Shown here: in pieces, positions 1-64,000 of the stretch | Position numbering within the stretch: position 1 is the stretch's first letter | How the letters are laid out: every line of letters begins with the position of its first letter | NCBI RefSeq assembly: GCF_000297495.1 | Contig: NZ_ALWX01000068.1 | Coordinates: 1-64,000 of the forward strand | Source of the DNA: Janibacter hoylei PVAS-1 | GTDB lineage: Bacteria > Actinomycetota > Actinomycetes > Actinomycetales > Dermatophilaceae | Length of the DNA stretch: 64,000 nt | Reading direction: 5' to 3' | The notes under the pieces: generated by a model | The model's input: the letters and a program-made list of their open reading frames with translations, nothing else | Databases searched by the model: none | What the model was told of the DNA's origin: nothing | Made by a program: the position numbers and the translations under genes

Positions 1-3
1 TCT

Positions 4-816
4 TCACGCCGCGAGCGATAGCCGCCCAGAACGTGACTCGGTCCTGCCGCCACGCGACCGAGGGCCGTCCCGGTGACGGGATCTGTCCTCGATACGCACG
101 GACCCGCTTCTGCCGTGGGGTTGTTCCCATCGCTTCACCTCTCGATCAAGGTGTTGCGACGACCGGTTGAATTCGCCTTGCGAGCCTCGGTCGCTGTGCA
201 CGATGCACCCGGCCACGTCGGCGCCGTCAGCGGCGCGGCGTGCGACGGCTGAGTTCAGCGCGGTGACAGCCAGGTGCGACGTCATGCGTGAGTCGATGCT
301 GTAGCCCACGATCCGCCCGGAGCAGGCGTCCTTGATCGCGCAGAGGTACAGCTTGCCCTCACCGGTCCAGTGCTCAGTAATGTCGGTCAGCCACACCCGA
401 TTCGGTGCCGCCGCGCTGGTGAAGTCATGCGTGACGCGGCCCACCTCGTCCTCGACCGCGAGCCGGCCATCGTGCACCGGTGGTCCGGGCCGCGGACGGG
501 CCGAGCGCTTCTTCCCGAAGATCGACCACCAGGCGTTCGCTGAGCAGATCCGCCACGCCGTGCGAGCCGACATGCCCGTCCCGGCGTCGGCGGCTTCCTC
601 GTGGAGGTATCGGTAACCGAAGGCGGGGTCATCACGGTGAGCGTCGAACAACGCGTTCGCGCGATGCGCCCACGCCAGCTCGGAGGCGGTGACCGGGGAC
701 GTGAGCCACCGGTAGTACTGCGTACGACACAACTTCAGCACCCGGCACGTCACCGACACAGGCACCCGGATCCGGGCTCCCTTGCCAGCCAGCTCGCGGA
801 CGAGCGGGAACATCAT
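4..816 (-). CDS. IS3-family transposase OrfB (DDE integrase core). The C-terminal ~55 aa are atypical, and the third catalytic E is not recognisable.
   Basis: 'VWLTDITEH...GKLYLCAIKDACSGRIVGYSIDSRM...HSDRGSQ' matches the D..D part of the DDE core. The sequence after HSDRGSQ diverges from the expected SMSRKGN..DNA..ESFF pattern. The copy is probably 3'-degenerate or truncated. Confidence 0.7.
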   Translation of the reverse strand: MMFPLVRELAGKGARIRVPVSVTCRVLKLCRTQYYRWLTSPVTASELAWAHRANALFDAHRDDPAFGYRYLHEEAADAGTGMSARTAWRICSANAWWSIFGKKRSARPRPGPPVHDGRLAVEDEVGRVTHDFTSAAAPNRVWLTDITEHWTGEGKLYLCAIKDACSGRIVGYSIDSRMTSHLAVTALNSAVARRAADGADVAGCIVHSDRGSQGEFNRSSQHLDREVKRWEQPHGRSGSVRIEDRSRHRDGPRSRGGRTESRSGRLSLAA

Positions 817-1142
817 TTTGGGGGCAGGTTCGCCTGCGACAAGTACGCCGCCGCGCGCCGCAACACCTCGTTCTCTTGCTCCAGCAATCGGTTACGGCGC
901 TCGAGCTCACGCAGCTCGGCTGCCTGCTCACTCGTCACGGCCGGCGCGGTGCCGTCCTCGACGTCGGCGCGTTTGAGCCAGTTGGTCAGGCACGACTCGC
1001 TGATCCCGAAGTCAGCAGCAATCTGCTTCAACTGCTGACCCGGCTCACGGTTGCGAGCGACCCGCACGACATCGTCACGAAACTCTTTGGGGTAGGGCTT
1101 GGGCACGGTGTCCATCCTTCCAGCAGCGTCCCTCGACGCCAC
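813..1142 (-). CDS. IS3-family transposase OrfA (HTH).
   Basis: 109 aa. Contains '...LKQIAADFGISESCLTNWLKR...' HTH and a coiled-coil 'ELRELERRNRLLEQENEVLRRAAAYL' typical of IS3 OrfA. Its stop overlaps the orfB ATG (CCCCCAAAATGATG). Confidence 0.8.
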   Translation of the reverse strand: MASRDAAGRMDTVPKPYPKEFRDDVVRVARNREPGQQLKQIAADFGISESCLTNWLKRADVEDGTAPAVTSEQAAELRELERRNRLLEQENEVLRRAAAYLSQANLPPK

Positions 1143-1238
1143 AGATCAGATGTCACCTATCCGTGCAGCAGTCCCAGCCCCGGCATTTGGCAGTCCCGCT
1201 AGGTCGACATGGATGAAGCAATCTGGCTTGGTGAGGAG

Positions 1239-3206
1239 TCAGGGTGCCTGGTCCGCGTCGTCGGCTGGGTCATCTACCGTCGGTTCGGACGTTGACGGCC
1301 CTGTGGCTGGCCATCTCTCGGACACGGCCCAGGTCGTGAGTGCAGCGAGTCGCTCCTCGATGGCCTTAGCGGTCCAGCTGGGCCATTTCTCGGCGACCTC
1401 GCGTTCGCTCGCCAAGGCTGCTGTGAAGTAGCACGGGGGCTGCGTCTGACCGGTCTTGCCGCGTTTCTCGACGTACTCCTTGTTGCTGTAGGAGCTGTTG
1501 TCCATCGTCAGAATCAAGTTGCCCAGCGAATGCGTGTGACTCTTTCGCTCATCGTCACTGAAGATGTCCCGCCAAGACCCCGCGTAAGTGGGCGACGCTT
1601 TGTCGATGTCTTTCGGGTTGCGGGGCAGGATGTGCTCGGTGGTCTTCTCAAAGTTCTTCGTGAAGGTCTCGAACGGCTTCAGTACGGCGACCGTCTTCCC
1701 CTTCGACAGTTCGTACTCATAGAGGACATACTTGTGGGAGCTCCGCACATACCAGTTGGTCTCCACCGTGAGGTTGTTTCGCACGAGGCTGTCCGGTGCG
1801 TACTCCCAGGTCAGTGAACCGACTCGCGTGACGGCGTCACCGATTGAGGTCGATCCCTTAAAGACCTGATGCGCCAGACCAGCCAGAGCCTGCCTGCCCG
1901 CGCCGGATCTACGCGCGCAGATGGCAAAAACGCGTGCCGCGAAGGTTTCGCACGCGACGAGTACATCTGCGTAGCCGGCGGCGTTGCCGGGGGACGCCAG
2001 ACGGGTCGCGAACAGTAGGGGGAGGAACTGAGCAACGACCCCGCTGCGGACAAGAGCTTGCGAGTTCCTGGACACGCGAGCGATGTCCGCGGGGTCGGCT
2101 GTCGACGATGCGAATGCTGTTGAGGTCCCCTCCAGATCGCGAAGGAACGCAGAGCATTGCCAGAGCTGGTCGACGTAGTCGGAGACGTCGTCGAACAGCC
2201 GCTGCCGCATTGCTTCTGGGTCGGTCCTGTCGCCTGCATCGTCATCGCGGAGGCGTTGAGAGCCGTGAACGTAGTGCGTACGTGGGAACTTCTTCTTGAT
2301 CGACTCAGACCGCTCCCACAGGCGGATGTTCGGCTCCTGGGTGGCTAGCCAGTGTGAACGGAGGAGTCGGTCCTCGCTGTCGGACGGGAGTCCAGCCAGG
2401 TTCTTGAACACGCCCGACCATCGTTCGTTGATCAGATCCGCGAGCTTCGTTCTGCGAACGTCGTCGAGCTGGGACGCGAGGTAGAGAAGGTAATTCTTGA
2501 TCTTCTCAAGATCGGTGAGGAGGATCCCGCGGTCGTTGAGCGTCTCGAAGATGACGCCCACTTCGGCAGTCGACTTGATCGGATAGACAAGCAACTGGAG
2601 ACCGGACGTGAGGCGGCGCCGGAGGTCCAGCAGGCGCCCTGCGGCGACTTCAGGTGCTGCACCCTCCACGAGTTCCACGAGTCGCTGGTCAAAGAAGGTC
2701 GCGGCACGGAGCAACCTGCGTGCAGACGCGATGGGGTCACTGGGTGCCGGAAGGTCTTCAATGATGTGATCGCGCCAGAAGCCTCGGAGGTCTGTCCCTA
2801 GTTGGAGCCGTGGCTCCTGCGTGCCCAGAAGTTGAATGCGCACGAGGGCGCCGATCTGACGCTTGGCTTCGAGTACGCCATCAGCCAGTCCCTCGTCCGT
2901 GACGCCCTGAATCTGGTCGAGTGCCTTCGCCAGACGAGTCATGAGGATCGTTACGGTCGTGAGACGCTGCTGACCATCGACGACCTCGTACTCCTTCAGA
3001 GTCTCGCCAGCTGACGTGGTCTTCTTATGTCCGGTCTCTCGCAACACCAGCGTGCCGGCGAAATGTTCGCCATCGCCAAGCAGGTCAAGGTCGCCCCACA
3101 GGTCGCCAAGTTGCTTGTCAGTCCAAGCGTACGGCCGCTGGTAGTCCGCAATGACGAAGGTCTTGTCGTCGAGCGCCTTTTTCAGCGACTCGTGTTCCTG
3201 CGGCAT
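1239..3206 (-). CDS. DUF262 (ParB-like, DGQQR) plus DUF1524 (His-Me/HNH-like) nuclease. This is a GmrSD-family type IV restriction-like protein.
   Basis: N-terminal 'IADYQRPYAWTDKQLGDLW...DGQQRLTT' (DUF262). C-terminal '...HILPRNP...HSLGNLILT' (DUF1524). The start was chosen at M58 of the 712-aa ORF (ATG at 3204-3206) because the upstream extension overlaps the macro gene. Confidence 0.75.
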   Translation of the reverse strand: MPQEHESLKKALDDKTFVIADYQRPYAWTDKQLGDLWGDLDLLGDGEHFAGTLVLRETGHKKTTSAGETLKEYEVVDGQQRLTTVTILMTRLAKALDQIQGVTDEGLADGVLEAKRQIGALVRIQLLGTQEPRLQLGTDLRGFWRDHIIEDLPAPSDPIASARRLLRAATFFDQRLVELVEGAAPEVAAGRLLDLRRRLTSGLQLLVYPIKSTAEVGVIFETLNDRGILLTDLEKIKNYLLYLASQLDDVRRTKLADLINERWSGVFKNLAGLPSDSEDRLLRSHWLATQEPNIRLWERSESIKKKFPRTHYVHGSQRLRDDDAGDRTDPEAMRQRLFDDVSDYVDQLWQCSAFLRDLEGTSTAFASSTADPADIARVSRNSQALVRSGVVAQFLPLLFATRLASPGNAAGYADVLVACETFAARVFAICARRSGAGRQALAGLAHQVFKGSTSIGDAVTRVGSLTWEYAPDSLVRNNLTVETNWYVRSSHKYVLYEYELSKGKTVAVLKPFETFTKNFEKTTEHILPRNPKDIDKASPTYAGSWRDIFSDDERKSHTHSLGNLILTMDNSSYSNKEYVEKRGKTGQTQPPCYFTAALASEREVAEKWPSWTAKAIEERLAALTTWAVSERWPATGPSTSEPTVDDPADDADQAP

Positions 3207-3207
3207 G

Positions 3208-3663
3208 TCAGTGAATCCAATCTTCGGCTTGGCTCGCCAGCGAGCGAGCGATCGCGGCATAGGTGGGCTGGCCGAATGCGACCAGGCGGGCTTCATCAAC
3301 AGCACTGGACGCAGCGTTGAGCGCCTCCACCGCCGCGGCGATTGCGTCTTCCTTCGGCCAGCCGTAGGTATCAGCACTGACTAGGGGGAAGGCGACACTG
3401 CGGGCACCGAGCTCGTCCGCGTGCCCCAAGGCACGCGTGTAGCGCGAGGTCAGGTGGTCTCGGTCGGTCTCGCCTGCCATCGTCCATCCGGTGTCGCCGG
3501 CGTCCAGTCCGTTGGGAAAGCGGGTGATGTAGTCCTCGGGGATCGCCGAGCCACCAGCCGTATGGATCGCCCCATCGACGCCTCGTATTCGCCGGTTTGC
3601 CGCGTTGACGACCGCATCCACCTCCTGGGTGGTGATGTCTCCCTCTACGACGGTGATCAACAC
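3208..3663 (-). CDS. Stand-alone macro domain protein (151 aa).
   Basis: 'VVEGDITTQEVDAVVNAANRRIRGVDGAIHTAGG' and '[29 protein letters not shown]' are macro-domain motifs. Its stop (TGA at 3208-3210) overlaps the GmrSD ATG as ATGA, implying translational coupling. Confidence 0.8.
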   Translation of the reverse strand: MLITVVEGDITTQEVDAVVNAANRRIRGVDGAIHTAGGSAIPEDYITRFPNGLDAGDTGWTMAGETDRDHLTSRYTRALGHADELGARSVAFPLVSADTYGWPKEDAIAAAVEALNAASSAVDEARLVAFGQPTYAAIARSLASQAEDWIH

Positions 3664-3860
3664 GCCGGCAATACTAGTGGGAACCGCCGACAGCGCGAGG
3701 ACGAGTTTGCGTTTCCCGAGCCTTCCTTCTTGACCACACCGCGCGTCCTCTTGGGCAGGTCAATCGGTGGCTGGTAGTCGTCGATGCGGTCGTAGACGTC
3801 GTAGTTGAGACTGCGCTCGGCGAGTTCTATATGCCCTTGGGTGGCGGCGACCTTGATCAG
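3664..3860 (-). pseudogene. Start-less ORF fragment immediately upstream of the macro gene, likely a degraded upstream gene.
   Basis: The minus-strand frame reads 'LNLIKVAATQGHIELAERSLNYDVYDRIDDYQPPIDLPKRTRGVVKKEG...' and is preceded by an in-frame stop. There is no ATG or GTG start. It ends at the macro start. Confidence 0.3.
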
Positions 3861-4800
3861 GTTGAGTCAGTTGACCTCGTCCTACGGCGCTGCCTCACAG
3901 GCGATCCCTGAGGCCACCTGGCGGTGTCGAGGTGGGACTGGGCTTGGCTGCGACAGCGACGATGTGGGCGCATGCGCTCGACGATTTCGTGGAGCTGGTT
4001 GCCCTCGGAGAGCCACGCCCACCCGTCCTTGCGGGGGTTGCTGATCGGCTTCCTGGCCACGAGACTGAGCTCGAGCTTCAGGCCGTTGATCCCGTCCGCT
4101 CCGCAAGCTTGGCCTCGGGCTCTCAGGAGGCGGAAGAGAGCTACGTCGACGAGGAGACCGTGCAACGTATAGCCGTTGTCGACAACGTTCTCCGGCGTGT
4201 TCAGGCAGCTTCTCGGTGCATGAGTTCGCCCGTGCGAGGGTCCGCGCCGAACCAGTCCCGGATCGTGCTCAGGTCGGTGCGCTCCCGGGACCGCTTGATG
4301 CCGGACGCCGCGGCGAGGTTGCGGTTGAAGACGCGCTCGGGGTGGAGCGAGAGATCGTCGACGGTGCGCCACGGGCCCGAGGTGCGGGTCGTTTCTCCTG
4401 CGGTTACAACGCCGCGTCTGCGGCTTCCCAGGCACCTGCTCCTTCGGTGTGTGCTCATCCTCGTTTCCAAGGTCACGAGCCTCTATAGGGCCGAGTGCGG
4501 TTCAAAGGTCGACGCGCAGGTCACCATAGCTTCGACGGTGGCGACCGCGCTATCGACATGATCGGCTGAAAGGTCGTCTAGACAGGGTGCGCAGAGTCCC
4601 TGTCCTCGACCGCCCGTGTGACTGCTGCCCCTCGTCGAGTGGCGCTGTACGGCCCTTCCTATTGGGTGGCAGGAGGCACGGTTCATGCCCGAGATGGACC
4701 TACCAGCCGAAGCACCCGTGACCGAGGCTTCACCCCGTCTGGAGACGGACGACGAGTTCGCAGCGGCGTAAGGCGAGTGATGGCGGAGGAGATCGGTGCA
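3857..4800. other. Decayed, lower-GC region carrying only short ORF fragments on both strands, with no intact gene.
   Basis: Fragments such as '...SNPRKDGWAWLSEGNQLHEIVERM...' and '...ERVFNRNLAAASGIKRSRERTDLSTIRDWFGADPRTGELMHREAA' have no recognisable full domain. GC is visibly lower than in the core region. Confidence 0.3.
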
Positions 4801-4821
4801 GTTGTTGTCCGCCGGGCGCAT

Positions 4822-5412
4822 TCAAGCGGAATCGAGGGCTTGCTGAGCAACACTTCGAGATGAGGCCCACGTCTTGTGTGCCATACGAAGGCCGAGCCGC
4901 TGCGACATCCGAGGGTGCTCGCGCTCCATTCGTGTGTAGGCCGACTTTAAGTTGGTCGTGTACAGCAGATCGCGCAGGAGCAGGACCTCGAACGCGGCCG
5001 CCTCGACGAAGTCCACCGTCTTGGTGTACCCGACGACTGCCCTGGCGTTGGTGGCCCGACAGAGGTCTATGAGCTCTTGATCCTTGGCGGCCATCGTCGA
5101 GCACGAGGCGAAGAACAAGACCTTGTCCTCACACCTGCTCCCGAGAATCTCAGCGAACTCCTTGATCGTCACGCCTTCATCGCCGAACCAGAGCTGCCCA
5201 CGAGCGCCGTGACAGACGAAGTAGCCGATGGGCATCGAGGTGAGCCGACGCCATTTCTTTGCATAGAACTCGAGGGCGTCCCTTGTCGCGACGTTGCGGT
5301 GGACGTAGGGGGTCCCTTCGCAGTCCTGGAGAAGGCCGAGCACTGGCTCGACGGTCCGTCGGTCGCGGGCAGGGCCCCATTCACCTTCGAAGCAGTAGAT
5401 CCCTTGTGCCAT
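4822..5412 (-). CDS. Hypothetical protein with a caspase/hemoglobinase-fold-like (clan CD) His...Cys arrangement.
   Basis: 196 aa. A beta-strand then HG ('IGYFVCHGARG') is followed ~35 aa later by a hydrophobic strand plus Cys ('KVLFFASCSTM'). This mirrors the caspase 'SHG ... QACRG' order. It lies in the lower-GC island. Confidence 0.3.
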   Translation of the reverse strand: MAQGIYCFEGEWGPARDRRTVEPVLGLLQDCEGTPYVHRNVATRDALEFYAKKWRRLTSMPIGYFVCHGARGQLWFGDEGVTIKEFAEILGSRCEDKVLFFASCSTMAAKDQELIDLCRATNARAVVGYTKTVDFVEAAAFEVLLLRDLLYTTNLKSAYTRMEREHPRMSQRLGLRMAHKTWASSRSVAQQALDSA

Positions 5413-5516
5413 GTATGAACACTTGTGGTCCCTCGGTGGGGTGTCAAACGCTCAGCCGGATCATTGTCGGTGGTCCCACCTACGCTGTGGAGCAGGTCGA
5501 CGGAGGGGAGTGGCTG

Positions 5517-6386
5517 ATGTTCGATCAGCGGGTCGAGGCAGCGTGGAGGGACTTCCACGAGCGTCTCGTGGTGGCCATCGAACGGTTCGGCGAGGGCGAG
5601 ATCTTCCGGATCTCACTCGACCGCACGAGCGTCTACGAGGCGGGGGACGCTCCCTTCGTCGAGCTCAACGTCGTCCTGCCGCAGGTGCTCGTCGAGGTCG
5701 CCTCCAACATGACCTTGGCTCGTACGTGGCGCATGAGTCGCACCCAGCAGGCGAGGGTCCGCCGGCTGGGCATGGCGTGCCCGACGCGGCAGGAGCCGAC
5801 CTACGGCAAGTACTACGACATCACGCGGCCCGACGAGGCGGCCGCTGCGGTTATCACGGCACTGCGCGAAGGGTTCGGTGTCCTCGACCCGGCGCTCCTC
5901 ACCAGCCCGAGCCCCGTCCTGACTCCACCCACGCGCGAGCCCTGGGAGACCAGCCCGCTGCTCGCCGACGGCGCCCGACCCACCAGCCGGGCAGAGGTCA
6001 ATGCCCTCGTCGCCATCGCCCTTCGCCCGCTCGTGGGTGAGGTGGACACCACGGATGACGGTGACGCCATCGTCCACTTCCCCGGCACGTCGATCCTGGT
6101 GCGGCCGTCGAGGCGCGCACCGCGCATCCGCATGTGCTGCACGCTGCCGCACCACGAGCGTGACCTCGACGAGGCCACCCGGATCGCCCAGCGGCTCAAC
6201 GGGTGCATGCACGCGCTCAAGTTCGTCGTGCTCGACGACGAGGACTTCCTCGTCATGGTCGACATGCTCGCCAGACCCTTCGTGCCCGAGCACGTGCTGG
6301 AGCACGTGGAGCACCTCTTCCGGATCATCGACGGCTGGGAGGACGAGTTCCTCCCCGAGGCGCGCGATCGACAGGAGACGACGTGA
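5517..6386 (+). CDS. Tandem YbjN/T3SS-chaperone-like ('TY-Chap') domain protein.
   Basis: 289 aa from ATG 5517. It has two similar halves with an acidic C-terminus. Its stop overlaps the GTG of the next gene (GTGA), indicating an operon. Confidence 0.4.
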   Translation: MFDQRVEAAWRDFHERLVVAIERFGEGEIFRISLDRTSVYEAGDAPFVELNVVLPQVLVEVASNMTLARTWRMSRTQQARVRRLGMACPTRQEPTYGKYYDITRPDEAAAAVITALREGFGVLDPALLTSPSPVLTPPTREPWETSPLLADGARPTSRAEVNALVAIALRPLVGEVDTTDDGDAIVHFPGTSILVRPSRRAPRIRMCCTLPHHERDLDEATRIAQRLNGCMHALKFVVLDDEDFLVMVDMLARPFVPEHVLEHVEHLFRIIDGWEDEFLPEARDRQETT

Positions 6387-7849
6387 GCGAAGCCACCACC
6401 ACGACGAGACTGCGCTGCGACCGCTGCGGGTCCCACGCCACCCACCAGCGCGTCATGGGGATGCCCACCGCCGAGACGGCAGAGCAGGTCGCGGCCACGC
6501 CGTGGCAGCGGCTCGGTGGGTGTCTGATCGTGCCGGGCATGTGGACGGTCGAGTGCCTGACCTGCGGTCAGCGAGAGGCGGTCGAAGGGGGCCCAGCCGA
6601 CCTCATGCCGGCGCCGCCACCCGACTGCACCGTCGCCCGGGCGATCACCCGGTACGCCGCTCGCTGCCGCGAAAAGCTCGGCCAGGCGACGACCTCCGTC
6701 GTCTCCCACGCCGGGCTGTGGCTGCTTCTCGCCTCCGTCGCTGAGCACGTCACCGGCGACGACCGCGCCGTGCTCGAGGAGATCCTTGGCATGCCGGTCG
6801 GGGAGGCGAGTGCTGCCGCACGTCGGCTGCTCGGCGCACCGCACCCGACCCTCGCTGCTGCGGCTGGAGCCTGGGTTGCGGGGGATGCGGTGACACCCGT
6901 CGGGGTGGAGCGGCCGATCCCTGACCAGGCCCGGCTGGATGCGTGGGCGTCAGAGCGCACACGCGGACTCATCCCGCAGTTCCCACTCGAGGTCACCGAG
7001 CTGACCCGCATCGTGCTGGCGACGGCGCTCGTCCTCGAGCCACAGTGGACCGAGCAGCTCACCACCGGTGGCGGCGGCCAGTGGTTGAGGCTCGGTGGGG
7101 GCCTGCAGACGATCGTCGAGACTGCCGCTGCCGGGGCCGTCCTCGTGGCCAAGCCGCACTCCGAGGACGGCATCGACGTCATCAGCGTGCGCGCTCACCC
7201 GAGGGTCGCTCCGGCGCAGGTCTGGCAGGCCGTCGACGAAGTCGTGGCGCTGCTGGACGACGGCGCGCTGTGGCACGGCGAGCGACCGCACGGGTTGCCG
7301 CGCCGGGGATTCGGCTGGCGGTCCAGGGCAGCGCGGGTGCAGATGACCGACTTGGCGCGCGCAGAGTTGCCGACCGACGCCTGGGGGAGGCCGCAGCAGT
7401 GGCGCAGCCAGGTGCCGTCGTGGTCGGCTCAGGAGACGCTCGACCTCACCGAGGCGCCCGGCGTCGCCGAGGCCGGCCACGCGATCCTGCCCGACGAGCC
7501 TGGCGCGGCGACGAGCTGCGTGCAGTCGGTGCGGGCGGAGTACGACGCCGACGGGTTTCGGGCGGCTGCGCTCACGGCGCTGGACCGGGTTGGGTCCGCG
7601 CCGAGCTTCGAGCAGGTGGACGTGGAGCGGGTCGATCTCGACTTCCGTGCCCCGCACGCCGTCGTAGCCGTCGCTCGCGGGGGAGCGTGGGAGGGCGTGC
7701 CGCTCGTCAGCGCGTGGGTGCCCGGACCCAACTACATGGACTCCGACGGGGAAGCCCTGGAGCTGCTGGCAGAGACCGACCCGGACGAGGCTGCCGCGCT
7801 GTCGGCCTACAAGGAGGCGCGGATGCGGGAGCGTGGCGAGATCGTGTGA
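6383..7849 (+). CDS. Serpin-fold protein with an N-terminal C4 zinc-ribbon.
   Basis: N-terminal 'RCDRCGSH...ECLTCGQ'. The body matches the serpin layout. 'SHAGLWLLLASVAEHVTGDDRAVLEEILG' is helix A. 'ATALVLEPQW' resembles NAIYFKGKW. The hinge-like 'DGFRAAALTAL' is followed by 'FRAPHAVVAVARG...VPLVSAWV', which resembles FxxDHPFLFxI...LFMGRV. Confidence 0.5.
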   Translation: MSEATTTTRLRCDRCGSHATHQRVMGMPTAETAEQVAATPWQRLGGCLIVPGMWTVECLTCGQREAVEGGPADLMPAPPPDCTVARAITRYAARCREKLGQATTSVVSHAGLWLLLASVAEHVTGDDRAVLEEILGMPVGEASAAARRLLGAPHPTLAAAAGAWVAGDAVTPVGVERPIPDQARLDAWASERTRGLIPQFPLEVTELTRIVLATALVLEPQWTEQLTTGGGGQWLRLGGGLQTIVETAAAGAVLVAKPHSEDGIDVISVRAHPRVAPAQVWQAVDEVVALLDDGALWHGERPHGLPRRGFGWRSRAARVQMTDLARAELPTDAWGRPQQWRSQVPSWSAQETLDLTEAPGVAEAGHAILPDEPGAATSCVQSVRAEYDADGFRAAALTALDRVGSAPSFEQVDVERVDLDFRAPHAVVAVARGGAWEGVPLVSAWVPGPNYMDSDGEALELLAETDPDEAAALSAYKEARMRERGEIV

Positions 7850-7882
7850 TGGTCGCTCACCAGCAGCCCAGGCCGGTCGTAG

Positions 7883-8523
7883 ATGTGCGACGTTGAGTCC
7901 ATGGACGTCCTGCCGATGTTCCCCCTCGGGACGGTGCTGTTGCCCGGGCAGCCCCTGCCGCTGCAGGTGTTCGAGCCGCGCTACCTGACGATGCTGCGCG
8001 ATGTCGCGGACGGCGACGGGCGCTTCGGGGTAGTGCTCATCGATCGGGGCTTCGAGGTCGGTGGGGAAATCAGCGCTTCGCTGTCGGGTGCGTCGCGAGC
8101 ATCGAGCAGGTCCGGCCGATGGGCGGAGGTCGGGTCGGTCTCATCGCTCGCGGGCAGGAGCGCATCGAGGTCGCCCGGTGGCTGCCCGACGATCCCTATC
8201 CGCGAGCCGAGATCACGCGCCTGCCGGACCTGACGTGGGCCGACGGCGACGCCCCGCGCCTGGCCGAGACCGAGCGGACCGTGCGACGCGCGCTCACGGT
8301 GATGAGCGAGTACCGCTCGCCGGCCCTGCCCGCGGACATCGAGCTGGCCGACGACCCGGTCACCCGCAGCTGGCAGTTGGCATGGATCGCCCAGCTCGGC
8401 GCCCTGGACCAGCTCACGCTGCTGCGGTCGTCGTCCCTCGGCGAGCTGCTCGAGACCACCGCGCGCCTCACGAGCGAAGCCCTCGAACTGCTGCCGCTCC
8501 AGTCACCCGACAATCCCGACTGA
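7883..8523 (+). CDS. LON N-terminal (substrate-binding) domain protein, interrupted by one frameshift near 8085.
   Basis: 'MFPLGTVLLPGQPLPLQVFEPRYLTMLRD' is the LON-N signature. The protein continues in another frame ('...RVGLIARGQERIEVARWLPDDPYPRAEI...') after a G-run (gtggggaa). Confidence 0.65.
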
Positions 8524-8559
8524 CAGCCCCCCGGGCGGCGTCCGCTGCCGTGCTCGCCC

Positions 8560-10050
8560 TCAGCCAGCGTCGACGAAAAGGGGCCGCGACGCCTCACCCG
8601 AGGCCAGCACCTCACCCATCGTGCGGTACTCACCCCGCGCGAGCACCTCGTCGAGCTTCGCCTGGTCGACGAGGTGCGCCGACTGCAGCTCACCACCGGC
8701 GAACTGCAGCAGCGACCCGACCGGCAGCGCCAGGTAGGGGCCAAAGGTGCGGTCGCACGCCTGCAGCTCGCCCGCGTCGATGTTGCGCAGCGCGCGCTCC
8801 TCGTCGGTCTGGGCCGACGGTGTGACGATCGACCACCCGGACCGCCGCGTGCCGTCGGTGAGGGTGTCCGTGCCGGGATCGAGCTCGTAGCGCTCCATGA
8901 TGAAGGCGCTGGGCTCACCCAGGACGATCGCGTCGAGCGCGGCCGACTGGATCGCGATGGTCTCGGTGGCCCTGACCGGCGCCGCGTCGACGCCTGCCTG
9001 GCGAGCCTTTTGCACCTGCTCGACCTGCCAGATGAGGGCGCCGGTGAGGTCGTCGGTCGTCCTCTCCCGATAGGCCTCGGGAGAGGAGAAGTCCGGCGTC
9101 GTGACGAGGAGGACGCCCCCTTCGTCCGTGGCCTCGAGCGTGTACGGCGCATACGACATCTGCAGCCGGGCGCCCGGCTCCAGCGGACCGGCCGCGCCGG
9201 CGGCGAAGGCCATGAGGACGCTGCCGGCGAGCGGCGCGAGCTGCGGGTGGGTCCGCGCGCGCAGGGTCACGCCGTCGACGACCTCTTCGATCGTCTCGGT
9301 GGTGGGTGCCGCCGGGCTCCTCTCGCCGATGGGAGCGCCCGCGCCGCGACCGTCGGCGTCGAGCAGTTGCCGGTCCGCATCGGTGACGGTGCCATCGGCG
9401 GACCGCGTCGCCCAGGCGCCGACGAAGCGGCCGCCGGCGACCCGCGCCACCGTCCCCGTGGGCAGCGTGAGCAGGGGCACGAGGTAGGGGGCCGACTGCA
9501 CGAGCAGCCCGGCGAGGACCTCAACCTCCTTGTTGCGCAGGAAGGACTTCTCGGCCGTGCGCACCAGCCAGCCGGAGTCGTCCTCCGACGTCGACGGGCG
9601 CCGCACGAGGACGAGCTCGTCGGTCCGGCCCTTTTCGACCACCGTCAGGGCCGCCTTGGTGAAGTGCACCCGCATCGACAGGTCGATCTCCTCGCCGTCG
9701 ACGTCCGCGCGGCTGAGCACGTCCGCCTGGGCGGCCTCGATCCACAGCGCGAGCGTCAGGTCGTCGGTCGTGGCGTCGACGAAGTCTTCCGCCGCGTAGT
9801 CCGGCGCCGTGATCGCGAACTGCGTCTCCCGGTCCTGCCGCAGCTGCCAGAAGGTGAAGCCCACACCGGTCCGCAGCCGGTCGCGGGTCTCGCCGGCCTC
9901 CTGGTAGCGGCGGTAGCGGTCGACGACCGGCCGGGCGAAGGGAGCCACCTCACCCGCGCAGCGCAGCGTCGCCACGGTGCCACCACCGAGGTCGACGGCG
10001 GGCTGGGGCTCGGGCTGGGTCGACGGGAGGGGGAGCGGGAAGGTCGTCAT
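8560..10050 (-). CDS. Hypothetical protein (496 aa) with internal ~150-aa repeats.
   Basis: Repeated motif 'SGW.V.T.....L.N.....L......PYL.LP.G'. No recognisable catalytic motifs. Confidence 0.5.
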   Translation of the reverse strand: MTTFPLPLPSTQPEPQPAVDLGGGTVATLRCAGEVAPFARPVVDRYRRYQEAGETRDRLRTGVGFTFWQLRQDRETQFAITAPDYAAEDFVDATTDDLTLALWIEAAQADVLSRADVDGEEIDLSMRVHFTKAALTVVEKGRTDELVLVRRPSTSEDDSGWLVRTAEKSFLRNKEVEVLAGLLVQSAPYLVPLLTLPTGTVARVAGGRFVGAWATRSADGTVTDADRQLLDADGRGAGAPIGERSPAAPTTETIEEVVDGVTLRARTHPQLAPLAGSVLMAFAAGAAGPLEPGARLQMSYAPYTLEATDEGGVLLVTTPDFSSPEAYRERTTDDLTGALIWQVEQVQKARQAGVDAAPVRATETIAIQSAALDAIVLGEPSAFIMERYELDPGTDTLTDGTRRSGWSIVTPSAQTDEERALRNIDAGELQACDRTFGPYLALPVGSLLQFAGGELQSAHLVDQAKLDEVLARGEYRTMGEVLASGEASRPLFVDAG

Positions 10051-10086
10051 GAGCGACAGCCTTGCGGCCCCGGCGACCCGCGTACA

Positions 10087-10116
10087 GGGGGAGCGCTCCC
10101 CGCATGTTGGCTGAGG
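10087..10116 (-). promoter_or_regulatory. Perfect 14-bp palindrome GGGGAGCGCTCCCC plus a CTGAGG box, 37 bp upstream of the 8560..10050 gene.
   Basis: The same composite motif recurs upstream of the SPFH operon at 22247-22278. Confidence 0.45.
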
Positions 10117-10726
10117 TGCGACGAAGGAGCCTCGAAGCCATTCGACCCCCGAGCGTTGTCGGTGGCCGCACCTGGTGTTGACCTCGTCGGTGGAGGACGA
10201 AGGGGAGTGGCGATGAGTGATCTGACGAAGAGCACGAGCAGCGGCCTCGGTGCGGGCCAGCTGGCCGAACTGACCCTGCGGGGTCTAGAGCAGTGGCGGA
10301 GCGCGCCCGGCAAGAGTCACTGCGCACCGGTGGCTCCGGCCCCGGGTGGCCGGGTCGGAGATCCTGCCCGACGATGCGGTGACCGGCTGGACCGGGGCCC
10401 GCACCCCGAGTGGTGACTCGACGAGCTGCTCTAGGGCGTCAGCCGCGACCTCGTCCCTTGTTGCGCAGCGGCAGGGTGAAGCGGTCGAGGTCCTGCCCGA
10501 TCGTCACCTTGCCGCGGTAGCCCTTCTGCGCATCGCGGCGGCATTGGTTCTTGTCGACCTTGGCCGCGCCGAGCCCGGCCCCCCTTCACGCCGATCGCCT
10601 CGTGCACGAGCAGGTCCGTGCGCTCGGCCATTTCGATGAGGCCCTGGTGATGTGGGGGCAGGACGTGGCTGTCGGAGGGCGACGCGCTGCACCTGATCTG
10701 AACCATGATTCACATATAGTGGACCC

Positions 10727-11035
10727 ATGATCAACGTCGTCGCCCGCATCTCCGCCAAGCCCGAGTCCACCGACGCCGTCGAGGCCGCCGTCGCCGCGGC
10801 CCGCGGCACATTCCTCGCCGACGAGGGGTGTCTGCGCTACGACCTCCAGCGCGTCGCCAAGAGCGAGGGTGACTACATCCTCCTCGAGGCCTACGACTCC
10901 ACGGAGGCGCTGAAGCGGCACGGCGAGATGGACGCCTTCGCTGACTTCAGCCAGGCCGTCGCGCCGCACCTGCTCGCTCAGCCCGAGGTCATCGTGCTCT
11001 CGCCCGTCGGTGACCAGGTCGATCTCGCGGTCTGA
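10727..11035 (+). CDS. Antibiotic biosynthesis monooxygenase (ABM/Dabb) domain protein.
   Basis: 102 aa, 'MINVVARISAKPES...YILLEAYDSTEALKRHGE', the typical ABM fold. Confidence 0.7.
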   Translation: MINVVARISAKPESTDAVEAAVAAARGTFLADEGCLRYDLQRVAKSEGDYILLEAYDSTEALKRHGEMDAFADFSQAVAPHLLAQPEVIVLSPVGDQVDLAV

Positions 11036-11039
11036 GGTC

Positions 11040-11300
11040 AGCCGCGCCTGGCCCGTTCGGCGAAGACGTCGAGCGCCGACGTCACCTGCGGAGCCGCCCA
11101 CCCGACGTCGACGCTGCAGGCCCACCGCCTTGGTGACGACGCCAGCGTCACGCCGGCGCGCGATGACGGCGTCTACGGCCGGCTGTGACAGACCCAACTC
11201 GCGCTGAACCATCGCCGATGTGATCGCTGGCTGCCGAAAGAGCAGCGCCGGCCAGATCGCCACCGTCCGGCGGGCCCAGATCGCCGACACCCAGCCCTCT
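11040..11300 (-). pseudogene. Remnant of a small HTH transcriptional regulator.
   Basis: 'ITSAMVQRELGLSQPAVDAVIARRRDAGVVTK' is a winged-helix HTH. It has no clean start and shifts frame before a stop at ~11038. Confidence 0.3.
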
Positions 11301-11308
11301 GGATCTCG

Positions 11309-11632
11309 ATGAGGTCGCCGTCCCGGTGTGTCATGTACCAGCAGGCGCAGGAGGGCGGCGACTTCGAGTACCTGCCGGGGCTGCGCTCCGGCGACGACGA
11401 GAACCATCCGAGCGTCCAACGAGTGCTGCAGGGAGACCGGACCAGCCTGCAGGTCCTGCCCAGTGCTGCCGGCACCCTGGCCTTCTTCCGCGGCGAGTGG
11501 GCCCTGCACCGGGTGACCCCGATCAGGGGTACGAGGCCACGGATCAACTCTGTCCTCACCTGCGGTGAGCGTCCCGACATGGTGCTCAACGATCTGACCT
11601 CCGAGTTGTTCTACGGCCGCACGTCGACCTGA
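11309..11632 (+). pseudogene. C-terminal fragment of a 2OG-Fe(II) oxygenase-like protein (N-terminus absent).
   Basis: 'GDFEYLPGLR...GTLAFFRGEWALHRVTPIRG' retains the distal His of the jelly-roll. The upstream half would overlap the ABM gene, so this is a gene remnant. Confidence 0.4.
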
Positions 11633-11635
11633 GCG

Positions 11636-12661
11636 TCACGCCCCCCAGCCCACAAGCAGGACCAGCGCCAGCGAGGTGCCTGCGGCGATGATCGTCGAGA
11701 TCGTCGCGAGGGTGAGCACCTGCAGCGGCAGCGGCCACAGGTCACGGGCGCGGATGCCCATGCCGAGGCCGTACATGCCGGCCGCGAGCAGCAGCGTCGT
11801 CAGCACATCGGCGACCGACAGGACCCCCTGCGGCAGCAGGCCGCTCGTGCGGACCGCGACGGCGACGACGAAGGCGACGATGAACCACGGCACAAGGGGG
11901 GTGGTCGCTCCCTTCGCCCCGGGGGTGGTGCGGGCGAGCACGGCCGACAGCGGTGCGAGCAGGGCGACCCGGCCGAGCTTGACCGTCATGGCCAGCGCCA
12001 CGGCGGACGTGCCGATGAGCGAGCCCGCCGCGGCCACCTGCGCGACCTCGTGGATGCTCGCGCCGGCCCAGATCGCCGCCTGCTCATCGCTCAGGCCGAT
12101 GACTCCCGCGAGCCACGGCACGGCGGCGATCATCGCCGAGCCATAGAGGGTGACCATGGCGACGGCCAGGGCCACGTGCTGCTGCCTGGCCCGGACGGTG
12201 TCCTCGACGGCGGCGATCGCCGCGGCGCCGCAGATCGAAAATCCCGTGGCGATGAGCAGGACCAGCCCCTCCTCGAGGCCGAGGCGACGACCGATGTATC
12301 GCGTCCCCGTGAAGGTCGCGAGCACCGTGACCGCGATGACGACGAGCCCGCTCGGGCCGATCGAGACGATGTCGGCGAAGGGGAGGCGCAGCCCGAGCGC
12401 GGCCACGCCCAGCCGGAGGAGGAACTTCGTGGCGGCGTCGTGACCGGCGATGGCCGGGAGGGTGCCCAGGCGGCTGTTGACCACGACCGCGCCGATGGCC
12501 AGGGCGATGAGCAGGGGGCCGAGCAGCGGGACCACCGTGCTCAGGGCCAACGCCGTTGCGGCAGCGGCCAGCGGCGCGACGAGCGTCGCTGCCGACCGTC
12601 GCTCCCTGAGGAGCTTGCGCAGCAAGCGTCTCGAAGGGGGCCGTCCGGTCATCGTCTGCAT
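11636..12661 (-). CDS. yeiH: YeiH/UPF0324 family membrane protein (putative sulfate exporter).
   Basis: Polytopic membrane protein. Divergent from a LysR regulator, the classic yeiE-yeiH arrangement. Start taken at the internal ATG (MQTMTGRPP). Confidence 0.7.
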   Translation of the reverse strand: MQTMTGRPPSRRLLRKLLRERRSAATLVAPLAAAATALALSTVVPLLGPLLIALAIGAVVVNSRLGTLPAIAGHDAATKFLLRLGVAALGLRLPFADIVSIGPSGLVVIAVTVLATFTGTRYIGRRLGLEEGLVLLIATGFSICGAAAIAAVEDTVRARQQHVALAVAMVTLYGSAMIAAVPWLAGVIGLSDEQAAIWAGASIHEVAQVAAAGSLIGTSAVALAMTVKLGRVALLAPLSAVLARTTPGAKGATTPLVPWFIVAFVVAVAVRTSGLLPQGVLSVADVLTTLLLAAGMYGLGMGIRARDLWPLPLQVLTLATISTIIAAGTSLALVLLVGWGA

Positions 12662-12719
12662 GACCACCACGGTGCCCGTCATCGAGGCCGTCCAGTAGAC
12701 CCCGGTTACGCCACAGGTC

Positions 12720-12734
12720 ATAGTCTTTGGCTAT
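12720..12734. promoter_or_regulatory. LysR-type T-N11-A box ATAGTCTTTGGCTAT in the yeiH/lysR divergent intergenic region.
   Basis: Dyad ATAG-N7-CTAT overlapping the lysR start. Confidence 0.45.
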
Positions 12735-13623
12735 GGCTGAGCTGCCCGACCTCGACATCGAGACCCTCCGGCTGGTCGTCGCCGTGGACGACACCGGGAG
12801 CCTGAGTGCGGCCGCTCGGGCGCGCGGGCTGAGCCAGCCGTCGGCGAGCGCCCGGGTGCGGGCCTTCGAGGCGCGCTGGCAGCTGACCCTGCTCGACCGC
12901 ACCCCCCGAGGCTCGAGGCTGACCACCGACGGTCAGGCCGTCGTGGCCTGGGCACGGCAGGTGCTGCGCGAGGCCGACACGATGCGCTCGGGTCTGGCCG
13001 CGCTGCGCGGGGCCAGGCGGGGCGAGGTGAGCGTCGCCGCGAGCCTGACGATCGCCGAGCACATCCTGCCGCGCTGGCTCGGCGAGCTGCGTGAGCGGCT
13101 CGAGGTCCACCCGCAGCTGCACGTCGTCAACAGCGACCGGGTGGCCGACATGGTCCGCAGCCGGCTCGTCGACATCGGCTTCGTCGAGACGACGATGACA
13201 ACCCCGGGTCTCGAGCACCGCGTCGTCGGCACCGACCGGCTCGTCGTCGTGGTGCCACCCGGTCACGCGTGGGCGCGCCGGCGCTCCCCGCTGACCGCGC
13301 CCGCACTCGGCGCGGCCGAGTGGGTGCTGCGCGAGGAGGGCAGCGGGACCCGCAGCACCTTCGAGCGGGCGCTCGGGCGGCGGCCGACGGTCGCGCTGCA
13401 GGCGGGCTCGACCGCCGCGCTCCTCGGCGCCGTCCGTGCCGGCCTCGGGCCGGCGGTCGTGTCGGAGCGGGCCGTCGCCGCCGAGGTGGACACCGGAGCA
13501 CTGGTCGTCGTGCCGACGACCCTCGACCTCGACCGTCCACTGACAGCGGTGTGGCGCAAGGGTGCTCGAATGAGCACCGCGACGGCGACCCTGCTCGCCG
13601 TTGCCACGGACTCGGCGGGCTGA
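12733..13623 (+). CDS. LysR-family transcriptional regulator.
   Basis: N-terminal HTH 'LRLVVAVDDTGSLSAAARARGLSQPSASARVRAFE' plus a substrate-binding domain. Confidence 0.85.
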   Translation: MAELPDLDIETLRLVVAVDDTGSLSAAARARGLSQPSASARVRAFEARWQLTLLDRTPRGSRLTTDGQAVVAWARQVLREADTMRSGLAALRGARRGEVSVAASLTIAEHILPRWLGELRERLEVHPQLHVVNSDRVADMVRSRLVDIGFVETTMTTPGLEHRVVGTDRLVVVVPPGHAWARRRSPLTAPALGAAEWVLREEGSGTRSTFERALGRRPTVALQAGSTAALLGAVRAGLGPAVVSERAVAAEVDTGALVVVPTTLDLDRPLTAVWRKGARMSTATATLLAVATDSAG

Positions 13624-13908
13624 GCCACCCCTCGTCCCCCGGCGACGGGTAGCGGCACCGTGGCGTAGGCGGCGCACCCCGCCCACGGTGGCCGGACCAG
13701 GACAGCACTGCGGTGGGCTGCCCGGATCGCCGGCGGGCTCGTGGCCCTCCTCGTGTTCCTCCACCTCGCGCAGGGAGTCGTCGACACCCCTCAGATCGCT
13801 GGCGCAGGACGACGCCCGCGAGATGGTCACCCGCCTCGAGACTGCGAGCTGCAGCACGTCGACGAAGCGGCCATGCCGTAGCGGTCGACGACCTGCGAGA
13901 CTCGTGCG

Positions 13909-14559
13909 ATGACGACCCCGCCCGACCTCGAGACCCTCATGTCATCGATCCGGCAGGGCCGGGTCCGCGTCGGCCCACGCACGCGCGCGATCGCGCTGCT
14001 CCTGCACGGCGGTCGTGCCGACGCGACCCAGCCCCGGCGCCATCGCGACATCTCCTACCTGCGCATGCTCCCCTTCGTCACCGCGGTGACCCGAGCCGCC
14101 CGCGGCCGGGTCGCCCCCGTACTCGTGCACAACAGCGACGGGGGATGGGTCGCCCCCTCCGGCAGCGGCCTGCTCCAGACCCGCGAGATCGTCCGCCGCC
14201 TCCACGAGGAGCACGGTCGCCCCGTCGTCCTGCTCGGCCACTCCAGCGGTGGCTGGGCGGCGCTGCGCTGCGGCGGGCAGGACGCGGTGATCGGCAGCGT
14301 CGCCCTCGCGCCCTGGGTGGGTGAGGACGAGACCTACGAGCACCTGCACGATCGGGTCGTTCGGGTGATCCACGGCGAGGCCGACGACGTGTGCAGCCCC
14401 CAACGCTCCCGGGAGCTCGTCGAGCGGCTGCGCGCCGAGGGTGCCGACGCGACCTGGGACGGTGTACCCGGTGGCGGCCACGCGCTGATGGACCGCCCGT
14501 GGAGGTGGCACCGGCTTGCTGCCGACGCCGTGCTCGACGTCGTCGAGCGACGCACCTGA
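13909..14559 (+). CDS. Alpha/beta hydrolase.
   Basis: Nucleophile elbow 'LLGHSSGGWAAL', with the acid and His near the C-terminus. Confidence 0.7.
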   Translation: MTTPPDLETLMSSIRQGRVRVGPRTRAIALLLHGGRADATQPRRHRDISYLRMLPFVTAVTRAARGRVAPVLVHNSDGGWVAPSGSGLLQTREIVRRLHEEHGRPVVLLGHSSGGWAALRCGGQDAVIGSVALAPWVGEDETYEHLHDRVVRVIHGEADDVCSPQRSRELVERLRAEGADATWDGVPGGGHALMDRPWRWHRLAADAVLDVVERRT

Positions 14560-14571
14560 GCACCACGACAT

Positions 14572-14618
14572 GACGAAGGGGGCGGACCGGCCGGTCCGGC
14601 CGGTCCGCCCCCTTCGCC
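14572..14618 (+). terminator. Intrinsic terminator-like hairpin with a perfect 20-bp stem.
   Basis: GAAGGGGGCGGACCGGCCGG-t-CCGGCCGGTCCGCCCCCTTC lies 13 bp after the hydrolase stop. It shares GACGAAGGGGG/CCCCCTTCG ends with the hairpins at 19011 and 61849. Confidence 0.6.
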
Positions 14619-14689
14619 CTCGTCGACTACCGGTCGAGGTCGACGTCACGCGTCTCCTTGGTGAGGATCCCGGTCACGACCTGGGCACG

Positions 14690-14983
14690 ATGCGGGCGAT
14701 CGCGTCGGAGGACCGGCCGGATCACTTCGTGCCGTCCTACGTCGACCCGCTGACCCAGCAGGACCTCGTCGTCACCGACGACAGCATCGGTCGGGCGCGG
14801 GACTACTGGCTGGCCGGCACGGGGCTGGAGGGGTGGCAGCAGGTCCAGTACGTGCCGGTGCCGCTCCGGGTCCTCCAGTCCGACGGATCCTTCTCCCCGG
14901 CGCGTCGCACGAGCTGGGGCTATGTCATCGCGCGCAACGGCGACGACGAGCGGTGGCGCCTCGTCGACCAGGGCGTCGGCTGA
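14690..14983 (+). CDS. Hypothetical protein (98 aa).
   Basis: ORF with good codon usage. The first in-frame ATG after the terminator hairpin was used. Confidence 0.3.
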   Translation: MRAIASEDRPDHFVPSYVDPLTQQDLVVTDDSIGRARDYWLAGTGLEGWQQVQYVPVPLRVLQSDGSFSPARRTSWGYVIARNGDDERWRLVDQGVG

Positions 14984-15043
14984 GTCACCGCACCTTTCGT
15001 CGACGCCGACCTCGTGGCAGACTCCGCCTAGACAACAAATTGA

Positions 15044-17080
<2,037 letters not shown>

Positions 17081-17084
17081 TCGC

Positions 17085-17858
17085 ATGACCACGCCACCGC
17101 GGCGCTACGTCGCCATCGGCGACAGTCTGTCCGAGGGCATCGGCGACGAGCCGTGGCCCGACGGCACACCGCGCGGCTGGACCGACCGGCTCGCCGAACT
17201 GCTCGGCGCCCACCACGGCGAAGTCGACTACGCCAACCTCGCCGTGCGTGGGCAGCGTGCCCACGAGGTGCTCGCGACGCAGGTCGAGGCGGCGCTGGCG
17301 ATGGAGCCCGACGTCGTCACGCTCACCGCGGGCATGAACGACCTGCTGCGCCCGCGCTTCGAGCCCGACCGGCTGCGCGCGACGCTCGCCGACGTCGTCG
17401 CCCCCTTCACGGCGAAGGGGGCGCGCCTCGTCGTCGTGCCGATCCCCGACATCCGGTCGGTCTCGCCCGCGGGCCGGCTCCTCGCGCGACGGCGGGTCGT
17501 GCTCAACGAGATCTACACGTGGCTGTCCAGAAAGCACGGCATGGAGCCGCCTGCGGTGACGACGGGGACGATCTTCGAGGACCGGCGGGCGTGGGCCGAC
17601 GACCGGCTGCACCTGTCGCCGCTCGGGCACGAGCGCCTGGCGATGGCCGCCGCGGACGTGCTCGGGGTGCCGGACGTCGATGCGTGGGGCGTTGTGCCGC
17701 AAGGGGATCCGCCGCGTCGCTCACTTCGCTCGGAGGCGGCGTGGGCGCGCCGCCACCTCGGGCCGTGGGTGGGCCGGCGGCTCACCGGACGCTCGTCCGG
17801 CGACGGGGTCGTGGCCAAGCGGCCCGAGCTCACTGGCTGGCAGCAGCCGCCTGCTTGA
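17085..17858 (+). CDS. SGNH/GDSL hydrolase.
   Basis: 'YVAIGDSLSEG' GDSL block near the N-terminus. Confidence 0.7.
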   Translation: MTTPPRRYVAIGDSLSEGIGDEPWPDGTPRGWTDRLAELLGAHHGEVDYANLAVRGQRAHEVLATQVEAALAMEPDVVTLTAGMNDLLRPRFEPDRLRATLADVVAPFTAKGARLVVVPIPDIRSVSPAGRLLARRRVVLNEIYTWLSRKHGMEPPAVTTGTIFEDRRAWADDRLHLSPLGHERLAMAAADVLGVPDVDAWGVVPQGDPPRRSLRSEAAWARRHLGPWVGRRLTGRSSGDGVVAKRPELTGWQQPPA

Positions 17859-18212
17859 TCGCCTCGAAGCGCTCAGCCATCCGGGCGGCGAGGGCCTGCG
17901 AGGCCTTGAGCGGGCGGGTCATGACCATGAACTCGGTGACCTTGCCCTCGTCGTCGAGAGTGAGGAAGTCGCAGCCGGTGATCTCGAGCCCGTCGACCGT
18001 GGCCTCGAGACATAGGCCTCCTCCGACCCGTCACGCAGCTGGCGCACGTAGCGGAAGTCCTCGAAGACCTCCACGACCTCGCGCAGGATCGCGCTCGTGA
18101 TCGCCTTGCCGGGGTAGGGGGTGTGGGCGACCGGGCTGCGGAAGACGACGTCCTCCGCGAGCAGCTCGTCCACCGCGTCGAGGTCCTTGGCTTCCACTGC
18201 GTCTCGGAACAT
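17830..18212 (-). CDS. NTF2/SnoaL-like small protein, with one internal frameshift (~18010).
   Basis: N-terminal part 'MFRDAVEAKDLDAVDELLAEDVVFRSPVAHTPYPGK'. C-terminal part in the other frame is '...LEATVDGLEITGCDFLTLDDEGKVTEFMVMTRPLKA...'. Its 3' end overlaps the GDSL gene 3' end by ~28 bp. Confidence 0.5.
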
Positions 18213-18315
18213 GCAGCCAACCTACTCAACAAAGTGAATAAGAGGAACCTCTCGGTCCCTGAGGAGGGAGGCCGTCCGCGGCCGACTGTCTCGAAGGGAC
18301 GCCTACCATCACCCC

Positions 18316-18876
18316 ATGGCCCTCCAGGACGCGATCCTCACCGCACTCGCCCACGACGAGTCCTCCGGCTACGACCTGGCCAAGGCCTTCGACGTGTCCG
18401 TCGCCAACTACTGGACCGCGAGCCCGCAGCAGCTCTACCGCGAGCTGGACAAGATGGAGGATGCGGGGCTGGTCACCGCGCGCACCGTCGCCCAGCCCAA
18501 GCGGCCGGACAAGCGGGTCTTTCGCCTGACGTCGGCGGGGCGCAAGGCGTTGCGGGCGCACACCCTTCGCTCGCCCAAGCCCTTGGCCGTCCGCGACGAG
18601 CTGCTCGTACAGGTCGCGGCGCTCGAGTCCGGTGACCCCGAGGCGATCCGCGAGCACGTCGTCGAGCGGATGGAGGCCTTCGAGGCGAAGCTCGCGATCT
18701 ACCGCCTCGTCGAGGAGCGGACCCTCGCCGGCCGCACCGAGGAGGAGTTCCTCGCGTCGGGCGAGCCGGTCGGGCAGTACCTCACCCTGCTGCGGGGGAT
18801 CAGCTTCGAGGAGGAAAACCTGCGCTGGGGCCGGCGGGTGCTCGCCGTCCTCGACGCTCGCTCGACCACCGACTGA
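18316..18876 (+). CDS. PadR-family transcriptional regulator.
   Basis: 'ILTALAHDESSGYDLAKAF......WTASPQQLYRELDKMEDAGLV' winged helix. Confidence 0.85.
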   Translation: MALQDAILTALAHDESSGYDLAKAFDVSVANYWTASPQQLYRELDKMEDAGLVTARTVAQPKRPDKRVFRLTSAGRKALRAHTLRSPKPLAVRDELLVQVAALESGDPEAIREHVVERMEAFEAKLAIYRLVEERTLAGRTEEEFLASGEPVGQYLTLLRGISFEEENLRWGRRVLAVLDARSTTD

Positions 18877-18881
18877 CCCCC

Positions 18882-19000
18882 TGCGCATTTCCCTAGGGAA
18901 ATGCGCACGCTTCCCGTATTTCCCTAGGGAAATGCGCACCCCGGCCGTATTTGCCTAGGGAAATGCGCACCCCTGCCGTATTTGCCTAGGGAAATGCGCA
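18882..19000. repeat. Four tandem copies (~31-bp period) of a 24-bp palindromic element (GCGCA)TTTCCCTAGGGAAATGCGCA.
   Basis: Copies at 18882-18907, 18915-18938, 18946-18969 and 18977-19000. The core TTTCCCTAGGGAAA is a perfect palindrome. A fifth copy, CGCATTTACCTAGGGAAATGCG, is at 34249-34270. The array sits in the convergent PadR/SPFH intergenic region. Confidence 0.8.
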
Positions 19001-19010
19001 GGCCCGGGCA

Positions 19011-19055
19011 TGACGAAGGGGGCCGCCCCGGTCTCCCGGCGCGGCCCCCTTCGGT
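19011..19055. terminator. Hairpin GAAGGGGGCCGCCCCGG...CCGGCGCGGCCCCCTTC (GACGAAGGGGG family).
   Basis: Lies between the repeat array and the 3' end of the minus-strand SPFH gene. It can terminate either convergent transcript. Confidence 0.55.
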
Positions 19056-19064
19056 CGGGTGTCG

Positions 19065-20439
19065 TCAGCCCTGCGACTTCTCCTGCACGGCCTGGGCTGC
19101 TCGCTGCGCAGCCTGGTTGACCGCACCGCTCACCTGACGCTGCGCGCTGCGGGGAGCGGAGGCCTCGGACTGCAGCTGCGGCAGCAGCTGGGCCATGAGC
19201 AGCGTCGACAGGGCCGAGCTGTCGCCCGAGCCGGCGTCGGTGTGGACGATGACCGGGCGCGGGGCGTCGTCGGCCAGCGTGGCGCCGACGTCGAGGCGGC
19301 GCCGGGCCAGCTCGTAGCCGAGGACCGCGCGGTTGTCGCGGTAGGCCGTGGCCAGCTGCTCCTGCGCCTTGGCCTCACCCTGGGCCGCGACGAGGTTGGT
19401 CCGCGCGCGGGTCTCGATCTCGTAGCGGATCTTCTGCGCCTCGGTCTCGCGCTCCTCGAGCATCTGCGCGACGTCCTTGCGGGCCTTGTTGAGCGAGGCC
19501 TGGACCTCGACGACCTTGGCGTCGCGGACCTTCTTGGAGCGCTCGATCTCCAGCAGCAGGGTGTCGATGCGGCGCTTGCGGGTCAGCTCCCACTCCTTTT
19601 CGTAGGCCACGAGCTCCTTGGCCACCCGCTCACGCGTGGCGAGGTGCTCCCGGTACTGGTCGGGCAGCTGCACGTCGGGGATGTTGCAGCCCATGATCTG
19701 CACGCCGTAGCGGGTCAGCTGACGGTTGAGCAGGTCCTGCATGTCCTTGACGTCGCTGCCGCGCAGGTCGTAGGCCTGCTCGGTGCGCACCTGCCGGCTG
19801 CGCTGCCGGATCGCGTCCTGCACCGAGTTGCTCAGCACGAGGTCGAAGTTGCCCGCACCGATCGTCTGGACGAAACGGATCGCGTCGACGATGCGGAAGC
19901 GCAGGAAGAACTCGATCGACTTCAGCGGCACGTTTTCGTGCGTCGGCGAGCTGAGCACCGGTGCGGTGTAGGGGATCTCGGTCGTCACGTCGACGACATA
20001 GGCGACCCGGGCCCACGGGTGCCACAGGTAGTGGCGGCCGGGGGGAGAGGCCGGGCCCGGAGATGGCGCCGAACTTCGTCAGCACCCCGACCGTGCCCTC
20101 CTCGATCTCGACGATCGAGGAGCGCCACCACCACAGTGCCGACAGGAGGAAGGCGAGGATCGCGACGAAGATCGCGAGCCCGCCGAGTGCGCCGTGGTCG
20201 GTCGCCGCGAGGAAGATCCCGCTCAGCAGGGCCCACGCGCCGAACCAGATGAGCGAGGTCCAGCGCATGCCGCGCTTGTCCTTGGGGATGACAACCGGCA
20301 CGACCGAGCCGGAGTCACCGCCGCGCAGGTAGCGGGCGACGTCGCCCCACCCGGAGACGACCTCCTTGATCGAGCTCATGCCCTGGCCACGCACTGCGCG
20401 GACCGCCTGCTCCATCATCTGGTCACTCATTGCGCTCAC
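19065..20439 (-). CDS. SPFH/band-7 domain membrane protein, with one G-run frameshift near 20035.
   Basis: N-terminal TM plus 'IVEIEEGTVGVLTKFG'. Continues in the other frame with '...EIPYTAPVLSSPTHENVPLKSIEFFLRFRIVDA...' and a long coiled-coil C-terminus. Confidence 0.7.
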
Positions 20440-22183
20440 CCTCGCTCATGTCGTTGATGGTGACCTGCGGCGCGGGGGTCACCCGCGGCGCCGGCGGTGC
20501 CGGCGGGGTCGGCTCGTCGACCGCCGGCGGGACCGGCGGGTTGGTGCCCGGCGGCGGGGGCGGCGGTTCCTCCCCTTCGCCCGGCAGGTCGATCTCCTCG
20601 GTGACCGACTGACGGATCTCGTCGAGACGCTGCTCGCCGGCCGGGTCGGTCTCCGTCTCGGTGACCGGCAGGATCTCGACCTCGGTCTCCTCCGGAGCCT
20701 GGAGCAGCTCGGCGATCTCGGACTCGCGCTCGGCGACCCGCTCGGCGATGTCGGCCTGACGGGCCCGGATGGCCTCCATGTCGTCGGCGCTGAAGAGCTG
20801 GCTGCTCTGACCGCCGACGAGCTGACGGGCGATCTGCAGGTAGTCGACGCCCTCGGACTCGCCACCCACGCGCACGATCTGGGGGAGCGACCCGGAGACG
20901 CCCTCCATCTTGTCGAGCATGTCCTGCTGATAGCGGTAGTCGAGGATCTCCGGGGCGAGCGCCGCGCTCAGCGCACGGATGTCGAGGGCCTGCGCCTCGA
21001 GGAGCGCCGCGTTGGCGTGGGCCTCGGACTCGGACTCGACGAAGCGCTGGCGGGCCACGGCATTGGCGCGGTTGGTCTCCCGCTCGAGGGCGGTGTCCAT
21101 CTGCGCCTGGTAGCGGGCGATGTCGGCCTGGATCGCCGAGAGGTTTTCGTTGAGCGAGGCGAGGTCCTTGTTGAGGTCACCCTCGTTCTGCTCCTTCTTC
21201 AGCCCCAGCTCGTAGTCGTAGGTGTAGGCCTCCTTGGCCACCCGGATCATCTCCGGCGCCGCGAGATCCATCCGGTACTCCTGCGCGGAGGGCTCGGCGT
21301 GGGTGATGTTGGCCGTCGTCAGCTCGACCGCGGGAGCGAACTGCGCGTTGAGCTGGTCGAGCAGCCGCGCCGTGCTCTCGCCGACGAGGTCGTAGATGCC
21401 CGAGGCCTCCTGCTCGTAGATCAGGGAGCGGGTCGTCTCCGAGATCGCGTTGTTGAGCTTGTCCTGGAAGCCCTGCACGGCACCGAGGACGAAGACGAAC
21501 TCGCGCGCGCTGACGATGCGGAACTGGAGGAAGAGGTCGACCGATGCCTGCACGCCGGACTTCGTGGGGGCCGAGCGGATCGGCGCGTTGAAGGGGTACT
21601 CGCGCGTCGTGTTGACGATGTAGGAGACCCGCTTCCACGGGTTCCACAGGGTCACCCGACCGGGACCGACCTCGGCCTCGACCTTGCCGAAGCGGGAGAT
21701 CAGCGCCGTGCAGCCCTCAGGCACCATGACCATGCCCTGGCGCCACCACAGGAAGGCCGCGGCGACGACCACGAGCAGCCAGTAGTGCGGGCCGAAGACC
21801 GCCAGGCTGATGCCGAAGGGCAGCAGCACGACCCCGCCGGCGACGCCGATGAGCACGAGCAGGATGGCCGGCGCCATCGCCTGCAGCCGGCGCCCCTTGG
21901 GCATGACCATCGGCGTGATGACGTGGACCGGGCCGCTCTGGCCCATCTCGTAGCGGCTGCGGCTGAGCGCCTCGGCCGCGTCGTCGAGGGCGACGTGGTC
22001 GGCATTGATCCGGGTACCGGCGGACCCCCCTTCGCCCCGTGCCGCGGGGAAGTCCCGCGCGTTGAGGTCGAAGCCGGCGCTCTGCTGCACCTGCCCGAGT
22101 GCCTGGTCGACCGCCTGCCCCACGCCGGCCGCGTCCGCGACCTGCCTGGCCCTGTCCATGAACTGCTGTGCTGGGTTGCTCAC
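20423..22183 (-). CDS. SPFH/band-7 (flotillin/YqiK-like) protein, 586 aa, with a Pro-rich C-terminus.
   Basis: 'MVMVPEGCTALISRFGKVEAEVGPGRVTLWNPWKRVSYIVNTTREYPFNAPI...SVDLFLQFRIV' SPFH core plus coiled coil. Overlaps the downstream SPFH gene start by 17 bp. Confidence 0.8.
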   Translation of the reverse strand: MSNPAQQFMDRARQVADAAGVGQAVDQALGQVQQSAGFDLNARDFPAARGEGGSAGTRINADHVALDDAAEALSRSRYEMGQSGPVHVITPMVMPKGRRLQAMAPAILLVLIGVAGGVVLLPFGISLAVFGPHYWLLVVVAAAFLWWRQGMVMVPEGCTALISRFGKVEAEVGPGRVTLWNPWKRVSYIVNTTREYPFNAPIRSAPTKSGVQASVDLFLQFRIVSAREFVFVLGAVQGFQDKLNNAISETTRSLIYEQEASGIYDLVGESTARLLDQLNAQFAPAVELTTANITHAEPSAQEYRMDLAAPEMIRVAKEAYTYDYELGLKKEQNEGDLNKDLASLNENLSAIQADIARYQAQMDTALERETNRANAVARQRFVESESEAHANAALLEAQALDIRALSAALAPEILDYRYQQDMLDKMEGVSGSLPQIVRVGGESEGVDYLQIARQLVGGQSSQLFSADDMEAIRARQADIAERVAERESEIAELLQAPEETEVEILPVTETETDPAGEQRLDEIRQSVTEEIDLPGEGEEPPPPPPGTNPPVPPAVDEPTPPAPPAPRVTPAPQVTINDMSEGERNE

Positions 22184-22246
22184 CCGTGCCCCTTTGCTCG
22201 TTCCCTGAGTTGCGGCGAGTGTCCCACAAGGGGTTTGGCTGCATCA

Positions 22247-22330
22247 GGGGGAGCGCTCCCCATCTTCGCTCTCTGAGGCGGTCGCGCAGCGCTCCCCACC
22301 TTCGCTCCCTGAGGAGGTCGCGCAGCGACC
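22247..22330 (-). promoter_or_regulatory. Two tandem ~40-bp units containing the palindrome GGGGAGCGCTCCCC and CTGAGG boxes, upstream of the SPFH operon.
   Basis: Perfect palindrome at 22247-22261, with CTGAGG at 22273 and 22309. The second unit has a half-site GCGCAGCGCTCCCCA. The same composite occurs at 10087-10116. Confidence 0.45.
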
Positions 22331-22342
22331 GTCTCGAAGGGG

Positions 22343-23486
22343 CTACACCCGCGGCCGCCCCTGCCGCAGCCGCACGAGCGCCAACGGCAGCGTCAGCAGC
22401 GCGAAGGCGCCGGTCACGGCGAGCGCCGTCGGGAAGTCCGCGGCGACCGCGATCGCGCCGACGACCACCGAGCCGATGGCCGAGCCGAGGTCGAAGCCGA
22501 CATTCCAGATCGAGCTGGCCAGCCCGAGGTGGCGTCGGCTCACGGAGGCGAAGGAGATGACGAGGGTGAGGTTTTGCAGCGCCCCGTAGGCGCTGCCGAG
22601 GAGCAACGCGCCGACGATCAGCACGGGCACGGACTGCTCGTGCACGGCCCACGCCATGCCGCCGACGCCGACGACGGTGAGCAGGACGAAGGGGGCGAGG
22701 AACCGCTCCGCCCCGAGCCGGTCCGCGACGCCGCCGATCCACCACCGGAAGATCGCCGCCATGAGCTCCATGAGCGCCAGCGCCGGGATGACGACCGCCG
22801 GGTCGCGCACCATCTGCGGGCCGAAGGTCAGCACCGCTCCGCCGGCGATCGTCACGCCCAGGAGGAGGACCATCGGGCGCAGCAGTGTGATCGTCGCGCG
22901 GGCCGTGCTCGCGCCACCCACGTCCGTGCCGCGGTCGCTGCCGGAGGGGAAGGTCTCGAGGGCCCGCCCGAGCGCCAGGGCCGCCGGCACCCCGAGGAGG
23001 GGGATGGCGCCCGCGACGAAGACGGGGACGAAGCCGACCGTCTCCGCGACCCACGACCCGAGGGGGAGCAGCACGACCTGCGGGCCGGCGATCGCCAGAC
23101 CGTAGGCACCGACCGCCTTGCCCCGCGTCTCCGGGTCGGACAGCTCGGCCACCGCGGCGCTGCCGGCGACCGTGAGGATGCCGAAGCCCACCCCGCGCAC
23201 CGCAGACAGCGCGAGGATCGAATGGAGTGCATCGCTGGCCGCCAGGCCCAGCGACGGGGCGCCGAGCAGGACGAGCCCGGTGGCCAGGGTCGGCCCCCAG
23301 CCGAAGCGACGCAGCAGCGCCGGGACGGTGAACTGCGTGAGGACGGTGACGAGGAGGAGCACGCCGTTGACGAGGCCGGCGCCCCCCTTCGTCGGCGCCA
23401 CCGCGCACCGCCCACAGGGGTGCCACGGGCATGAGGACGGCGAACCCGCTGAAGCCCAGGAAGGTCGCCATCAGCAGCGCGGGCAT
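22343..23486 (-). CDS. MFS transporter, with one C-run frameshift near 23395.
   Basis: 12 predicted TM segments. The N-terminus 'MPALLMATFLGFSGFAVLMPVAPLWAVRGGA' is in a different frame from the body. Confidence 0.6.
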
Positions 23487-23526
23487 GCCCCGCGCGGTCC
23501 ACACACTGCTCACCGGCAGCAGTCTC

Positions 23527-25041
23527 TCACCCCGCGTGCATGCTCCCGGTCTCCAGGAACCGCTCGTGCCAGCTGAGCGCCTCGCCGAGCAGGTGGGGGG
23601 TGTGCACGGCGTCGGGCCGGGCGGCCTGCGCGCGGGCGAAGTAGTCGTGCAGCGCCGGCCGGAAGGAGGGGTCGGCGCAGTGGTCGATGATCCGCGGCGC
23701 CCGCTGGCGCGGGGAGAGTCCGCGCAGGTCGGCCAGCCCGTGCTCGCTGACGATGATCTGCACGTCGTGCTCGGTGTGGTCGACGTGGCTGGCCATCGGG
23801 ACGAAGGCGGAAACCTTGCCCCCCTTCGCCGTGGAGGGGGTGAGGAAGAAGTTGAGGAAGGCATTGCGGGTGAAGTCGCCGCTGCCGCCGATGCCGTTCA
23901 TGATCCGGCTGCCGGCGATGTGCGTCGAGTTGACGTTGCCGTAGATGTCGGCCTCGATCATGCCGTTCATCGCGATGACGCCGAGGCGCCGGACCAGCTC
24001 GGGGTGGTTGGAGATCTCCTCGCTGCGCAGCAGGATCCGGCCCTTGTAGCTGCTGATGTTGGCGAGGAAGCGCTCTACGCCCACGTCGGAGAGGCCGAAG
24101 GAGGTCGCCGACGCGGCCCGCACCGTCCCGCTGTCGAGGAGGTCGAGCAGCCCGTCCTGGAGCACTTCGGTGAAGGCGACGAGGTCGGTGAACTCGCTGC
24201 CGTCCAGCCCCGCGAGCACGGCATTGGCGACGTTGCCGACCCCGGACTGCAGCGGCAGGAGCGAAGGGGGCATCCGCCCGGCCCGCACCTCGTGCCGGAG
24301 GAAGTCGACGACGTGACCCGCGATCGCCCGCGAGGTCTCGTCGGGCGGGGTGAAGGGTGAGTTGCGGTCCGGTCGGTCGGTCTCGACGACGGCCACGACC
24401 TTGGCCGGGTCGACCCGCAGGTAGGGGTCGCCGATCCGCTGCATCGGGTCGGTCAGCTGGATCGGCCGGCGGTGCGGCGGCAGCTGGGTGCCGTAGTAGA
24501 CGTCGTGGAAGCCCTCGAACTCGCGCGGCTGCCAGTGGTTGACCTCGAGGATCACCCGGTCGGCCTGGTCGAGCCAGGTCTTGTTGTTGCCGACCGAGCT
24601 GCTCGGCACGAGCAGGCCGTTGGGCAGCACCGCGGTGACCTCGACGACGGCGACGTCGAGGTTGCCGTAGAAGCCGAACCACATGTGCTGGGCGGAGTGG
24701 CTCAGGTGCGCGTCGACGTAGTCGACCTCGCCGGAGTTGATCAGGCTGCGCATCGTCGGGTCGGAGTTGTACGGCAGGCGGGAGGAGACTCCCTTCGCCT
24801 CCGCGAGGACACCGTCGGCGTCGGGCGCGGTCGAGGCACCCGTCCACAGCCCGATGCGGAAGTCCTCGCCCCGCGCGTGCGCCGCGACCATCCGGTCGTG
24901 CAGGGCGGTCGGCAGCGCCTTGGGGTAGCCGGCCCCGGTGAACCCGCTCATCCCGACGTTGTCGCCGGGGCGGATGTGCTCGACCGCCTTCTCCGCTGTC
25001 GTGACGCGTGTGCTCAGGAGCGGGCAGATGACACGGGACAT
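23527..25041 (-). CDS. Acetyl-CoA hydrolase/transferase family protein (succinyl-CoA:acetate CoA-transferase-like).
   Basis: 504 aa, intact. 'GMSGFTGAGYPKALP' and 'GGSGDF' motifs of the Cat1/ScpC family. Confidence 0.85.
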   Translation of the reverse strand: MSRVICPLLSTRVTTAEKAVEHIRPGDNVGMSGFTGAGYPKALPTALHDRMVAAHARGEDFRIGLWTGASTAPDADGVLAEAKGVSSRLPYNSDPTMRSLINSGEVDYVDAHLSHSAQHMWFGFYGNLDVAVVEVTAVLPNGLLVPSSSVGNNKTWLDQADRVILEVNHWQPREFEGFHDVYYGTQLPPHRRPIQLTDPMQRIGDPYLRVDPAKVVAVVETDRPDRNSPFTPPDETSRAIAGHVVDFLRHEVRAGRMPPSLLPLQSGVGNVANAVLAGLDGSEFTDLVAFTEVLQDGLLDLLDSGTVRAASATSFGLSDVGVERFLANISSYKGRILLRSEEISNHPELVRRLGVIAMNGMIEADIYGNVNSTHIAGSRIMNGIGGSGDFTRNAFLNFFLTPSTAKGGKVSAFVPMASHVDHTEHDVQIIVSEHGLADLRGLSPRQRAPRIIDHCADPSFRPALHDYFARAQAARPDAVHTPHLLGEALSWHERFLETGSMHAG

Positions 25042-25063
25042 GGCGTCATCCTGTCAGGGCCGG

Positions 25064-25840
25064 TCACGACCCCTTCGGCCAGGAGTCGTCGACGGCGCGG
25101 CCGCCCTCGACGACGGGCTCGTCGGTCGGTGCCTCGTGCGACCACGAGTCGCGGGGTCGGTAGCCGAGCTCGAGCATGGTGTTGGTCATCGACCAGCGGC
25201 GATTGAGGTTGTCGGAGACCGCGTAGTAGATGCCGAAGTCGATGTCCGCCTCGATCGCGCAGCGCACGACCTGTGCGGCGTCGTCCTCGCTCAGCCACAT
25301 GGCATGGAGGAGATCGGTGTCGACGAGGGTCGGGTCACCGCAGACCCAGCCGATCCGCAACGCGATGAAGGACAGCCCGTGCTCGTCGAAGTAGTACCGG
25401 CCCAGCGTCTCGCCGAAGACCTTGGACACCCCGTAGAGCGAGTCGGCACGGGGGAGTGTGCCGGGGTAGACCGGCCACTGCTCGAGCCGGTCGTACATGC
25501 CCATCGCGTGATTGGACGAGGCGAAGACGACCCGTGCCACCCCGGCCGCACGAGCGGCTTCCAGGACGTTGCGGGTGCCGACGATGTTGGCGTCGAGCAC
25601 CTGGCCCCACGAGGCTTCTGGCGATGCCGCACCGGCCAGGTGGACGACGGTGTCGATGCCGTCCATGGCTGCCAGGACCGCGTCGTAGTCGACCAGGTCG
25701 GCCCCGCGGACCACCGGGTCGGCGCCCGGGTCGGGTTCGCGTGCGTGCCCGACGAGGTCGTAGTCGTCGTGCAGGCGCTGGGTCAGGATCGTGCCGACCC
25801 CGCCCGTCGAACCGGTGATGAGGACACGTCGCTTCGTCAT
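25064..25840 (-). CDS. NAD(P)-dependent epimerase/dehydratase (SDR) family protein.
   Basis: 'VLITGSTGGVGT' Rossmann motif. 'YGVSK' matches YxxxK. Confidence 0.8.
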   Translation of the reverse strand: MTKRRVLITGSTGGVGTILTQRLHDDYDLVGHAREPDPGADPVVRGADLVDYDAVLAAMDGIDTVVHLAGAASPEASWGQVLDANIVGTRNVLEAARAAGVARVVFASSNHAMGMYDRLEQWPVYPGTLPRADSLYGVSKVFGETLGRYYFDEHGLSFIALRIGWVCGDPTLVDTDLLHAMWLSEDDAAQVVRCAIEADIDFGIYYAVSDNLNRRWSMTNTMLELGYRPRDSWSHEAPTDEPVVEGGRAVDDSWPKGS

Positions 25841-26029
25841 CCCCCCACTCTGCTGCGTCCGGGCGGTTCGTCAACAGGGCAGGCGCCAGGACCCGCAGGG
25901 CGCCGTCCTCGTCGGTGGCGTCCGTCGATGGGCGGGGCGAGCTCACGGGAGGAGTCATGTGCGTGACTGCAGTGCTCGCGAGGAGCAAGGAGTCCGACCC
26001 GACTGGAGCCGCGTGGCTAGCATGTCCCC

Positions 26030-26515
26030 ATGGTCGTCGGCTTGCGGAATGTCGTGCGTCTGGCAGCCTGCGTCGTGCTCCTGATGCTTCTTGCCGCGTG
26101 CGGGAGCATCCCGCAGGACCCTGACGGGACGCTCGACCGGGTGCGTTCATCGGGCGAGCTCCGGGTGGGTGTGTCCCACCACCCGCCGTGGACCGACGTG
26201 ACGACGAGCCCGCCCTCCGGCTCCGAGGTGGAGATCATCACGGGATGGGCCGAATCACTCGGTGCCACGGTCGCCTGGCAGGTCGATGGTGAGGAGGCCC
26301 TCGTGGCCGCACTTGAGCGCGGTGACATCGATGTCCTCATCGGCGGTGTCACAGACCAGAGCGCATGGAGCTCGAAGGTCGGACTCACCCGGCCCTACGT
26401 CGAGGTCCCTGGTCCGGACGGACCACGCGCCCACGTGATGGCGGTCCCGGCCGGCGAGAACGCCGCGCAGTCCTCGCTCGAGCGGTGGCTCGACACCCAC
26501 GGGAGGGCGCCGTGA
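26030..26515 (+). CDS. Lipoprotein, solute-binding-like domain.
   Basis: Signal peptide plus lipobox 'LLAACG'. Confidence 0.5.
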   Translation: MVVGLRNVVRLAACVVLLMLLAACGSIPQDPDGTLDRVRSSGELRVGVSHHPPWTDVTTSPPSGSEVEIITGWAESLGATVAWQVDGEEALVAALERGDIDVLIGGVTDQSAWSSKVGLTRPYVEVPGPDGPRAHVMAVPAGENAAQSSLERWLDTHGRAP

Positions 26516-27489
26516 GCACGCCGGGAGCGCTCTCCTTCGGGCGCACCCGGCTACCGGACGAGCAGGGCACGGCCCTGCGGCGGGCCATCCGGCTCGAGTG
26601 GGTGACCCTGGGGTACATGGCGACCTGCATCGTCGTGGTCTTTTTCGCGATGGGCAGCTCGCAGGCGATGAAGGCGGCCTGGGTGGAGGACATGCTCGCC
26701 CTCATCCCGCCGGTCGCCTTCCTGTTCGCGCAGCGGCGCGCCCGACGCCCGGTGGACGCCGAGCACCCCTACGGTCACCATCGCGCCGTCGGTGGTGGAC
26801 ACCTGGCAGCCGCGGTCGCCCTCCTGGGCATGGGCGTCTACCTCATCGTCGACTCGGCGATGGGTCTGCTGCACGGTGAGCACCCTCCGGTCGGGACCGT
26901 CGACCTCTTCGGACATGCGGTGTGGGCGGGCTGGGTGATGATCGCCGCGATGGCCTACACCGCCATCGGCCCCGTCGTCCTGGGACGGATGAAGCTGCCG
27001 CTCGCAGACACCTTGCACGACCGGGTCCTGTACAACGACGCGGACATGCAGAAGGCGGACTGGCGCACTGCGACCGGGACGATCGTCGGCGTCCTAGGCA
27101 TCGGGGTCGGGCTGTGGTGGGCGGACGCGGTCGTCGCGATCGCGATCTCCATGTCGATCATCCGCGACGGGTGGACCAACGTGCGACACGCCTCGGGCGC
27201 GCTCATGGACGCCCAGGCCCGCACGGTGGACGGGACGCGACGCCACCCCCTGACCGAGCAGGTCGACGAGGCACTCGAGGAGATCGGGTGGGTGCACAGC
27301 AGCCACAGCCGCGTGCGCGACATGGGGCACGTCTTCCATGTGGAGAGCTTCGTCGTGCCGCACGCGGGTCACATCGCCGACATCGACGACCTCGAGCACG
27401 CCGCCCAGGTAGCGCGTGACCTCGACTGGAAGGTCGACGACGTCGTCATCGTCCCCGTTCGGCAGATCCCCGAGACCTTCACCCGCTGA
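26512..27489 (+). CDS. Cation diffusion facilitator (CDF) family transporter.
   Basis: 6 TM plus a C-terminal cytoplasmic domain. 'HGHHRAVGGGH' metal-binding region. Confidence 0.75.
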   Translation: MSTPGALSFGRTRLPDEQGTALRRAIRLEWVTLGYMATCIVVVFFAMGSSQAMKAAWVEDMLALIPPVAFLFAQRRARRPVDAEHPYGHHRAVGGGHLAAAVALLGMGVYLIVDSAMGLLHGEHPPVGTVDLFGHAVWAGWVMIAAMAYTAIGPVVLGRMKLPLADTLHDRVLYNDADMQKADWRTATGTIVGVLGIGVGLWWADAVVAIAISMSIIRDGWTNVRHASGALMDAQARTVDGTRRHPLTEQVDEALEEIGWVHSSHSRVRDMGHVFHVESFVVPHAGHIADIDDLEHAAQVARDLDWKVDDVVIVPVRQIPETFTR

Positions 27490-27599
27490 CGGGCGCGACC
27501 GCCATCGTCCCCGTCGCAGTCCTGCGCGGGACCCAGTGCAGGTGCCCACCGGCCGTGACGTCGGCACCCGGGTCGGCGGGCGGGTGACCTATGCCCCCG

Positions 27600-28018
27600 A
27601 CACCGATCGAGGTCGACGCGTGGCCTGCGCGAGCACGAGGCCGCGACGGCGGTGGGGCTGTCCACGGGCTGGAGCCACGACCTGCCCGTCCCCTTGCCGC
27701 ACGCCGGGTGCGTGGTGCTGGCCGACCAAGCACAGCTCGACCCGATGGAGCTGCTGCACGGTCTTGTCGCGGATCTGCGTGCCGCCGGTGGCCGGGTGGT
27801 CACCGGTCCGCGTCCAGCACGTCTCGGAGATCGGCCGGCCCACGGTGCGCTGGGACGGCGGTCGGATGTCGAGCGACACCATCGTCCTGGCCGAGGACCT
27901 GTCGACCGATGATTTGTCCGGTTTGCTGTGGCCGTTGTACGGCGCCCTCATCGCCAACCTCCAGGTCCTCATCGACGTCGTCGACGACGTGGCCACGGCG
28001 GAGCCGGTGCGCACCTGA
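27600..28018 (+). pseudogene. C-terminal fragment of an FAD-dependent oxidoreductase (DAO-like), frameshifted.
   Basis: '...AAGGRVVTG' followed by 'VRVQHVSEIGRPTVRWDGGRMSSDTIVLAEDL'. There is no room for an N-terminal FAD-binding domain. Confidence 0.3.
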
Positions 28019-28041
28019 GACTGCGAGACCGCGCGTCAGTC

Positions 28042-28461
28042 ATGGCGCAGGGGTCGACCAGCTGCGATCGGCGCTGTGTGAAGGGCCTCGCGTTCGACTT
28101 CGTCCACGCGGACCTTCCGGGCATGGACCCCGGGAGCATCGACGTCAACATGGGTCGCGGCGTCCTGACCTTGACCGCTCACCGCTCCTCCCTGCACGAG
28201 CAAGAGGTCCAGTGGTTGACCAGTGAACGCTTCTCCGGCAGTTACCGGCGGCAGCTCACCTTCGGGGACGACATCGATCCCGATCAGGTGTCGGCCACCT
28301 ACGACAACGGGGTCCTGACCGTCGTCCTGCCGGTGAACAAGCGATCGCTGCCGCGACAGATCTCGGTCGGGACACCTTCCTCCCAGCCGGTCGAAGTGGA
28401 GGCGTCCTCCGACCGGGGCGAGGAGTCGTCCAGCACCCGTGATCGCGAGAGTTCCACGTAG
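28042..28461 (+). CDS. Hsp20/alpha-crystallin family small heat-shock protein.
   Basis: 'GVLTLTA...FSGSYRRQLTFGDDIDPDQVSATYDNGVLTVVLP'. Confidence 0.85.
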   Translation: MAQGSTSCDRRCVKGLAFDFVHADLPGMDPGSIDVNMGRGVLTLTAHRSSLHEQEVQWLTSERFSGSYRRQLTFGDDIDPDQVSATYDNGVLTVVLPVNKRSLPRQISVGTPSSQPVEVEASSDRGEESSSTRDRESST

Positions 28462-28477
28462 TCGACCCGCGATCCAC

Positions 28478-28511
28478 GCGAAGAGCCCTGCACCCGTGCA
28501 GGGCTCTTCGC
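28478..28511. terminator. Bidirectional hairpin GCGAAGAGCCCTGCAC-ccg-GTGCAGGGCTCTTCGC.
   Basis: Lies between the convergent Hsp20 and cinA 3' ends. Confidence 0.6.
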
Positions 28512-28528
28512 GTCGGGCAGGGCGAAGG

Positions 28529-29005
28529 TCACGGGAGGAGTCGGTGGATCTCCTGCAGCGCGGACTCGACGGTGTCCTCGAGGGCCTTCGCCGGGTCGTC
28601 GGAGCACTCCACCAGTCGGCTGCCCTCCTCGAACGCGGTCGACCACCCCAGGTACACCGTCCCCGCAGGGTGGCCGTCCTGGTCCTGCGGACCCCCGACA
28701 CCCGTAGCGGAGACGGCGATGGTGGCGTCCGTCAGCTCACGCACCCCGCGCGCGAGTTCTTGGGCCGCGGCGCTCGATACGGGATCGAGTCCACGCGTCA
28801 TGCCCAGGACGGTTGTCTTGACGTCGACGCTGTACGCGACGACGGCGCCCGCGAACCATTGACTGGCGTTCTGCCCCCGTCCCAAGCGCGCGGCGATGTT
28901 CCCGCTGGTCAGGGACTCGGCGACCGCGATCCGGGCGTCGGCGACCGCGGCGGCACGAGCGATCTCGTCGACGAGTTTGCCTGCGGAGGCGGAGGTCACG
29001 ACCAA
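28529..29005 (-). CDS. CinA-family protein (C-terminal PncC-like nicotinamide-nucleotide amidohydrolase domain).
   Basis: 158 aa. 'IAVAESLTSG' and 'SATGVGGP' motifs. Confidence 0.8.
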   Translation of the reverse strand: MVVTSASAGKLVDEIARAAAVADARIAVAESLTSGNIAARLGRGQNASQWFAGAVVAYSVDVKTTVLGMTRGLDPVSSAAAQELARGVRELTDATIAVSATGVGGPQDQDGHPAGTVYLGWSTAFEEGSRLVECSDDPAKALEDTVESALQEIHRLLP

Positions 29006-29616
29006 AACGCTAGTACGTCGATGGTGCTGGGGCGAGTGCTGCCGCGCAGTTCGCCAGAGACGGCTCAGATGTAGGAGTGCATCGGGCGGCCATTATCGGT
29101 ACTGGGAGCTTTTGACCAACTCCGGTCTGCCTGCGCGAGGATGATCGCAGTCCGGGCTCGCCACCCTCACCCGATACGCGCACGCGGCGAGGACGAGCAA
29201 CGGGTGACAATTTGAGAACGGCAGCAGGGCACATGGAGTTCTGCCGCCTCGTGCAGTGCCAGATCTCCCAGTACCCGGGGCTGATGCCGACAGGTGGCGA
29301 GAGGGGCTGACCGCTGCTTGCAGGTGACTTTCGGAACGAGATCTGTCGGTCGGCGCTCATCTCGGCCCGGCTCAGGTCCTGCTCCTTTGTCGTGCCCTCC
29401 TCGGCGCGCGGCGCGGCTGCCACCGCTGCCCCTTCGTCGTGGTCTCCTTGGGTGGCTCGGGTGCCGGGACTTCCGTTCATGACCTGCGGCATGACGTCGC
29501 CTCCATTGAAGACGACGGTGACACGACGCGCACGCCGGTTTTTACCGCTGTAGCAACGGGCTCGCTCTCTGAGTGGGTAGCCATGTTTACCCTGTCTGCA
29601 CCGGAGCACAAACTGA

Positions 29617-29652
29617 GGGCCAGGATCCCCGATATTCCGGGGATCCTGGCCC
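29617..29652 (-). terminator. Perfect 14-bp-stem hairpin GGGCCAGGATCCCC-gatattcc-GGGGATCCTGGCCC, 19 bp downstream of the glnA stop.
   Basis: On the minus strand it is followed by TCAGTTTGTGC (a U-tract). Confidence 0.6.
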
Positions 29653-29670
29653 TTGTCATGCCTCCGAAGA

Positions 29671-31096
<1,426 letters not shown>

Positions 31097-31304
31097 ACCA
31101 TCCTCCTGGGGTGGGGCGGCAGGCCGCTCTGACCTGCCGCTTCAACTGTTGGTCAAACCCTAGGCGGGGCCGATTACCCGGCCATGACCCAAATGTTTCA
31201 CCCGTGTTACACGAGACCGAGATCCCATGTGGTGAGACCGATCCTAGCCAGCGGCCGGTCCGGGCGGCGGGAGCGTCCACGGCTGGTCCACATAGGCTGC
31301 CCCG

Positions 31305-31721
31305 GTGAGCAGCACCACGCCCCGCCCCCAGCCCGCCCCGGACGACGAAGGGAGCACCGCCCCCTTCGGCCGTCGCGTCGTCGCCCTCGTCGTCGACTGG
31401 GTGGCCTGCCTGCTGATCACCAACGGCCTCATCGGCCGCCTCGTCGAGCTGAGCCCCGAGGCCTTCTCCTTCGTCCCGCTCGGCCTGCTCTTCGTGCTCA
31501 ACCTCGTCGGCGTCACCCTCGGCGGGGCGACCTTCGGCCACCGCCTGCTCGGGCTTCGCGTCGCCGCCCTGCACGGCGGGTGGGTGACCCCCCTTCGCTC
31601 GGCGGTGCGGGCCGCGCTGCTGTGCCTCTTCATCCCCCCGCTCGTGACGGCGAAGGGGGACGGCCGCGGCCTCCACGACCTCGCCGCCGGCACCCGGGTG
31701 GTGCGCGCCACCGCTCCCTGA
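31305..31721 (+). CDS. RDD family membrane protein.
   Basis: Small 3-TM protein. It follows glnA as in mycobacteria. Confidence 0.6.
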   Translation: MSSTTPRPQPAPDDEGSTAPFGRRVVALVVDWVACLLITNGLIGRLVELSPEAFSFVPLGLLFVLNLVGVTLGGATFGHRLLGLRVAALHGGWVTPLRSAVRAALLCLFIPPLVTAKGDGRGLHDLAAGTRVVRATAP

Positions 31722-31788
31722 CCGTCGGGGCGGAGCATGAGGGCTTCCTCATCTTCACTTCACGTTCACCTCACAGCGGCCCTGCACG

Positions 31789-33031
31789 GTGGTGCCCGTG
31801 ACCACGACACCACGGCGCCGCATCGCCTTCTACTCCCACGACACCCAGGGGCTAGGCCACATCCGCCGCAACCTCGCCCTCGCCGGGGCGATCGTCGCGG
31901 CCGACCCGCGCACCGACGTCCTCGTGCTCACCGGCGCACCGCAGGCGACCTCGCTGCCGCTGCCGCCCCACACCGAGGTCATCACCGTGCCGACGGTGGC
32001 CAAGGACAGCGACGGGGGATACGCCGCCGCCACCTTCGCCATGGACCTCGACGCGCTGCTCACCCTGCGCTCCAACGTCATCACCACGGCACTCACGAGC
32101 TTCGCCCCCGATGTCGTCGTCGTGGACAAGGTCGCCCGCGGTCTCGACGGTGAGCTCGAGCAGGCGCTCGAGGCGCTGCACGCCGTCCGAGGGCACACCA
32201 CCGGCGCCCGCCCCCCGCGTCGTCCTCGGCCTGCGCGACATCCTTGACGACCCGCTGACCGCGGCCCGCGAGTGGCGCTCGTCCCGCACGACGCAGGCGA
32301 TCCGCGACCACTACGACGAGGTCTGGGTCTACGGCGACAGTGACGTCGTCGACGTCGTCGCCGACTACGAGCTGCCGCCCACCGTCGCCCGCCGGGTCCG
32401 CTACACCGGCTACCTCGTTGACGGGCGGTCCGAGGGGCTCATCCCGCCCCGCGACGAACCACCCGCCGGCCCCGTGCCGCGCCCCTACGTCCTGTGCATG
32501 GTCGGCGGCGGGCAGGACGGCTACGACACCGCCCTCGCCTTCGCCCACGCGACCTACCCGACCGGTCGGACCGGCGTCATCATCACCGGCCCGTACATGC
32601 AGCCCTCCCTGCGCCTGCGGCTGCAGGAGATCGCCGACGGCTGTGACGACCTCGTCGTGCGCGAGTTCGTCACCGACGCCGTCGAGCTCGTCGCCGGCGC
32701 CGACGCGGTCGTCTCCATGGGCGGCTACAACACTGTGTGCGAGGTGCTCACGGGCAACGTGCCCGCGCTCATCGTCCCGAGGGTGCGCCCCCGCCAGGAG
32801 CAGCTCGTGCGCGCCGACCGGCTGAGCGGTCTCGGCCTCGTCGACGCGCTGCACCCCGAACTCGTCACGCCGCACGCGCTCGCCGGCTGGCTCGAGCAGG
32901 CGACGGGGGCCCCCTTCGTCCGGGACCGGCAGACCATCGCGCTCGGCGGGCTGCGCCGGGTGCCCCACCTGCTCACCCGGCTCCACCGCACCGCCGCGAC
33001 CCACGCCGCCGACCTCGAGGAGGCCAGCTGA
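31789..33031 (+). CDS. GT-B glycosyltransferase (COG4671-like), with a C-run frameshift near 32205.
   Basis: N-terminal 'RIAFYSHDTQGLGHIRRNLALAGAI'. C-terminal half 'VVSMGGYNTVCEVL'. Confidence 0.6.
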
Positions 33032-34299
33032 TGTCCACGCCCACCCCGCGCGTCGGGTACGTGCTGAAGATGTACCCGCGCTTCTCCGAGACCTTCATCG
33101 TCCACGAGATCCTCCAGCAGGAGGCCCTCGGCACCCACGTCGAGATCTTCTCGCTGCGGCTGCCGATCGACGGGCGCTTCCACGAGCTGCTCGCCCGGGT
33201 GCAGGCGCCCGTCACCTACCTCTCCCGCGAGCACAAGGCCAGCCTCTTCTGGTCCGGGCTGCGGGCCGCAGCAGCCGAGGTGCCGCAGGTCGCCGACCAC
33301 CTCGACGAGCTGCTCGCCGCACCCGAGGACGTCGCCCTGGCCGCCGTCGAGCTTGCCGGCGCGGTGCGCCGCTCGGGGCTGGAGCACCTGCACGCGCACT
33401 TCGGCTCGATCGCCGCCGACGTCGCCCGGATCGCCGCGCGCCTCACGGGCATCACGTGGTCCTTCACGGCGCACGCCAAGGACATCTTCCACGAGGAGGT
33501 CGTGCCCGCCGAGCTGGCCACCAAGCTGCGCGAGGCGCACACGACCGTGACCGTGAGCGAGTACAACCGGCGCCACCTGCAGCGCGAGTTCGGCGCCGCC
33601 GCCGACCGGGTCACCCGGCTGTACAACAGCGTCGACCTGCAGGCCTTCCCCTTCGCGACGAAGGGGGAGACCGCCGGCCCCGACCGCATCGCCGCCGTCG
33701 GACGGCTCGTGGAGAAGAAGGGCTTCGGTGACCTGCTCACCGCCGTCGCCGAGCTCGTCGGCGCCGGCAGGGACGTGCACGTCGACCTCGTCGGCACCGG
33801 CCCCCTCGAGGCGACGCTGCGCGAGCGCATCGGCGAGCTCGGGCTGGGCGACGTCGTGACGATGCACGGCGCGCTCCCGCAGTCCCGGGTCCGTGAGATC
33901 GTCGCTGCCGCGGACGTCTTCGCCGCCCCGTGCGTCGTCGGCGCCGACGGCAACCGTGACGGCCTGCCCACCGTGCTCCTCGAGGCCCTGGCGCTCGGCA
34001 CGCCGTGCGTCTCGACCCCCGTCACCGGCATCCCCGAGATCGTGCGCCACGAGGAGACCGGGCTGCTCGCCCCCGAGAGCGACCCCGCGGCGCTCGGGCA
34101 GGCCATCGCCCGCGTCCTCGACGACCCCGAGACCGCGGCCGGGTGGGCTCGGGCCGCGCGCCGCCTGCTCGAGGCGGACTTCGACTTCCGCGACCACGCC
34201 CGGGAGCTGCAGGGGATCTTCGCCGCCGCCATCGCCTCCCAGGACGACCGCATTTACCTAGGGAAATGCGCATCCGAGGGCGGGAGCGCGGTCGCATGA
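33031..34299 (+). CDS. Glycosyltransferase family 1 (GT4-like).
   Basis: 'RLVEKKGF', 'LVGTGP', 'EGLPTVLLEALALGTPCVSTPVTGIPEIV' (the EX7E region). Start and stop overlap the neighbouring genes. The C-terminal 8 codons include the palindromic element. Confidence 0.8.
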   Translation: MSTPTPRVGYVLKMYPRFSETFIVHEILQQEALGTHVEIFSLRLPIDGRFHELLARVQAPVTYLSREHKASLFWSGLRAAAAEVPQVADHLDELLAAPEDVALAAVELAGAVRRSGLEHLHAHFGSIAADVARIAARLTGITWSFTAHAKDIFHEEVVPAELATKLREAHTTVTVSEYNRRHLQREFGAAADRVTRLYNSVDLQAFPFATKGETAGPDRIAAVGRLVEKKGFGDLLTAVAELVGAGRDVHVDLVGTGPLEATLRERIGELGLGDVVTMHGALPQSRVREIVAAADVFAAPCVVGADGNRDGLPTVLLEALALGTPCVSTPVTGIPEIVRHEETGLLAPESDPAALGQAIARVLDDPETAAGWARAARRLLEADFDFRDHARELQGIFAAAIASQDDRIYLGKCASEGGSAVA

Positions 34300-35498
34300 G
34301 GCGCGTCGCCTACGTGTGCGCCGACCCCGGCGTCCCCGTCTTCGGGCACAAGGGAGCCTCCGTCCACGTGCAGGCCGTCGTGCGCGAGCTCCTCCGCCGC
34401 GGCGGCGAGGTGCACCTCATCGCCGCCCGCGTCGGGGGCGACCTGCCCCGCGGCCTCGATGGTGTCGTCCTGCACGAGCTGCCCCGCACCACCGGGGAGC
34501 CTGGCGCCGAGCGTGAGGCGTCGGCGCGGCGGTCCGCGTACGCGGCGGCCGACCTGCTCGAGCAGCTGCACCGGGAGGACCCGCTCGATCTCGTCTACGA
34601 GCGCTACTCGCTGTGGTCGCCGGCGGCCATGGCCTGGGCCCGGCAGCGGGCCGTCGCCAGCGTGCTCGAGGTCAACGCGCCGCTCGTCGACGAGCAGGCC
34701 GAGCACCGGGTGCTCGCCGACCGCGATGGCGCCGTAGGCATCGCGACGGCCGCCTTCGACGCCGCAGGGTCGGTCGTCACCGTCTCCGCGCCCGTCGCCC
34801 GCTGGGTCACCGAGCGCACCGACAACACCGCCGTGCACGTCGTGCCCAACGGCGTGGACACGCGCTTCATCCGACCTGCAGCCCACAGCGGGCGAAGGGG
34901 GGAGCAGCCCCCCTTCGTCATCGGCTTCGTCGGCACGCTCAAGCCCTGGCACGGGGTGGAGGTGCTCGTCGAGGCCTTCGCCCGGGTGGCGCGTACCGAC
35001 CCGCACGCACGCCTGCGGCTCGTCGGCGACGGCCCGCGGCGCACGGGGCTGGCCGAGTTGGCTCGCGAGCTGGGCGTCGTCGACCGCGTCGACCTCGTCG
35101 GCGCGGTGGCCCCCGAGGACATGCCCGCCGAGCTCGCCGCGATGGACATCGCCGTGGCGCCCTACCCGCGGCTGCCCGACTTCTACTTCTCGCCGCTCAA
35201 GCTCTACGAGTACCTCGCCGCCGGGCTCCCCGTCGTCGCCAGCGACATCGGTCCTTGCCCCGGCATCCTCGACGACGGTGGCCTCGGCGTCCTCGTGCGG
35301 CCCGGTGACCCGGCCGAGCTGGCCGCCGCTCTCGCCGGCCTGCGCCGGGACCCGACGATGCGCGCCGAGCTCGGCCGGGCCGGGCGCCGGGCCGCGGAGG
35401 ACCGGCACGACTGGAGCCTGGTCGTCGCGCGCATCCTCGACACGGTCCCCGCCCCGCGCACCTCGCTCGCCGACGACCTGTGGGGGCAGACCGCGTGA
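34296..35498 (+). CDS. Glycosyltransferase family 1 (GT4-like).
   Basis: 'FVGTLKPWHGVEVLVEAF', 'LVGDGP', 'PLKLYEYLAAGLPVVASDIG'. ATGA overlap with the upstream GT. Confidence 0.8.
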   Translation: MRRVAYVCADPGVPVFGHKGASVHVQAVVRELLRRGGEVHLIAARVGGDLPRGLDGVVLHELPRTTGEPGAEREASARRSAYAAADLLEQLHREDPLDLVYERYSLWSPAAMAWARQRAVASVLEVNAPLVDEQAEHRVLADRDGAVGIATAAFDAAGSVVTVSAPVARWVTERTDNTAVHVVPNGVDTRFIRPAAHSGRRGEQPPFVIGFVGTLKPWHGVEVLVEAFARVARTDPHARLRLVGDGPRRTGLAELARELGVVDRVDLVGAVAPEDMPAELAAMDIAVAPYPRLPDFYFSPLKLYEYLAAGLPVVASDIGPCPGILDDGGLGVLVRPGDPAELAAALAGLRRDPTMRAELGRAGRRAAEDRHDWSLVVARILDTVPAPRTSLADDLWGQTA

Positions 35499-37354
35499 GC
35501 GACTCACCCCTGCGCAAGGTGCGCCGGCCCGAGGGTCTGCGCGAGGCGCTGCCCGGGCTGCGGCGTCTCGTGCCGCACGTGCGACCGCACCTGCGCCGGC
35601 AGCGGACCCTCATCGCCGGCGGCGGCGCCGCGATGGCACTCGAGGTCGTCATGCGCCTGCTCGAGCCGTGGCCGCTGAAGTTCGTCATCGACGGCGTCAT
35701 CGGCCACCTCGGCGCCGACCTGCACCAGGGCCAGCCCGACGACCTGCAGCAGGTCCTCGTGCTCGCCTGCCTCGGCCTGCTCGTCGTCGTCCTGCTCCGG
35801 GCCGCAGCCAGCTACGGCATGACCGTCTGCTTCGCGCTCGCGGGCAACCGGCTGCTCACGGCCGTGCGCGCCGATGCCTTCGCGCACCTGCAGCGCCTGT
35901 CGCTGTCCTTCCACGACCGGGCCCGCACGGGTGACCTCGTCCAGCGCATCACGAGCGACGTCGGCCGGCTCAAGGAGGTGGCCGTGACCGCCGCGCTCCC
36001 GCTCGCCGGCAACGTCCTCACCCTCGTCGCGATGCTCGTCGTCGTCTTCGTGCTCGACTGGCAGCTCGCGCTGTGCATGCTCGTCGTCTTCCCCGTCTTC
36101 GTCCTCACCGGACGCAGCGCCACCCGCCGCATCCACACCGTCTCGCGCAAGCAGCGCAAGGCCGAGGGCCACCTCGCGACCCTCGCCACCGAGACCCTCG
36201 GGTCGATGAAGGTCGTGCAGGCCTACACGCTCGAGAGCGAGATGCAGAGCCGCTTCGCGTCGGACAACGTCAAGACGCTCAAGGACGGGGTCAAGGCGAA
36301 GAAGCTCTCCGCCGGGCTCGAGCGGTCCACCGACGTGCTCGTCGGCCTGGCGACGGCCCTCGTCCTCTACGTCGGGGCCCAGCGCGTGCTCGCCGGCGCG
36401 CTCACTCCCGGTGAGCTCGTCGTCTTCATCACCTATCTCAAGGCGGCCTTCAAGCCGATGCGCGATCTCGCGAAGTACACCGGGCGCATCGCCCAGGCCG
36501 CGGCCTCCGCAGAGCGCGTCGTCGACCTGCTCGACACCGAGCCCACCGTGCGCGACGCCTCGTGGGCCACACCCGGCCGGCGGGTCGCCGGCCACGTCGA
36601 GCTCGAGGACGTCTGGCTCTCGTACGTGCCGGGTCACCCGGTGCTGCGTGGCGTGAGCCTGCGGATCCACCCGGGGGAGCGGGTCGCCGTCGTCGGCCCC
36701 TCCGGCGCGGGCAAGTCCTCGCTCGCCGGGCTGCTGCTGCGCATGCACGACCCGGACTCCGGGACGGTGCGCCTCGACGGGTGGGACCTGCAGGACCTCA
36801 CGGTCCACGGCGTGCGCAGCCAGGTCGCGGTGGTGCTCCAGGAGAGCCTGCTCTTCGCCACGACGATCCGCGACAACATCGCGATGGGCGCTCCCGAGGG
36901 GGCGGCCGAGGTCACCGAGGAGCGGGTCGTCGCCGCCGCTCGTGCCGCCGGTGCCCACGACTTCATCACTGCCCTGCCACAGGGCTACGACACGGTCGTC
37001 TCCGAGCGGGGGAGCACGCTCTCGGGAGGGCAGCGGCAACGCATCGCGATCGCTCGGGCGGTCGTCCGCGACGCGCCCGTCGTCATCCTCGACGAGGCGA
37101 CAGTCGGCCTCGACGGCGAGACCGAGGTCGAGGTCACCGCGGCGCTCGACCGGCTGACGGCCGGTCGCACGACGATCGTCATCACCCACGACCTCGACGC
37201 GGCCCGGTCCGCCGACCGCATCGTCTGGGTCGACGCCGGTCGCGTCACCGACGTCGGCCGCCCCGACGAGGTGCTGGCCCGTCATGCCGGCGAGCTCGAC
37301 GACGCCCTCCGGCCACGCCACGAAGGGGGTGTCGCCAGTGCTGTCGGCAGCTGA
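35495..37354 (+). CDS. ABC transporter permease/ATP-binding fusion (MsbA-like exporter).
   Basis: 6 TM. Walker A 'GPSGAGKSS', signature 'LSGGQRQRIAIARA', Walker B 'VVILDEAT'. Confidence 0.85.
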   Translation: MSDSPLRKVRRPEGLREALPGLRRLVPHVRPHLRRQRTLIAGGGAAMALEVVMRLLEPWPLKFVIDGVIGHLGADLHQGQPDDLQQVLVLACLGLLVVVLLRAAASYGMTVCFALAGNRLLTAVRADAFAHLQRLSLSFHDRARTGDLVQRITSDVGRLKEVAVTAALPLAGNVLTLVAMLVVVFVLDWQLALCMLVVFPVFVLTGRSATRRIHTVSRKQRKAEGHLATLATETLGSMKVVQAYTLESEMQSRFASDNVKTLKDGVKAKKLSAGLERSTDVLVGLATALVLYVGAQRVLAGALTPGELVVFITYLKAAFKPMRDLAKYTGRIAQAAASAERVVDLLDTEPTVRDASWATPGRRVAGHVELEDVWLSYVPGHPVLRGVSLRIHPGERVAVVGPSGAGKSSLAGLLLRMHDPDSGTVRLDGWDLQDLTVHGVRSQVAVVLQESLLFATTIRDNIAMGAPEGAAEVTEERVVAAARAAGAHDFITALPQGYDTVVSERGSTLSGGQRQRIAIARAVVRDAPVVILDEATVGLDGETEVEVTAALDRLTAGRTTIVITHDLDAARSADRIVWVDAGRVTDVGRPDEVLARHAGELDDALRPRHEGGVASAVGS

Positions 37355-38561
37355 GGCCCACGAGCGGTTGGTCGTCGCCGACCTCGGCCTGCCGGGTCTG
37401 CCCGGGCTGCTCGAGCCCGCCGTGCTCGCTGAGCAGCTGGGCGGCCCGACGACGAGGTCGTACCTGCGCTACAAGCCCGGTACGAGCGCCGTCGCCCTGC
37501 TCGACGTCGCCGGCCGGCCCGTGATCGCGCACGCCTGGGGCAACGCCGCGCCCGACAAACGGGGCAAGGCCCTGCGCCACGTGACTCCGGGCGAGGTGCT
37601 GCTCGATGCCCCCGAGGTGGGGCTGCTCGTCGTCGACGCACGCACCGATCGCCGCCTGCCCGCGCTCCGTCGCCTCGTCCGCACGGGTGACCTCGCCGAC
37701 TGGCTCTCCGGGGCCGGGCATCCGGTCGCCACCGACGCGAGCCCGCAGACCCTGGCCCACAAGCCGGCCCGGCGATGGGTCGGTCGGCTGCCGCGAGCCG
37801 AGGGAGCGGGCCACGTGGTGCTGCGCGCGTACGCCCGCCGCGGGTACGACGACGCGCTCGCCGCCCACGCACGCGTCCGGCCGGACCATGCGCCCTCCCT
37901 GCGACTGCCGCGCGTGCTCGCCACCCACCGGCGCGGCCTCATCGCCCTCGAGCACCTGCCCGGTCGCACCCTTGACAGCGACGTCTCCGTCGCGGCCGTA
38001 CGGCGCCTGGGAGCCTGCCTCGGCGAGCTGCACGCCACCGGACGTGCCGACGTCGCCCCGGAGCGGGCCATGGACGGCCCCGGTGTCGACGCCCTCGCGC
38101 CGGTGCTCGGCGCGCACGTCGACCTCGTACACCACGTGGCCGAGGTGGCGCGGGGCTCCCTTCGTACCGGGCCGGGAGCCCTGCTGCACGGCGACCTCTC
38201 GCTCGACCAGGTCGTCGCGGACGGCCACGACCTCGGGCTCATCGACCTCGACCGGGTCCGTCTCGGCAACCCGCTCGACGACGTGGCGAGCCTGCTCGCG
38301 GCCGCTGCCCTGACCCGGCTCGCCACGCCCGGCGCCGAGGGCGCTGCCGGACTCGTGGCCCGCCTCCGCGAGCCCCTGCTCGCCGGCCACGCCAGCACCT
38401 GGTCGGGGCCGGCCACCGACGACCTGGGCCCACGCACCGCACTCGCCCTGCTGTCGAGGGCAGCGGAGCCCTTCAGGTCCGGCCACCCCCGCTGGCCCGA
38501 CCTGACGGCCGATCTCATCGCGCTCGCTGCGGAGCAGGCCGGTCTGCAGGTGGCGGCATGA
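37338..38561 (+). CDS. Aminoglycoside-phosphotransferase (APH)-fold kinase family protein.
   Basis: 'LLHGDLSLDQVV...GLIDLD' matches the HGD...D catalytic/Mg motifs. The substrate is unknown. Confidence 0.6.
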   Translation: MLSAAEAHERLVVADLGLPGLPGLLEPAVLAEQLGGPTTRSYLRYKPGTSAVALLDVAGRPVIAHAWGNAAPDKRGKALRHVTPGEVLLDAPEVGLLVVDARTDRRLPALRRLVRTGDLADWLSGAGHPVATDASPQTLAHKPARRWVGRLPRAEGAGHVVLRAYARRGYDDALAAHARVRPDHAPSLRLPRVLATHRRGLIALEHLPGRTLDSDVSVAAVRRLGACLGELHATGRADVAPERAMDGPGVDALAPVLGAHVDLVHHVAEVARGSLRTGPGALLHGDLSLDQVVADGHDLGLIDLDRVRLGNPLDDVASLLAAAALTRLATPGAEGAAGLVARLREPLLAGHASTWSGPATDDLGPRTALALLSRAAEPFRSGHPRWPDLTADLIALAAEQAGLQVAA

Positions 38562-39634
38562 CCCCCTTCGACGAGGTCCGGCGCACGGTGACCGGCCACG
38601 GTCTCGAGCTCGTCCGGGCTCACCCGCGCCGTGATCGCCTGCACCTCGACCTACGGGGCCCCGACCGGCAGCGGGTCATCGGTCAGTGGATCGACGATGC
38701 CACCGAGGCCACGCGGGTCGCCGACGCCACCCCCGGCCGCGTCGAGCGCCTCGGGTCCCGCCTGGTGCTCCAGCACGACGGGGCCGACCGGCGACTGCCT
38801 GCTCTGGCCGACCTCGTCGCAGGCGGGGCCGAGCTCGTCGTGCACCGCCCCGAGCGGCGCGCGGTCGTGCGGTACCAGCGCGGCGATGGGTACGTCTACA
38901 CCAAGGTCGTGCGCCCAAGCCGCACCGCCGAGCTCGTCCGCCGGGTGCGCGCAGCCGCCGCCGTCCCCGGCCTCTCGGCCCCCGAGGTCACCCAGTGGGA
39001 CGAGGCCGGCGGCACGATCGTGCTGACCACCCTGCCCGGGCAGACCCTGCACGACCTGCTGACAGGGGTTGTCCCTGCGGTCGTGGCCACGGAGGTGGGA
39101 CGAGCTGTGCGCACCCTGCACTCGGCGGCGACCGCGCCGGACGGGACGACCACCCACGACCTCGCAGCCGAGGTGGACGCCACGCGTGCGCTGCTCGATC
39201 TCGCGCGCACGCATCGCGCCCTGCAGCCCCGAGAGGCGCTCGTGGTGGACCGGCGGATCGCCGCGGCCGCGGCCACGATCGCCGCCCTCGCCCGACCGGC
39301 TGCACCGTCGCTGCTGCACCGCGACCTCCACGACAAGCAGCTGCTCGTCGACGGCGCATCGATCGGGATGCTCGACGTCGACACCCTGGGTCTCGGGGAC
39401 CCGGCCCTCGACCTCGGCAACCTCCTGGCCCACCTCGACCTGCGGGTGCGCCAGGGCTGGACGCAGCGGGAGACCGCGGCTGCGGTTGAGCAGGGGGTGC
39501 TCGACGGGTACGTGCCCGACGACCGGACCCGCGCCGCGACCGCCGGCTACCGCGCCCTCGCGGCGGCGCGGCTGGAGGCGCTCTACGCCTTCCGTCCGGG
39601 GGACCTGCCGGGCGGGGGTCAGCCCGCGAAGTAG
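38558..39634 (+). CDS. APH-fold kinase family protein (second paralog).
   Basis: 'LLHRDLHDKQLLVD...GMLDVD'. ATGA overlap with the upstream kinase. Confidence 0.6.
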   Translation: MTPFDEVRRTVTGHGLELVRAHPRRDRLHLDLRGPDRQRVIGQWIDDATEATRVADATPGRVERLGSRLVLQHDGADRRLPALADLVAGGAELVVHRPERRAVVRYQRGDGYVYTKVVRPSRTAELVRRVRAAAAVPGLSAPEVTQWDEAGGTIVLTTLPGQTLHDLLTGVVPAVVATEVGRAVRTLHSAATAPDGTTTHDLAAEVDATRALLDLARTHRALQPREALVVDRRIAAAAATIAALARPAAPSLLHRDLHDKQLLVDGASIGMLDVDTLGLGDPALDLGNLLAHLDLRVRQGWTQRETAAAVEQGVLDGYVPDDRTRAATAGYRALAAARLEALYAFRPGDLPGGGQPAK

Positions 39635-40896
39635 GTGCGCGCCACGCGCGCCAGGTCGAGCAGGTCGCTCGTGCCGGCGAGCTCGCGCGCCGAGTGCATC
39701 GACAGGATCGGGATGCCGACGTCGACGGTGCGGATCCCCAGGCGGGTCGCGGTGATCGGGCCGATCGTCGACCCGCACGGCACGGTGTTGTTGGAGACGA
39801 AGTCCTGGCTGTGCACACCGGACGCCTCGCACCAGCCGCGCCAGGCCGCCGCGCCGACACCATCGCTCGCGTAGCGCTGGTTGGCGTTGAGCTTGAGGAT
39901 CGGGCCGGACCCGAGCACGGGCCGCACGTGCGGGTCGTGCTTGCCGGGGTAGTTGGGGTGCACCGAGTGCCCGACGTCGCTCGAGATGCACCACGACGAC
40001 GCGAGCGCCCGCAGCCGGTCGCCGCGGTCGGCGCCGAGGGAGATGCCGATGCGCTCGAGCACCTCCTCGAGGAAGGGGCCGCCCGCGCCGGTGCGCGAGG
40101 CCGAGCCGACCTCCTCGTGGTCGAAGACGGCGAGCATCGGGATGTGGTCGGCGCCCAGGTCGTCGCCGACCTCGGCCAGCGCCACCGTGCCCGCGTGCGC
40201 GCTCGCGAGGTCGTCGAGACGACCCGCGGCGAAGAAGACGTCGTCCCGGCCGAAGACGGCACCACGGGCGGAGTCGGCCGTCACGAGGTCGTATCCGCGC
40301 ACCCGGGCCGCGTCGACACCGACGCGGTCGGCGAGCTCGGCGATCAGGTCCGCTGACTCGGCGGCACCCACGCCCCACACGGGCTGGGTGTGGACCTGTC
40401 GGTCGAGGGTGAGGCGCTCGTTGACCTCGCGGTCGAGGTGGATCGCCAGCTGGGGCAGCCGCAGCAGCGGGCCGGAGTCGGCGAGCACCTCGGTGCCGTC
40501 CTCGAGGACGAGTCGACCGGCCAGCCGCAGTTCACGGTCCAGCCAGGAGTTGACCAGCGGCCCGCCGTAGACCTCGACGCCGGCCTGCAGCCAGCCGAGG
40601 TGGCCGGTGGTCGGCTGGGGCTTGAGCTTGAAGCCGGGGGAGTCGCTGTGGGCGCCGAAGACGCGCACCGGGGTCGTCGGGCCGGCGCTCGTCGGCACGG
40701 CCCACGCGATGACCGCGCCCTCGCGCACGACGACGTAGCGACCCGGCTCCTGCGGCCAGGCGTCGCTCTCGTGGAGGGAGGTGAAGCCGGCGTCGAGCAG
40801 CCGGCGGGCCACCTCGGCGGCCGCGTGATAGCTCGAGGGGGAGGCGTCGACGAAGTCGGCGAGGTCCTCGGCGTGGGTGGTCGTGGCTGCGGGCAC
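39619..40896 (-). CDS. M18 family aminopeptidase.
   Basis: 'FGAHSDSPGFKLKP', 'VGHSVHPNYP'. 425 aa, intact. Confidence 0.85.
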   Translation of the reverse strand: MPAATTTHAEDLADFVDASPSSYHAAAEVARRLLDAGFTSLHESDAWPQEPGRYVVVREGAVIAWAVPTSAGPTTPVRVFGAHSDSPGFKLKPQPTTGHLGWLQAGVEVYGGPLVNSWLDRELRLAGRLVLEDGTEVLADSGPLLRLPQLAIHLDREVNERLTLDRQVHTQPVWGVGAAESADLIAELADRVGVDAARVRGYDLVTADSARGAVFGRDDVFFAAGRLDDLASAHAGTVALAEVGDDLGADHIPMLAVFDHEEVGSASRTGAGGPFLEEVLERIGISLGADRGDRLRALASSWCISSDVGHSVHPNYPGKHDPHVRPVLGSGPILKLNANQRYASDGVGAAAWRGWCEASGVHSQDFVSNNTVPCGSTIGPITATRLGIRTVDVGIPILSMHSARELAGTSDLLDLARVARTYFAG

Positions 40897-40953
40897 GGGT
40901 GCTCTCCCGGGGGGTCGGCGGTGGTGGCGCCGCGGGCCGGCGCCGCGGGTGGG

Positions 40954-41677
40954 TCAGCGGCCGCGCAGGGCGCTGCGGTTCATCCGGGCGCGCGACGGGT
41001 CAACCCCGGCGGGGACACCCTGACGGATCCCGGGGAGGGACTTCAGCCGCTTGTTGACGACCGACATCTCCTCCTTCGACAGCTCCGGGCGCAGCTTGGT
41101 GAGGGTCATGCGGATCTTGCGGGGGGCCAGCTCGCCCTCGCCGCTGCCGACGATGAAGGTGTGGACCGGGACGCCGGGGGGCGACGCGGGCGACCTTCTT
41201 GGTCTCCTTGGCGAAGAGCTTGTCGACGCGGTGCTTGGGGCCCTCGCCGAGCAGGACGATGCCCGGGCGGCCGAGGGCGCGGAAGACGACGGCGGCCGTG
41301 GCGATCTCGCTCGGCTTGGTGGCGTCGGCGGCGACCGGCTCCTGGTCGTAGTACCAGCCGCGGCGCAGCGCGGACAGGCCGCCGATGGAGGCACCGCGCT
41401 GGCCCTCCATCTGGGCGAAGGCGGCCCGCTCACCCCGTCGCGACAGCACGATCATCGCGGCGAGCGCGGCGAAGGGGAGCGCGACGAGCAGCGAGGCGAT
41501 GACGTGCCCGAAGATCAGGCCGATGAGCGCACCGACCGCCAGCACGACGACGAAGCCGAGCAGCATCCACAGGCCGACCTGCGGGTCGAGCTGCTTGACC
41601 GTCCGGTAGACGGAGGCGATGCGCTTGAAGGGGTTCTCGCGCTTCGGCTTGGAGGGGGTGTCGCTCTTGCTGGCCAT
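40954..41677 (-). CDS. DUF4191 membrane protein, with a G-run frameshift near 41185.
   Basis: N-terminal 'MASKSDTPSKPKRENPFKRI...' plus 2 TM. The C-terminal half is in another frame. It is a conserved neighbour of lipA in actinomycetes. Confidence 0.5.
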
Positions 41678-41713
41678 GGGGGGAGAGTCTAGTTCCTCGC
41701 GAAGGGGGTGGCG

Positions 41714-42770
41714 TCAGCCGTCGGTGCCGGTGGCCGGCTGGTCGAGGATCGCCTGGGCTCGGCTCTTGGCGACGAGCGTCGCCGCCTCCTGGCGGGCCGG
41801 CTCGTCGATGGCCGCCTCGAGGTGCGACAGGTGCTCCGGGACCGCGCGGCCCCACTTGCGCATCGCCGTCGCGTAGAGGCGACCGGCCCGGTAGCTCGAG
41901 CGCACGAGCGGCCCGGCCATGACGCCCTTGAAGCCGATCGCCTCGGCGAGCTCGCTCCAGTGGACGAACTCCTCGGGCTTGACCCACCGGTCGATCGGGT
42001 GGTGCAGCTTGGAGGGGCGCAGGTACTGGGTGATCGTGAGGATGTCGCAGCCCGCCTCGTGCAGGTCGCGGATCGCCTCCTCGATCTCGTGGTCCTCCTC
42101 ACCCATCCCGAGGATGAGGTTGGACTTGGTGACCAGCTCGGCCTCGCGGGCCATGGAGAGCACCTTGAGGGACTTCTCGTAGGTGAAGGCCGGGCGGATC
42201 TTGCGGAAGATGCGCGGCACGGTCTCGAGGTTGTGGGCGAAGACCTCGGGGCGGGCGTCGAAGACCTGGCCGACGAGCTCGGGCTTGGCCCCGAAGTCGG
42301 GCGGGAGGATCTCGACACCGGTCGTGGGGTTGAGCTCGTGGATCGCGCGGATCGTCTCCGCGTAGAGCGCGGCGGCACCGTCGGGCTGGTCGTCGCGGGC
42401 GACGCCGGTGACGGTGGAGTAGCGCAGGCCCATCTCGCGGACGGACTCGGCGACGCGGCGCGGCTCGTCCATGTCGAGCGAGGTGGGGCGGGCCGGTCGC
42501 GATGTCGCAGAAGTCGCAGCGCCGGGTGCACACGTCACCGCCGATGAGGAAGGTCGCCTCGCGGTCCTCCCAGCACTCGAAGATGTTGGGGCAGCCCGCC
42601 TCCTGGCAGACCGTGTGCAGGCCAGCGCCACTGACGCGGCCACGCATCTGGTTGTACTCGGGGCCCATCTTGGCGGTGGTCCGGATCCACTCCGGCTTGC
42701 GCTCGATGGGGGTCTCGGCGTTGCGCGCCTCGACGCGCAGCAGACGACGTCCTTCGGGTGCGACGGTCAC
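41714..42770 (-). CDS. lipA: Lipoyl synthase, with a homopolymer frameshift near 42490.
   Basis: Radical-SAM '[13 protein letters not shown]' plus 'CPNIFECW'. Removing one C from 'accggcccgcccc' restores '...[11 protein letters not shown]...'. Confidence 0.9.
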
Positions 42771-42823
42771 GCAGCTCTCCTGGCAGTGTCGGTGGTCCGG
42801 AGGGTGTCCGGAGTCACTCCAGA

Positions 42824-43504
42824 CTACGCCTCGGCGGGGACGGCTCCTGCAGCCCCCTTCGTCAGCGGCAGGTCCTGCGTCATGACCTCGAGCAGGTGTG
42901 CCTTGGCCGAAGGGAGGATGTCGGCGACGGTGATGTCACGACCGGTCTCGAGGGCGAGGGTCGAGACGTCGGCATCGGGGATCCCGCACGGGACGATCGT
43001 CTGCGTCCACGACAGGTCGCAGTCGACGTTGAGGCTGAAGCCGTGCATCGCCACGTCGCGGGAGACGCGGATGCCGATCTGGCCGAGCTTGCGGTCGCGG
43101 GTCTCGTCGGTGCCGGGGACCCAGATGCCCGAGCGGCCCGGGACGCGGGTGGCGGTGACGCCGACGTCGGCGGCCACGCGGATCATCATCTCCTCGAGCC
43201 GGCGCACGTGGGCGATGACGTCGCGGCGACCCGGGAGGTGCGCGATGGGGTAGCCGACGAGCTGGCCGGGGCCGTGCCAGGTGATCTTGCCGCCCCGGTC
43301 GACGTCGATGACGGGGGTGCCGTCCATCGGTCGCTCGTGGGGCTCGGTGCGCTTGCCGGCGGTGTAGACGGCGGTGTGCTCGAGCAGCAGGGTCGTGTCC
43401 TCGAGCTCACCGGCGACGACCGCGGCGTGCACCTGCTTCTGGTGCTCCCAGGCGGTCAGGTAGTCGACGGTGTCGGGGGCGAAGCCCAGCTCCTCGAAAC
43501 GCAT
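42824..43504 (-). CDS. lipB: Octanoyltransferase (lipoyl(octanoyl) transferase).
   Basis: '[14 protein letters not shown]'. The catalytic Cys region is '[14 protein letters not shown]'. Confidence 0.9.
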
Positions 43505-43578
43505 CCGGCCAGCCTACGCCGCGCCCCCTGTGGAGAACTCCGCGGACGGATCGGCGATCTGCGCCATGGTGACGGCAT

Positions 43579-45241
43579 GGACGAGATCCCGCCGCAGGTG
43601 CCCGGCTACCGGCTGACCCGGGTGATCGGGGTCGGCTCGAGCGCCACCGTGTGGCGAGGGCGTCGGGTCGACGACGACGAGCTCGTCGCGGTCAAGGTGC
43701 TGGCTGCGGGCAGCGAGGACGAGGTGGTGCGGGAGTACGCGCTGCTGCAGCAGACCGCCGCCGAGCACGTGGTCGCCCTGCACGAGACCGTCGACGTCGA
43801 GACCGAGCACGGCCCGAGCACCGCCCTCGTCCTCGAGTACCTCGCCGGCGGCAGCCTCGGTCGGGTCGTCGCCGAGCGCGGTCACCTCACCGTCGGCGAG
43901 ACGGTCACGGTCATCGCGCCGGTCGCGCAGGCCCTCGCCGGCCTGCACGACCTCGGTGTCGTCCACGGGGACCTCAGCCCGGGCAACGTGCTGCTCGACT
44001 CGACGGGTCGCCCGGCCATCGGTGACCTCGGCTGCTCCCGGCTCACCGGCGAGGCGCCCGGCGACGTGCACGGCACCGACGGTCACGTCGCCCCGGAGGT
44101 GCTCGAAGGGAGCGACCCCACCCGGGCGAGCGATGTCCACGCCCTCGGGGCGCTCGCCTGGCTGTGCCTCGTCGGGGAGCCGCCGGGGCACATCGCCGAG
44201 CGGGCCGAGCTGGGTGACCTCGTGCCGGACGCCCCGGAGCTCGTCGCGGTCGTGGAGTCGTGCCTGTCGACCGACCCTGATGCGCGGCCCGAGGCCGACG
44301 AGGTGGCCCGTGGCGTCTTCGACGCCGCGCCTGCCGAGCCGTTGCGGATGACGTCGACGGGCGACGTGGCGAGCAGCCTGACCCGTCGGCTGCGCGAGTC
44401 GGCGGCCGACGACGAGGTGCACGTACCGCAGTGGCAGGAGGAGCTCGTCGCCGCGCCGGAGGCACCACCGAGCCGCCGGTGGTGGCAGCGACGGGAGCGG
44501 GAGGGTCAGGAGGACGAGCGACCCCGGTCCACGGGAGGGCGCCACGCCGCGCCCCGTCGTCGGCGGGACGAGCCGATCGACCTGACCCGGGACGTGGAGC
44601 CCACGACCGAAGGGAGTGAACCCCGGGCCATCGCCCGGCTTGCCGCGGGTGCGGGCGCCGGCTCGCGCCGCCCGGCCGTCGTCGTGGCCTGCGGGTTGGC
44701 GCTCGCCCTCGTCGTGCTCGTGCCGTGGCGTCAGCTCGCCACTGCCGAAGGGGGGAGCGGGCCGGGCCACCCGGCCAACGCCGTGAGCACCCGGTCGCAG
44801 CCGTCGGAGACTCCCGGTGGGCCCCGCGCGGGTGTGCAGACCGACCGGGCGGCGACCCGCGAGTCGCCGGTGCTGCTCGCGCAGGAGCTGACCTCGCTGC
44901 GCCGGCAGGTGGTCGTCGAGCGTGACCGGGCTGCCGTCGAGCGGCTCGACGTGCCGGGCTCGCCTGCTCGGGAGGCGGACCTCGCCCTGCTGGACGAGCT
45001 GCAGCGGACGGGCGAGCGCTACCGCGGGGTGACGATGACGGTGCGATCGGCTCGGCTGCAGCGCACCTCGGGGGTCAGGGCCGTCCTGCGGGTCGTCGTC
45101 GACGAGTCCGCCTATGAGGTGGTCTCGGCCGAGGGGGAGCGCACGCCCCGCCCGGGGCGGCGTGGGCAGCGGGTCGACCTCGTGCTCGCCTGGCACGACG
45201 ACGCGTGGCGGGTGCGAGATGTCCGGGCTGTGGCGGACTGA
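43579..45241 (+). CDS. Membrane-anchored Ser/Thr protein kinase-like protein with an HGD catalytic loop and a C-terminal extracytoplasmic domain.
   Basis: 'VAVKV', 'VVHGDLSPGNVLL', 'DLGCS', '...APEV'. A single TM 'AVVVACGLALALVVLV' follows. Confidence 0.7.
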
Positions 45242-45265
45242 GGGGTCCGCGGCACCCAGCGGCGG

Positions 45266-46165
45266 TCAGAGCAGGTGGTCGAGGGCGTCGTCGAGGTGCG
45301 GGTGGGCGAAGTCGTGGCCGACCTCGAGGAGCCGCAGGGGAAGCACCCGGGCGGAGGCGAGGACCTCGTCGGCGAACTCGCCGAGCGCCACGCGCAGGGC
45401 AGGGCGGGGCGCGGGGAGGACGGCGGGGCGGTGGAGGTGGCGACCCAGCGCGCTCGCCAGATCGCGCTGGCGCTCTGGGTGCGGCGCGGTGGCATTGACC
45501 GCTCCGGTGACCGACGCGTCCTCGACCAGCCTCGTGTAGACGCCGACGACGTCGTCGAGGCTGATCCACGGCATCCACTGGCGCCCACTCGCGAGGGGGC
45601 CACCGAGACCGAGTCGGGCGAGCCGCAGCATCGGGCTGAGGGCGCCGCCGTGTGCTGCCAGGACGATACCGGTGCGCGCGTGGGCCACCGGGACGCCCGC
45701 CTGCACTGCCGGTGCGGCCGCGGCCTCCCAGTCGCGGACGACACCGGCGAGGTAGCCGCGGCCCGGGGCCGAGGTCTCCGTGAGGACCTCGTCGCCACGG
45801 TCGCCGTAGTACCCGACCGCAGAGGCCGTGACGAGCCGGGTCGGTCCGGCACCCTCGGCGACGCGGCGGGCCACGAGGTCCGTGCCGTGGACCCGTGAGG
45901 TGCGGATGAGCATCTTGTAGGTCGGGGTCCAGCGCCGATCACCCACGCCCGCACCCGCCAGGTGCACGACGGTGTCGACGTCCGAGAGGACCCCGGGGTC
46001 GAGCTCGCGGGTGGCCGGGTCCCACGGACGCTCGTGGTCTCCCTTCGGCTCGTGACGCACGAGCTGCACGACCTCGTGACCGTCCGCGCGCAGGGACGAC
46101 GACAGCGCGCCGCCGATCAGTCCGGAGGCTCCGGTGATGGCGATGCGCTGTCGTCGTGTGCTCAT
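45266..46165 (-). CDS. TIGR01777 (YfcH-like) epimerase family protein with a DUF1731 C-terminus.
   Basis: 'IAITGASGLIGGAL' Rossmann N-terminus. Confidence 0.75.
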   Translation of the reverse strand: MSTRRQRIAITGASGLIGGALSSSLRADGHEVVQLVRHEPKGDHERPWDPATRELDPGVLSDVDTVVHLAGAGVGDRRWTPTYKMLIRTSRVHGTDLVARRVAEGAGPTRLVTASAVGYYGDRGDEVLTETSAPGRGYLAGVVRDWEAAAAPAVQAGVPVAHARTGIVLAAHGGALSPMLRLARLGLGGPLASGRQWMPWISLDDVVGVYTRLVEDASVTGAVNATAPHPERQRDLASALGRHLHRPAVLPAPRPALRVALGEFADEVLASARVLPLRLLEVGHDFAHPHLDDALDHLL

Positions 46166-46166
46166 G

Positions 46167-48017
46167 TCAGGCCTCGAAGCGACCTTCCTCGAGACGGGCC
46201 TTGACCGTCCCGAGGAAGCGGGCCGCGTCGGCGCCGTCGACCACGCGGTGGTCGTAGGTGAGCGCGAGGTACATCATCGACCGGATCGCCAGCGTCTCGC
46301 CGCCGTCGTCTGTCGTGATGACGACCGGGCGACGCACGATGGCGCCGGTGCCGAGCATCGCGACCTGCGGCTGGTTGAGGATCGGGGTGTCGAAGAGTGC
46401 ACCCCGGCTGCCGGTGTTGGTGATGGTGAAGGTCCCACCCGACAGGTCGTCCGGCGTGATCTTGTTGTTGCGCGTGCGGTCGGCGACGTCCGCGATGGCC
46501 CGGGCGAGGCCGGCGACGTTGAGGTCACCGGCGTTCTTCACGACCGGCGTGAGCAGGCCGCGCTCGGTGTCGACCGCGATCGAGAGGTTTTCCTGACTGT
46601 GGTAGACGATCTCGTCGCCCTCGACGCTGGCGTTGACGCCCGGGTGCGCCTTCAGGGCCTCGGCCGTGGCCTGGGCGATGAAGGGCAGGAAGGAGAGCTT
46701 CGTGCCCTCGCGCTGGGCGAACTCGGCCTTCGCGGCGTCGCGCACGCGAGCCACCTTGGTCATGTCGACCTCGACGACCGTCGTCAGCTGGGCGGAGACC
46801 CGCAGCGACTCGACCATCCGCTCGGCGATGACCTTGCGCAGGCGGGTCATCTTCTCGCGGGTGCCGCGCTTGGACTGCGGGACGTTGGACTCCAGACCGG
46901 CCGGGACGCCCGCGGGGGCCGCAGCAGCGGGGGCGCCAGCCGGAGCGGCGGCCGGAGCAGCAGCCTCCTGCGGCTGGTTCTTCGCCTTGGCCGCCTGGAG
47001 GACGTCCTGCTTGCGGATGCGGCCACCGATGCCGGTGCCCGTCACCTGGGCGAGGTCGATGCCGTTGTCGGCAGCGAGCTTGCGCACGAGCGGGGTGACG
47101 TAGGCGGCGGCGTCACCACCGGAGGCGGCGGGCACCTCCTGCTTCGGCTCGGCCTTGGGCTCCTCGGCCTTCGGCTCCTCCTTGGGGGCTTCCTGCTTCG
47201 GCTCCTCCTTGGGGGCTTCCTGCTTCGGCTCCTCCTTGGGGGCCTCCTGCTTCGGCTCCTCCTTGGGCTCCTCGGCCTTCGGCTCCTCCTTGGGCTCCTC
47301 GGCCTTCGGCTCCTCCGTGGGCGCCTCCTGCTTCGGCTCTTCGGCCGGGGCGGACTCGGTCGAGCCGCCACCGGAGCCACCGACGATCGCGAGGTCGGCG
47401 CCGACCTCGACCGTCTCGTCCTCCTGGACGAGGATCTTGGTCAGGGTGCCCGCGACGGGGGAAGGGATCTCGGTGTCGACCTTGTCGGTCGAGACCTCGA
47501 GCAGCGGCTCGTCGACCTCGACGGTGTCGCCCTCGGCCTTGAGCCACCGCGAGACGGTGCCCTCGGTCACGGACTCGCCGAGAGCCGGCATCGCCACGGT
47601 CGTGCCGTCGCCGTCACCGGAGGAGGACTCGGCGGCCGGGGCCTCCTCGGCCTGCGGCTCCTCGGCGGGAGCCTCCTCGGCCTCGGCGGCGGGCTCGTCG
47701 GCCTGCGGCTCCTCGGCGGGGGTCTCCTCCGCAGGAGCCTCCTGCGCGTCGTCGCCGGAGTCGGAGGAGGCCGGTGCGTCACCGTCACCGATGACGGCGA
47801 GGTCGGCGCCGACCTCGACGGTCTCGTCCTCCTCGACGAGGATCTCCTGGATCGTGCCCGCGACGGGCGAAGGGATCTCAGTGTCGACCTTGTCGGTCGA
47901 GACCTCGAGCAGCGGCTCGTCGACCTCGACCGTGTCGCCAACATTCTTGAGCCATCGCGTCACGGTGCCCTCGGTCACGGACTCGCCCAGTGCCGGCATG
48001 GTCACCCGCTCAGACAT
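46167..48017 (-). CDS. sucB: Dihydrolipoamide acyltransferase (E2 component) with two lipoyl domains.
   Basis: Two '[13 protein letters not shown]' lipoyl-lysine boxes, a PSBD, and catalytic '[14 protein letters not shown]'. A long PKEEPKQEA-type linker repeat is present. Confidence 0.9.
47155..47340 (-). repeat. Coding tandem repeat (27-bp unit, ~6 copies) encoding the (PKEEPKQEA)n linker of E2.
   Basis: cttcggctcctccttgggggcttcctg repeated. Confidence 0.8.
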
Positions 48018-48147
48018 GCGCCTCTGCTCCTTCTATCGAGATGGGATACGTCACAGACTCTCACGAGTCGGTGGGCTGGTGTCCACAGGGCCCACGCTCG
48101 CGCGTGGCACGGATCGGCGTCCGGCCGGGCCCGTCGGCCGAGCGGTC

Positions 48148-49536
48148 TCAGGCATGGGCGTGCAGCGGTCGGCCGGCGGCCAGCATGGCGGCCTCGCCGA
48201 AGGCCTCACCCTGGCTCGGGTGCGCGTGCACGAGCGGGGCGATGTCCTCGGGGTGCGCCTCCCACCCGACGGCCAGCTGGGCCTCGCTGATGAGCTCGCT
48301 CACGCCGAGACCGATCATGTGCACGCCGAGGACCGGGCCGTCCTTCTCGCGCACGAGGGTCACGGATCCGGTCGTCCCGCGGATGATGCTGCGGCCGTTG
48401 CCGCCCAAGGGATAGGTGGCCGTCTCGACGTCGCGGCCGGCCCCCTTCGCGGCGTCCGCCGACAGGCCCACGGAGGCGATCTCCGGGTCGCAGTAGGTGA
48501 CCTTGGGGATCGTCACGTCGTCGACCGGTGCGGGGTCGAGCCCGGCGAGGTCCTCGGCGACGAAGATGCCGTGCGCAAATCCGCGGTGGGCCAGCTGCAG
48601 GCCGGGGACGAGGTCGCCGACGGCGCGCACGCCCTCGACATTGGTCCGCAGCCGCTCGTCCGTCGGGACGAAGCCGCGCTCGACGGCGACTCCGGCCTCC
48701 ACGAGGCCGATGCCCTCGCTGCGGGGTCCGCGGCCGACGGCCACGAGCACGAGGTCGACCTCAAGTGCGTCGCCGCCCTCCAGGTGCACGACCGCGCGGT
48801 GCTCGTCGGCCTCGACGGATGCGACCCGGGTGGACGTCTTCGCGGTGATGCCGCGCTTCTTGAACTCGCGCGTCAGGTGCTTGGAGATCGACGGCTCCTC
48901 GGCCGCGACGATCCGGTCGAGGGCCTCGACGACCGTCACCTCGGCGCCGAAGCTGCGCAGCATGGACGCGAACTCCACGCCGATGACGCCACCGCCGAGG
49001 ACCGCGACCCGCTGCGGGATCGTCTCGAGGTCCATCGCCTGGTCGCTCGTCATCACGCGCGGCCCGAGCTCGACGCCGGGGATGGTGCGTGCGTACGAAC
49101 CGGTCGCCAGCACAACGGTCTTGGCGCTGACCGTCCGGACGCCCTCGGCGGTGTCGACCGAGACCGTGCCGGCGTCGACGAGGCGACCGCGTCCACGGAC
49201 GACCTCGATGCCAGCCTGCCCGATGAGCCCCGTCAGGCCCTTGTGCAGCTGCCCGATGACCTTGTCCTTGCGGGCGTGCAGCGCTGCGGTGTCGACCCCG
49301 TCGAAGGTCGTGAGGATCCCGTGGGCCGCCCCCGCGCGGGCTCCGTCGGCGAGCTCCGCCGCGTGGAGGAGCGCCTTGGTCGGGATGCACCCGCGGTGCA
49401 GGCAGGTCCCGCCGATCTTGTCCTCCTCGACGAGCGCGACCTTCATCCCGAGCTGCGCGGCCCGCAGGGCGCAGGCGTAGCCGCCGCTGCCGGCTCCGAG
49501 GATGACGAGGTCGAAGGGGGTCGCGGGGTCTGCCAC
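48148..49536 (-). CDS. lpd: Dihydrolipoyl dehydrogenase.
   Basis: 'GGTCLHRGCIPTK' redox-active disulfide. FAD and NAD GxGxxG motifs. Confidence 0.9.
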   Translation of the reverse strand: MADPATPFDLVILGAGSGGYACALRAAQLGMKVALVEEDKIGGTCLHRGCIPTKALLHAAELADGARAGAAHGILTTFDGVDTAALHARKDKVIGQLHKGLTGLIGQAGIEVVRGRGRLVDAGTVSVDTAEGVRTVSAKTVVLATGSYARTIPGVELGPRVMTSDQAMDLETIPQRVAVLGGGVIGVEFASMLRSFGAEVTVVEALDRIVAAEEPSISKHLTREFKKRGITAKTSTRVASVEADEHRAVVHLEGGDALEVDLVLVAVGRGPRSEGIGLVEAGVAVERGFVPTDERLRTNVEGVRAVGDLVPGLQLAHRGFAHGIFVAEDLAGLDPAPVDDVTIPKVTYCDPEIASVGLSADAAKGAGRDVETATYPLGGNGRSIIRGTTGSVTLVREKDGPVLGVHMIGLGVSELISEAQLAVGWEAHPEDIAPLVHAHPSQGEAFGEAAMLAAGRPLHAHA

Positions 49537-49839
49537 GAGATGCTCCTTTGCACGGGGGTGTGTCCGGGGTCACGGACCGGCCCCAGCGTAGGGCCTGAGC
49601 GCGCGAGCGTCGTTCGCTGGGCAGGGCTGCGGCCCGCGGGGCAGGGCTGGGGGTGGCCCTAAGGAAAAGTCCCGACCCCTGATGCAGGCACGGCACCGTG
49701 CGTGCCCAGAGTCGGGACTTTTCCATGAGTCGGGCCGACCCCCACCCTGCCGCCGCTGACGCTGCCGTGACTGCGCACTCGAAGAAGAAGCGCCCAGTCG
49801 ACCGGGCGCTTCTTCTTCGAACCGTTCTCGGGGAGCGGG

Positions 49840-51327
49840 TCAGGCCAGGTTGGCGAGGTGCTCGAGGAGGGTGCCGACGGCGACGCCGGTGCCCCCCTTC
49901 GGCAGGTGGCCGGTGGCGCCGCCCTCGTTGAAGGAGGGGCCGGCGATGTCGAGGTGGGCCCACGGGATCTGCTCGCCGTCGGAGTCCTTGGCGAACTCCT
50001 GCAGGAAGAGGCCCGCGGTCAGGGCGCCGCCCCAGCGGTCGCCCTTGTGGGCGAGGTCCGCGACGGCGGAGTCGAGGCCCGAGCGCAGGTCGGTCGGCAG
50101 CGGCAGCGGCCAGCTCGGCTCGTCGGCGCGGTCGGCGGCCTCGGTGATCGCGGTGCGCAGCTCCTCGTCGTTGCCCATGACGCCGAAGATCTGCGGGCCG
50201 AGGGCCACGACGCACGCGCCGGTGAGGGTCGCGACGTCGAGGATCTGGTCCGGGTACGACTCGGCGGCCAGGGCCATGCCGTCGGCGAGGACCATGCGGC
50301 CCTCGGCGTCGGTGTCGATGATCTCGACGGTCGACCCGTTGCGCATCGTGACGACGTCGCCGGGGCGCTGCGCGTTGCCGCCCGGCATGTTTTCCGCGAG
50401 GCAGAGGTAGCCGGTCACGGCGACGTCCAGCTCGAGCTCGGCGGCGGCGACGACGGTCGCGGCCACGGCGGCGGCGCCGGCCATGTCGGACTTCATCGTC
50501 AGCATGCCCGCGGAGGGCTTGATGCACACGCCACCGGTGTCGAAGGTGATGCCCTTGCCGACGAGCGCCACGTGGGGGACCTTCTTGCTGCGGGGCGCGT
50601 AGGAGAGGACGACGATGCGCGGCGGGCGGCTGCTGCCCTGGCCGACGCCGACGATGCCGCCGAAGCCACCCTCGAGGAGGGCCGTGTCGTCGAGCACCTC
50701 GACCTTGAGCTTGCCCGACGACGCCTTGGCCGTCTGCTGGACCTGCTCGGCGAAGGACTGCGGGAAGAGCAGGTTGGGCGCGGTGTTGACGAGGTCGCGG
50801 GCCCAGGCGACGTTGCGCGAGATCGTCGCGGCGGTCTCGAGCACGGAGGCCGGGTCCTCCTTGCGGTCGAGCGTGGAAAAGACGGTGATCTCGCGGTCCT
50901 CGCCCTCGCCGGGGGCGGACTTGTGCGCGGTGAAGCGGTAGTCCCCGGAGAGGGCGCCCTCCGCGATGGCGGCCAGGTCGGCGTCGTCCTCGTGGGGGAG
51001 GGCGAGCGCGACCGATCCCTTGCCCGCGGCGCGCACCGCGGCACCGGCAGCCCGACGCAGTGCGTCGGTACCCCCTTCGCCCTCCTCGCCCAGCCCGACG
51101 AGCACGACCTTGTCGGCCTTGAGGCCCGGAACGGCGGGAAGGGTGGTCGTCGCCCCGACCTTGGTGCCGACCTCGAGGACCGGCAGGGCGGCGTCGAGGT
51201 GGGTCACGGTGGACTTCGGGAGGTCGACGCCGGCGGCGAGAGCCGGCTCGGCGCCGGTGACTCCGACGACGAGGGTCCGGCCGGACCACGCGGCGAGCGA
51301 ACGGGAACCGAGGATCAGCGAGGGCAC
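49840..51327 (-). CDS. pepA: Leucyl aminopeptidase (M17).
   Basis: '[11 protein letters not shown]', 'DTDAEGRM'. Confidence 0.9.
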
Positions 51328-51410
51328 GAGACGGGCACCTTTCGGTGGGGGAGTGGTGGGTGTACCACTGGGAGGCTATCCCGGATGGCGAGACGGTAGC
51401 GTCTGGCGCA

Positions 51411-52519
51411 TGACCGACAGTGACGTCCTGCGCACCTCCCCGATCCACGAGCGCCATGTGGCCCTCGCCGCGAAGATGGCCGACTTCGGCGGCTGGGAGA
51501 TGCCCATCGAGTACCCGGGCGGCGGGGTCGTCGCCGAGCACACCGCAGTCCGCGAGCGCGTGGGCCTCTTCGACGTGAGCCACCTCGGCAAGGCGCGGGT
51601 CGCCGGCCCCGGCGCCGCCGAGCTGGTCAACGCCACGCTCACCAACGACCTCGGTCGGATCTCGGCCGGCAAGGCGCAGTACACGTTGTGCTGCAACGAC
51701 TCCGGTGGCGTCGTCGACGACCTCATCGCCTACCTGCGCAGCGAGGACGACGTCTTCCTCATCCCCAACGCCGCCAACACCGCGACCGTCGTCCGGATGC
51801 TGCAGGAGGCCGCGCCCGAGGGCGTCGAGGTCACCGACCTGCACGAGGACTACGTCGTGCTCGCCGTGCAGGGCCCCCGCAGCGACGAGGTCCTCACCGC
51901 CATGGGCCTGCCCGTCGACCACGAGTACATGTCCTTCGACGAGGCGCAGTGGGAGGGGCACGACATCACGGTGTGCCGCACCGGCTACACCGGCGAGCGC
52001 GGCTACGAGCTCGTCGCGCCGGCCGCCGCCGGCACCCGGCTGTGGGACGCGATCGTCGAGGCGATGGCCCCGTACGACGGCCTGCCGTGCGGCCTGGGTG
52101 CCCGCGACACCCTGCGCACCGAGATGGGCTACCCGCTCCACGGCAACGACCTCTCGCCCGAGATCACCCCCGTCATGGCGCGCTCCGCGTGGGCGGTCGG
52201 CTGGGACAAGAAGACCTTCTGGGGCAAGGACGCGCTCGTCGCCCAGCGCGTCGCGAAGTCCTCGCGGCTGCTGCGCGGCCTGCTCGTCACGGGCCGCGGG
52301 ATCCCGCGCAGCCACTGCGCCGTCAAGGTCGACGGGGCCGCGGTCGGGGAGGTCACCTCGGGCACCTTCAGCCCCACGCTCAAGCAGGGCATCGCGCTCG
52401 CGCTGCTCGATCGCTCGGTCGCCGACGGCGACGAGGTCGTCATCGACGTGCGCGGACGTGAGGTCGCGGCGACGGTGACCAAGCCGCCCTTCGTCGAGGT
52501 GCAGGTGAGGGAGGCATGA
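51411..52519 (+). CDS. gcvT: Glycine cleavage system T protein (aminomethyltransferase).
   Basis: '[26 protein letters not shown]...LFDVSHLGK'. Confidence 0.9.
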
Positions 52520-52593
52520 GCGAGGCCGGCGCCGAGCACGCGAGCGAGGGACGAGCGAGGCGCGCAGAGGGCGAAGCATCGCGAGGAGGAAAC

Positions 52594-52800
52594 ATGAGCG
52601 AGTCATACCGCTGGCGGTTCGAGGACGCGGCCGGGCAGCCGCTCCCGAGCGGCCACTCCGTCTCCTTCCCGACGCAGGCCGACGCCGAGGCATGGTTCGC
52701 GGAGTCCTGGGAGGACCTCGCGGGCGCCGGCGTCGTCCAGGTGACGCTCATGCACGAGGGTGTCGAGGTCTACGGCCCGATGCCGTTGTCTGCGGGCTGA
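52594..52800 (+). CDS. Small hypothetical protein (68 aa) with a perfect Shine-Dalgarno sequence.
   Basis: GAGGAGGAAACATG. The sequence is 'MSESYRWRFEDAAGQPLPSGHSV...'. Confidence 0.45.
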   Translation: MSESYRWRFEDAAGQPLPSGHSVSFPTQADAEAWFAESWEDLAGAGVVQVTLMHEGVEVYGPMPLSAG

Positions 52801-52877
52801 CCGCGTCAGCACCCACCGCCGCGAGCACGAACGGGGCCTGCCACCAGCTGGTGGCAGGCCCCCTTCGTGTGTCCGGG

Positions 52878-53456
52878 TCAGCGCGGGGCGTCGCCCCGCT
52901 CGACCATCGGCTTGGGCATGCGGGTGCGGCGGATCTGGAAGCAGCGCATGACGGTGTACATCGCCAGGCCACGCGTCGGGGTGTCCTCGCCGAAGCGGAC
53001 GAGGATCTTCTTGCGAGTGCGGCGCCACAGCAGCACCGCGTCGACGATCGCGGCGATGATGAGCAGGTAGACACCGAGGAAGACGTAGGTGGCCCACTCG
53101 GCGGCGAAGAGGCTGAGGGCCAGCACGGCGAGCATGAGCGGCAGCAGCCACTCACCGAGGTTGAAGCGCGCGTCCACGCTGTCACGGACGAAGCGGCGCA
53201 CCGGCCCCTTGTCGCGGGGCGGCAGGTGGCGCTCGTCGCCGGTCATCATCGCCTCGCGCATCTTCTGTGCGTTTTCGCGCCGGGCGGCGCGGTCGGCGGC
53301 CTTCGCGCTCTTGCGGTCGGCCTGCACGAGGGGTCGCTTGCGGGCCGCCTCCTGGTCGCGCCGCTTGGGCGTCGGGCGGTTCTTCGCACCCTCGCGCTGC
53401 GGGCGCTCCTGCACCGGGGAGGGGGTCTCGTCCTGCTGCTTCTTCCGTCCGAACAC
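52878..53456 (-). CDS. DUF3043 family membrane protein.
   Basis: Basic N-terminus, 2 TM, and the conserved actinobacterial family signature 'RFVRD.VD.RFNLGE'. Confidence 0.7.
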   Translation of the reverse strand: MFGRKKQQDETPSPVQERPQREGAKNRPTPKRRDQEAARKRPLVQADRKSAKAADRAARRENAQKMREAMMTGDERHLPPRDKGPVRRFVRDSVDARFNLGEWLLPLMLAVLALSLFAAEWATYVFLGVYLLIIAAIVDAVLLWRRTRKKILVRFGEDTPTRGLAMYTVMRCFQIRRTRMPKPMVERGDAPR

Positions 53457-53521
53457 GAGGAGAACTCTAGGTGCACGCCGCCGGTGGGTCCGAGCGGGTC
53501 GTCCGCGATAGCGTCTGGCCC

Positions 53522-54889
53522 GTGACCGACACCACTCTCACTGCAGACCAGATCGAGGCCCTGCGCGCCCGTGTGCGCGAGCTCATGCCGCAGGTGCGCG
53601 CCGACCTCGAGGACCTCACCCGGATCCCGAGCGTCAGCCTCGACTCCTTCGACCAGGCCCACGTCCAGGCCTCCGCCGAGCGCACGGCCGAGCTGCTGCG
53701 CGCGGAGGGCCTCGACGTCGAGATCGTCAGCGAAGGGGGCCGCCCCGCCGTCATCGGCCACGTCGACGGCCCCGAGGGCGCGCCGACCGTCCTGCTCTAC
53801 GCCCACCATGACGTTCAGCCGCCCGGCGACCTCGCCGACTGGGACTCCGACCCCTTCGAGCCGGTCGAGCGCGGCGGCCGCCTCTACGGTCGTGGCGCCG
53901 CCGACGACAAGGCTGGCGTCATGGCGCATGTCGCCGCGCTGCGGGCCCACGCGGGCAACCTGCCCGTCGGCGTGACGGTCTTCGTCGAGGGCGAGGAGGA
54001 GATCGCCAGCGAGTCGCTGCCGCGCATCCTCGAGCGCCACGGCGACAAGCTGACCTCCGACGCGATCGTCCTCGCCGACTCGCTCAACTGGGCCATCGGG
54101 ACGCCCGCGCTCACGACGACCCTGCGCGGCTCCCTCCGTGCGGTCGTCACCGTCCGCACGCTCGACCACGGCGTGCACTCGGGCATGTTCGGCGGGGCCT
54201 GTCCCGACGCGATCACCGCGCTGTGCCGGCTCATGGCGACCCTCCACGACGACCAGGGCGATGTCGCGATCGAGGGGCTCGTCCACACCGACGCCCCCGA
54301 GATCGACTACGACGAGGCGCGCCTGCGCGAGGAGTCCGGGCTGCTCGACGCCACGGAGCTCATCGGCACCGGCTCGATCCCCTCGCGGCTGTGGACCAAG
54401 CCGGCCGCCGTCGTCATCGGCATCGACGCCCCCGCCGTCGACGAGGCCGGCAACGTCCTCGCCGCGAGCGCGCGGGCCAAGATCAACCTGCGGCTCAACC
54501 CGACGCAGGACCCGGCGCAGGCGTGGGAGGCGCTGCAGCGTCACCTGCAGGACTACGCGCCGTGGGGCGCGACCGTCGAGGTCGAGCTCGACGAGCAGGG
54601 CTGGGGCTTCGCCGCCGACGCGCAGGGGCCGGTCTACGACCAGGCCCGCGCGGCCTTCGCCGACGCCTGGGGCACCGACCCGGTCGACGTCGGCATCGGC
54701 GGCTCGATCCCCTTTGTCCAGGCCTTCGCCGAGAAGTTCCCGGACGCAGCGATCCTCGTCACCGGGGTCGAGGACCCCGACACCCGGGCGCACGGGGCCA
54801 ACGAGTCGCTGCATCTGGGTGAGTTCGAGCGGGTGTGCACCGCCGAGGCGCTGTTGCTCGCGCGGCTCGGTGCCATGCCCAAGGGCTGA
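53522..54889 (+). CDS. M20 family dipeptidase/peptidase.
   Basis: 'LLYAHHDVQP', 'GRGAADDKAG', 'FVEGEEE'. Confidence 0.85.
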   Translation: MTDTTLTADQIEALRARVRELMPQVRADLEDLTRIPSVSLDSFDQAHVQASAERTAELLRAEGLDVEIVSEGGRPAVIGHVDGPEGAPTVLLYAHHDVQPPGDLADWDSDPFEPVERGGRLYGRGAADDKAGVMAHVAALRAHAGNLPVGVTVFVEGEEEIASESLPRILERHGDKLTSDAIVLADSLNWAIGTPALTTTLRGSLRAVVTVRTLDHGVHSGMFGGACPDAITALCRLMATLHDDQGDVAIEGLVHTDAPEIDYDEARLREESGLLDATELIGTGSIPSRLWTKPAAVVIGIDAPAVDEAGNVLAASARAKINLRLNPTQDPAQAWEALQRHLQDYAPWGATVEVELDEQGWGFAADAQGPVYDQARAAFADAWGTDPVDVGIGGSIPFVQAFAEKFPDAAILVTGVEDPDTRAHGANESLHLGEFERVCTAEALLLARLGAMPKG

Positions 54890-54901
54890 CGAGGAGCCGA
54901 C

Positions 54902-55492
54902 GTGCCGCAGAGCGCCGAGGAGATCTTCGAGCTGGCGAGGGCGCGCACCGACGCGCCCTCGCTGGACTTCGTCGAGTGGCCCGCCTTCCCCTGGGCGGCC
55001 GAGGGTGGCCGCGTGGTCGCCAAGGAGCTGCTCCCACCAGTGGAGGCGGACCGCGTCCGTGACGGCGAAGGGGGGCGCGCGTGCTGGCGGTGCGAGCACC
55101 CCGATGAGGGGGTCGTCTGGAGCAATGAGCGGTGGGTGCTCTCGGCCGACCGTGAAGGGCGCGGCGGTCTGCTGTCGCTGTGGTTGCAGACCCGCGCGCA
55201 CATGGACTTCGGCGACATGGACGAGGAGCTCGCGGGGGAGTGGGGTCGGCTGGTGCACCGCCTGCACAACGCGCTGCTCGCCCTGCCCAACGCGGGCCGG
55301 GTCCATCTCGGCAAGTGGGGCGACGGCAGCGCGCACCTGCACACCCTGGCCATGGTGCGGCCGGCCCGGTTGCCCCAGGTCATCGGCTCCTTCGCCGTCG
55401 AGTGGGACGACCTCCTGCCCGAGGTTCCCGAGGAGGTCTGGCAGCGCGAGGTCGACGGGGTCGTCGCGGTGATGGCGACACGTGAGGGGTAA
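54902..55492 (+). CDS. Hypothetical protein, possibly a HIT-like fold.
   Basis: '[15 protein letters not shown]' resembles a degenerate HIT His-triad. Earlier in the protein is '[10 protein letters not shown]'. Confidence 0.3.
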
Positions 55493-55614
55493 CCGCAGCA
55501 GGCGACGGCGTGTCGGACTGCAGTTCATGCGGCGACGTGACCGACAGGCCCCGGTTTCCGGGGCCTGTCGTCGTCCACGGGGATGAACTGCAGTCCGACA
55601 CGCCGCCGGGCAGC

Positions 55615-56129
55615 ATGGTGCCCATGCCACAGCTCACCGCAGTCCGGGGCGACATCACGACCCAGCAGGTCGACGCGATCGTCAACGCCGCCAACTCCGC
55701 CATGCGTGGTGGTGGGGGAGTCGACGGGGGCGATCCACCGCGCGGGTGGCCCGGCCGTGCTCGAGGACTGCATCGCCCGCTTCCCCCGCGGCCTGGCCAC
55801 GGGTGATGCGGGGTGGACGACGGCAGGGGACCTCCCTTCGCGCTGGGTGATCCACACGGTCGGGCCCAACCACGCTGCGGGACAACGCGATCGCTCGCTG
55901 CTCGTCTCGTGCTACCGCCGCTGCCTCGAGGTGGCCGACGAGCTGGGGGGCGCGCTCGGTCGCCTTCCCGCTCGTCAGCGCCGGCATCTACGGCTGGCCC
56001 AAGGACGACGCGATCGCCGCAGCGGTGGAGACGATCCGGTCGGCACCGACGGCCGTCGAGGAGGCGCGCATCGTCGCCTTCGACGCGGCCACCTTCGCAC
56101 AGGTGGAAAAAAGTGCAAGGTTCAACTAA
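55615..56129 (+). CDS. Macro domain protein (MacroD/YmdB-like), with two G-run frameshifts (~55720, ~55945).
   Basis: '[29 protein letters not shown]' then '[14 protein letters not shown]...WVIHTVGPN...' then '[27 protein letters not shown]' read in three frames. It is a paralog of the island macro gene at 3208..3663. Confidence 0.75.
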
Positions 56130-56139
56130 AGTGGTGGAC

Positions 56140-57180
56140 ATGGCACAGCGCAGCTACGTCGAGAAGGACTACACCCGCGACACCGCGTACATCGAGGACC
56201 GGATCACCTCGGACGGGTCGAGCGACTGGCCGGTCGAGCCGGGGCGCTACCGCCTCGTCGTCTCCCGGGCCTGCCCGTGGGCCAACCGCGCGATCATCGT
56301 GCGCCGGCTCCTCGGCCTCGAGGACGTCATCTCGATGGGCATCACCGGCCCGACGCACGACGCCGACAGCTGGACCTTCGACCTCGACCCGGACCACCTC
56401 GACCCGGTCCTGCAGATCCCGCGCATCAAGGACGCCTACCTCGCCCGCTTCCCCGACTACCCGAAGGGGATCACCGTCCCTGCGATGGTCGACGTGCCGA
56501 GCGGCCAGGTCGTGACCAACAACTTCCCGCAGATCACCGAGGACTTCTCGACCCAGTGGCGCGAGCACCACCGCGAGGGGGCTCCCGACCTGTGGCCCGA
56601 GCACCTGCGCGAGGAGATGGCGGTCGTCAACAAGCGGGTCTACACCGAGGTCAACAACGGCGTCTACCGCTGCGGCTTCTCCGGCGACCAGGCCGCCTAC
56701 GAGGCCGCCTACGACCGGCTGTGGACCGCGATGGACTGGCTCGAGGAGCGGCTGTCGACCCGTCGCTACCTCATGGGTGAGCACATCACCGAGGCCGACG
56801 TGCGCCTCTTCACGACCTTGGCGCGCTTCGACCCCGTGTACCACGGGCACTTCAAGGCCAACCGGTCGAAGCTGGCGGAGATGCCGGTCCTGTGGGCCTA
56901 CGCGCGCGACCTCTTCACGACGCCCGGCTTCGGTGACACGACCGACTTCGTCCACATCAAGAGCCACTACTACGAGGTCCACCGCGACATCAACCCGACC
57001 GGCATCGTGCCTGCCGGGCCCGACCTGTCGAACTGGCTGGAGCCGCACGGTCGTGAGCAGCTGGGCGGGTCCCCCTTCGCCTCGGGTGCCACGCCTCCCG
57101 GCCCGCCGAGCGAAGGGGAGCGCGTCCCCGTCGCGCACAACCCCCTGCTCGACGAGACCGGGATGGTCCGCTCCGCCTGA
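56140..57180 (+). CDS. Glutathionyl-hydroquinone reductase (Xi-class GST, YqjG/ECM4-like).
   Basis: 'RYRLVVSRACPWANRAIIV' with the CPWA active-site motif. Confidence 0.85.
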   Translation: MAQRSYVEKDYTRDTAYIEDRITSDGSSDWPVEPGRYRLVVSRACPWANRAIIVRRLLGLEDVISMGITGPTHDADSWTFDLDPDHLDPVLQIPRIKDAYLARFPDYPKGITVPAMVDVPSGQVVTNNFPQITEDFSTQWREHHREGAPDLWPEHLREEMAVVNKRVYTEVNNGVYRCGFSGDQAAYEAAYDRLWTAMDWLEERLSTRRYLMGEHITEADVRLFTTLARFDPVYHGHFKANRSKLAEMPVLWAYARDLFTTPGFGDTTDFVHIKSHYYEVHRDINPTGIVPAGPDLSNWLEPHGREQLGGSPFASGATPPGPPSEGERVPVAHNPLLDETGMVRSA

Positions 57181-57257
57181 CCGCTGGAGACGCGGCGTTG
57201 GTCGGTGGTTCACCGCCCGGGCGGCTGGTGGACACCCCGGCTCGCGAGGGTGGGGCC

Positions 57258-58100
57258 ATGATCGCCACCTCCCGCGCCCTGGCCGTCACGGCCGCCGCCC
57301 TCGCCCTCGCCCTGCCTGCCGGCACGGCGCTCGCCGCACCTGCACCCGTCGAGCTGGGCACGCCGCTGCCGCAGGCCCACGCGCACAACGACTACGAGCA
57401 CGAGCGCCCGCTGCTCGACGCGCTCGAGCAGGGCTTCACCTCGATTGAGGCCGACGTCTGGCTCGTCGACGGCGAGCTGCGCGTCGCTCACGACTCGTGG
57501 GAGGTCGCCGACGCGCCGACGCTCGAGGAGGCCTACCTCGACCCGCTGACCGAGATCGCCTCGCCGAACGGCAAGGAGATCTACCCGGGCTACGGCGGCG
57601 ACGTCCAGCTGCTCATCGACATCAAGAGCGAGGGACCGGCGACGTGGCGGGCCGTCGAGGCCGAGCTCGCCGAGCACTCGCGGATCTTCACCCGCGTCCA
57701 CCGTGGCAAGGTCAAGGACCGCGCCGTCGAGGCCGTCATCAGCGGCAACCGCCCCCGGGCCGAGATGGAGGCGGCGACGACGCGCTACTCCTTCTACGAC
57801 GGGCGCTCAACCGACCTCGACTCGGGCACAGACGCCGCCCTCATGCCGCTCGTCAGCGACAACTGGACGAAGCTGTTCACCTGGCAGGGCGTCGGCGAGA
57901 TGCCCGCGGCCGAGCGCGAGCGGCTGCACGACTACGTCGCCGGGGCGCACCGCGACGGCTACCGGGTGCGCTTCTGGGCGACCAATGACATCGCCGGCGA
58001 GGCCCGCACCAACCTGTGGCGTGAGCTGCGCGACGCCGGCGTCGACCACATCAACACCGACGACCTCGAGGGCCTGCAGGACTTCCTCGCGCAGGAGTGA
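57258..58100 (+). CDS. Secreted PI-PLC X-domain-like / GDPD-like phosphodiesterase.
   Basis: Signal peptide plus 'HAHNDYEHE' catalytic motif. Confidence 0.6.
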   Translation: MIATSRALAVTAAALALALPAGTALAAPAPVELGTPLPQAHAHNDYEHERPLLDALEQGFTSIEADVWLVDGELRVAHDSWEVADAPTLEEAYLDPLTEIASPNGKEIYPGYGGDVQLLIDIKSEGPATWRAVEAELAEHSRIFTRVHRGKVKDRAVEAVISGNRPRAEMEAATTRYSFYDGRSTDLDSGTDAALMPLVSDNWTKLFTWQGVGEMPAAERERLHDYVAGAHRDGYRVRFWATNDIAGEARTNLWRELRDAGVDHINTDDLEGLQDFLAQE

Positions 58101-58124
58101 CGGCCGGCGCGGGCGAAGGGGAGG

Positions 58125-58787
58125 TCAGCCGCCCAGGCGCTCGCGTACCGTCGCGGCTCCGTCCCCGCCGATCCGGTCGAGGTAGGCCGGCCGGCCGCTC
58201 ATGACCATGGCGAGCGTCTCGGAGGTGCCGCTGACCGTGGGGCCGGGGTCGCCCCCTTCGTCCGTGGGGTCGTGGACCCAGTCGGTGTCGGTGGCCTCCC
58301 ACCGCAGGCCGTCGAGGAGCCCCGGCGTCGGGACGAAGGACTCGCGGCCGCGCGGGGAGACGATGATCCCCAGAGCCGCCTGCCAGTGCTCCAGGGGGAC
58401 GGTGGCGTCCAGACCCTGCGGCTCGGCGAGGTCACGCAGGTGGATGCACGAGTCGGTGAAGGGGCCGGCCCAGCCGATGTACCAAGGCTTCGACCCGGTG
58501 CGGGCGGGGTGCCGCAGCTCGGCCGCGATCTGCGCGAGCGGACGGTCACCCAGCCGGGCCGCGTGCACGTCGCAGGCGCGGGCCATCGACCGGTGCCGGG
58601 CGGCCGTCAGCAGGAAGCGCCACGACGGCACGTGCACCGGCTGCAGCATGTGCCCGGCGAGGGTGCGCACGTTCCAGTCGTTGCACAGCGTGGCGTCGCG
58701 AGCGTGGCCCTCACCGAGTGAGTCGAGGACATCGGCGAAGAGCCGCCGGTTGTCGGCGGTCAGGGCGAGGAGCTGGGCGTCGTCCAC
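58125..58787 (-). CDS. Maleylpyruvate-isomerase-N-terminal/DinB-like (TIGR03083-type, mycothiol-dependent) family protein.
   Basis: N-terminal 'LFADVLDSLGEGHARDATLCNDWNVRTLAGHM'. Confidence 0.55.
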   Translation of the reverse strand: MDDAQLLALTADNRRLFADVLDSLGEGHARDATLCNDWNVRTLAGHMLQPVHVPSWRFLLTAARHRSMARACDVHAARLGDRPLAQIAAELRHPARTGSKPWYIGWAGPFTDSCIHLRDLAEPQGLDATVPLEHWQAALGIIVSPRGRESFVPTPGLLDGLRWEATDTDWVHDPTDEGGDPGPTVSGTSETLAMVMSGRPAYLDRIGGDGAATVRERLGG

Positions 58788-58804
58788 CGGCCCAGCCTGT
58801 CAGG

Positions 58805-58875
58805 GGCACTCGACAAGAGAAACCCTCCCTTCGCAAGGGTTTGGAACTCCTGCGAAGAGAGGGTTTCTCGGGTGA
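58805..58875. other. Imperfect ~22-bp-arm inverted repeat GAGAAACCCTCCCTTCGCAAGG...CCTGCGAAGAGAGGGTTTCTC.
   Basis: Lies between the nadA stop and the start of the 58125..58787 gene. It is a candidate terminator or operator. Confidence 0.4.
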
Positions 58876-58913
58876 CCCGGAAATCGTGGGGCCGATGTGA
58901 CGCCTGAGCCGCC

Positions 58914-60125
58914 TCAGTCCTTCGACGTCTCGCCGGGCAGCGCGAGCATCTGGTCGAGCGCGACCTTCGCCCAATGGGCGACGTCGGCATCGACGCTGAT
59001 CTGGTTGACCACGCGCCCCTCGGCGAGCGACTCGAGAGCCCAGACGAGGTGGGGCAGGTCGATGCGGTTCATCGTCGAGCAGTAGCAGACGTTCTTTTCC
59101 AGGAAGCTGATCTCCTGGTCGGGGAACATCTGCCCGAGACGCTGCACGAGGTTGAGCTCCGTGCCGACGACCCACTTCGTGCCGGCCGGCGCCGCGGCGA
59201 CGGTCTTGATGATGCTCTCGGTCGAGCCGACCTCGTCGGCGAGCTCGACGACCTCGTGGCGGCACTCGGGGTGGACGATGACCTTGACACCCGGGATCTC
59301 CCGCCGGGCGGTCTCGACGGCGTCGACGGTGAAGCGGCCGTGGACCGAGCAGTGCCCGCGCCACAGGATCATCCGGGCGTCGCGGATCTGCTCGACCGTC
59401 AGCCCGCCGCGGGGCTGGTGCGGGTCCCACACGACGCAGTCGTCGAGGTCGCGTCCGAGGTCGCGCGCCCACGTGTTGCGGCCGAGGTGCTGGTCGGGCA
59501 GGAAGAGGACCTTGCCCTCGCCGTCGAGGCCACCGGTCTGCTCGAAGGCCCAGGTCAGCGCCGTCCGCGCATTGCTCGAGGTGCAGATCGTGCCGCCGTT
59601 GCGGCCGGTGAAGGCCTTGATCGCGGCGCTGGAGTTCATGTACGTCACCGGGACGGTCGTCTCGGCCAGGCCGAGCTCGACGAGCTCGTCCCAGCAGTCC
59701 TCGACCTGGTGCGATGCAGCCATGTCGGCCATCGAGCAGCCGGCGGCGAGGTCGGGCAGCACGACGGTCTGCCCGTCGCTCGTGAGGATGTCCGCCGACT
59801 CCGCCATGAAGTGGACGCCGCAGAAGACGATGTACGGCGCGTCGGGTCGCGCGGCCGCCTCCTTGGCGAGCTTGAAGGAGTCGCCGGTCGTGTCCGCGAA
59901 CTCGATGACCTCGTCGCGCTGGTAGTGGTGACCGAGGACGAAGACGCGGTCGCCGAGCGCCTCCTTGGCGGCACGGGCGCGCGCGACGAGCCCCGGGTCG
60001 GAGGGCGCCGGCAGGTCGCCGGGGCACTCGACACCGCGCTCGGAGTGCGGGTCGGTGCCCTGCCCGAGGACGAGCAGGCTAAGGGGCTTCGGCGAGGACT
60101 GCGTCGTGGCGCTCACGGCAGGCAT
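58914..60125 (-). CDS. nadA: Quinolinate synthase.
   Basis: 'CSTMNRID', 'IVHPECRHEV', 'YIVFCGVHFMAESA'. Confidence 0.9.
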   Translation of the reverse strand: MPAVSATTQSSPKPLSLLVLGQGTDPHSERGVECPGDLPAPSDPGLVARARAAKEALGDRVFVLGHHYQRDEVIEFADTTGDSFKLAKEAAARPDAPYIVFCGVHFMAESADILTSDGQTVVLPDLAAGCSMADMAASHQVEDCWDELVELGLAETTVPVTYMNSSAAIKAFTGRNGGTICTSSNARTALTWAFEQTGGLDGEGKVLFLPDQHLGRNTWARDLGRDLDDCVVWDPHQPRGGLTVEQIRDARMILWRGHCSVHGRFTVDAVETARREIPGVKVIVHPECRHEVVELADEVGSTESIIKTVAAAPAGTKWVVGTELNLVQRLGQMFPDQEISFLEKNVCYCSTMNRIDLPHLVWALESLAEGRVVNQISVDADVAHWAKVALDQMLALPGETSKD

Positions 60126-60165
60126 GATCCCACAGCGGTGAGCCGGTGCTCGGTACAGTCCACGG

Positions 60166-61332
60166 GTGCACGTGATCATCGCCCCGGACTGCTTCACCGG
60201 CACCCTCACCGCCACGCAGGCGGCCGAGGCGCTCGCCGCCGGGTGGCGCCGCCGGGCACCCGATGACCTCCTGACGCTCGTGCCCCTGTCGGACGGCGGG
60301 CCCGGCTTCCTCGACGTGCTGACGGCGAACGTGCCGGGCGAGTCCTCGATCGTCACCACCACGGACCCGCGGGGCCGGGCCGTGCCGGCAGCCCTGCACA
60401 TCACGACGGACGAAGGGGGTCGACGGCACCGCCTGGGTGGAGTCGGCCCAGGCGATCGGCCTGCACCTGCTCGAGGTGCCCGAGCGCGATCCCGGGGTGA
60501 CGACGACGTGGGGTCTCGGCGAGCTGCTCGCCGCCGCCCTCGACCAGGGCGTCGACCGGGTGGTCGTCGGCTTGGGCGGCTCGGCGACCAATGACGCCGG
60601 AGCCGGGATGCTCGCCGCCCTCGGCGCCGGCCCGCGCGAGGCCCTCGCAGGTGGCGGCGCGGGGCTCATCGCCGTGCGCGAGGCCGACCTCGCGGGGCTG
60701 GCGGCCACCCGCGAGCGCTTCGCCGGGGTCGAGCTCGTCGCGGCGACCGATGTCGCCTCGCCGCTCCTCGGCCTGCAGGGCGCGAGCGCCGTCTTCGCCG
60801 CGCAGAAGGGCGCCGACCCCGAGCAGTCCCAGCTGCTCGAGGGCGCGCTCGGTCACTTCGTCGACCAGGTCCGCCGGGTCCTGCCCGCCGGTACGGACCT
60901 GCTGAGCGGCCGCGAGCGGCGCCTCGACCGCGAGCCGGGGGCGGGTGCTGCCGGCGGCGTCGGCTACGCCTGATGCTCCTCGGGGCGCGACGGGCCAGCG
61001 GTGTGGAGATGGTCCTCGACGCCGTCGGCATGGACGGGCTCGTCGCCGCGGCGGACCTCGTCGTCACGGGGGAGGGGCGGCTCGACTGGCAGAGCCTGCA
61101 GGGCAAGGTCGTCGCGGGGGTCGCCGAGCTCGCCCAGCGCCACGCGACGCCCGCCATCGCCGTTGCCGGCCAGGTGCTCATCGGGCGTCGCGAGTCGATG
61201 GCCCTCGGCCTGAGCGGCACGTACGCCGTCGCCGAGCGCGAGGAGGACGTCGAGCGGGCCATGGCCGACTCGGTCGGGACCCTGCGCTCGCGCACCGAGC
61301 GGATCGCGGCGACGTGGTCACCGCGCCGGTGA
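60166..61332 (+). CDS. glxK: Glycerate kinase, with two single-base frameshifts (~60415, ~60968).
   Basis: 'MHVIIAPDCFTGTLTATQAAEA', 'GLGGSATNDAGAGMLAALG', 'VVTGEGRLDWQSLQGKVVAGV' read in three frames. Confidence 0.8.
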
Positions 61333-61449
61333 CCCCCCTTCGCCCCTGACGTATGGTGGAGGAGCGGGAACAACCCGCGCACAGCGCGTGTTGACCCCGT
61401 CGTGGCGGACCCCGTCACCCACAGTTTCCCCGAGTCGTGAGGACATCGC

Positions 61450-61833
61450 ATGAGCGTCCAGGACACCCAGGCCACCACCACCGAGGCCGTCGAGACGGCT
61501 GCCGACAGCCACGGCGTCATCCTCACCGACGTCGCCGCCGGCAAGGTCAAGTCGTTGCTCGAGCAGGAGGGCCGTGACGACCTGCGCCTGCGCATCGGCG
61601 TCCAGCCCGGTGGCTGCTCCGGCCTGATCTACCAGCTGTACTTCGACGAGCGCTCGCTCGACGGTGACCTCGTGCGCGACTTCGACGGTGTCGAGGTCGT
61701 CGTCGACCGGATGAGCGCCCCGTACCTCGGCGGCGCGACGATCGACTTCGCCGACACCATCGAGAAGCAGGGCTTCACCATCGACAACCCCAACGCGGGC
61801 AGCTCCTGCGCCTGCGGCGACAGCTTCAGCTGA
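61450..61833 (+). CDS. erpA: HesB/IscA-family iron-sulfur cluster insertion protein.
   Basis: 'CSGLIYQLYF' plus the C-terminal 'SCACGDSF'. Confidence 0.9.
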   Translation: MSVQDTQATTTEAVETAADSHGVILTDVAAGKVKSLLEQEGRDDLRLRIGVQPGGCSGLIYQLYFDERSLDGDLVRDFDGVEVVVDRMSAPYLGGATIDFADTIEKQGFTIDNPNAGSSCACGDSFS

Positions 61834-61848
61834 TCTGCCCGGCCCCGT

Positions 61849-61892
61849 GACGAAGGGGGGTGCCCACCGCGAGGTGGGCACCCCCCTTCGTC
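61849..61892 (+). terminator. Perfect 20-bp-stem hairpin GACGAAGGGGGGTGCCCACC-gcga-GGTGGGCACCCCCCTTCGTC after erpA.
   Basis: Starts 15 bp after the stop. Member of the GACGAAGGGGG hairpin family. Confidence 0.65.
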
Positions 61893-61929
61893 GTGCCGGG
61901 GCGCAGCCGCACGTCTGTAGGGTGGCCCG

Positions 61930-62919
61930 GTGCCCATCGCCATCGCCGGATCCATCGCCACCGACCACCTGATGACCTTCTCGGGTCGCTTCGCCGACTC
62001 GCTCGTCGTCGACCAGCTCGACAAGATCTCCGTGAGCTTCCTGGCCCACAAGCTCGAGATCCGCCGCGGGGGTGTGGCGGCCAACATCTCCTTCGGCATG
62101 GCCAACCTCGGGCAGCGCCCCGTGCTCGTCGGCTCGGTGGGCGAGGACTTCGCCGACTACCGCAGCTGGCTCGAGCGCCACGGCGTCGACTGCGCCTCCG
62201 TGCGGGTCTCGGAGACGCAGCACACCGCCCGCTTCGTCTGCACGACCGACGACGACATGGCCCAGATCGCGACCTTCTACGCCGGGGCGATGACCGAGGC
62301 CCGCGAGATCGAGCTCGGCCCGATCGCCGCGCGCGTCGGCGGTCTCGACCTCGTCCTCGTCGGCCCGGACGACCCCGAGGCCATGCGCCGGCACACCCGC
62401 GAGTGCCGCACGCGCGGCATCCCCTTCGTCGCCGACCCGAGCCAGCAGCTGGCCTTCGGCGACGGCGAGCTGATCCGCGAGCTCATCGACGGTGCCGAGT
62501 ACCTCATCACCAACGAGTACGAGTCGCACCTCACGGAGCAGAAGACCGGCTGGACGCAGGCGGAGATCGACGAGCGCGTCCGCTACCGGGTGACGACGCT
62601 CGGCAAGGACGGCGTGCGCATCACCGGGCGAGACCTCGAGGAGCCGATCGTCGTGGGTGTCGCCCGCGAGGTCACCAAGGCGGACCCGACGGGCGTGGGC
62701 GACGCCTTCCGCGCCGGCTTCCTCACCGGTGTCAGCGAAGGGCTGCCGCTGCGCGAGTCCGCCGAGCTCGGCTCGATGCTCGCGACCTATGTCATCGAGA
62801 CCGTCGGCACGCAGGAGTACGAGCTCGGCACCGCCCGCTTCCTCGAGCGGCTCGCGGAGGCCTACGGGCAGGAGAGCGCCGACCTCATCGCCGGCCACAT
62901 CACCTGCCCGCGCCCCTGA
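61930..62919 (+). CDS. adoK: PfkB-family carbohydrate/adenosine kinase.
   Basis: 'DPTGVGDAFRAGFL', 'GSVGEDFADY'. Resembles mycobacterial AdoK. Confidence 0.75.
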   Translation: MPIAIAGSIATDHLMTFSGRFADSLVVDQLDKISVSFLAHKLEIRRGGVAANISFGMANLGQRPVLVGSVGEDFADYRSWLERHGVDCASVRVSETQHTARFVCTTDDDMAQIATFYAGAMTEAREIELGPIAARVGGLDLVLVGPDDPEAMRRHTRECRTRGIPFVADPSQQLAFGDGELIRELIDGAEYLITNEYESHLTEQKTGWTQAEIDERVRYRVTTLGKDGVRITGRDLEEPIVVGVAREVTKADPTGVGDAFRAGFLTGVSEGLPLRESAELGSMLATYVIETVGTQEYELGTARFLERLAEAYGQESADLIAGHITCPRP

Positions 62920-63089
62920 CCGGGCCCCACCCCCGCCGATGAGCCGACCCCCCCTTCCCACCCGTCGAGCCGGCGGGCGGCACGGCGCTGTGGGCGGGCT
63001 ACCTGCGGGCGGGCCTGTCGTCGGCGGAGCTGGCCCCCTCCGACGTCGGTGACGTCGTCGGGGTCGGCGGCACGCTCGACCCGGCGTCC

Positions 63090-63671
63090 GTGCTCACCGC
63101 CTACCGTCTCGGGGTCTTCCCCATGGGTCTGGGCGAAGGGGGGACCCCGCCGATGGGGTGGTGGTGCCCCACGTGGCGCGGGGTGCTGCGACCCGGCCAC
63201 GTGCACGTCAGCCGGTCGCTGCGCCGGTCCCTGCGAAGCTTCGAGGTGACCGTCGACGAGGACTTCGCCGCCGTGGTCGCGGCGTGCGCCGACCCCGACC
63301 GTGACGGGCACTGGATCACGCCTGACGTCGTCGCGGCCTACACCGAGCTGCACGCCCTCGGCTGGGCGCACAGCGTCGAGGTGCGCGATGGTGACGGGAC
63401 CCTCGTCGGTGGCCTCTACGGCATCGCCGTCGGTGGGCTCTTCGCCGGTGAGTCGATGTTTCACCACGCCACCGACGCCTCCAAGGCGGCGCTCGTGCAC
63501 CTCGACCGGATGATCGCCGCCGACGGCGACCCACGGCGGATCATCGACGTCCAGTGGCGCACACCGCACCTGGGCAGCCTCGGCATCGAGGAGATCCACC
63601 GGCAGGAGTACCTCGCCCGGCTGCGGCTGGCCCTCGAGGCGCCGACCCCCGACCTCGCGAGCCTCGTCTAG
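63090..63671 (+). CDS. aat: Leucyl/phenylalanyl-tRNA--protein transferase. The N-terminus may be longer, because no in-frame ATG lies upstream.
   Basis: 'AYRLGVFPM', 'GGLFAGESMFH'. Confidence 0.8.
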   Translation: MLTAYRLGVFPMGLGEGGTPPMGWWCPTWRGVLRPGHVHVSRSLRRSLRSFEVTVDEDFAAVVAACADPDRDGHWITPDVVAAYTELHALGWAHSVEVRDGDGTLVGGLYGIAVGGLFAGESMFHHATDASKAALVHLDRMIAADGDPRRIIDVQWRTPHLGSLGIEEIHRQEYLARLRLALEAPTPDLASLV

Positions 63672-64000
63672 AGGCCGAGCCGGGCCCGGCACGTCGCGAC
63701 GACGTCGGGCAGCTGCTCGACGAGGGCGGCGACGGCGGCCTCGCGCTCGGGTGCCACCGCGGCGAGCGGCAGCGTGATGCGGACATTGCCCTGGGTGAGG
63801 GCGCCCATCGCCGCGAGCACGTGGCTGGGCTCGAGGGTGTCCGACGTGCAGGCCGACCCCGACCCGACCGCGAGCCCGCGCCGGGCCAGCTCGTCGACGA
63901 TCGTCTCCCCGTCGACGTAGAGCACCGAAAAGGTGCACACGTGGGGCAGCCGGTCGTCCGGGTCGCCGACGACGTCGACCTCCTCGACGGCCGCGGCCGC
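63668..64000 (-). CDS. Cysteine desulfurase (class V aminotransferase), C-terminal part. The gene continues beyond the window.
   Basis: 'SGSACTSDTLEPSHVLAAMG' active-site Cys loop. Confidence 0.8.
   Translation of the reverse strand, partial: AAAAVEEVDVVGDPDDRLPHVCTFSVLYVDGETIVDELARRGLAVGSGSACTSDTLEPSHVLAAMGALTQGNVRITLPLAAVAPEREAAVAALVEQLPDVVATCRARLGL

Follow-up and report, generated by a model that had tools for sequence, protein, structure and literature searches.

Near the start of the 64-kb stretch of Janibacter hoylei PVAS-1 DNA analysed here (the window), a macro-domain gene lies directly upstream of a GmrSD-like nuclease gene on the same strand. Do these two genes form a working two-component system, as the first-pass annotation proposed, or are they what is left of something larger? 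Our answer draws on the anatomy of the locus, the decay of its macro gene, the constraint on its nuclease gene and the recurrence of the neighbourhood elsewhere. We think it likely that the locus is the eroded remainder of a mobile-element cargo module, with the macro gene decayed and GmrSD alone intact and most likely working alone.

Layout of the locus

The features of the region are these:

4..1142, (-) strand: IS3-family element, orfA (HTH_Tnp_1) and orfB (rve) (Pfam)
1239..3206, (-) strand: GmrSD-like nuclease gene, 655 aa (Pfam, PADLOC, motif positions)
3204..3210, (-) strand: stop-start junction TGAcATG with a 1-nt spacer, kept in related loci L001, L002 and L169
3208..3663, (-) strand: degenerate macro ORF of the MacroD/YmdB type, 151 aa (alignment A1, Pfam, NF001664, dN/dS)
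3664..4362, (-) strand: pseudogene stub of a LysM protein (tblastn, blastn, nucleotide alignment)
4822..5412, (-) strand: DUF6642 gene closing the low-GC stretch on its far side, co-oriented with the module (Pfam, GC profile)
5259-6386: TY-Chap3/1 gene, 25% identical to the TY-Chap of related locus L170

Both genes of the pair were found where the first-pass annotation had placed them (Pfam), and so were the IS3 element beside them, the decayed gene fragments (the LysM stub upstream of the macro gene) and the island of lower GC, which is 0.60-0.65 across positions ~1000-5500 and 0.69-0.78 beyond 5500 (GC profile). Two details of that account needed correction. In place of the reported ATGA overlap, the macro-GmrSD junction reads cacTGAcATGccg, with the macro stop codon at 3210-3208, a spacer base at 3207 and the GmrSD ATG at 3206-3204; the nuclease therefore has 655 aa, not 656, in agreement with its NCBI record (EKA60220.1), and its start, MPQEHESLKK, is common to L002 and L001.

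The upstream stub corresponds to about 235 codons at the 3' end of a gene for a LysM-containing protein of 1034 aa; in the intact element that gene (L005:6366-9470) is complete and closes a Tad-pilus-like operon. Homology to the LysM protein stops at about 4362 (blastn), tblastn matches fall in three frames, and nucleotide alignment reveals 1-nt indels and an 11-nt deletion. At the other end, the IS3-family element starts <100 nt past the GmrSD stop, at the place where relatives have a small unknown gene (u175) and REase-ARP. Neither of these has a homologue in the 64-kb window, and blastn found no homology to the relatives 3' of the GmrSD stop. The DUF6642 gene has no counterpart in the related loci, and scans for tRNAs, promoters and terminators gave nothing usable for setting the island borders.

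An intact nuclease gene

The nuclease has both features that define the GmrSD family of type IV restriction-like nucleases, as first annotated. GmrSD_N (DUF262; Pfam 4.4e-28) spans residues 9-241 and includes the DGQQR motif at 77-81, and GmrSD_C (DUF1524, His-Me; 3.9e-16) spans residues 475-626 and includes EHILP at 524-528 and GNLIL...DN at 562-570, both invariant across 25 homologues. NCBIfam has no named family for it. A PADLOC search of the island picked out the nuclease through the HEC-06 models (its best match, 3.2e-47, with 159 bits spread over two stretches, of which the better covers residues 8-291 only), and no model matches the macro or neighbouring ORFs. HEC-06 is a single-gene GmrSD-like anti-phage system in which DGQQR and EH are needed (Payne et al. 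2024, bioRxiv 10.1101/2024.01.29.577857). The window protein shares with it, and with the GmrSD/BrxU/SspE family, the layout of a DUF262 DGQQR domain, a linker and a DUF1524 EHxxP His-Me domain in one ~650-aa protein, and its relatives, like HEC-05, HEC-06 and BrxU, are also found nested inside other defence systems. It differs in that the N-terminal half carries the strongest part of its PADLOC alignment, and in that its clade occurs in ADP-ribose-processing neighbourhoods, which are absent from the HEC-06 work.

Over the full length of the gene, dN/dS is ~0.09 (0.088-0.10) when the window is compared with L169, L001 and L002; judged by sequence, the gene is intact and under purifying selection. 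It could still be silent, and only recently orphaned, since its operon is truncated and the promoter/terminator scan found no recognisable promoter for GmrSD and nothing usable on expression.

Decay of the macro gene

The 151-aa stand-alone macro gene of the first-pass annotation exists as an ORF and matches Pfam Macro (E=6e-13, profile positions 69-117 only), but it is not an ordinary one. Apart from the window's own protein, its top BLASTP matches are all 162-193 aa and of the Nocardioides-type YmdB-like kind; identity to the closest relatives is 59-70% overall and 67-80% over aligned positions. The top PDB matches are MacroD-type (DR_2288, MacroD2, E. coli YmdB). With its closest sequence and PDB relatives among the MacroD/YmdB O-acetyl-ADP-ribose deacetylases (NF001664), it is of this type and not of the DarG type that the first-pass annotation had mentioned.

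Compared with these relatives, the window macro carries the following lesions: (i) A 9-nt deletion between 3585 and 3584 has removed the GGG of the Gly-rich catalytic loop, which is RGGGGVDG in 9 relatives and R---GVDG in the window (alignment A1). (ii) A 54-nt deletion between 3476 and 3475 has removed an 18-aa conserved core segment, GDLPAKWVIHVVGPNYNA, which covers WVIHVVGP; in L002 the 54 nt missing from the window are flanked by 8-bp direct repeats, GCAGGCGA (nucleotide alignment), and slippage between these repeats probably produced the deletion. (iii) G98D (codon 3372-3370) and I99T alter two positions invariant in 9 relatives and turn the diphosphate-binding loop (S-x-G-[IV]-[YF]-G), which is SAG[IV]YG in relatives, into SADTYG. 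In MacroD enzymes, the Gly-rich loop is catalytic and the P-loop-like loop (equivalents G132, V133) binds diphosphate (PMC5413906). Against NF001664 (NCBIfam), which has a cut-off of 200 bits, the window macro scores 105.6 bits in two pieces and intact relatives 196-206 bits. The window macro thus shows none of the hydrolase features (Gly-rich catalytic loop, diphosphate loop, full core, score above the cut-off), and its protein is predicted to be catalytically dead. AlphaFold2 gave low confidence at residues 21-64 of the 151-aa protein, and did equally poorly on an intact 172-aa control with the same 10-sequence alignment.

Substitution rates tell the same story. Between the window and L002, dN/dS is 0.51 for macro and 0.09 for GmrSD, at similar dS (0.20 vs 0.18), and in a three-taxon split macro dN is ~0.098 for the window branch and ~0.005 for that of L002. 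The ORF may remain under some residual selection, given that dN/dS is 0.5 rather than 1.0 and that both deletions are in frame. By its lesions, dN/dS and NF001664 score, however, the macro gene looks like an inactive remnant, an outcome that the first-pass annotation had itself named as telling against its two-component proposal.

Could the gene really be intact, and its shortness an artefact of sequencing or assembly? Another macro gene of the assembly, at 55.6 kb, shows homopolymer-type frameshifts, so that sequencing errors could account for part of the single-base indels in the LysM stub. The macro lesions, on the other hand, are clean 9- and 54-nt in-frame deletions rather than homopolymer slips, and ~20% of the aligned macro residues, invariant positions included, also differ from L002. 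The same 151-aa protein has been deposited twice in GenBank (EKA60221.1 and RWU83845.1), which argues against a one-off artefact, although reads could be shared between the two. The 9-, 11- and 54-nt deletions and the truncation of the stub cannot be sequencing errors, and an artefactual macro is barely credible.

Recurrence of the gene pair

The first-pass annotation had raised a survey of macro-GmrSD adjacency in other genomes, and the adjacency does recur. It was found with the TGAcATG junction in L001/L005/L006 and L002, and with an 8-nt overlap of the two genes (ATGCCTAA) in L174/L175, where GmrSD shares only 61% identity with that of the window; L170 has the genes in another order (GmrSD, REase-ARP, Macro). 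In close relatives a mobile element carries the order LysM–Macro–GmrSD–REase-ARP, and the L001-type element has Macro, GmrSD and REase-ARP and lacks ARG. Relatives with 61–63% identical GmrSD mostly have Macro and REase-ARP, within ARG-centric systems. Other ADP-ribose genes at the related loci, besides REase-ARP, are ARG-DSPc, an NrtR-type regulator, TY-Chap and ARPP-1.

These neighbourhoods are one setting among several. Other GmrSD relatives lie in BREX/Pgl-like loci or in helicase/methylase/ATPase contexts, and for some that are 56-63% identical the available locus sequence shows no ADP-ribose gene, or no partner that could be found. None of 78 metagenome loci, mostly 22-48% identical, has a MacroD-type macro within 4 kb; this first suggested no conservation, a view overturned by the 56-63% relatives. 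Genome contigs searched with the single GmrSD protein yielded one distant cyanobacterial match, tblastn of plasmids only two relatives (27-29% identity), and viral contigs only distant DUF262 relatives, none with a nearby MacroD-type macro. The survey is small and covers about 10 lineages above 56% identity. The link of this GmrSD family to ADP-ribose genes is a modest lead. At the family level, the clade is a promiscuous embedded defence gene, for which the ARG-centric ADP-ribose-removal system is one recurrent host. A functional role of the macro gene in the upstream LysM/Tad operon was set aside, since LysM/Tad genes are missing from L174 and L170, where Macro accompanies GmrSD and REase-ARP.

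A second close relative without an intact macro gene is L169, whose GmrSD is 89% identical to that of the window. Only ~45 C-terminal macro residues are left there, and an unrelated 82-aa ORF is fused to this remnant, still ending exactly at TGAcATG. Macro has been lost independently twice, in the window and in L169, with GmrSD kept both times; these two natural losses speak against a dependence of the nuclease on macro.

This bears directly on the proposal that the 151-aa macro and GmrSD of the window work together as a defence or toxin-regulator pair, with the nuclease gated or protected by the removal of ADP-ribose. The two genes are co-oriented across a conserved TGAcATG junction, their adjacency is found again in relatives, and the macro ORF is still open, with dN/dS <1. 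Against this, the catalytic glycine loop and a core segment of macro are deleted and its diphosphate loop is mutated, it scores about half of the equivalog cut-off, its rate is raised on the window branch only, L169 does without macro yet has GmrSD, and no ADP-ribosyltransferase was found in the flanking ORFs (Pfam, PADLOC). Such a pair is very improbable. A gating module more broadly is also unlikely, with GmrSD constrained while macro decays in both the window and L169, with relatives that have no ADP-ribose gene, and with HEC-06 defending alone.

Alternatively, the macro ORF may persist as a translated leader: termination-reinitiation at TGAcATG would start GmrSD, and selection would keep the frame open after the enzymatic loss. 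Such a role would fit the in-frame nature of both window deletions, the 82-aa fusion ORF of L169 that still ends at TGAcATG, and the fact that GmrSD in the window, L002 and L001 is preceded by a weak Shine-Dalgarno-like sequence. Two in-frame deletions have a chance of ~1 in 9, however, and there are two cases only. Moreover, a strong GGAGGAG precedes the GmrSD ATG of L174, and in L170 and others GmrSD begins after long intergenic gaps, so that coupling is no requirement of the family. We regard a leader role as unlikely.

Origin of the window locus

We return to the eroded cargo module as the preferred explanation. Its source would be the cargo of an actinobacterial mobile element, with an ancestral order that is intact in metagenomic relatives: a Tad-like operon, the LysM protein, Macro, GmrSD, the small unknown gene and REase-ARP, followed by Prim-Pol and ParB. 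Of this order, J. hoylei has the LysM gene as a frameshifted stub only, its macro gene has lost the catalytic glycine loop and the conserved core segment through the two in-frame deletions, and the IS3 element stands in place of everything 3' of GmrSD. The surviving nuclease is most likely self-sufficient, as are HEC-06, which has been validated as a single gene, and other enzymes of GmrSD type; its ParB-like DUF262 NTPase domain would drive the His-Me nuclease against foreign, probably modified, DNA. Its expression and activity, and what it cuts, we infer. The locus is best read as a relic with a probably self-sufficient embedded GmrSD, and for the J. hoylei genome it carries little weight: a decaying island in which one ordinary-looking nuclease of the GmrSD/HEC-06 type survives.

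Relation to ADP-ribose-processing systems

DarTG pairs a DNA ADP-ribosyltransferase with a macro antitoxin. The locus resembles it in that macro adjoins a DNA-targeting defence gene, and differs in that the partner is a nuclease, with no DarT or other ADP-ribosyltransferase in the flanking ORFs or in the related loci. A DarTG-like reading was rejected on these grounds, the lack of a transferase and a macro of YmdB type.

The closer comparison is with the ARG-centric anti-ADP-ribosylation conflict systems, a computational prediction set out in section 3.8 of Iyer, Burroughs, Anantharaman and Aravind 2022 (Viruses 14:1977, PMC9503650). Four related loci (L170, L173, L174, L023) carry the gene set that defines such systems, namely an ARG-R-P (DSPc) phosphatase fusion, an NrtR-type regulator, TY-Chap1/3, ARPP-1, Macro and a fast-evolving REase (Pfam REase-ARP), and likewise have no ADP-ribosyltransferase. 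The window, by contrast, lacks ARG, the core feature (phmmer with three ARG seeds across the 64 kb), as well as the phosphatase, REase-ARP and NrtR, for which neither a homologue in the window nor an NrtR/WYL Pfam match in the neighbouring ORFs was found; as far as the searches reached, ARPP is missing too. What it has of the accessory genes is the degenerate Macro and the TY-Chap3/1 gene. The window macro and GmrSD descend from accessory genes of ARG-centric-type systems.

The architecture is only in part as undescribed as first thought: the section cited predicts conflict systems that process ADP-ribose and include Macro and nuclease effectors (PMC9503650), although the text of that paper mentions neither GmrSD nor DUF262 nor ParB. 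Our literature searches on a macrodomain with GmrSD, and on REase-ARP, found nothing.

In ancestral or intact loci, GmrSD might then be an integrated effector arm of a system that senses and removes ADP-ribose, rather than an independent nested gene: the sensing or reversal of ADP-ribosylation by phages would fall to Macro, ARG, the NrtR-type regulator, TY-Chap and REase-ARP, and would control or protect the nucleases. Consistent with this, GmrSD is interleaved with the ADP-ribose-system genes in four different orders and at tight spacings (1-nt and 31-nt gaps, 8-nt overlaps), one ORF apparently joins NrtR_WHD to GmrSD_N, ARPP-1 and ARG-DSPc lie upstream even of a GmrSD only 43-44% identical, and nuclease effectors belong to the published model (PMC9503650). 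Yet the same clade also occurs in BREX/Pgl-like and helicase-methylase loci, GmrSD has twice outlived its partners, HEC-06 works as a single gene, and the survey is small. An effector arm is possible, on the doubtful side.

More specifically, and more tentatively, GmrSD and REase-ARP of the intact L174, L170 and L001 types might be bona fide effectors of an ADP-ribose-centred immunity. Host targets, the nucleases or DNA perhaps among them, would be freed by Macro and ARG of the ADP-ribose that phages attach, which would protect or license GmrSD, or else GmrSD would have ADP-ribosylated DNA as its modified substrate; we would not bet on this scheme as it stands.

The wider interest of the locus lies in one GmrSD clade that recurs, in several orders, inside ARG/Macro/NrtR/TY-Chap/REase-ARP neighbourhoods, which have been proposed, by computation only, as host counter-measures to phage ADP-ribosyltransferases (PMC9503650, section cited). 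GmrSD-like genes are tractable and validated as defences, and so offer a concrete handle on two questions, whether ARG-centric systems act against phages and whether DNA restriction works together with the removal of ADP-ribose. If GmrSD and REase-ARP were indeed effector arms, the predicted ARG-centric systems would gain a tractable, validated effector family, and a Macro-GmrSD-REase-ARP mini-system on mobile elements would be defined, with the window as its natural knock-out.

Locus anatomy

The first-pass annotation described a 151-aa macro-domain gene and a GmrSD-like nuclease gene, paired in a lower-GC island beside an IS3 element. That anatomy is borne out by Pfam matches and by the GC profile of the window (0.60-0.65 over ~1-5.5 kb versus 0.69-0.78 beyond), while the claimed ATGA overlap and 656-aa nuclease give way to a junction with a 1-nt spacer (cacTGAcATGccg) and a 655-aa ORF:

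4..1142, minus strand: IS3-type orfA and orfB (Pfam)
ATG at 3206 to stop at 1239, minus strand: GmrSD ORF, 655 aa (Pfam GmrSD_N and GmrSD_C)
3663..3208, minus strand: macro ORF, 151 aa (Pfam Macro, profile positions 69-117 only)
3664-4362: stub of a LysM gene, about its last 235 codons (homology to the LysM protein of relatives)

The window belongs to Janibacter hoylei PVAS-1, its macro protein being 100% identical to EKA60221.1/RWU83845.1 and its nuclease to EKA60220.1. Past HSDRGSQ the translation of orfB (rve domain; 4-816, minus strand) becomes unrelated sequence, its rve match ending at profile position 77 of 102; a frameshift or truncation may affect this transposase close to the end of the window. 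A TY-Chap3 + TY-Chap1 chaperone-like gene (5259-6386, plus strand), divergent from a DUF6642 gene (4822-5412, minus strand), sits at the border of the low-GC stretch. It belongs to a family named from ADP-ribosylglycohydrolase (ARG)-centric systems; its tie to the macro-GmrSD pair is unproven, because it is just 25% identical to the TY-Chap of the more distant locus L170 and no ARG gene follows it.

Decay of the macro gene and constraint on the nuclease

All other top macro homologues are 162-193 aa long, with the source name O-acetyl-ADP-ribose deacetylase (YmdB type). In an alignment with nine of them, RGGGGVDG of the relatives is R---GVDG in the window macro, the 18 residues GDLPAKWVIHVVGPNYNA are absent, SAG[IV]YG has become SADTYG (G98D, I99T), and two nearly invariant cysteines are substituted. 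MacroD enzymes cradle the distal ribose in a glycine-rich β3-α1 loop and bind the diphosphate with a P-loop-like β6-α4 loop (PMC5413906); both loops are damaged here. Nucleotide comparison places a 54-nt deletion between two copies of GCAGGCGA, both still present in the close relative L002, a slippage signature, and a 9-nt deletion falls within a GGN run. Against NCBIfam NF001664 (YmdB-type deacetylases, cut-off 200) the window macro scores 105.6 bits in two pieces, versus 196-206 for intact relatives. Its dN/dS against L002 is 0.51, versus 0.12-0.19 in other macro pairs and 0.09 for the GmrSD N-terminus of the same two loci at similar dS; macro dN, split from three pairwise values, falls mostly on the window branch (~0.098, with ~0.005 on the L002 branch). 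AlphaFold modelled the window macro and an intact control equally poorly. Judged by its sequence, the macro gene is a remnant.

The nuclease gene is intact and constrained, with DGQQR at residues 77-81, EHILP at 524, GNLIL at 562, and full-length dN/dS of 0.088-0.097 against the relatives L169 and L001. Its top defence-model matches are to PADLOC HEC-06 (3e-47), a single-gene GmrSD-like defence that needs its DGQQR and EH motifs for activity (Payne et al. 2024). We think it quite probable that the window holds a decayed island with a solitary predicted GmrSD nuclease, in which the macro ORF is a non-enzymatic leftover. The coupled two-component module proposed by the first-pass annotation fares well as an adjacency, which recurs in L001/L005/L006, L002 and L174/L175; a working pair in the window itself is highly improbable, its macro gene being a remnant. 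The suggested analogy to DarG fails as well: a DarTG-like mechanism was rejected because profile matches of the locus ORFs include no ADP-ribosyltransferase and the macro is of YmdB type.

A second YmdB-type macro gene (55,624-56,114, plus strand), ~70% identical to the L001 macro, has a housekeeping-looking context, between an M20-peptidase-like and a GST-like ORF (named from translations only). It is spread over three reading frames with both shifts at G-runs (GGTGGGGGAG and CTGGGGGGCG), and may be either a genuine pseudogene or the product of homopolymer errors in sequencing; were the shifts real, the strain would have no intact YmdB-type macro in the window.

Close relatives

A 172-aa macro gene, then TGAcATG, then GmrSD is kept in three metagenomic relatives. 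The GmrSD of L001/L005/L006 is 86% identical to the window's over its full length, and that of L002 96.5% over the N-terminal 172 aa. On the 363-kb scaffold L005 a Tad-like operon (SAF, T2SSE, two T2SSF, three TadE) is followed by a LysM protein of 1034 aa, Macro, GmrSD, a small unknown ORF, REase-ARP/PDDEXK_13 (a nuclease gene of ADP-ribose-processing systems), Prim-Pol, ParB_N, Peptidase_M23 and DUF6112, an array that looks like a mobile element. The window's LysM stub has lost 11 nt in one deletion, bears several 1-nt indels besides, and its homology ends abruptly at ~4362; past the GmrSD stop there is no homology to the relatives, the IS3 element occupying the site. Since the assembly has G-run frameshifts in another gene, some single-base indels of the stub may stem from sequencing error, an origin that cannot account for the multi-base deletions or the LysM truncation. 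The window instance is a relic.

In L169 (GmrSD 89% identical) the macro is reduced to ~45 C-terminal residues in an 82-aa ORF, a second, independent macro loss with GmrSD retained. This ORF still ends in TGAcATG; both macro-less lineages keep an ORF ending at that junction, where the Shine-Dalgarno-like sequences are weak, as would fit a macro ORF kept as a translated leader for GmrSD. We consider such a leader possible but unlikely, and prefer the solitary nuclease with a leftover ORF.

In L001 (5398-6407; likewise L005 and L006), REase-ARP/PDDEXK_13 matches the L170 gene in two frames, with a shift near 6087-6099, so that it may be a pseudogene or have been misassembled; of this gene just the last 111 aa were annotated by the gene caller, plus a probably spurious opposite-strand ORF.

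Hosts of the GmrSD clade

The context survey covered about ten lineages above 56% identity. Several relatives at 61-63% have ADP-ribose neighbourhoods: (i) In L174/L175 the end of Macro overlaps the start of GmrSD by 8 nt (ATGCCTAA, with GGAGGAG before it), and the pair is flanked by RNase_H_2, NT5C, ARG-DSPc (ARG fused to R-P phosphatase), TY-Chap3/1, a small unknown gene and REase-ARP. (ii) L170 has NrtR_WHD, GmrSD, REase-ARP and Macro (8-nt overlap) in that order on one strand, with TY-Chap, ARG-DSPc and two further genes divergent. (iii) L173 has an NrtR_WHD–GmrSD_N ORF then REase-ARP, with ARG and TY-Chap divergent. At 43-44% identity, the GmrSD of L023 follows ARPP-1 and ARG-DSPc; L015 has the same ARG gene upstream. 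The L173 ORF (7001-9298, 765 aa) joins the winged-helix domain to GmrSD_N without GmrSD_C, and is either a regulator-nuclease fusion, a truncation or a metagenome-assembly indel artefact. A small protein of ~175-182 aa without Pfam match (L174 7494-8021, L170 9540-10088, L001 5086-5358) adjoins REase-ARP or Macro in three loci of differing order, and may belong to these modules as a component overlooked so far.

The gene set of L174, L170, L173 and L023 is the ARG-centric system of Iyer et al. 2022 (PMC9503650), predicted to reverse phage-made ADP-ribosylation. That model assigns the sensing of ADP-ribose to an NrtR or WYL regulator, an assisting part to TY chaperones and an accessory one to Macro or NADAR, and counts nucleases, among them a rapidly evolving REase, as the effectors; the paper's text, figures aside, makes no mention of GmrSD, DUF262 or ParB.

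The association with macro or ADP-ribose genes is not universal. No ADP-ribose gene was found in the available sequence of L007/8 (62% identical; helicases around), L009/10 (59%), L176 (56%), L177 (63%; SNF2-type helicase, AAA ATPase, Eco57I-type methylase) or L012 and L018-L020 (41-43%), the last four adjoining PglX-like methylases and protein kinases in a BREX/Pgl-like context. No MacroD-type macro lies within 4 kb in 78 metagenome and 80 viral loci with more distant relatives. In L177 (8001-9936) GmrSD falls into two ORFs sharing 26 nt, one of 509 aa with GmrSD_N and one of 143 aa with GmrSD_C, probably through a frameshift.

Embedded GmrSD genes are described for BREX (BrxU) and Hma (HEC-05, HEC-06) (Payne et al. 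2024). Given its varied contexts, the window's clade behaves like these, nested in other systems, with ADP-ribose systems as one of several recurrent hosts. In the intact relatives GmrSD might instead be an integrated effector of the ADP-ribose system, which we hold possible though doubtful; two natural macro losses with GmrSD retained, the variety of hosts, and the fact that HEC-06 suffices as a single gene lead us to favour an independently acting, nested GmrSD. At the family level, the tie between this clade and the anti-ADP-ribosylation systems that have been predicted offers a modest new lead.

The intact 172-aa macro gene of L005 (9481-9999) was missed by the source's gene finder, so that some pairs of macro and GmrSD would escape a neighbourhood survey built on called genes. 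At L003 4980-6498, on a 458-kb contig resembling a Nocardioides-type chromosome, the closest macro gene outside such elements sits 10 nt after a bacterial type IB topoisomerase gene, and the two may be a conserved pair.

Follow-up and report, generated by a model that had tools for sequence, protein, structure and literature searches.

A predicted minimal caspase-fold cysteine peptidase of the DUF6642 family, encoded beside TY-Chap and zinc-ribbon–serpin genes in Janibacter hoylei

The nearest known counterparts of the protein described here include the CHAT proteases of bacterial immunity, among them the SAVED-CHAT proteins of CBASS and type III CRISPR (PDB 8tl0), the TPR-CHAT protein Csx29 of the "Craspase", and DdvA. 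These enzymes are 470–900 aa long, have SAVED or TPR domains fused to them as sensor or scaffold, and are partnered by cyclic-nucleotide or CRISPR machinery. In contrast, the DUF6642 proteins considered here are about 190 aa in length with no additional domain, and their partners are a Zn-ribbon protein and a TY-Chap protein. Compared with the caspases, metacaspases, and legumain (MEROPS clan CD, families C14 and C13), DUF6642 lacks the inter-subunit linker, the prodomain, and the p20/p10 processing site, and has an invariant Glu where caspases have an Arg, if the two positions are equivalent. A further relative, DUF4347 (the Pseudomonas aeruginosa T6SS cargo PA0256/Tce1; PDB 9qpe), occurs as an Hcp-delivered secreted effector or as a module at the N-terminus of giant proteins (PMC8262886), whereas DUF6642 is stand-alone and has no secretion-system context.

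TY-Chap families were defined in the ARG-centric "anti-ADP-ribosylation" conflict systems, where TY-Chap3/TY-Chap1 chaperones, macro domains, and restriction-type effectors co-occur in rapidly varying neighbourhoods (Iyer, Burroughs, Anantharaman, & Aravind, 2022; PMC9503650). A caspase-like protein, a serpin, and a Zn-ribbon component are all unmentioned in the main text of that study. The window analysed here, a 64,000-nucleotide stretch of the Janibacter hoylei PVAS-1 genome, resembles those systems in holding a TY-Chap3 + TY-Chap1 gene and differs in lacking the ARG core gene and NrtR: across its 64 kb, an HMM built from the ARG proteins of two related loci (L097 and L098) detected no ARG glycohydrolase, and an NrtR HMM no NrtR regulator. 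Serpins, for their part, inhibit caspases, as exemplified by poxvirus CrmA. The window is akin to CrmA and to the prokaryotic serpins tengpin and thermopin, both among the structural matches of its own serpin, in that a serpin fold adjoins a caspase-fold gene and in the small residues at P12–P10. Its serpin differs from them in being cytoplasmic, in its N-terminal Zn-ribbon and invariant Phe at P14, and in falling below the Pfam Serpin threshold.

The features of the locus are as follows.

1239..3377, minus strand: GmrSD-type (DUF262/DUF1524) type IV restriction enzyme (Pfam GmrSD_N, GmrSD_C; PADLOC HEC-06, Orf5), in the same low-GC island as the DUF6642 gene.
3208..3663, minus strand: macro-domain (ADP-ribose-processing) gene with an apparent internal deletion (Pfam Macro; two pieces in NCBIfam).
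4745..4821, no strand: point at which synteny with the 96%-identical contig L094 stops and the DUF6642/TY-Chap module meets a variable flank (blastn).
4822..5412, minus strand: DUF6642 gene with ATG start, 196 aa, predicted minimal caspase/CHAT-fold (clan CD-like) cysteine peptidase.
5101..5103, minus strand: C104 codon; the Cys, in an SC motif that follows strand beta4, is predicted to be catalytic.
5209..5211, minus strand: H68 codon; the His, in an HG motif that follows strand beta3, is predicted to be catalytic.
5386..5388, minus strand: E9 codon; the Glu, invariant like H68 and C104, sits at the C-terminal end of beta1 (alignment; modelled strand 5–9).
5413..5516, no strand: 104-bp intergenic region common to the DUF6642 gene and the divergent TY-Chap operon (sequence).
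5517..6386, plus strand: first gene of the operon, a 289-aa two-domain TY-Chap3 + TY-Chap1 (T3SS-chaperone/YbjN-like) protein (Pfam).
6383..7849, plus strand: second gene of the operon, a 488-aa Zn-ribbon–serpin fusion, GTGA-coupled to the TY-Chap gene (profile, model, Foldseek).
6383..6600, plus strand: N-terminal Zn-ribbon ("ZnR") domain, CxxC...G[ML]P...GGC...CxxCG (alignment).
7553..7627, plus strand: serpin hinge (G391 F392 xAAA) and reactive-centre-loop equivalent, residues 402–415 (alignments, model).

An earlier sequence-only reading had singled out the 196-aa ORF for the ordered His...Cys signature of clan CD peptidases. The ORF is as it described, and the signature is, to judge from its conservation, not a chance occurrence: the motifs "IGYFVCHGARG" and "KVLFFASCSTM" begin at residues 62 and 97 and place H68 and C104 36 residues apart. 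In an alignment of 124 DUF6642 family members, most of them 26–50% identical to the window protein, E9, H68, and C104 are the sole invariant columns, and the H68–G69 pair is, like C104, invariant or near-invariant. Along its entire length, the protein matches Pfam PF20347 (DUF6642; E 6.5e-11, 42.6 bits vs. a gathering threshold of 27), residues 4–177 covering positions 3–180 of the 182-position model. The family comprises 1,425 clusters at 50% identity, nearly all stand-alone proteins of 180–210 aa, from Actinomycetota, Acidobacteriota, Gemmatimonadota, Verrucomicrobiota, Planctomycetota, Myxococcota, and Bacteroidota, and a literature search on DUF6642 returned no relevant paper. A phage origin was ruled out, with only 1 match in 2.9 million viral contigs.

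The window protein has no match to Pfam CHAT (PF12770) at E ≤ 0.1, none to Pfam Peptidase_C14 or C13, and none among PDB chains in a plain sequence search. Some DUF6642 members give weak CHAT and DUF4347 matches in Pfam, and the CHAT profile reaches two relatives below the cut-off (P0018, E 0.055; P0065, E 0.16). When a profile was searched against PDB sequences, 21 of the 22 sub-threshold matches were caspases or legumain, with caspase chains at E 0.012–1.6; in these alignments, H68 falls on the His of caspase-3 "SHG" and legumain "NHG", and C104 on the Cys of caspase "QAC" and legumain "EAC". A comparison by hhalign with a caspase-3 sequence yielded a weak, short local alignment around the His only (probability 29%), in agreement with these other results.

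The sequence-only reading would have been refuted by a predicted non-caspase fold or by a His and Cys that vary among homologues, and neither was observed. The AF2 model (pLDDT 86.4, pTM 0.87) has the complete order of elements, beta1-alpha1-beta2-alpha2-beta3-(H)-alpha3-beta4-(C)-alpha4-beta5-alpha5-beta6, in an alpha/beta/alpha sandwich with caspase-type strand order, and every one of its best 50 Foldseek matches (50/50) belongs to clan CD. A caspase/CHAT (clan CD) fold with a conserved His and Cys is thus well supported by model and alignment together. Peptidase activity is predicted from this, and the topology of the clan suggests E9 as a residue of the S1 pocket.

Could such a Cys–His dyad serve some chemistry other than endoproteolysis? 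It might instead catalyse transpeptidation or ligation, for which legumain-type ligases and GPI transamidase are precedents, or remove a non-peptide protein adduct such as one derived from ADP-ribose. ADP-ribose-processing genes (ARG, NrtR, or macro) do adjoin some DUF6642 loci, with the ARG/NrtR "anti-ADP-ribosylation" genes in L003, L005, L024, and L119. However, the ARG association is limited to these few loci, and we know of no clan CD member that acts on non-peptide bonds. We regard this alternative as very improbable.

The surroundings of the gene suggest a mobile island. The lower-GC character remarked on in the sequence-only reading is borne out, the DUF6642 gene having 61.4% GC vs. 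71.2% for the window; it lies in a low-GC stretch (1239–5516, 61–65% GC) beside an IS3 transposase. The GmrSD enzyme of this island also adjoins DUF6642 in L004, L009, and L121, and close DUF6642 homologues are flanked by GmrSD, McrBC, BrxD/Cas3-like, and helicase genes; one locus (L106) is situated between a relaxase and an integrase. Synteny with L094 (positions 1–1071 of that contig aligning with 5820–4745 of the window by blastn) takes in only the DUF6642 gene and the 5′ part of the TY-Chap gene, and stops 77 bp past the DUF6642 stop codon. Downstream of the DUF6642 gene, the 1.16 kb from 3664 to 4821 contain neither a supported gene nor anything similar to the neighbours in related loci. 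PADLOC (PADLOC-DB 2.0), NCBIfam, and PHROGs gave no match for the DUF6642, TY-Chap, or ZnR-serpin proteins.

On the other side of the gene, the divergent operon on the plus strand stands as originally reported, with one correction: the gap is 104 rather than 105 bp, and the first gene encodes the TY-Chap protein, the serpin coming second. The former scores 3e-15 to PF22552 (TY-Chap3) and 3.5e-15 to PF22551 (TY-Chap1), and its ATG at 5517 is preceded, 8 nt ahead, by the Shine-Dalgarno-like motif GGAGGGGA. The coupling of the two genes consists of a GTGA overlap (GTG at 6383, TGA at 6384–6386). No sigma-70-like promoter, terminator, or inverted repeat was detected in 5413–5516, and a metagenome scan using the TY-Chap alignment gave no confirmed relative.

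How general this arrangement is was assessed in 160 DUF6642 loci from genomes and metagenomes. None of the neighbours is universal among them: clustering all ORFs of 80 genome loci by BLAST revealed no universally conserved neighbour (the big "clusters" were the gene's own shadow ORFs), and no single Pfam family dominates the 143 genes surveyed directly beside DUF6642. These flanking genes are varied, many of them of the housekeeping type (UvrB, PNPase, dehydrogenases), and only about a tenth match defence models. A majority of the 160 loci have neither ZnR nor TY-Chap; the module is therefore confined to a subset of the family, and the DUF6642 protein must be able to manage alone.

Within that subset, the DUF6642 gene is linked to ZnR and TY-Chap genes. 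Among the partners that recur with DUF6642, ZnR is the most specific: its motif is present in 19 of 17,792 ORFs, within DUF6642 loci always at most 1.1 kb from the DUF6642 gene, and it adjoins that gene in about nine independent contexts (the window, L085, L089-91, L101, L074, L106, L120/121, L144/146). In L076, ZnR and DUF6642 are fused in one ORF. The TY-Chap gene, which recurs in the DUF6642 subfamily closest to the window protein, is divergent from or adjacent to DUF6642 in the window, L085, L089-91, L094, and L101; the DUF6642 protein of L101 is just 30% identical to that of the window, and the gene order there is different. A three-way fusion hinted at by weak BLAST similarity was unsupported; the middle parts of the L076 fusion and of the ZnR protein in L106 were rejected as TY-Chap homologues, with an hhalign probability of ≤1%.

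These neighbourhoods bear on the proposal that the arrangement in the window is a coincidence, in which DUF6642 would be an autonomous single-gene element inserted in a defence-island hot spot, and the TY-Chap/ZnR-serpin operon a separate ADP-ribosylation-countering system whose serpin targets some other protease, for example one of phage or host. Such a reading would account for the solitary occurrence of most DUF6642 members in unrelated contexts, for the step in GC from the DUF6642 gene (61%) to the serpin gene (73%), for the position of the serpin gene at the border of a variable hot spot in J. indicus, and for the ZnR-serpin genes of L097 and L098, which adjoin NrtR and ARG. It sits poorly with the recurrence of DUF6642–TY-Chap–ZnR in at least five contexts with varied flanks and gene orders, at identities down to 30%, and with the fusion of ZnR to DUF6642 in one instance; co-residence in islands alone does not explain this recurrence and fusion. 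We consider coincidence distinctly unlikely.

The second gene of the operon brings in the serpin. Its N-terminal ZnR domain carries cysteines C12, C15, C47, C58, and C61 of the fusion protein. In support of the serpin-fold neighbour announced from the sequence, its family profile matches serpins alone (36 matches, best 2e-5, in collinear segments), and Foldseek with the AF2 model (pLDDT 82.7) returns serpins at E 4e-17 and TM 0.6–0.69 (PAI-1, CBG, conserpin, tengpin). The window's protein has no match to PF00079 (Serpin) at E ≤ 1; many homologues have a precomputed one. Profile and model together thus identify the neighbour as a genuine but divergent serpin fold. The hinge, placed by the homologue alignment and by alignments with the hinges of PAI-1 and antiplasmin, has Gly at P15 and Ala-Ala-Ala at P12–P10; P14, where Thr/Ser is usual, is invariably Phe. 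Loop 402–415 has low pLDDT, is disordered in the model, and varies between homologues, a picture that resembles cleaved or latent serpins; across genera without an adjoining DUF6642, the reactive loop is fairly conserved.

It is tempting to read the two proteins as a protease/inhibitor pair, in which the ZnR-serpin, tethered to the DUF6642 peptidase through the Zn-ribbon, would serve that enzyme as cognate suicide inhibitor or as decoy substrate. Cleavage of the reactive loop would trap the peptidase, and a trigger that removes the serpin would free it. A true serpin fold lies next door, with a small-residue hinge (GFxAAA) modelled as inserted into sheet A; its operon and the peptidase gene share the 104-bp divergent control region; its ZnR domain is the very partner that recurs with DUF6642 and is fused to it in L076; a serpin-gene remnant abuts a DUF6642 gene, 50% identical, in L092; and CrmA provides precedent for caspase inhibition by a serpin. 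The distribution of the serpin speaks against a pair. Apart from the L092 remnant, none of the 160 other DUF6642 loci has a serpin next to the gene; the ZnR-serpin genes of three other genomes (L095-L098) have no DUF6642 within 9 kb, and Nocardioides has serpin-like homologues without ZnR. Moreover, the first gene of the operon encodes a chaperone-like protein, and GC content and synteny suggest a resident serpin beside which a DUF6642/TY-Chap pair was inserted. The Phe at P14 and a P1 that is probably small (Gly/Ser) offer no obvious fit to a Glu-containing pocket. Literature searches combining serpins with anti-phage or conflict systems found nothing relevant. On balance, we judge a dedicated pair to be unlikely, although it retains some plausibility.

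The interpretation that we favour, and hold to be somewhat better than an even bet, is that of a mobile conflict module built around a minimal cysteine peptidase, which is controlled by way of its ZnR partner and accompanied by TY-Chap. The DUF6642 protein would be a cytoplasmic, single-domain cysteine peptidase of about 190 aa with the caspase–haemoglobinase fold, nearest to bacterial CHAT domains, with H68 and C104 as its catalytic dyad and with E9, where beta1 ends, as a contributor to the S1 pocket. Itself devoid of sensor and regulatory domains, it would operate, in the lineage of the window, within a small mobile conflict (defence-island) module together with a ZnR partner and a TY-Chap peptide-binding protein. 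The ZnR protein may be the direct partner of the peptidase, whether as regulator, anchor, or substrate, and the TY-Chap chaperone may keep hold of this partner or offer substrates; phage infection or a similar trigger would then set the peptidase free to cut proteins of the cell or of the virus. In the window, the ZnR partner would be a ZnR-serpin fusion resident in Janibacter genomes, which probably entered the module through recombination at the ZnR-coding region, and its serpin portion could restrain the peptidase by serving as a suicide substrate. Taken to its full extent, as a new bacterial immune or conflict module of DUF6642, ZnR(-serpin), and TY-Chap in which a host-encoded, cytoplasmic, ZnR-tethered serpin brakes a caspase-like executioner, the proposal is speculative and in our estimation improbable.

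For the large DUF6642 family, a caspase/CHAT fold that is pared down yet complete, and that keeps its dyad intact, provides a testable biochemical identity, and its members would rank among the smallest caspase-fold enzymes known. The recurrent linkage of DUF6642 to ZnR, to T3SS-chaperone-like proteins, and, in the window, to a cytoplasmic serpin suggests a new mode of control for a bacterial caspase-like protease. It also extends the TY-Chap/ARG conflict systems, a prediction of 2022, by three unreported components: the peptidase, the Zn-ribbon, and the serpin. Should the serpin indeed regulate the peptidase, this would be the first bacterial control of the serpin–caspase type, a prokaryotic counterpart that follows CrmA-like logic but is host-encoded.

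The 196-aa reading frame at 4822-5412 (minus strand, ATG start), which a sequence-only reading had singled out as a caspase-fold-like protein in lower-GC DNA beside a divergent serpin operon, is present as described. It carries the proposed His...Cys signature, 'IGYFVCHGARG' from residue 62 and 'KVLFFASCSTM' from residue 97, with 36 residues from H68 to C104, and its GC content is 61.4% against 71.2% for the window. The gene shares a 61-65% GC stretch (~1239-5516) with a GmrSD-type restriction gene and a macro-domain gene, and this stretch is adjoined by an IS3-family transposase. The divergent plus-strand operon likewise exists, starting at 5517, 104 bp away, behind a GGAGGGGA Shine-Dalgarno-like motif; its first gene, however, encodes a TY-Chap protein, and the serpin-like gene comes second. 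The locus and other features of the window are as follows.

4-1142 (-), IS3-family transposase (orfA, HTH_Tnp_1, 813-1142; orfB, rve, 4-816), left edge of the low-GC island
3208-3663 (-), macro-domain gene with a two-part match to YmdB-type O-acetyl-ADP-ribose deacetylase models, the parts being separated by a gap of ~40 residues; possibly degenerate; as listed, it runs into the GmrSD ORF at the 5′ end of the latter
3664-4821, 1.16 kb downstream of the DUF6642 gene in which the GC3 frames shift, no ORF has Pfam support and nothing resembles the neighbours in related loci; since synteny with locus L094 stops at ~4745, this is probably decayed DNA left where recombination joined two segments
4822-5412 (-), DUF6642 gene
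5517-6386 (+), TY-Chap3+TY-Chap1 protein of 289 aa, T3SS chaperone/YbjN relatives (Pfam 3e-15 and 3.5e-15)
6383-7849 (+), serpin-like gene, its GTG start overlapping the TY-Chap stop codon (GTGA)
7883-8233 and 8119-8523 (+), two overlapping ORFs that between them span positions 1-69 and 79-194 of the Pfam profile for the N-terminal substrate-binding domain of Lon protease; apparently a split or frameshifted gene
8560-10050 (-), 496-aa protein with two Imm33-like (immunity-protein-like) domain matches, just past the serpin and Lon-N genes
29000-31200, local drop in GC to 0.65, where ORFs of 520-540 aa overlap on the two strands and none has a Pfam match; may be a further acquired segment
55583-56515 (+), second macro-domain protein, 310 aa, distant from the island

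The 196-aa protein matches Pfam DUF6642 over its full length (E 6.5e-11, above the curated cut-off); none of the literature searched mentions the family. A word-indexed search returned only ten close relatives; a profile search of 1.84 billion representative proteins recovered 1,425 clusters (952 at E <= 1e-10), nearly all stand-alone proteins of 180-210 aa and essentially missing from phages. Among the rare multidomain members, P0030 carries an N-terminal region of 210 aa whose 'EVK' motif recalls PD-(D/E)xK nucleases and P0102 has three ~70-aa C-terminal repeats ('YRVGDxVxAxYDG'), both extensions being without a Pfam match. Among 124 aligned members, the majority 26-50% identical to the query, only E9, H68 and C104 are invariant, and W12, G69 and G128 are kept in at least 90%.

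A confident AlphaFold2 model built on close relatives (pLDDT 86.4, pTM 0.87) shows a full caspase-type order, beta1-alpha1-beta2-alpha2-beta3-[H68 G69]-hairpin-alpha3-beta4-[C104]-alpha4-beta5-alpha5-...-beta6, in which the invariant E/H/C triad lies at the C-terminal ends of beta1, beta3 and beta4. When the family profile was compared with PDB sequences, 21 of the 22 matches at E <= 10 were caspase-3/6/7-type or legumain chains, the family 'HG' aligning on the catalytic 'SHG'/'NHG' and 'gsC' on 'QAC'/'EAC'; a profile-sequence comparison with caspase-3 aligned the His likewise, though with low probability, and a few members have sub-threshold Pfam CHAT or DUF4347 matches. Neither a non-caspase fold nor unconserved His/Cys, the two findings that could have told against the original proposal, therefore emerged, and we assign both the caspase/CHAT-like fold and the conserved dyad of His and Cys with high confidence; the observation is real and its structural interpretation confirmed.

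Because beta1 stands at the very start of the protein and a signal peptide is absent, as read from the sequence, the protein should be cytoplasmic. In clan CD enzymes the S1 pocket is formed partly by the loop after beta1, so E9 is the predicted specificity residue. The protein fails the sequence-profile membership tests of both Pfam CHAT and Peptidase_C14, and only DUF4347 is comparable in size; DUF6642 is most aptly seen as a minimal family of its own within the clan CD fold, predicted to work like a CHAT or caspase-type peptidase. Peptidase activity is probable, and the protein would be an active cysteine endopeptidase; non-endopeptidase chemistry is very improbable.

Genomic context was sampled from 80 genome and 80 metagenome loci with DUF6642 relatives, plus the contigs of the closest homologues. 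No neighbour is universal: BLAST clustering and Pfam and PADLOC censuses of 143 immediate neighbours yielded no dominant family, and these neighbours range over UvrB, PNPase, dehydrogenases, PIN-PhoH, OLD-like ATPases, BrxL, GmrSD, Mrr and DpdE, about one-tenth having a defence-related look. In the closest subfamily, TY-Chap recurs: the window, L094 (97% identical protein), L089-91 (67%) and L085 (52%) all have it upstream of DUF6642 in divergent orientation, the other flank changing from locus to locus (GmrSD plus macro, SHOCT plus helicase, etc.). Around P0004 and P0002, an EcsC-like protein replaces TY-Chap, with McrBC or BrxD/Cas3-like genes nearby. The gene after TY-Chap in L085 and L089-91 is a stand-alone Zn-ribbon (ZnR) of 75-81 aa, homologous to the N-terminus of the window serpin gene. 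Searching from the ZnR side found L101, where McrBC, a 216-aa protein, DUF6642, TY-Chap and ZnR share a single strand, its DUF6642 only 30% and its TY-Chap 48% identical to those of the window.

Of the 17,792 ORFs in all fetched loci, 19 carry a strict ZnR motif, which in DUF6642 loci (window, L085, L089-91, L101, L106, L120/121, L144/146) is always within 1.1 kb of the DUF6642 gene. L106 is flanked by relaxase and integrase; in L144/146, from a non-actinobacterial lineage, ZnR comes together with an unknown domain of 250 aa and is divergently placed, 34 bp away. By HMM, ZnR heads a three-gene same-strand cluster in L074 and, in L076, is fused through a ~100-aa linker to DUF6642 in one 364-aa ORF. 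This specific, repeated linkage makes mere coincidence of the neighbours quite improbable; a functional link of ZnR and TY-Chap with DUF6642 is slightly favoured.

Directly after the L076 fusion lies a 492-aa Sel1-repeat protein (3449-4927, +) with a weak 'papain-fold toxin, glutamine deamidase' match. A small CxxC-containing family, 's89', stands beside ZnR or ZnR-serpin genes (L101 6279-6545, L097 8609-8926, L089 210-509; 50% identity between L101 and L097); absent from the window, it may be a fourth module component.

The serpin fold claimed for the neighbour is borne out. The 488-aa product falls below the Pfam Serpin threshold, and a single-sequence search gave weak PAI-1 matches at the hF/s3A motif and hinge. 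Homologues are numerous, at 58-79% identity in Janibacter and 42-51% in mycobacteria and Nocardioides, many with a precomputed Pfam Serpin match or a 'serpin' name in UniRef. The 36 PDB matches of a 38-sequence profile at E <= 0.01 (best 2e-5) were all serpins, aligned in collinear segments, and the AlphaFold2 model (pLDDT 82.7) matched serpins at Foldseek E 4e-17 and TM 0.6-0.69; since the model has residues 391-400 as an inserted strand, cleaved or latent conformers matched best. The hinge sequence is YDxxG-F-x-A-A-A-[VL]-T-A: P15 Gly and small P12-P10 residues are in keeping with loop-inserting serpins, and the invariant P14 Phe is atypical. The first ~75 residues form the separate ZnR (CxxC...G[ML]P...GGC...CxxCG). 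A 98% identical protein, P0161, is named 'Helicobacter pylori DUHN55_37640' by NCBI; all other close relatives being Janibacter, its assembly is very likely mislabelled or contaminated, and the window itself probably stems from a Janibacter-like actinobacterium.

The original proposal was that this serpin may inhibit the DUF6642 protease. L092 offers a hint of such a link, a serpin-like remnant spanning the hinge surroundings directly after a 50%-identical DUF6642 gene. Serpin link SPECIFICALLY: the ZnR-serpin genes of J. indicus, J. cremeus and Mycolicibacterium acapulense lack DUF6642 within 9 kb, and their surroundings are of defence or ARG type (type I R-M, DUF4917, Wadjet; or NrtR, TY-Chap, ARG). 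DNA comparisons matched the window to J. indicus over the serpin gene and the Lon-N-like gene downstream of it, and to unrelated contigs over the DUF6642/TY-Chap pair; the two synteny partners change over at the TY-Chap/ZnR junction, with another breakpoint 77 bp beyond the end of DUF6642 at its stop codon, and GC climbs from 61% (DUF6642) through 69% (TY-Chap) to 73% (serpin). Most simply, recombination at the common ZnR sequence would have joined a DUF6642-TY-Chap(-ZnR) module to a ZnR-serpin already resident there. Inhibition by the serpin appears unlikely. In J. indicus (L095, CP062789), an insert at 10457-19112, with a complete Wadjet system (JetABCD) as well as MazE/PIN and an ECF sigma gene, lies between the serpin gene and a homologue of window 8237-8422, and this serpin gene borders a defence-island hot spot; DNA ~72% identical to the window IS3 transposase lies near the J. 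cremeus serpin gene (L097 11277-12245).

TY-Chap families were defined by Iyer et al. in 'ARG-centric' systems (PMC9503650), the main text of which mentions no caspase-like protein, serpin or Zn-ribbon. The window gene set resembles these systems, yet the genes that define them, those for the ARG glycohydrolase and for NrtR, are missing from it; both adjoin DUF6642 in a few loci (L003, L005, L024, L119), L024 having TY-Chap-ARG-DUF6642 on one strand. The DUF catalogue entry, the fold class and protease-based bacterial conflict systems were already known; our searches found no prior description of the minimal stand-alone architecture or of the ZnR/TY-Chap/serpin partnership. The protease/inhibitor idea is refined here into a three-component hypothesis, which we moderately favour as the best explanation overall: the ZnR protein would be the direct partner of DUF6642, as regulator, anchor or substrate, much as shared adaptor domains couple other conflict systems, TY-Chap would hold this partner or present substrates, and the module may act in a conflict or defence setting.

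Follow-up and report, generated by a model that had tools for sequence, protein, structure and literature searches.

What might a chaperone-like gene, a zinc-ribbon serpin gene and a LON N-terminal (LON-N) gene, lying side by side on one strand in Janibacter hoylei PVAS-1, do together? A preliminary description of the locus had proposed that these genes, here called g1, g2 and g3, form a protease-regulation module. To our knowledge, little has been established about what serpins do in bacteria, and the characterised members are secreted or target host proteases. We analysed the locus within a 64-kb window, the whole stretch of DNA under study, together with its counterparts in related genomes. 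The same-strand linkage was borne out, and the GC3 values of the three ORFs (0.88–0.93) are those usual for real genes in the host genome; the exception is g3, whose reading frame is interrupted. None of the three encodes a protease domain, and a promoter and terminator scan returned no sites.

Table 1. Features of the locus, with coordinates in the 64-kb window.
Feature	Coordinates	Strand	Basis
DUF6642, minimal caspase/CHAT-like protein, divergent from g1, possible partner	4822..5412	-	
g1, tandem TY-chaperone protein (TY-Chap3 + TY-Chap1), 289 aa	5517..6386	+	Pfam
g2, zinc-ribbon serpin-fold protein, 488 aa, GTG start	6383..7849	+	
N-terminal zinc ribbon of g2, residues 9–66 (C12, C15, C47, C58, C61)	6407..6580	+	
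Serpin hinge, reactive-centre-like loop and s1C of g2, residues 388–424	7544..7654	+	
C-terminal two-helix extension of g2, residues 450–488	7730..7846	+	Janibacter clade only (alignment)
g3, stand-alone LON N-terminal (substrate-binding) domain gene, frameshifted	7883..8523	+	

The g2 product, one residue longer than the 487 first reported, yielded nothing useful in direct scans of Pfam, NCBIfam or PADLOC, and the Serpin family (PF00079) did not match g2 itself at E ≤ 1. PF00079 did match 24 of 45 aligned g2 homologs at E ≤ 0.01 (best 8.3e-7), and the g2 family profile recovered more than 60 serpins from the PDB (best 4e-5). The AlphaFold2 model (pLDDT 86.9, pTM 0.83) agrees with the serpin fold, which has three β-sheets, about nine helices and the order s5A–hinge–reactive-centre loop–s1C–s4B–s5B. 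A Foldseek search with this model gave 390 matches at E ≤ 0.001, the best 50 of which are all serpins (top 4.7e-16); the closest are cleaved or latent forms. The predicted serpin body is established by profile and fold, not by a direct Pfam match. The preliminary description had named a missing profile hit and a non-serpin fold as findings that would speak against a serpin, and of these only the former was obtained, for the g2 sequence itself. The model also contains an inserted region of roughly 60–70 residues (about 295–360) with lower confidence, and helices at 454–465 and 467–484 in the C-terminal extension. With evenly balanced confidence, and jointly with the functional explanation favoured below, we consider g2 a candidate member of an actinobacterial clade of cytoplasmic serpin-fold proteins that is highly divergent and has not been described before.

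The N-terminus of g2 forms a predicted zinc ribbon, in which two CxxC knuckles (C12/C15 and C58/C61) sit at β-hairpin turns. Both knuckles and C47 are invariant in 60/60 full-length homologs, in agreement with the zinc-ribbon–serpin combination originally described. AlphaFold2 places the ribbon in two β-hairpins (9–12/20–25 and 54–58/64–66) with pLDDT above 90. Because the N-terminus is a zinc ribbon and lacks a signal peptide, g2 is probably cytoplasmic. The Cys4(+1) ribbon occurs in the Janibacter and Mycobacteriaceae members and is missing from those of Nocardioides and Pimelobacter. The ribbon-less Nocardioides members lie in an ordinary backbone context (Ser/Thr kinase, MFS, Fur, KatG), although these neighbourhoods are indicative only, as the crude ORF caller took antisense ORFs in some loci.

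The g2 strings quoted earlier are all present: DGFRAAALTAL (residues 390–400), FRAPHAVV (421–428) and VPLVSAWV (439–446). Across 115 homologs, the hinge follows the pattern G-F-x-A-A-A-[VIL]-T, with P15 Gly, P14 Phe, P11 Ala and P8 Thr each in 115/115, P12 Ala in 114 and P10 Ala in 113, while variability within the hinge–loop stretch peaks at P6–P2 and P3′. When a serpin loop inserts into β-sheet A, the even hinge positions (P14, P12, P10 and P8) become buried. The inhibitory consensus from P17 to P9 reads E-x-G-T-E-A-A-A-A (Hopkins 1993; Irving 2000, as quoted in PMC8233489). The g2 family departs from it in having Phe at P14, where inhibitory serpins have Thr or Ser, and Val, Ile or Leu in place of Ala at P9; P17 is Glu in 58/115 homologs and Ala in g2. 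By canonical spacing, P1 is Gly, Ser or Ala in the family, an unusual bait residue, and no Asp, Arg or Asn fitting the P1 preference of clan CD proteases is conserved in the loop among the 115 homologs. By alignment count, the segment from the hinge to RPH (equivalent to RPF) is 8 residues longer in g2 than in α1-antitrypsin. In the AlphaFold2 model, residues 401–411 are disordered (pLDDT about 33) and residues 391–399 form a strand hairpinned to 380–387 (s5A), so that the hinge is already inserted; if real, this arrangement would correspond to a relaxed, non-inhibitory state.

The gene preceding g2 had been described as a tandem YbjN chaperone-like protein, of which the tandem chaperone character stands. 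TY-Chap3 (PF22552) matches residues 9–128 of g1 (58.1 bits, 1.8e-15) and TY-Chap1 (PF22551) matches residues 160–279 (57.1 bits, 2e-15), both above the Pfam gathering cut-off of 27 bits; the YbjN family itself (PF10722) had no match in g1 at E ≤ 1. The TY-Chap domains are related to YbjN only at the level of the T3SS-chaperone/YbjN superfamily (PMC9503650). Homologs with 64–96% identity to g1 occur only in Janibacter-like genomes. As reported earlier, g1 and g2 overlap by 4 bp (GTGA): the g1 stop TGA (6384–6386) lies on the g2 start GTG (6383–6385), with AGGAG 5 nt upstream of this start. The same 4-bp coupling is kept in four more Janibacter loci (L008/9, L010/13, L011 and L012), and g1 and g2 are predicted to be a translationally coupled pair that recurs in this genus. 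Beyond Janibacter, the linkage of TY-Chap to serpins rests on sub-threshold matches: two Mycobacteriaceae loci have TY-Chap3-like neighbours beside zinc-ribbon serpins (E 2.8e-4 and 6.7e-5; hhalign probability 8%), and a 210-aa Mycobacterium neighbour has no similarity to g1 by BLAST, its profile evidence being sub-threshold.

The third gene, g3, begins in frame 2 (7883/7901 to about 8065) and continues in frame 1 (8065–8523), split by an apparent 1-bp deletion in the G-run at 8063–8066, where three relatives have one G more; in a 98%-identical strain the gene is intact and encodes 213 aa. The LON_substr_bdg domain (PF02190) is therefore spread over two frames in the window and matches the repaired g3 only (102 bits, 5.4e-29), so that the stand-alone LON domain of the preliminary description is genuine in identity and broken here. 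The shared strand, the g2–g3 gap of 33–51 bp found here and in the 98% relative, and the convincing domain match after repair would fit a three-gene operon whose chaperone, serpin and LON-N products together control a Lon-type protease. This reading is contradicted by synteny: among relatives, the LON-N gene lies 50 bp, 330 bp, 1.8 kb or 7.3 kb from the serpin, with unrelated genes in between, and it remains beside the Imm33-like and D-Ser-dehydratase-like genes on its right. In J. indicus CP062789 no LON-N gene lies within 8 kb of the serpin, nor is one present near the serpin in L003, L004 and L021, or beside any non-Janibacter homolog examined. The frameshift of g3 in the window also weighs against the three-gene reading. 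On synteny we reject LON-N as the serpin partner; g3 appears to be an unrelated backbone flank outside the g1–g2 unit, and we regard the three-gene module as very improbable.

On the opposite side of g1, the divergent DUF6642 gene encodes a protein with a predicted caspase-hemoglobinase fold, in which a His-Gly and a Cys follow hydrophobic strands as in clan CD; this His-Cys dyad is invariant. A search of the accessible literature found no paper on the family, and the caspase/CHAT-like assignment is made here. DUF6642 adjoins TY-Chap and the serpin in 3/4 Janibacter loci with upstream sequence available. The window holds a different variant (31–34% identity, opposite strand), and the adjacency thus persists despite replacement. 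L011 lacks DUF6642, as does every Mycobacteriaceae or Nocardioides serpin locus examined, and the DUF6642 genes of Kribbella and of plasmid-like contigs have no serpin or TY-Chap nearby.

The wider surroundings place g1–g2 in a variable, defence-rich, mobile defence-type island. The window contains an IS3 transposase, and GmrSD and a Macro remnant lie upstream of g1. The loci of relatives carry type I R-M, Wadjet, PIN/MazE, prophage genes and ARG-DSPc with Nudix-NrtR, as well as an OLD-family nuclease adjoining a UvrD-type helicase, a pair that we read as Gabija-like. A foreign origin of g1 and g2 by composition is a weak case, their GC3 (0.88–0.90) being near that of the backbone (0.93); a clear drop is confined to GmrSD, Macro and DUF6642 (0.74–0.77). 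Zinc-ribbon serpins adjoin ARG-DSPc and Nudix-NrtR in Mycobacteriaceae and J. cremeus (L001, L015, L016 and L003). Across the 64-kb window neither ARG-DSPc nor NrtR had a match at 1e-5, and TY-Chap and the Macro remnant are the only components of an ARG-centric system found there. When 92 neighbour ORFs were scanned against Pfam, no partner common to all serpin loci was found, and no protease gene is consistently linked to the serpin across genera.

We hypothesize, as the most likely reading and at an evenly poised level of belief, that g2 is a serpin of a conflict island and acts inside the cell as a protease trap. A protease would cut the exposed g2 loop, upon which the hinge would insert as strand s4A; insertion would either inactivate the protease or allow the cleavage event to be sensed. 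The coupled chaperone g1 could hold or stabilise either the serpin in its metastable form or the extended loop. The protease that is targeted would be encoded outside the operon, and may be foreign, from a phage or mobile element, or be the neighbouring CHAT-like DUF6642. A less probable alternative, which we consider somewhat unlikely, is that g2 is a non-inhibitory serpin-fold protein with its hinge constitutively inserted or half-inserted, serving as a stable scaffold, a ligand or peptide binder, or a zinc-ribbon-tethered nucleic-acid or ribosome factor. Non-protease roles are known for serpins such as ovalbumin, HSP47, PEDF and those of the MENT type. The modelled pairing of 391–399 with s5A points this way, as does the unlinked state of any cognate protease gene, and the bulky invariant P14 Phe and the 8 extra loop residues could permit insertion without cleavage. 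Spence et al. noted divergent actinobacterial serpins that are possibly non-inhibitory. However, a permanently inserted strand would not require invariant Ala at P12–P10 and Thr at P8 beside a hypervariable distal loop, and AlphaFold is unreliable at choosing between serpin conformers.

The recurring DUF6642 neighbour raises another possibility, in which DUF6642 would be the effector, the zinc-ribbon serpin its inhibitor or antidote and the TY-chaperone an adaptor, in a toxin/antitoxin-like or immunity role. Caspases are inhibited by serpins such as CrmA, and the adjacency at most of the Janibacter loci with upstream sequence, which outlasts the swap of DUF6642 variant in the window, argues for such a pairing. 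Against it stand the restriction of the association to one genus, the serpin loci that lack DUF6642, the DUF6642 genes without serpin or TY-Chap, and the lack of a loop residue suited to clan CD; we judge this arrangement improbable. Equally doubtful in our estimation is its extension, that the three genes constitute a bacterial immunity module, an accessory of actinobacterial ADP-ribose-centred defence islands, in which the serpin would silence DUF6642 until infection or trap a phage protease. If true, that module would parallel, in prokaryotes, the caspase/CrmA-type protease–serpin arms race. On the favoured protease-trap reading, the recurrence of a clade of cytoplasmic zinc-ribbon serpins, coupled to a chaperone, in defence and ADP-ribose-system islands would suggest that bacterial conflict systems include intracellular protease trapping, for which g1 and g2 offer a tractable pair for testing. 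A search for literature linking serpins with zinc ribbons, or with conflict or defence systems, turned up no relevant paper.

Compared with the prokaryotic inhibitory serpins thermopin (1mtp), tengpin (2pee/2pef) and miropin (5ncs), and Groups S–U of Spence et al. 2021, g2 is too divergent for a PF00079 match, carries a zinc ribbon in place of a signal peptide, and has the invariant P14 Phe, a loop about 8 residues longer, the 60–70-residue inserted region and the C-terminal helical extension; its gene is also predicted to be translationally coupled to a chaperone gene. Unlike g2, PAI-1 (latent 1c5g, cleaved 3eox) is a secreted vertebrate protein with P1 Arg, and any analogy to vitronectin is tentative. 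The TY-Chap1/2/3 chaperones of ARG-centric anti-ADP-ribosylation systems were defined by Iyer, Burroughs, Anantharaman and Aravind 2022 (PMC9503650), a paper with no mention of serpins. The locus resembles these systems in the TY-Chap3 and TY-Chap1 domains of g1, in the upstream Macro remnant and GmrSD, and in the ARG-DSPc and Nudix-NrtR beside zinc-ribbon serpin homologs, but the window is without an ARG, phosphatase or NrtR/WYL gene. MENT, a chromatin-associated serpin with an added nucleic-acid-binding element, provides a precedent for a module-tethered serpin; it uses an M-loop/AT-hook where g2 has a predicted zinc ribbon. CrmA and the clade-B serpins, cross-class caspase inhibitors, are intracellular and act in host–parasite conflict, a likeness that would become relevant if the target of g2 were the caspase-like DUF6642 or a phage protease.

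The middle gene of the three (see table) encodes a serpin-fold protein. On its own, this protein has no serpin match in Pfam, NCBIfam or PADLOC; its best single-sequence PDB match is PAI-1 (E 0.059), in an alignment that falls exactly on two motifs, N-x-W-V-x-x-x-T-x-G-x-I and the hinge. A database search returned 127 homologs, with identities of 58–98% in Janibacter, about 45–50% in Mycobacteriaceae and about 42–49% in Nocardioides, Pimelobacter and Flexivirga. Almost every homolog has a hypothetical annotation; precomputed PF00079 (Pfam serpin) assignments exist for a minority, and two have UniRef "serpin" names. Searching the PDB with a 45-sequence family profile, we recovered more than 60 serpins (best 4e-5), the only non-serpin matches being two XpsE ATPase entries with E near 0.4–0.5. 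PF00079 is matched by 24 of the 45 profile sequences (best 8.3e-7). With the AlphaFold2 model built from the 45-sequence alignment (pLDDT 86.9, pTM 0.83), Foldseek gave 390 PDB matches at E ≤ 0.001, of which the best 50 are all serpins, headed by cleaved PAI-1 (4.7e-16). Together, profile, PF00079 matches in relatives, model and structural search bear out the serpin call of the preliminary description at the level of the fold: they return both a serpin HMM match in the family and a serpin fold, the reverse of the combination it had named as contrary evidence.

Features of the window and of the compared loci of relatives (L numbers); ZnR, zinc ribbon
Feature	Position	Strand	Remarks
IS3-type transposase, two ORFs	4-1142	-	window left end
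GmrSD/HEC-06-type restriction protein	1239-3377	-	window left end
Macro domain ORF, truncated-looking	3208-3663	-	matches only C-terminal part of Pfam profile; adjoins GmrSD
Possibly degraded sequence	3700-4800		only overlapping ORFs, no family match, lower G+C
DUF6642	4822-5412	-	upstream of tandem TY-Chap gene, transcribed divergently from it
Tandem TY-Chap protein	5517-6386	+	289 aa
Zinc-ribbon serpin-fold protein	6383-7849	+	488 aa, GTG start
LON N-domain gene	7883-8523	+	split over two frames; LON_substr_bdg after repair
Imm33-like protein	8560-10050	-	496 aa, two Imm33-like domains
Second Macro-like region	55633-56114	+	near 55.6-56.1 kb; profile matched in three overlapping pieces
X, small unannotated family	L004 7567-7998; L054 7867-8337		143-156 aa, 50% identical
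Extra serpin copy, ZnR-linker remnant	L010 3868-4098		J. limosus
Extra serpin remnant, residues 232-304	L016 8640-8852		Mycobacteriaceae MAG

In the model, residues 9–66 form two β-hairpins with CxxC knuckles (C12/C15 and C58/C61) plus C47, and these five cysteines are unchanged in 60 of 60 full-length homologs. The zinc ribbon is found in about 82 of 116 aligned members and is absent from those of Nocardioides and Pimelobacter (about 380 aa). Since it stands in place of any signal peptide, the protein is cytoplasmic. Members of the Janibacter clade also have a two-helix C-terminal extension. Across 115 members, the hinge has Gly at P15, Phe at P14, Ala at P11 and Thr at P8 without exception, Ala at P12 (114) and P10 (113), and Val, Ile or Leu at P9. 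In PAI-1, P14 tolerates neutral substitutions and not charged ones. Measured against ExGTEAAAA, the consensus of inhibitory serpins given in PMC8233489, the family keeps the pattern and departs from it only in its bulky, unvarying Phe at P14 and its hydrophobic residue at P9. Variability of the hinge–loop stretch is highest at P6–P2 and P3′ (2–3.2 bits, 115 members); canonical spacing places Gly, Ser or Ala at P1, and P2′ is Pro in 108 of 115. An F-D-R-P-H motif is the counterpart of the serpin R-P-F motif, and by our count on the alignment the stretch between it and the hinge exceeds that of α1-antitrypsin by 8 residues. Serpin fold, invariant insertion-type hinge, variable and probably exposed loop and cytoplasmic zinc-ribbon fusion are combined in one protein.

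All three reading frames lie on the plus strand, with third-position G+C of 0.88–0.93, typical of real genes in this genome (about 70% G+C). The reported GTGA overlap is present, the TGA stop of the TY-Chap gene (6384–6386) sharing bases with the serpin GTG start (6383–6385), with AGGAG 5 nt upstream; the protein strings quoted earlier all occur in the translated serpin gene, whose product length was given as 487 aa, one residue short. The first protein, described as tandem YbjN-like, which is right at superfamily level, matches Pfam TY-Chap3 (residues 9–128) and TY-Chap1 (160–279), both at about 57–58 bits (cut-off 27). Iyer et al. 2022 (PMC9503650) defined TY-Chap families as peptide-binding chaperones of the T3SS-chaperone/YbjN superfamily, occurring in conflict systems centred on ADP-ribosylglycohydrolase (ARG). 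Counting the window, five distinct Janibacter loci have TY-Chap directly 5′ of the serpin gene (the others are L008/9, L010/13, L011 and L012), with identities of 65–98% for TY-Chap and 73–98% for the serpin. Our own ORF calls give a 4-bp overlap between the pair in both L011 and L012, and a TY-Chap gene split into two ORFs in L010/13. The arrangement is not universal: in J. indicus CP062789 an unrelated 143-aa member of family X lies directly 5′ of the zinc-ribbon serpin, at 2 bp, and in J. anophelis, where the serpin is absent, an X homolog directly 3′ of TY-Chap shares 4 bp with it. The three genes (TY-Chap, X and serpin) look like a shuffling set of interchangeable partners. In two Mycobacteriaceae loci, a 210–240-aa protein adjoins the zinc-ribbon serpin (upstream in L015, downstream in L023); its sub-threshold TY-Chap3 matches (E 2.8e-4 and 6.7e-5, on complementary profile halves) and a collinear hhalign alignment to the tandem TY-Chap family (E 0.004, probability only 8%) are suggestive of a TY-Chap3-like neighbour.

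The third gene does not belong with this pair. Its repaired product matches LON_substr_bdg (5.4e-29); the coding sequence is divided between two frames, one for the N-terminal 55 codons (7901–8065, or from 7883), the other for the remainder (8065–8523). Alignment with three Janibacter relatives places a 1-bp deletion, a single missing G, in the G-run at 8063–8066, and a 98%-identical strain has an intact 213-aa counterpart, so the window copy is a pseudogene unless the missing base is a sequencing error in the homopolymer. The proposal that all three genes form a protease-regulation module fails on position: LON-N lies 50 bp from the serpin in the window and L008, 330 bp in L011, 1.8 kb in L010 with two genes inserted between, and 7.3 kb in L012, and was not found near the serpin in L003, L004, L021 or any other genus examined. 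It retains its right-hand neighbours, an Imm33-like tandem protein and a D-Ser-dehydratase-like gene, and delimits a variable region on the right; it is not a partner of the serpin. In Janibacter the 496-aa Imm33-like protein is conserved beside LON-N, with a duplicate copy in Janibacter sp. Soil728 (L011).

The serpin gene is coupled to a predicted peptide-binding chaperone in an island context. Upstream in the window, GC3 is clearly lower (0.74–0.77) in GmrSD, the Macro ORF and DUF6642. Elsewhere, zinc-ribbon serpins neighbour type I R-M, DUF4917, MazE/PIN and Wadjet (L004), prophage genes and RhuM (L006), or an OLD-family nuclease beside a UvrD-type helicase (L010), which we read as a Gabija-like pair; type I R-M adjoins the serpin in 2 of 10 loci scanned. 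ARG-DSPc and Nudix-NrtR adjoin it in Mycobacteriaceae and J. cremeus (L001, L015, L016, L003), and NrtR without ARG-DSPc in L023 and L047; a search of the window gave no ARG or NrtR gene. Ribbon-less Nocardioides members have a conserved backbone context with a Ser/Thr kinase, MFS transporter, Fur and KatG. In many Nocardioides loci (L022–L048), ribbon-less members appear, from our own ORF calls, to lie just 5′ of a gene for a membrane Ser/Thr kinase (the gap is about 9 bp in L025, L032 and L045), and in Pimelobacter (L002/L044) the serpin gene overlaps its neighbours on both sides by 4 bp, GXWXG/DUF4334 downstream and HNH_repeat upstream. The remnants in L010 and L016, each a few kb from an intact gene, hint at turnover of the serpin gene. 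Proteins of 98% identity (P0001; L008, L009) belong to assemblies that bear a Helicobacter pylori label (DUHN55_37640); their G+C and neighbours are Janibacter-like, so these contigs are probably contaminants or mislabelled.

DUF6642, a widespread family with 897 cluster representatives at E ≤ 1e-3 for which our literature search found no paper, has invariant Glu8, Trp11, His67-Gly68 and Cys103, and is predicted with high confidence to adopt a caspase/CHAT-like fold with a His67-Gly68 and Cys103 dyad. In J. limosus and J. indicus CGMCC 1.12511 it lies directly 5′ of TY-Chap and serpin and shares their strand; the window copy is a different variant (31–34% identity) in opposite orientation. Looked for in both directions, the link to the serpin is absent outside Janibacter. 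The Janibacter adjacency weakly favours a caspase–serpin reading.

In the model, residues 391–399 form a strand hairpinned to s5A, residues 401–411 are disordered (pLDDT 33), and the structures that match the model best are in the cleaved or latent state. We read these features as a sign of selection on the inserted state, meaning that the family is insertion-competent, and do not take them as proof of the resting conformation. No consistently linked protease gene was found across the serpin loci examined. Most likely, the protein would either trap an intracellular protease as its suicide substrate or sense cleavage by it; this protease may be foreign or the neighbouring CHAT-like DUF6642. TY-Chap would bind an extended serpin segment, either the loop or the N-terminal region, so that the metastable form is stabilised or presented. 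The main rival explanation is a non-inhibitory serpin scaffold whose hinge is constitutively inserted.

Spence et al. 2021 give a general discussion of cytoplasmic and divergent serpins in actinobacteria. Our literature search found no account of a serpin clade fused to a zinc ribbon, of a hinge with an invariant P14 Phe, of serpins coupled to TY-chaperones, or of serpins linked to defence or ADP-ribose systems in prokaryotes. ARG-DSPc and Nudix-NrtR, next to homologs outside the window, are the core of the system of Iyer et al. The proposed TY-Chap–serpin interaction may be likened to class I T3SS chaperones, which hold extended effector segments, and to vitronectin, which stabilises PAI-1.

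What the first reader, a model, noticed from the sequence alone, without database searches (positions are those of the whole stretch)
10087..10116. Shared 14-bp perfect palindrome GGGGAGCGCTCCCC (+CTGAGG box) upstream of two unlinked minus-strand genes: candidate regulon
The composite motif CCTCAG-(9-11 nt)-GGGGAGCGCTCCCCCTG occurs 37 bp upstream of the 496-aa repeat protein (8560..10050). It occurs again 64 bp upstream of the tandem SPFH/flotillin-like operon (22247-22278), where a second degenerate copy follows in tandem. A perfect 14-bp palindrome twice in 64 kb of 70% GC DNA, both times in a promoter-proximal position on the same strand, points to a common transcription-factor operator. 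The partners would be co-regulated membrane-stress/raft (SPFH) functions and the uncharacterised repeat protein.
Basis: seen in the sequence. Interest (0 to 1): 0.6.

Follow-up and report, generated by a model that had tools for sequence, protein, structure and literature searches.

The report
Promoter palindrome beside a common repeat
Two Janibacter genes share a short conserved palindrome at the upstream edge of their promoters, probably a docking site for an unidentified regulator, while the "CTGAGG box" beside it is just part of a common hairpin repeat.

Summary
GGGGAGCGCTCCCC occurs exactly twice in the window, at 10088 and 22248, both times as the 17-mer GGGGAGCGCTCCCCCTG on the minus strand. 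The window is Janibacter hoylei.

The composite motif splits into two unrelated things.

1. The CTGAGG/CCTCAG box and the "second degenerate tandem copy" belong to an abundant hairpin repeat I call JanREP. Its form is CCCTTCGAGAC, a covarying stem, then TCCTCAGGG. I found about 25 copies in 178 kb of Janibacter-type DNA. At site 2 it forms a 36-bp variable-number repeat. It is not an operator element.

2. The palindrome is rare and conserved.
- The 17-mer occurs once in the whole J. indicus representative genome, upstream of the 496-aa ortholog.
- The arms GGGGAG/CTCCCC are invariant upstream of both genes in every sampled species of the J. hoylei / sp. CX7 / J. indicus / J. anophelis / J. limosus group, while the two central bases and the flanks vary.
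- It lies 24-25 nt upstream of a conserved extended -10 at the SPFH operon.
- It marks the upstream limit of conserved sequence at both genes.

The best reading is a binding site for a dimeric transcription factor. In J. hoylei it resembles the LacI-family CebR box. The factor is unknown. PadR is untested, and a common regulon is not demonstrated. This is an ordinary kind of feature.

The parts
10088..10101 (.). Site 1 palindrome GGGGAGCGCTCCCC. With 10085-10087 it forms the 17-mer GGGGAGCGCTCCCCCTG on the minus strand.
   Evidence: 18 nt (GGGGAGCGCTCCCCCTGT) are identical in Janibacter sp. CX7, J. indicus and J. anophelis, while the following spacer differs by about 40%.
10102..10143 (-). Its 3' end abuts the palindrome.
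   Evidence: Covariance model R1 scores 18.8 bits, E = 4e-4 over an 800-bp search. It is the GGCT...AGCC outer-stem subtype also seen in L008 and L006.
10058..10063 (-). Hexamer AAGGCT (AAGTAT or AAGGAT in relatives), 24 nt downstream of the palindrome and 7 nt before the ATG. Either a -10 element of a leaderless mRNA or a ribosome-binding site; undecided.
   Evidence: Read from sequence. Inference only; the consensus promoter scan found nothing.
8560..10050 (-). 496-aa protein made of two homologous halves, with an Imm33-like domain.
   Evidence: Pfam PF24719, E = 8e-10. The halves align at E = 1e-9. No PADLOC or NCBIfam match.
22248..22261 (.). Site 2 palindrome GGGGAGCGCTCCCC (17-mer at 22245-22261 on the minus strand).
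   Evidence: The arms are invariant in 8 orthologous loci. The centre is CG, TG, AG or TC.
22252..22327 (-). 36-bp tandem repeat (2.1 units). Each unit is the 3' half of JanREP plus the left half of the palindrome. It contains the 'second degenerate copy' and two CTGAGG boxes.
   Evidence: Tandem Repeats Finder. A J. hoylei-like metagenome genome (L171) has 3.1 units.
22300..22345 (-). Full JanREP copy starting directly after the stop codon (22343-22345) of the upstream MFS transporter gene.
   Evidence: R1 scores 68.9 bits. Alignment and fold.
22218..22226 (-). Extended -10-like element TGG-GACACT, 24 nt downstream of the palindrome.
   Evidence: In alignment A2 the columns T48, G49, A52 and T56 are invariant across 8 loci. 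These are the TGn and the hexamer positions 2 and 6 of TGn-nAnnnT. Promoter function is inferred.
19065..22183 (-). Two-gene SPFH/Band 7 operon: 20423-22183 and about 19065-20430. The window has a 1-base indel in the second gene relative to GCA_004025845.1.
   Evidence: Pfam PF01145. Gene calls. Indel.
12597..12642 (-). JanREP copy with no palindrome, upstream of (and overlapping the over-called N-terminus of) the YeiH-like gene.
   Evidence: R1 scores 62.8 bits. The ORF translation ...RPPSRRLLRKLLRER... appears.
18250..18302 (-). JanREP copy with a longer inner stem and no palindrome, between the PadR gene and the divergent SnoaL-like gene.
   Evidence: R1 scores 52 bits. Sequence.
18316..18876 (+). 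PadR-family regulator, convergent with the SPFH operon.
   Evidence: Pfam PF03551 and PF10400. It is adjacent to the SPFH operon only in Janibacter-type loci.

Best explanation
The inverted repeat GGGGAG-NN-CTCCCC is most likely the binding site of a dimeric transcription factor encoded outside the window.

Position. It forms the upstream edge of the promoter of the 496-aa Imm33-like gene and of the SPFH operon. At the SPFH operon it is centred about 43-44 bp upstream of the inferred transcription start. That start is placed from a conserved extended -10 element, TGn-nAnnnT, lying 24-25 nt downstream of the palindrome. From that position a bound protein could touch RNA polymerase to activate, or block it to repress.

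Sequence type. In J. hoylei both sites are the perfect palindrome GGGGAGCGCTCCCC. This matches 12 of 14 positions of the LacI-family CebR box TGGGAGCGCTCCCA.

What is not part of the site. The neighbouring CTGAGG box and the 'tandem degenerate copy' belong to JanREP. This is an abundant hairpin repeat that has repeatedly settled in, and expanded within, the free space just upstream of the palindrome.

Shown: sequence, rarity, conservation, spacing, and the repeat family.
Inferred: protein binding, the promoter and start site, and co-regulation of the two genes.
For: - Rarity. The 17-mer hits 114 stretches in 596 Gb. It occurs once in the J. indicus genome, upstream of the 496-aa ortholog. No other GGGGAG..CTCCCC occurs in the Janibacter DNA I held.
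- Site 1 conservation. 18 nt are invariant in four species while the adjacent spacer diverges. In J. anophelis a different upstream neighbour (a toxin-antitoxin pair) has replaced everything up to the palindrome.
- Site 2 conservation. The arms are invariant in 8 loci across about 5 lineages. The central dinucleotide and the 24-25-nt spacer vary in sequence but not in length. The invariant columns fall on the key positions of an extended -10.
- G6 and C9 are invariant although they could not pair in a hairpin with a 2-nt centre (read from the sequences). This favours sequence-specific recognition of double-stranded DNA.
- In L125 the palindrome starts one base after the upstream stop codon, so it bounds the functional unit.
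- Elsewhere in Actinobacteria about two thirds of the 17-mer hits look intergenic. In Brachybacterium two copies sit between an ABC-transporter binding-protein gene and a LacI-family regulator.
- The CebR box is documented in PMC5332605 and PMC4358012.
- JanREP evidence.
Against: - No binding data and no mapped transcription start. The consensus promoter scan found nothing.
- No candidate regulator was identified, and no LacI-type gene was seen in the window, though only by a crude motif check.
- The central CG that LacI-type proteins need is lost at the SPFH site in all lineages except J. hoylei.
- Shared 6-bp arms between two GC-rich palindromes are not rare by chance.
- Identity of the two sites needs only one or two substitutions from the CX7-like state, or gene conversion between sites 12 kb apart that both carry JanREP.
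- At site 1 the 'hexamer' could equally be a ribosome-binding site.
- The palindrome is absent upstream of the J. melonis ortholog and of non-Janibacter SPFH operons.
Confidence: 0.45

Rival explanations
1. There is no shared function. Each palindrome is a neutral or locally structural leftover in repeat-rich intergenic DNA. The identity seen in J. hoylei arose by a point mutation or by gene conversion between two nearby JanREP-flanked sites.
For: - Janibacter intergenic regions are crowded with palindromic repeats: JanREP, a second repeat type in J. indicus, and the 31-bp palindromic array at 18878-19000.
- Both palindromes abut JanREP copies.
- Repeated palindrome arms are common in this window.
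- Perfect identity is seen only in the J. hoylei lineage.
Against: - The arms are invariant across about 5 lineages while the flanks and spacer diverge.
- The palindrome persists where the upstream neighbour or JanREP is absent (L005, L007, L125).
- The distance to the -10-like element is fixed.
- Most JanREP copies have no such palindrome.
Confidence: 0.25
2. The element acts as a nucleic-acid hairpin rather than a protein site. It would be a terminator or insulator after the upstream MFS or GH3 gene, or a stabilising stem at an mRNA 5' end.
For: - At the SPFH locus it follows a co-directional gene.
- In J. anophelis it extends to CGAAGGGGAG-TC-CTCCCCTTCG, which folds at -28.6 kcal/mol with z = -3.6.
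- Variation at the centre with fixed arms also fits a loop.
Against: - No U-tract, and the terminator scan found nothing.
- The 14-mer alone folds at only about -10 kcal/mol, with z between -0.7 and -1.2.
- Site 1 lies between divergent genes, so there is nothing to terminate.
- G6 and C9 are conserved although they cannot pair.
- The inferred SPFH -10 lies downstream of the element, so it would not be transcribed from that promoter.
Confidence: 0.12
3. One reading: the adjacent PadR-family protein binds the palindrome and co-regulates the SPFH operon and the 496-aa gene.
For: - Among the loci sampled, PadR adjacency and the palindrome are both confined to Janibacter-type SPFH loci.
- PadR-type regulators and Band-7 proteins are noted genomic partners in Psp-type envelope-stress systems, with roles undetermined (PMC7619361).
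Against: - PadR's own upstream region has no such motif, although PadR proteins usually autoregulate (from memory).
- Known PadR operators are of the ATGT-N8-ACAT type (from memory).
- PadR is convergent with the operon, not divergent from it.
- The correlation rests on a single clade.
Confidence: 0.1
4. The site is specifically a LacI-family, CebR-like repressor operator, which would place both genes in a sugar-responsive regulon.
For: - 12 of 14 positions match TGGGAGCGCTCCCA.
- The same palindrome lies next to a LacI-family gene in Brachybacterium.
- A GH3 glycosidase gene precedes the SPFH site in sp. CX7 and L125.
Against: - The central CG is lost at SPFH sites in CX7, indicus, anophelis and limosus-type loci.
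- The target genes are not sugar genes.
- No LacI-type gene was found nearby.
- A search with the DNA-binding domain gave nothing useful.
Confidence: 0.15

Closest known systems
CebR/CelR box (TGGGAGCGCTCCCA), operator of a LacI-family repressor in Streptomyces and Thermobifida
   Same: A 14-bp perfect palindrome with an identical central 12 bp, GGGAGCGCTCCC. It is promoter-proximal and occurs in few copies per genome.
   Different: The outer bases are G and C, not T and A. The targets are an SPFH operon and an Imm33-like gene, not cellulase or cellobiose genes. The central CG is not conserved at the SPFH site in sister species. No cognate regulator was identified.
Repetitive extragenic palindromes / BIMEs and mycobacterial MIRU-type intergenic variable-number repeats (closest to JanREP and the CTGAGG box)
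   Same: A short (about 45 nt) imperfect palindrome present in many intergenic copies, with compensatory stem changes. Presence varies between strains, and it forms tandem arrays of variable copy number between co-directional genes.
   Different: It has its own sequence and no Rfam family. No associated transposase was sought. No GTAG-type head was recognised by eye.
Class II-type activator sites (dimer site overlapping or abutting the -35 region)
   Same: A palindrome centred near -43.5 of a promoter with an extended -10 and no recognisable -35.
   Different: The start site is inferred, not mapped. Repression from the same position is equally possible.
ECF-sigma envelope-stress promoters (GGAAC-N17-CGTC)
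   Same: This motif occupies the corresponding upstream region of SPFH operons in 13 of 22 non-Janibacter relatives. Its GGGGAAC lies at the same distance from the downstream TGn-nAnnnT element as the Janibacter GGGGAG.
   Different: Janibacter loci lack the motif (0 of 8).

Membership tests
LacI-family CebR-type operator | 14-bp palindrome close to TGGGAGCGCTCCCA | tested here: met
   12 of 14 positions match at both J. hoylei sites. The consensus is taken from PMC5332605.
LacI-family CebR-type operator | Central CG kept in orthologous sites | tested here: inconclusive
   Kept at site 1 in 4 species. At the SPFH site only the J. hoylei lineage has CG; the others have TG, AG or TC.
LacI-family CebR-type operator | Cognate LacI-family regulator present | tested here: inconclusive
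   No LacI-like helix-turn-helix was seen in window ORFs, but the check was a crude regular expression. The domain search was uninformative.
LacI-family CebR-type operator | Targets are sugar uptake or catabolism genes | tested here: not met
   The targets are Band 7/SPFH and Imm33-like proteins.
REP-like intergenic hairpin repeat (for the CTGAGG box) | Many dispersed copies outside coding sequence | tested here: met
   About 25 strong covariance-model hits in 178 kb, three of them in the window.
REP-like intergenic hairpin repeat (for the CTGAGG box) | Hairpin maintained by compensatory changes | tested here: met
   94% of cells are paired, against 82% in shuffles and 31-52% when partners are slid. 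6 pairs show double changes and none shows a one-sided (G-U) change.
REP-like intergenic hairpin repeat (for the CTGAGG box) | Presence and copy number vary between related genomes | tested here: met
   At the SPFH upstream region there are 0 copies (L007, L125), 1 (CX7, L008), or tandem units: 2.1 (window), 3.1 (L171), 2 (L009).
REP-like intergenic hairpin repeat (for the CTGAGG box) | Associated REP-type (RAYT) transposase | not tested
   No whole genome was available.
REP-like repeat (for the palindrome itself) | Multi-copy in the genome | tested here: not met
   It occurs only at the two loci in all Janibacter DNA held. The 17-mer is single-copy in J. indicus. Variants with other centres could not be counted genome-wide.
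Intrinsic terminator | GC-rich stem followed by a U-tract, downstream of a gene | tested here: not met
   The scan found 0 sites. There is no T-run, and site 1 lies between divergent genes.
ECF-sigma promoter | GGAAC-N16-18-CGTC | tested here: not met
   Present in 0 of 8 Janibacter loci and 13 of 22 relatives.
PadR operator | Bound by the adjacent PadR, and the motif is also at the padR promoter | tested here: inconclusive
   The motif is absent from the padR upstream region. Binding cannot be tested with these tools.
Known RNA family | Rfam covariance-model match | tested here: not met
   No hit at gathering threshold in the window. Only chance-level hits with the E-value threshold.

The most novel reading that the evidence does not exclude
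In the J. hoylei / J. indicus / J. anophelis / J. limosus group, the ancestral ECF-sigma envelope-stress promoter of the SPFH operon was replaced by a promoter that depends on the palindrome. The same site was recruited to an Imm33-like tandem-domain gene 12 kb away. Together they would form a small lineage-specific regulon, possibly run by the PadR partner of the Band-7 operon, linking membrane-scaffold proteins to an immunity-type protein.
Probability: 0.12. Interest if true: 0.5.

Novelty: new member of a known kind. Interest (0 to 1): 0.3.

Why it matters
If the palindrome is a real operator, it gives a handle on how SPFH/Band-7 operons are controlled in Micrococcales. Band-7 domains, like PadR-type regulators, are noted genomic partners of PspA whose roles are undetermined. 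It would also give the uncharacterised Imm33-like tandem protein a first functional association.

Separating out JanREP matters in practice. This repeat creates false composite motifs, inflates ORF N-termini (the YeiH-like gene here), and produces variable-number repeats that could be used for strain typing.

Neither result is surprising in kind.

Tried and rejected
- Rfam, at gathering and E-value thresholds: nothing.
- Consensus promoter and terminator scans of both regions: nothing.
- Regular-expression search for a LacI-type helix-turn-helix among window ORFs: nothing convincing.
- Last homology search, using the DNA-binding domain of the Brachybacterium LacI regulator to find a Janibacter counterpart: only 5 short fragments, uninformative.
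- PADLOC and NCBIfam scans of the 496-aa protein, both SPFH proteins and PadR: no defence-system or equivalog assignment.
- The near-match CGGGAGCGCTCTCC at 26522 is inside a coding sequence, so I dismissed it.
- I considered that the palindrome is a regular tail of JanREP. I rejected this because most copies are followed by unrelated sequence.
- I considered an ECF-type promoter in Janibacter. The motif is absent.
- Literature search for Janibacter REP elements: nothing relevant.
- One fold (L125:2610-2655) used wrong coordinates and should be ignored.

Full report
**Source.** Both flanking proteins are encoded with exactly these sequences on contig PIPF01000007.1 of GCA_004025845.1. The 496-aa protein is named as a Janibacter hoylei PVAS-1 hypothetical protein. 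The window matches that assembly apart from single-base indels.

**Observation.** GGGGAGCGCTCCCC occurs at 10088 and 22248 only; no shuffle contained it. Both copies extend to GGGGAGCGCTCCCCCTG on the minus strand, which is the strand of both downstream genes.
- Site 1 lies 37 nt before the ATG of a 496-aa protein. That protein has two homologous halves and an Imm33-like domain.
- Site 2 lies 64 nt before the GTG of the first of two Band 7/SPFH genes. It sits downstream of a co-directional MFS transporter gene.
- The composite CCTCAG-N9/11-GGGGAGCGCT is present three times on the minus strand.
- Recurrence of a 14-bp palindrome is unusual but not extreme. 2 of 40 Markov simulations contained some repeated palindrome, and repeated 6-bp arms are common. 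The case therefore rests on comparative data.

**The CTGAGG box is part of a repeat family.**
- Searching the orthologous loci showed that CCTCAG is the 3' arm of a roughly 45-nt element. Its form is CCCTTCGAGAC-GGTCGC-NNN-GCGACC-TCCTCAGGGAnCG.
- It folds as one long hairpin. Six pairs show compensatory double changes, for example GGTCGC/GCGACC, GCTTGC/GCAAGC, GGCCGC/GCGGCC and GGTTGC/GCAACC. The outer stem switches between CCCT/AGGG and GGCT/AGCC.
- 94% of cells are paired, against 82% in shuffles and 31-52% when partners are slid. No pair is kept through a one-sided (G-U) change, which hints at a DNA-level palindrome.
- A covariance model finds about 25 strong copies in 178 kb of Janibacter-type DNA. 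Three are in the window: 22300-22345, 18250-18302 and 12597-12642, all on the minus strand.
- With filters off, the model also scores the flank of site 1 (10102-10143) at 18.8 bits, E = 4e-4, as a degenerate copy.
- There is no Rfam match. I call the element JanREP.
- Most copies are followed by unrelated sequence, so the palindrome is not a normal part of it.
- At the SPFH locus its presence differs between relatives:
  - none in L007 and L125;
  - one copy 18 nt upstream of the palindrome in sp. CX7;
  - one copy 62 nt upstream in L008;
  - two 34-nt units in the limosus-type contigs;
  - a different repeat type in J. indicus.
- The J. hoylei '36-bp tandem' has 2.1 units here and 3.1 in the closely related metagenome genome L171. 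Each unit is the 3' half of JanREP plus GGGGAGCGCT. The 'second degenerate copy' is therefore half a palindrome produced by repeat expansion.

**The palindrome is rare and conserved.**
- A scan of one genome per species (596 Gb) for the 17-mer gave 114 stretches, essentially one per genome in scattered taxa.
- The only Janibacter genome hit was J. indicus, once, exactly upstream of the 496-aa ortholog.
- GGGGAG..CTCCCC occurs nowhere else in the Janibacter DNA I held.
- Site 1:
  - GGGGAGCGCTCCCCCTGT is identical in J. hoylei, sp. CX7, J. indicus and J. anophelis. The following 24-nt spacer differs by about 40% between the two pairs.
  - In J. anophelis the upstream neighbour is a different gene pair (PIN toxin and antitoxin). 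Sequence similarity to the other species starts at the palindrome.
  - More distant orthologs show GGGGGCAGCGCTCCCC abutting the ATG (L170), only GGGGAGTACT (L168), or nothing (J. melonis).
- Site 2:
  - Eight loci from about five lineages keep the arms GGGGAG/CTCCCC.
  - The centre is CG (J. hoylei, L171), TG (CX7, L125), AG (J. indicus) or TC (J. anophelis, limosus-type).
  - The next 24-25 nt vary freely in sequence but not in length.
  - They are followed by invariant T, G, A and T at the positions expected for an extended -10 (TGn-nAnnnT; GACACT in J. hoylei, AAGGAT in most others). A conserved leader and ribosome-binding site come after that.
  - In L125 the palindrome begins one base after the upstream stop codon.
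  - This places the palindrome at about -50 to -37, centre near -43.5, of an inferred promoter that has no recognisable -35.
- At site 1 a hexamer (AAGGCT, AAGTAT or AAGGAT) sits at the same 24-nt distance and 6-7 nt before the ATG. It could be the -10 of a leaderless mRNA or simply the ribosome-binding site. I cannot tell which.

**What kind of site.**
- The J. hoylei sequence matches 12 of 14 positions of the CebR box TGGGAGCGCTCCCA. That box is the operator of a LacI-family repressor in Streptomyces and other Actinobacteria (PMC5332605, PMC4358012).
- Among actinobacterial hits of the 17-mer, about two thirds look intergenic.
- In three Brachybacterium species the 17-mer lies in the same intergenic region, as two inverted copies in two of them. 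That region separates an ABC-transporter binding-protein gene from a divergent regulator, which Pfam places in the LacI family (L049).
- The same binding-protein family follows the motif in Tessaracoccus and Occultella. In Knoellia the motif lies next to a TetR-family gene.
- The exact palindrome therefore behaves as an operator elsewhere.
- Against a strictly LacI-type reading in Janibacter, the central CG is not kept at the SPFH site outside J. hoylei. The invariant parts are the arms, including G6 and C9, which could not pair in a hairpin.
- As RNA the 14-mer is an unremarkable hairpin (about -10 kcal/mol, z between -0.7 and -1.2). Only J. anophelis has an extended strong stem.
- There is no U-tract, and site 1 lies between divergent genes. 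A terminator therefore cannot explain both sites.

**Why JanREP abuts the palindrome at both sites.** The simplest account is that the palindrome is the upstream limit of sequence that must be preserved. Repeats that land in these short intergenic gaps end up next to it. The different repeat types and distances in different species point to independent events. Gene conversion between the two JanREP-flanked sites, 12 kb apart, could also have made them identical in J. hoylei. From the CX7-like state this needs only T to C at the centre and C to G in the flank.

**Candidate regulator.**
- None was identified.
- PadR is adjacent to the SPFH operon only in Janibacter-type loci. PadR and Band-7 are each noted genomic partners of PspA, with roles undetermined (PMC7619361).
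- However, the padR upstream region lacks the motif, and the correlation rests on one clade.
- In 13 of 22 non-Janibacter relatives the SPFH operon carries GGAAC-N16-18-CGTC, an ECF-sigma-type promoter motif, against 0.25 expected by chance. None of the 8 Janibacter loci has it.
- Control of this operon has therefore changed in the Janibacter group.

**Verdict.**
- The palindrome is most likely a transcription-factor site at two promoters (confidence about 0.45). Whether one factor co-regulates both genes is untested.
- The CTGAGG box and the tandem copy are by-products of a REP-like repeat (high confidence).
- This is a new member of known kinds and of modest interest.

Noticed in passing
window 12597-12642(-), 18250-18302(-), 22300-22345(-); degenerate copy at 10102-10143(-); many copies in L003, L005-L008, L125, L170: JanREP is an abundant hairpin repeat of about 45 nt: CCCTTCGAGAC, a covarying stem, then TCCTCAGGG. 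It has no Rfam family. I estimate roughly one copy per 7 kb in Janibacter-type DNA.
   Followed up: yes
JanREP copies listed, read against the gene calls: In all 6 informative cases (between co-directional genes) JanREP points the same way as the genes. Its sense strand carries ACCUCCU, identical from memory to the anti-Shine-Dalgarno end of 16S rRNA. The opposite strand would read GAGGAGGT, a strong ribosome-binding site. Selection against stray ribosome-binding sites could explain the orientation.
   Followed up: partly
window 22252-22327 versus L171 about 2800-2915: The 36-bp repeat upstream of the SPFH operon varies in copy number: 2.1 units in the window and 3.1 in a J. hoylei-like metagenome genome. 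The limosus-type contigs L009 and L010 have an independent 34-nt duplication at the same place.
   Followed up: partly
window 18878-19000: A 31-bp unit repeated four times, each holding the palindrome TGCGCATTTCCCTAGGGAAATGCGCA. It lies between the PadR stop codon and the terminator-like hairpin of the convergent SPFH operon. L171 has 3 copies. J. indicus and sp. CX7 have different palindromes with the same CTAG-type centre at the same place (GCATTGCCGTAGGGCAATGC; CTGCAAGACCCTAGGGTTCTGCAG). Function unknown.
   Followed up: partly
L126-L128, L131, L138, L140, L141, L144, L145, L147, L155, L156, L164 (upstream of SPFH orthologs): 13 of 22 non-Janibacter SPFH operons carry GGAAC(C)-N16-18-CGTC, against 0.25 expected by chance. 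This is an ECF-sigma (envelope-stress type) promoter motif. It is absent from all 8 Janibacter loci.
   Followed up: partly
window 11636-12721(-): The N-terminus of the YeiH-like ORF (...RPPSRRLLRKLLRER...) is a translation of a JanREP copy. The true start is probably further downstream. The same over-call appears in the sp. CX7 annotation (L003 4768).
   Followed up: no
window about 19990-20080, and one further indel in each of L001 and L002: The window differs from GCA_004025845.1 only by single-base indels. One of them splits the second SPFH gene into two frames in the window (454 aa intact in the assembly). This is probably a sequencing or assembly error in one of the two versions.
   Followed up: partly
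L172 about 2780-2920 and 6200-6330; L008 about 2640-2690: A second repeat type is present: GGTCTCGAGGCTCG...CACCTCGACCAACG. It includes a run of five GGTCTCGAGGCTCGGGCG units downstream of the J. indicus SPFH operon. The flank of site 1 (TCGCACCTCAGCCAACATG) resembles its 3' end.
   Followed up: no
L049 5456-5567, L075 503-614, L109, L108 1470, L073 2155 and 2213: In Brachybacterium the 17-mer lies upstream of an SBP_bac_8-type ABC transporter, as two inverted copies in L049 and L075 (one was found in L109). A divergent LacI-family regulator is present at this site (shown for L049). The same transporter family carries the motif in Tessaracoccus (one copy) and Occultella (two direct copies). 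This is a likely LacI-type regulon.
   Followed up: partly
window 10214-about 10420(+): A small ORF divergent from the 496-aa gene (MSDLTKSTSSGLGAGQLAE...) is shorter than 80 aa here. It is 109-126 aa in sp. CX7 and J. indicus, so it is possibly disrupted in J. hoylei. In J. anophelis it is replaced by a PIN toxin-antitoxin pair.
   Followed up: no
L003, L005, L170 (neighbourhoods of the 496-aa gene): The 496-aa gene sits in a variable region. Depending on the genome, its neighbours are toxin-antitoxin pairs, a Fic protein, an Apyc1-like metallo-beta-lactamase, a reverse transcriptase, an HsdM fragment, or Wadjet JetB/JetC genes. This resembles a defence island. The protein itself has no PADLOC hit.
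   Followed up: partly
window 47130-47339: A 27-bp unit repeated 7.8 times lies inside the 621-aa gene on the minus strand, which has a lipoyl-domain-like motif. It probably encodes Ala/Pro-rich linker repeats.
   Followed up: no
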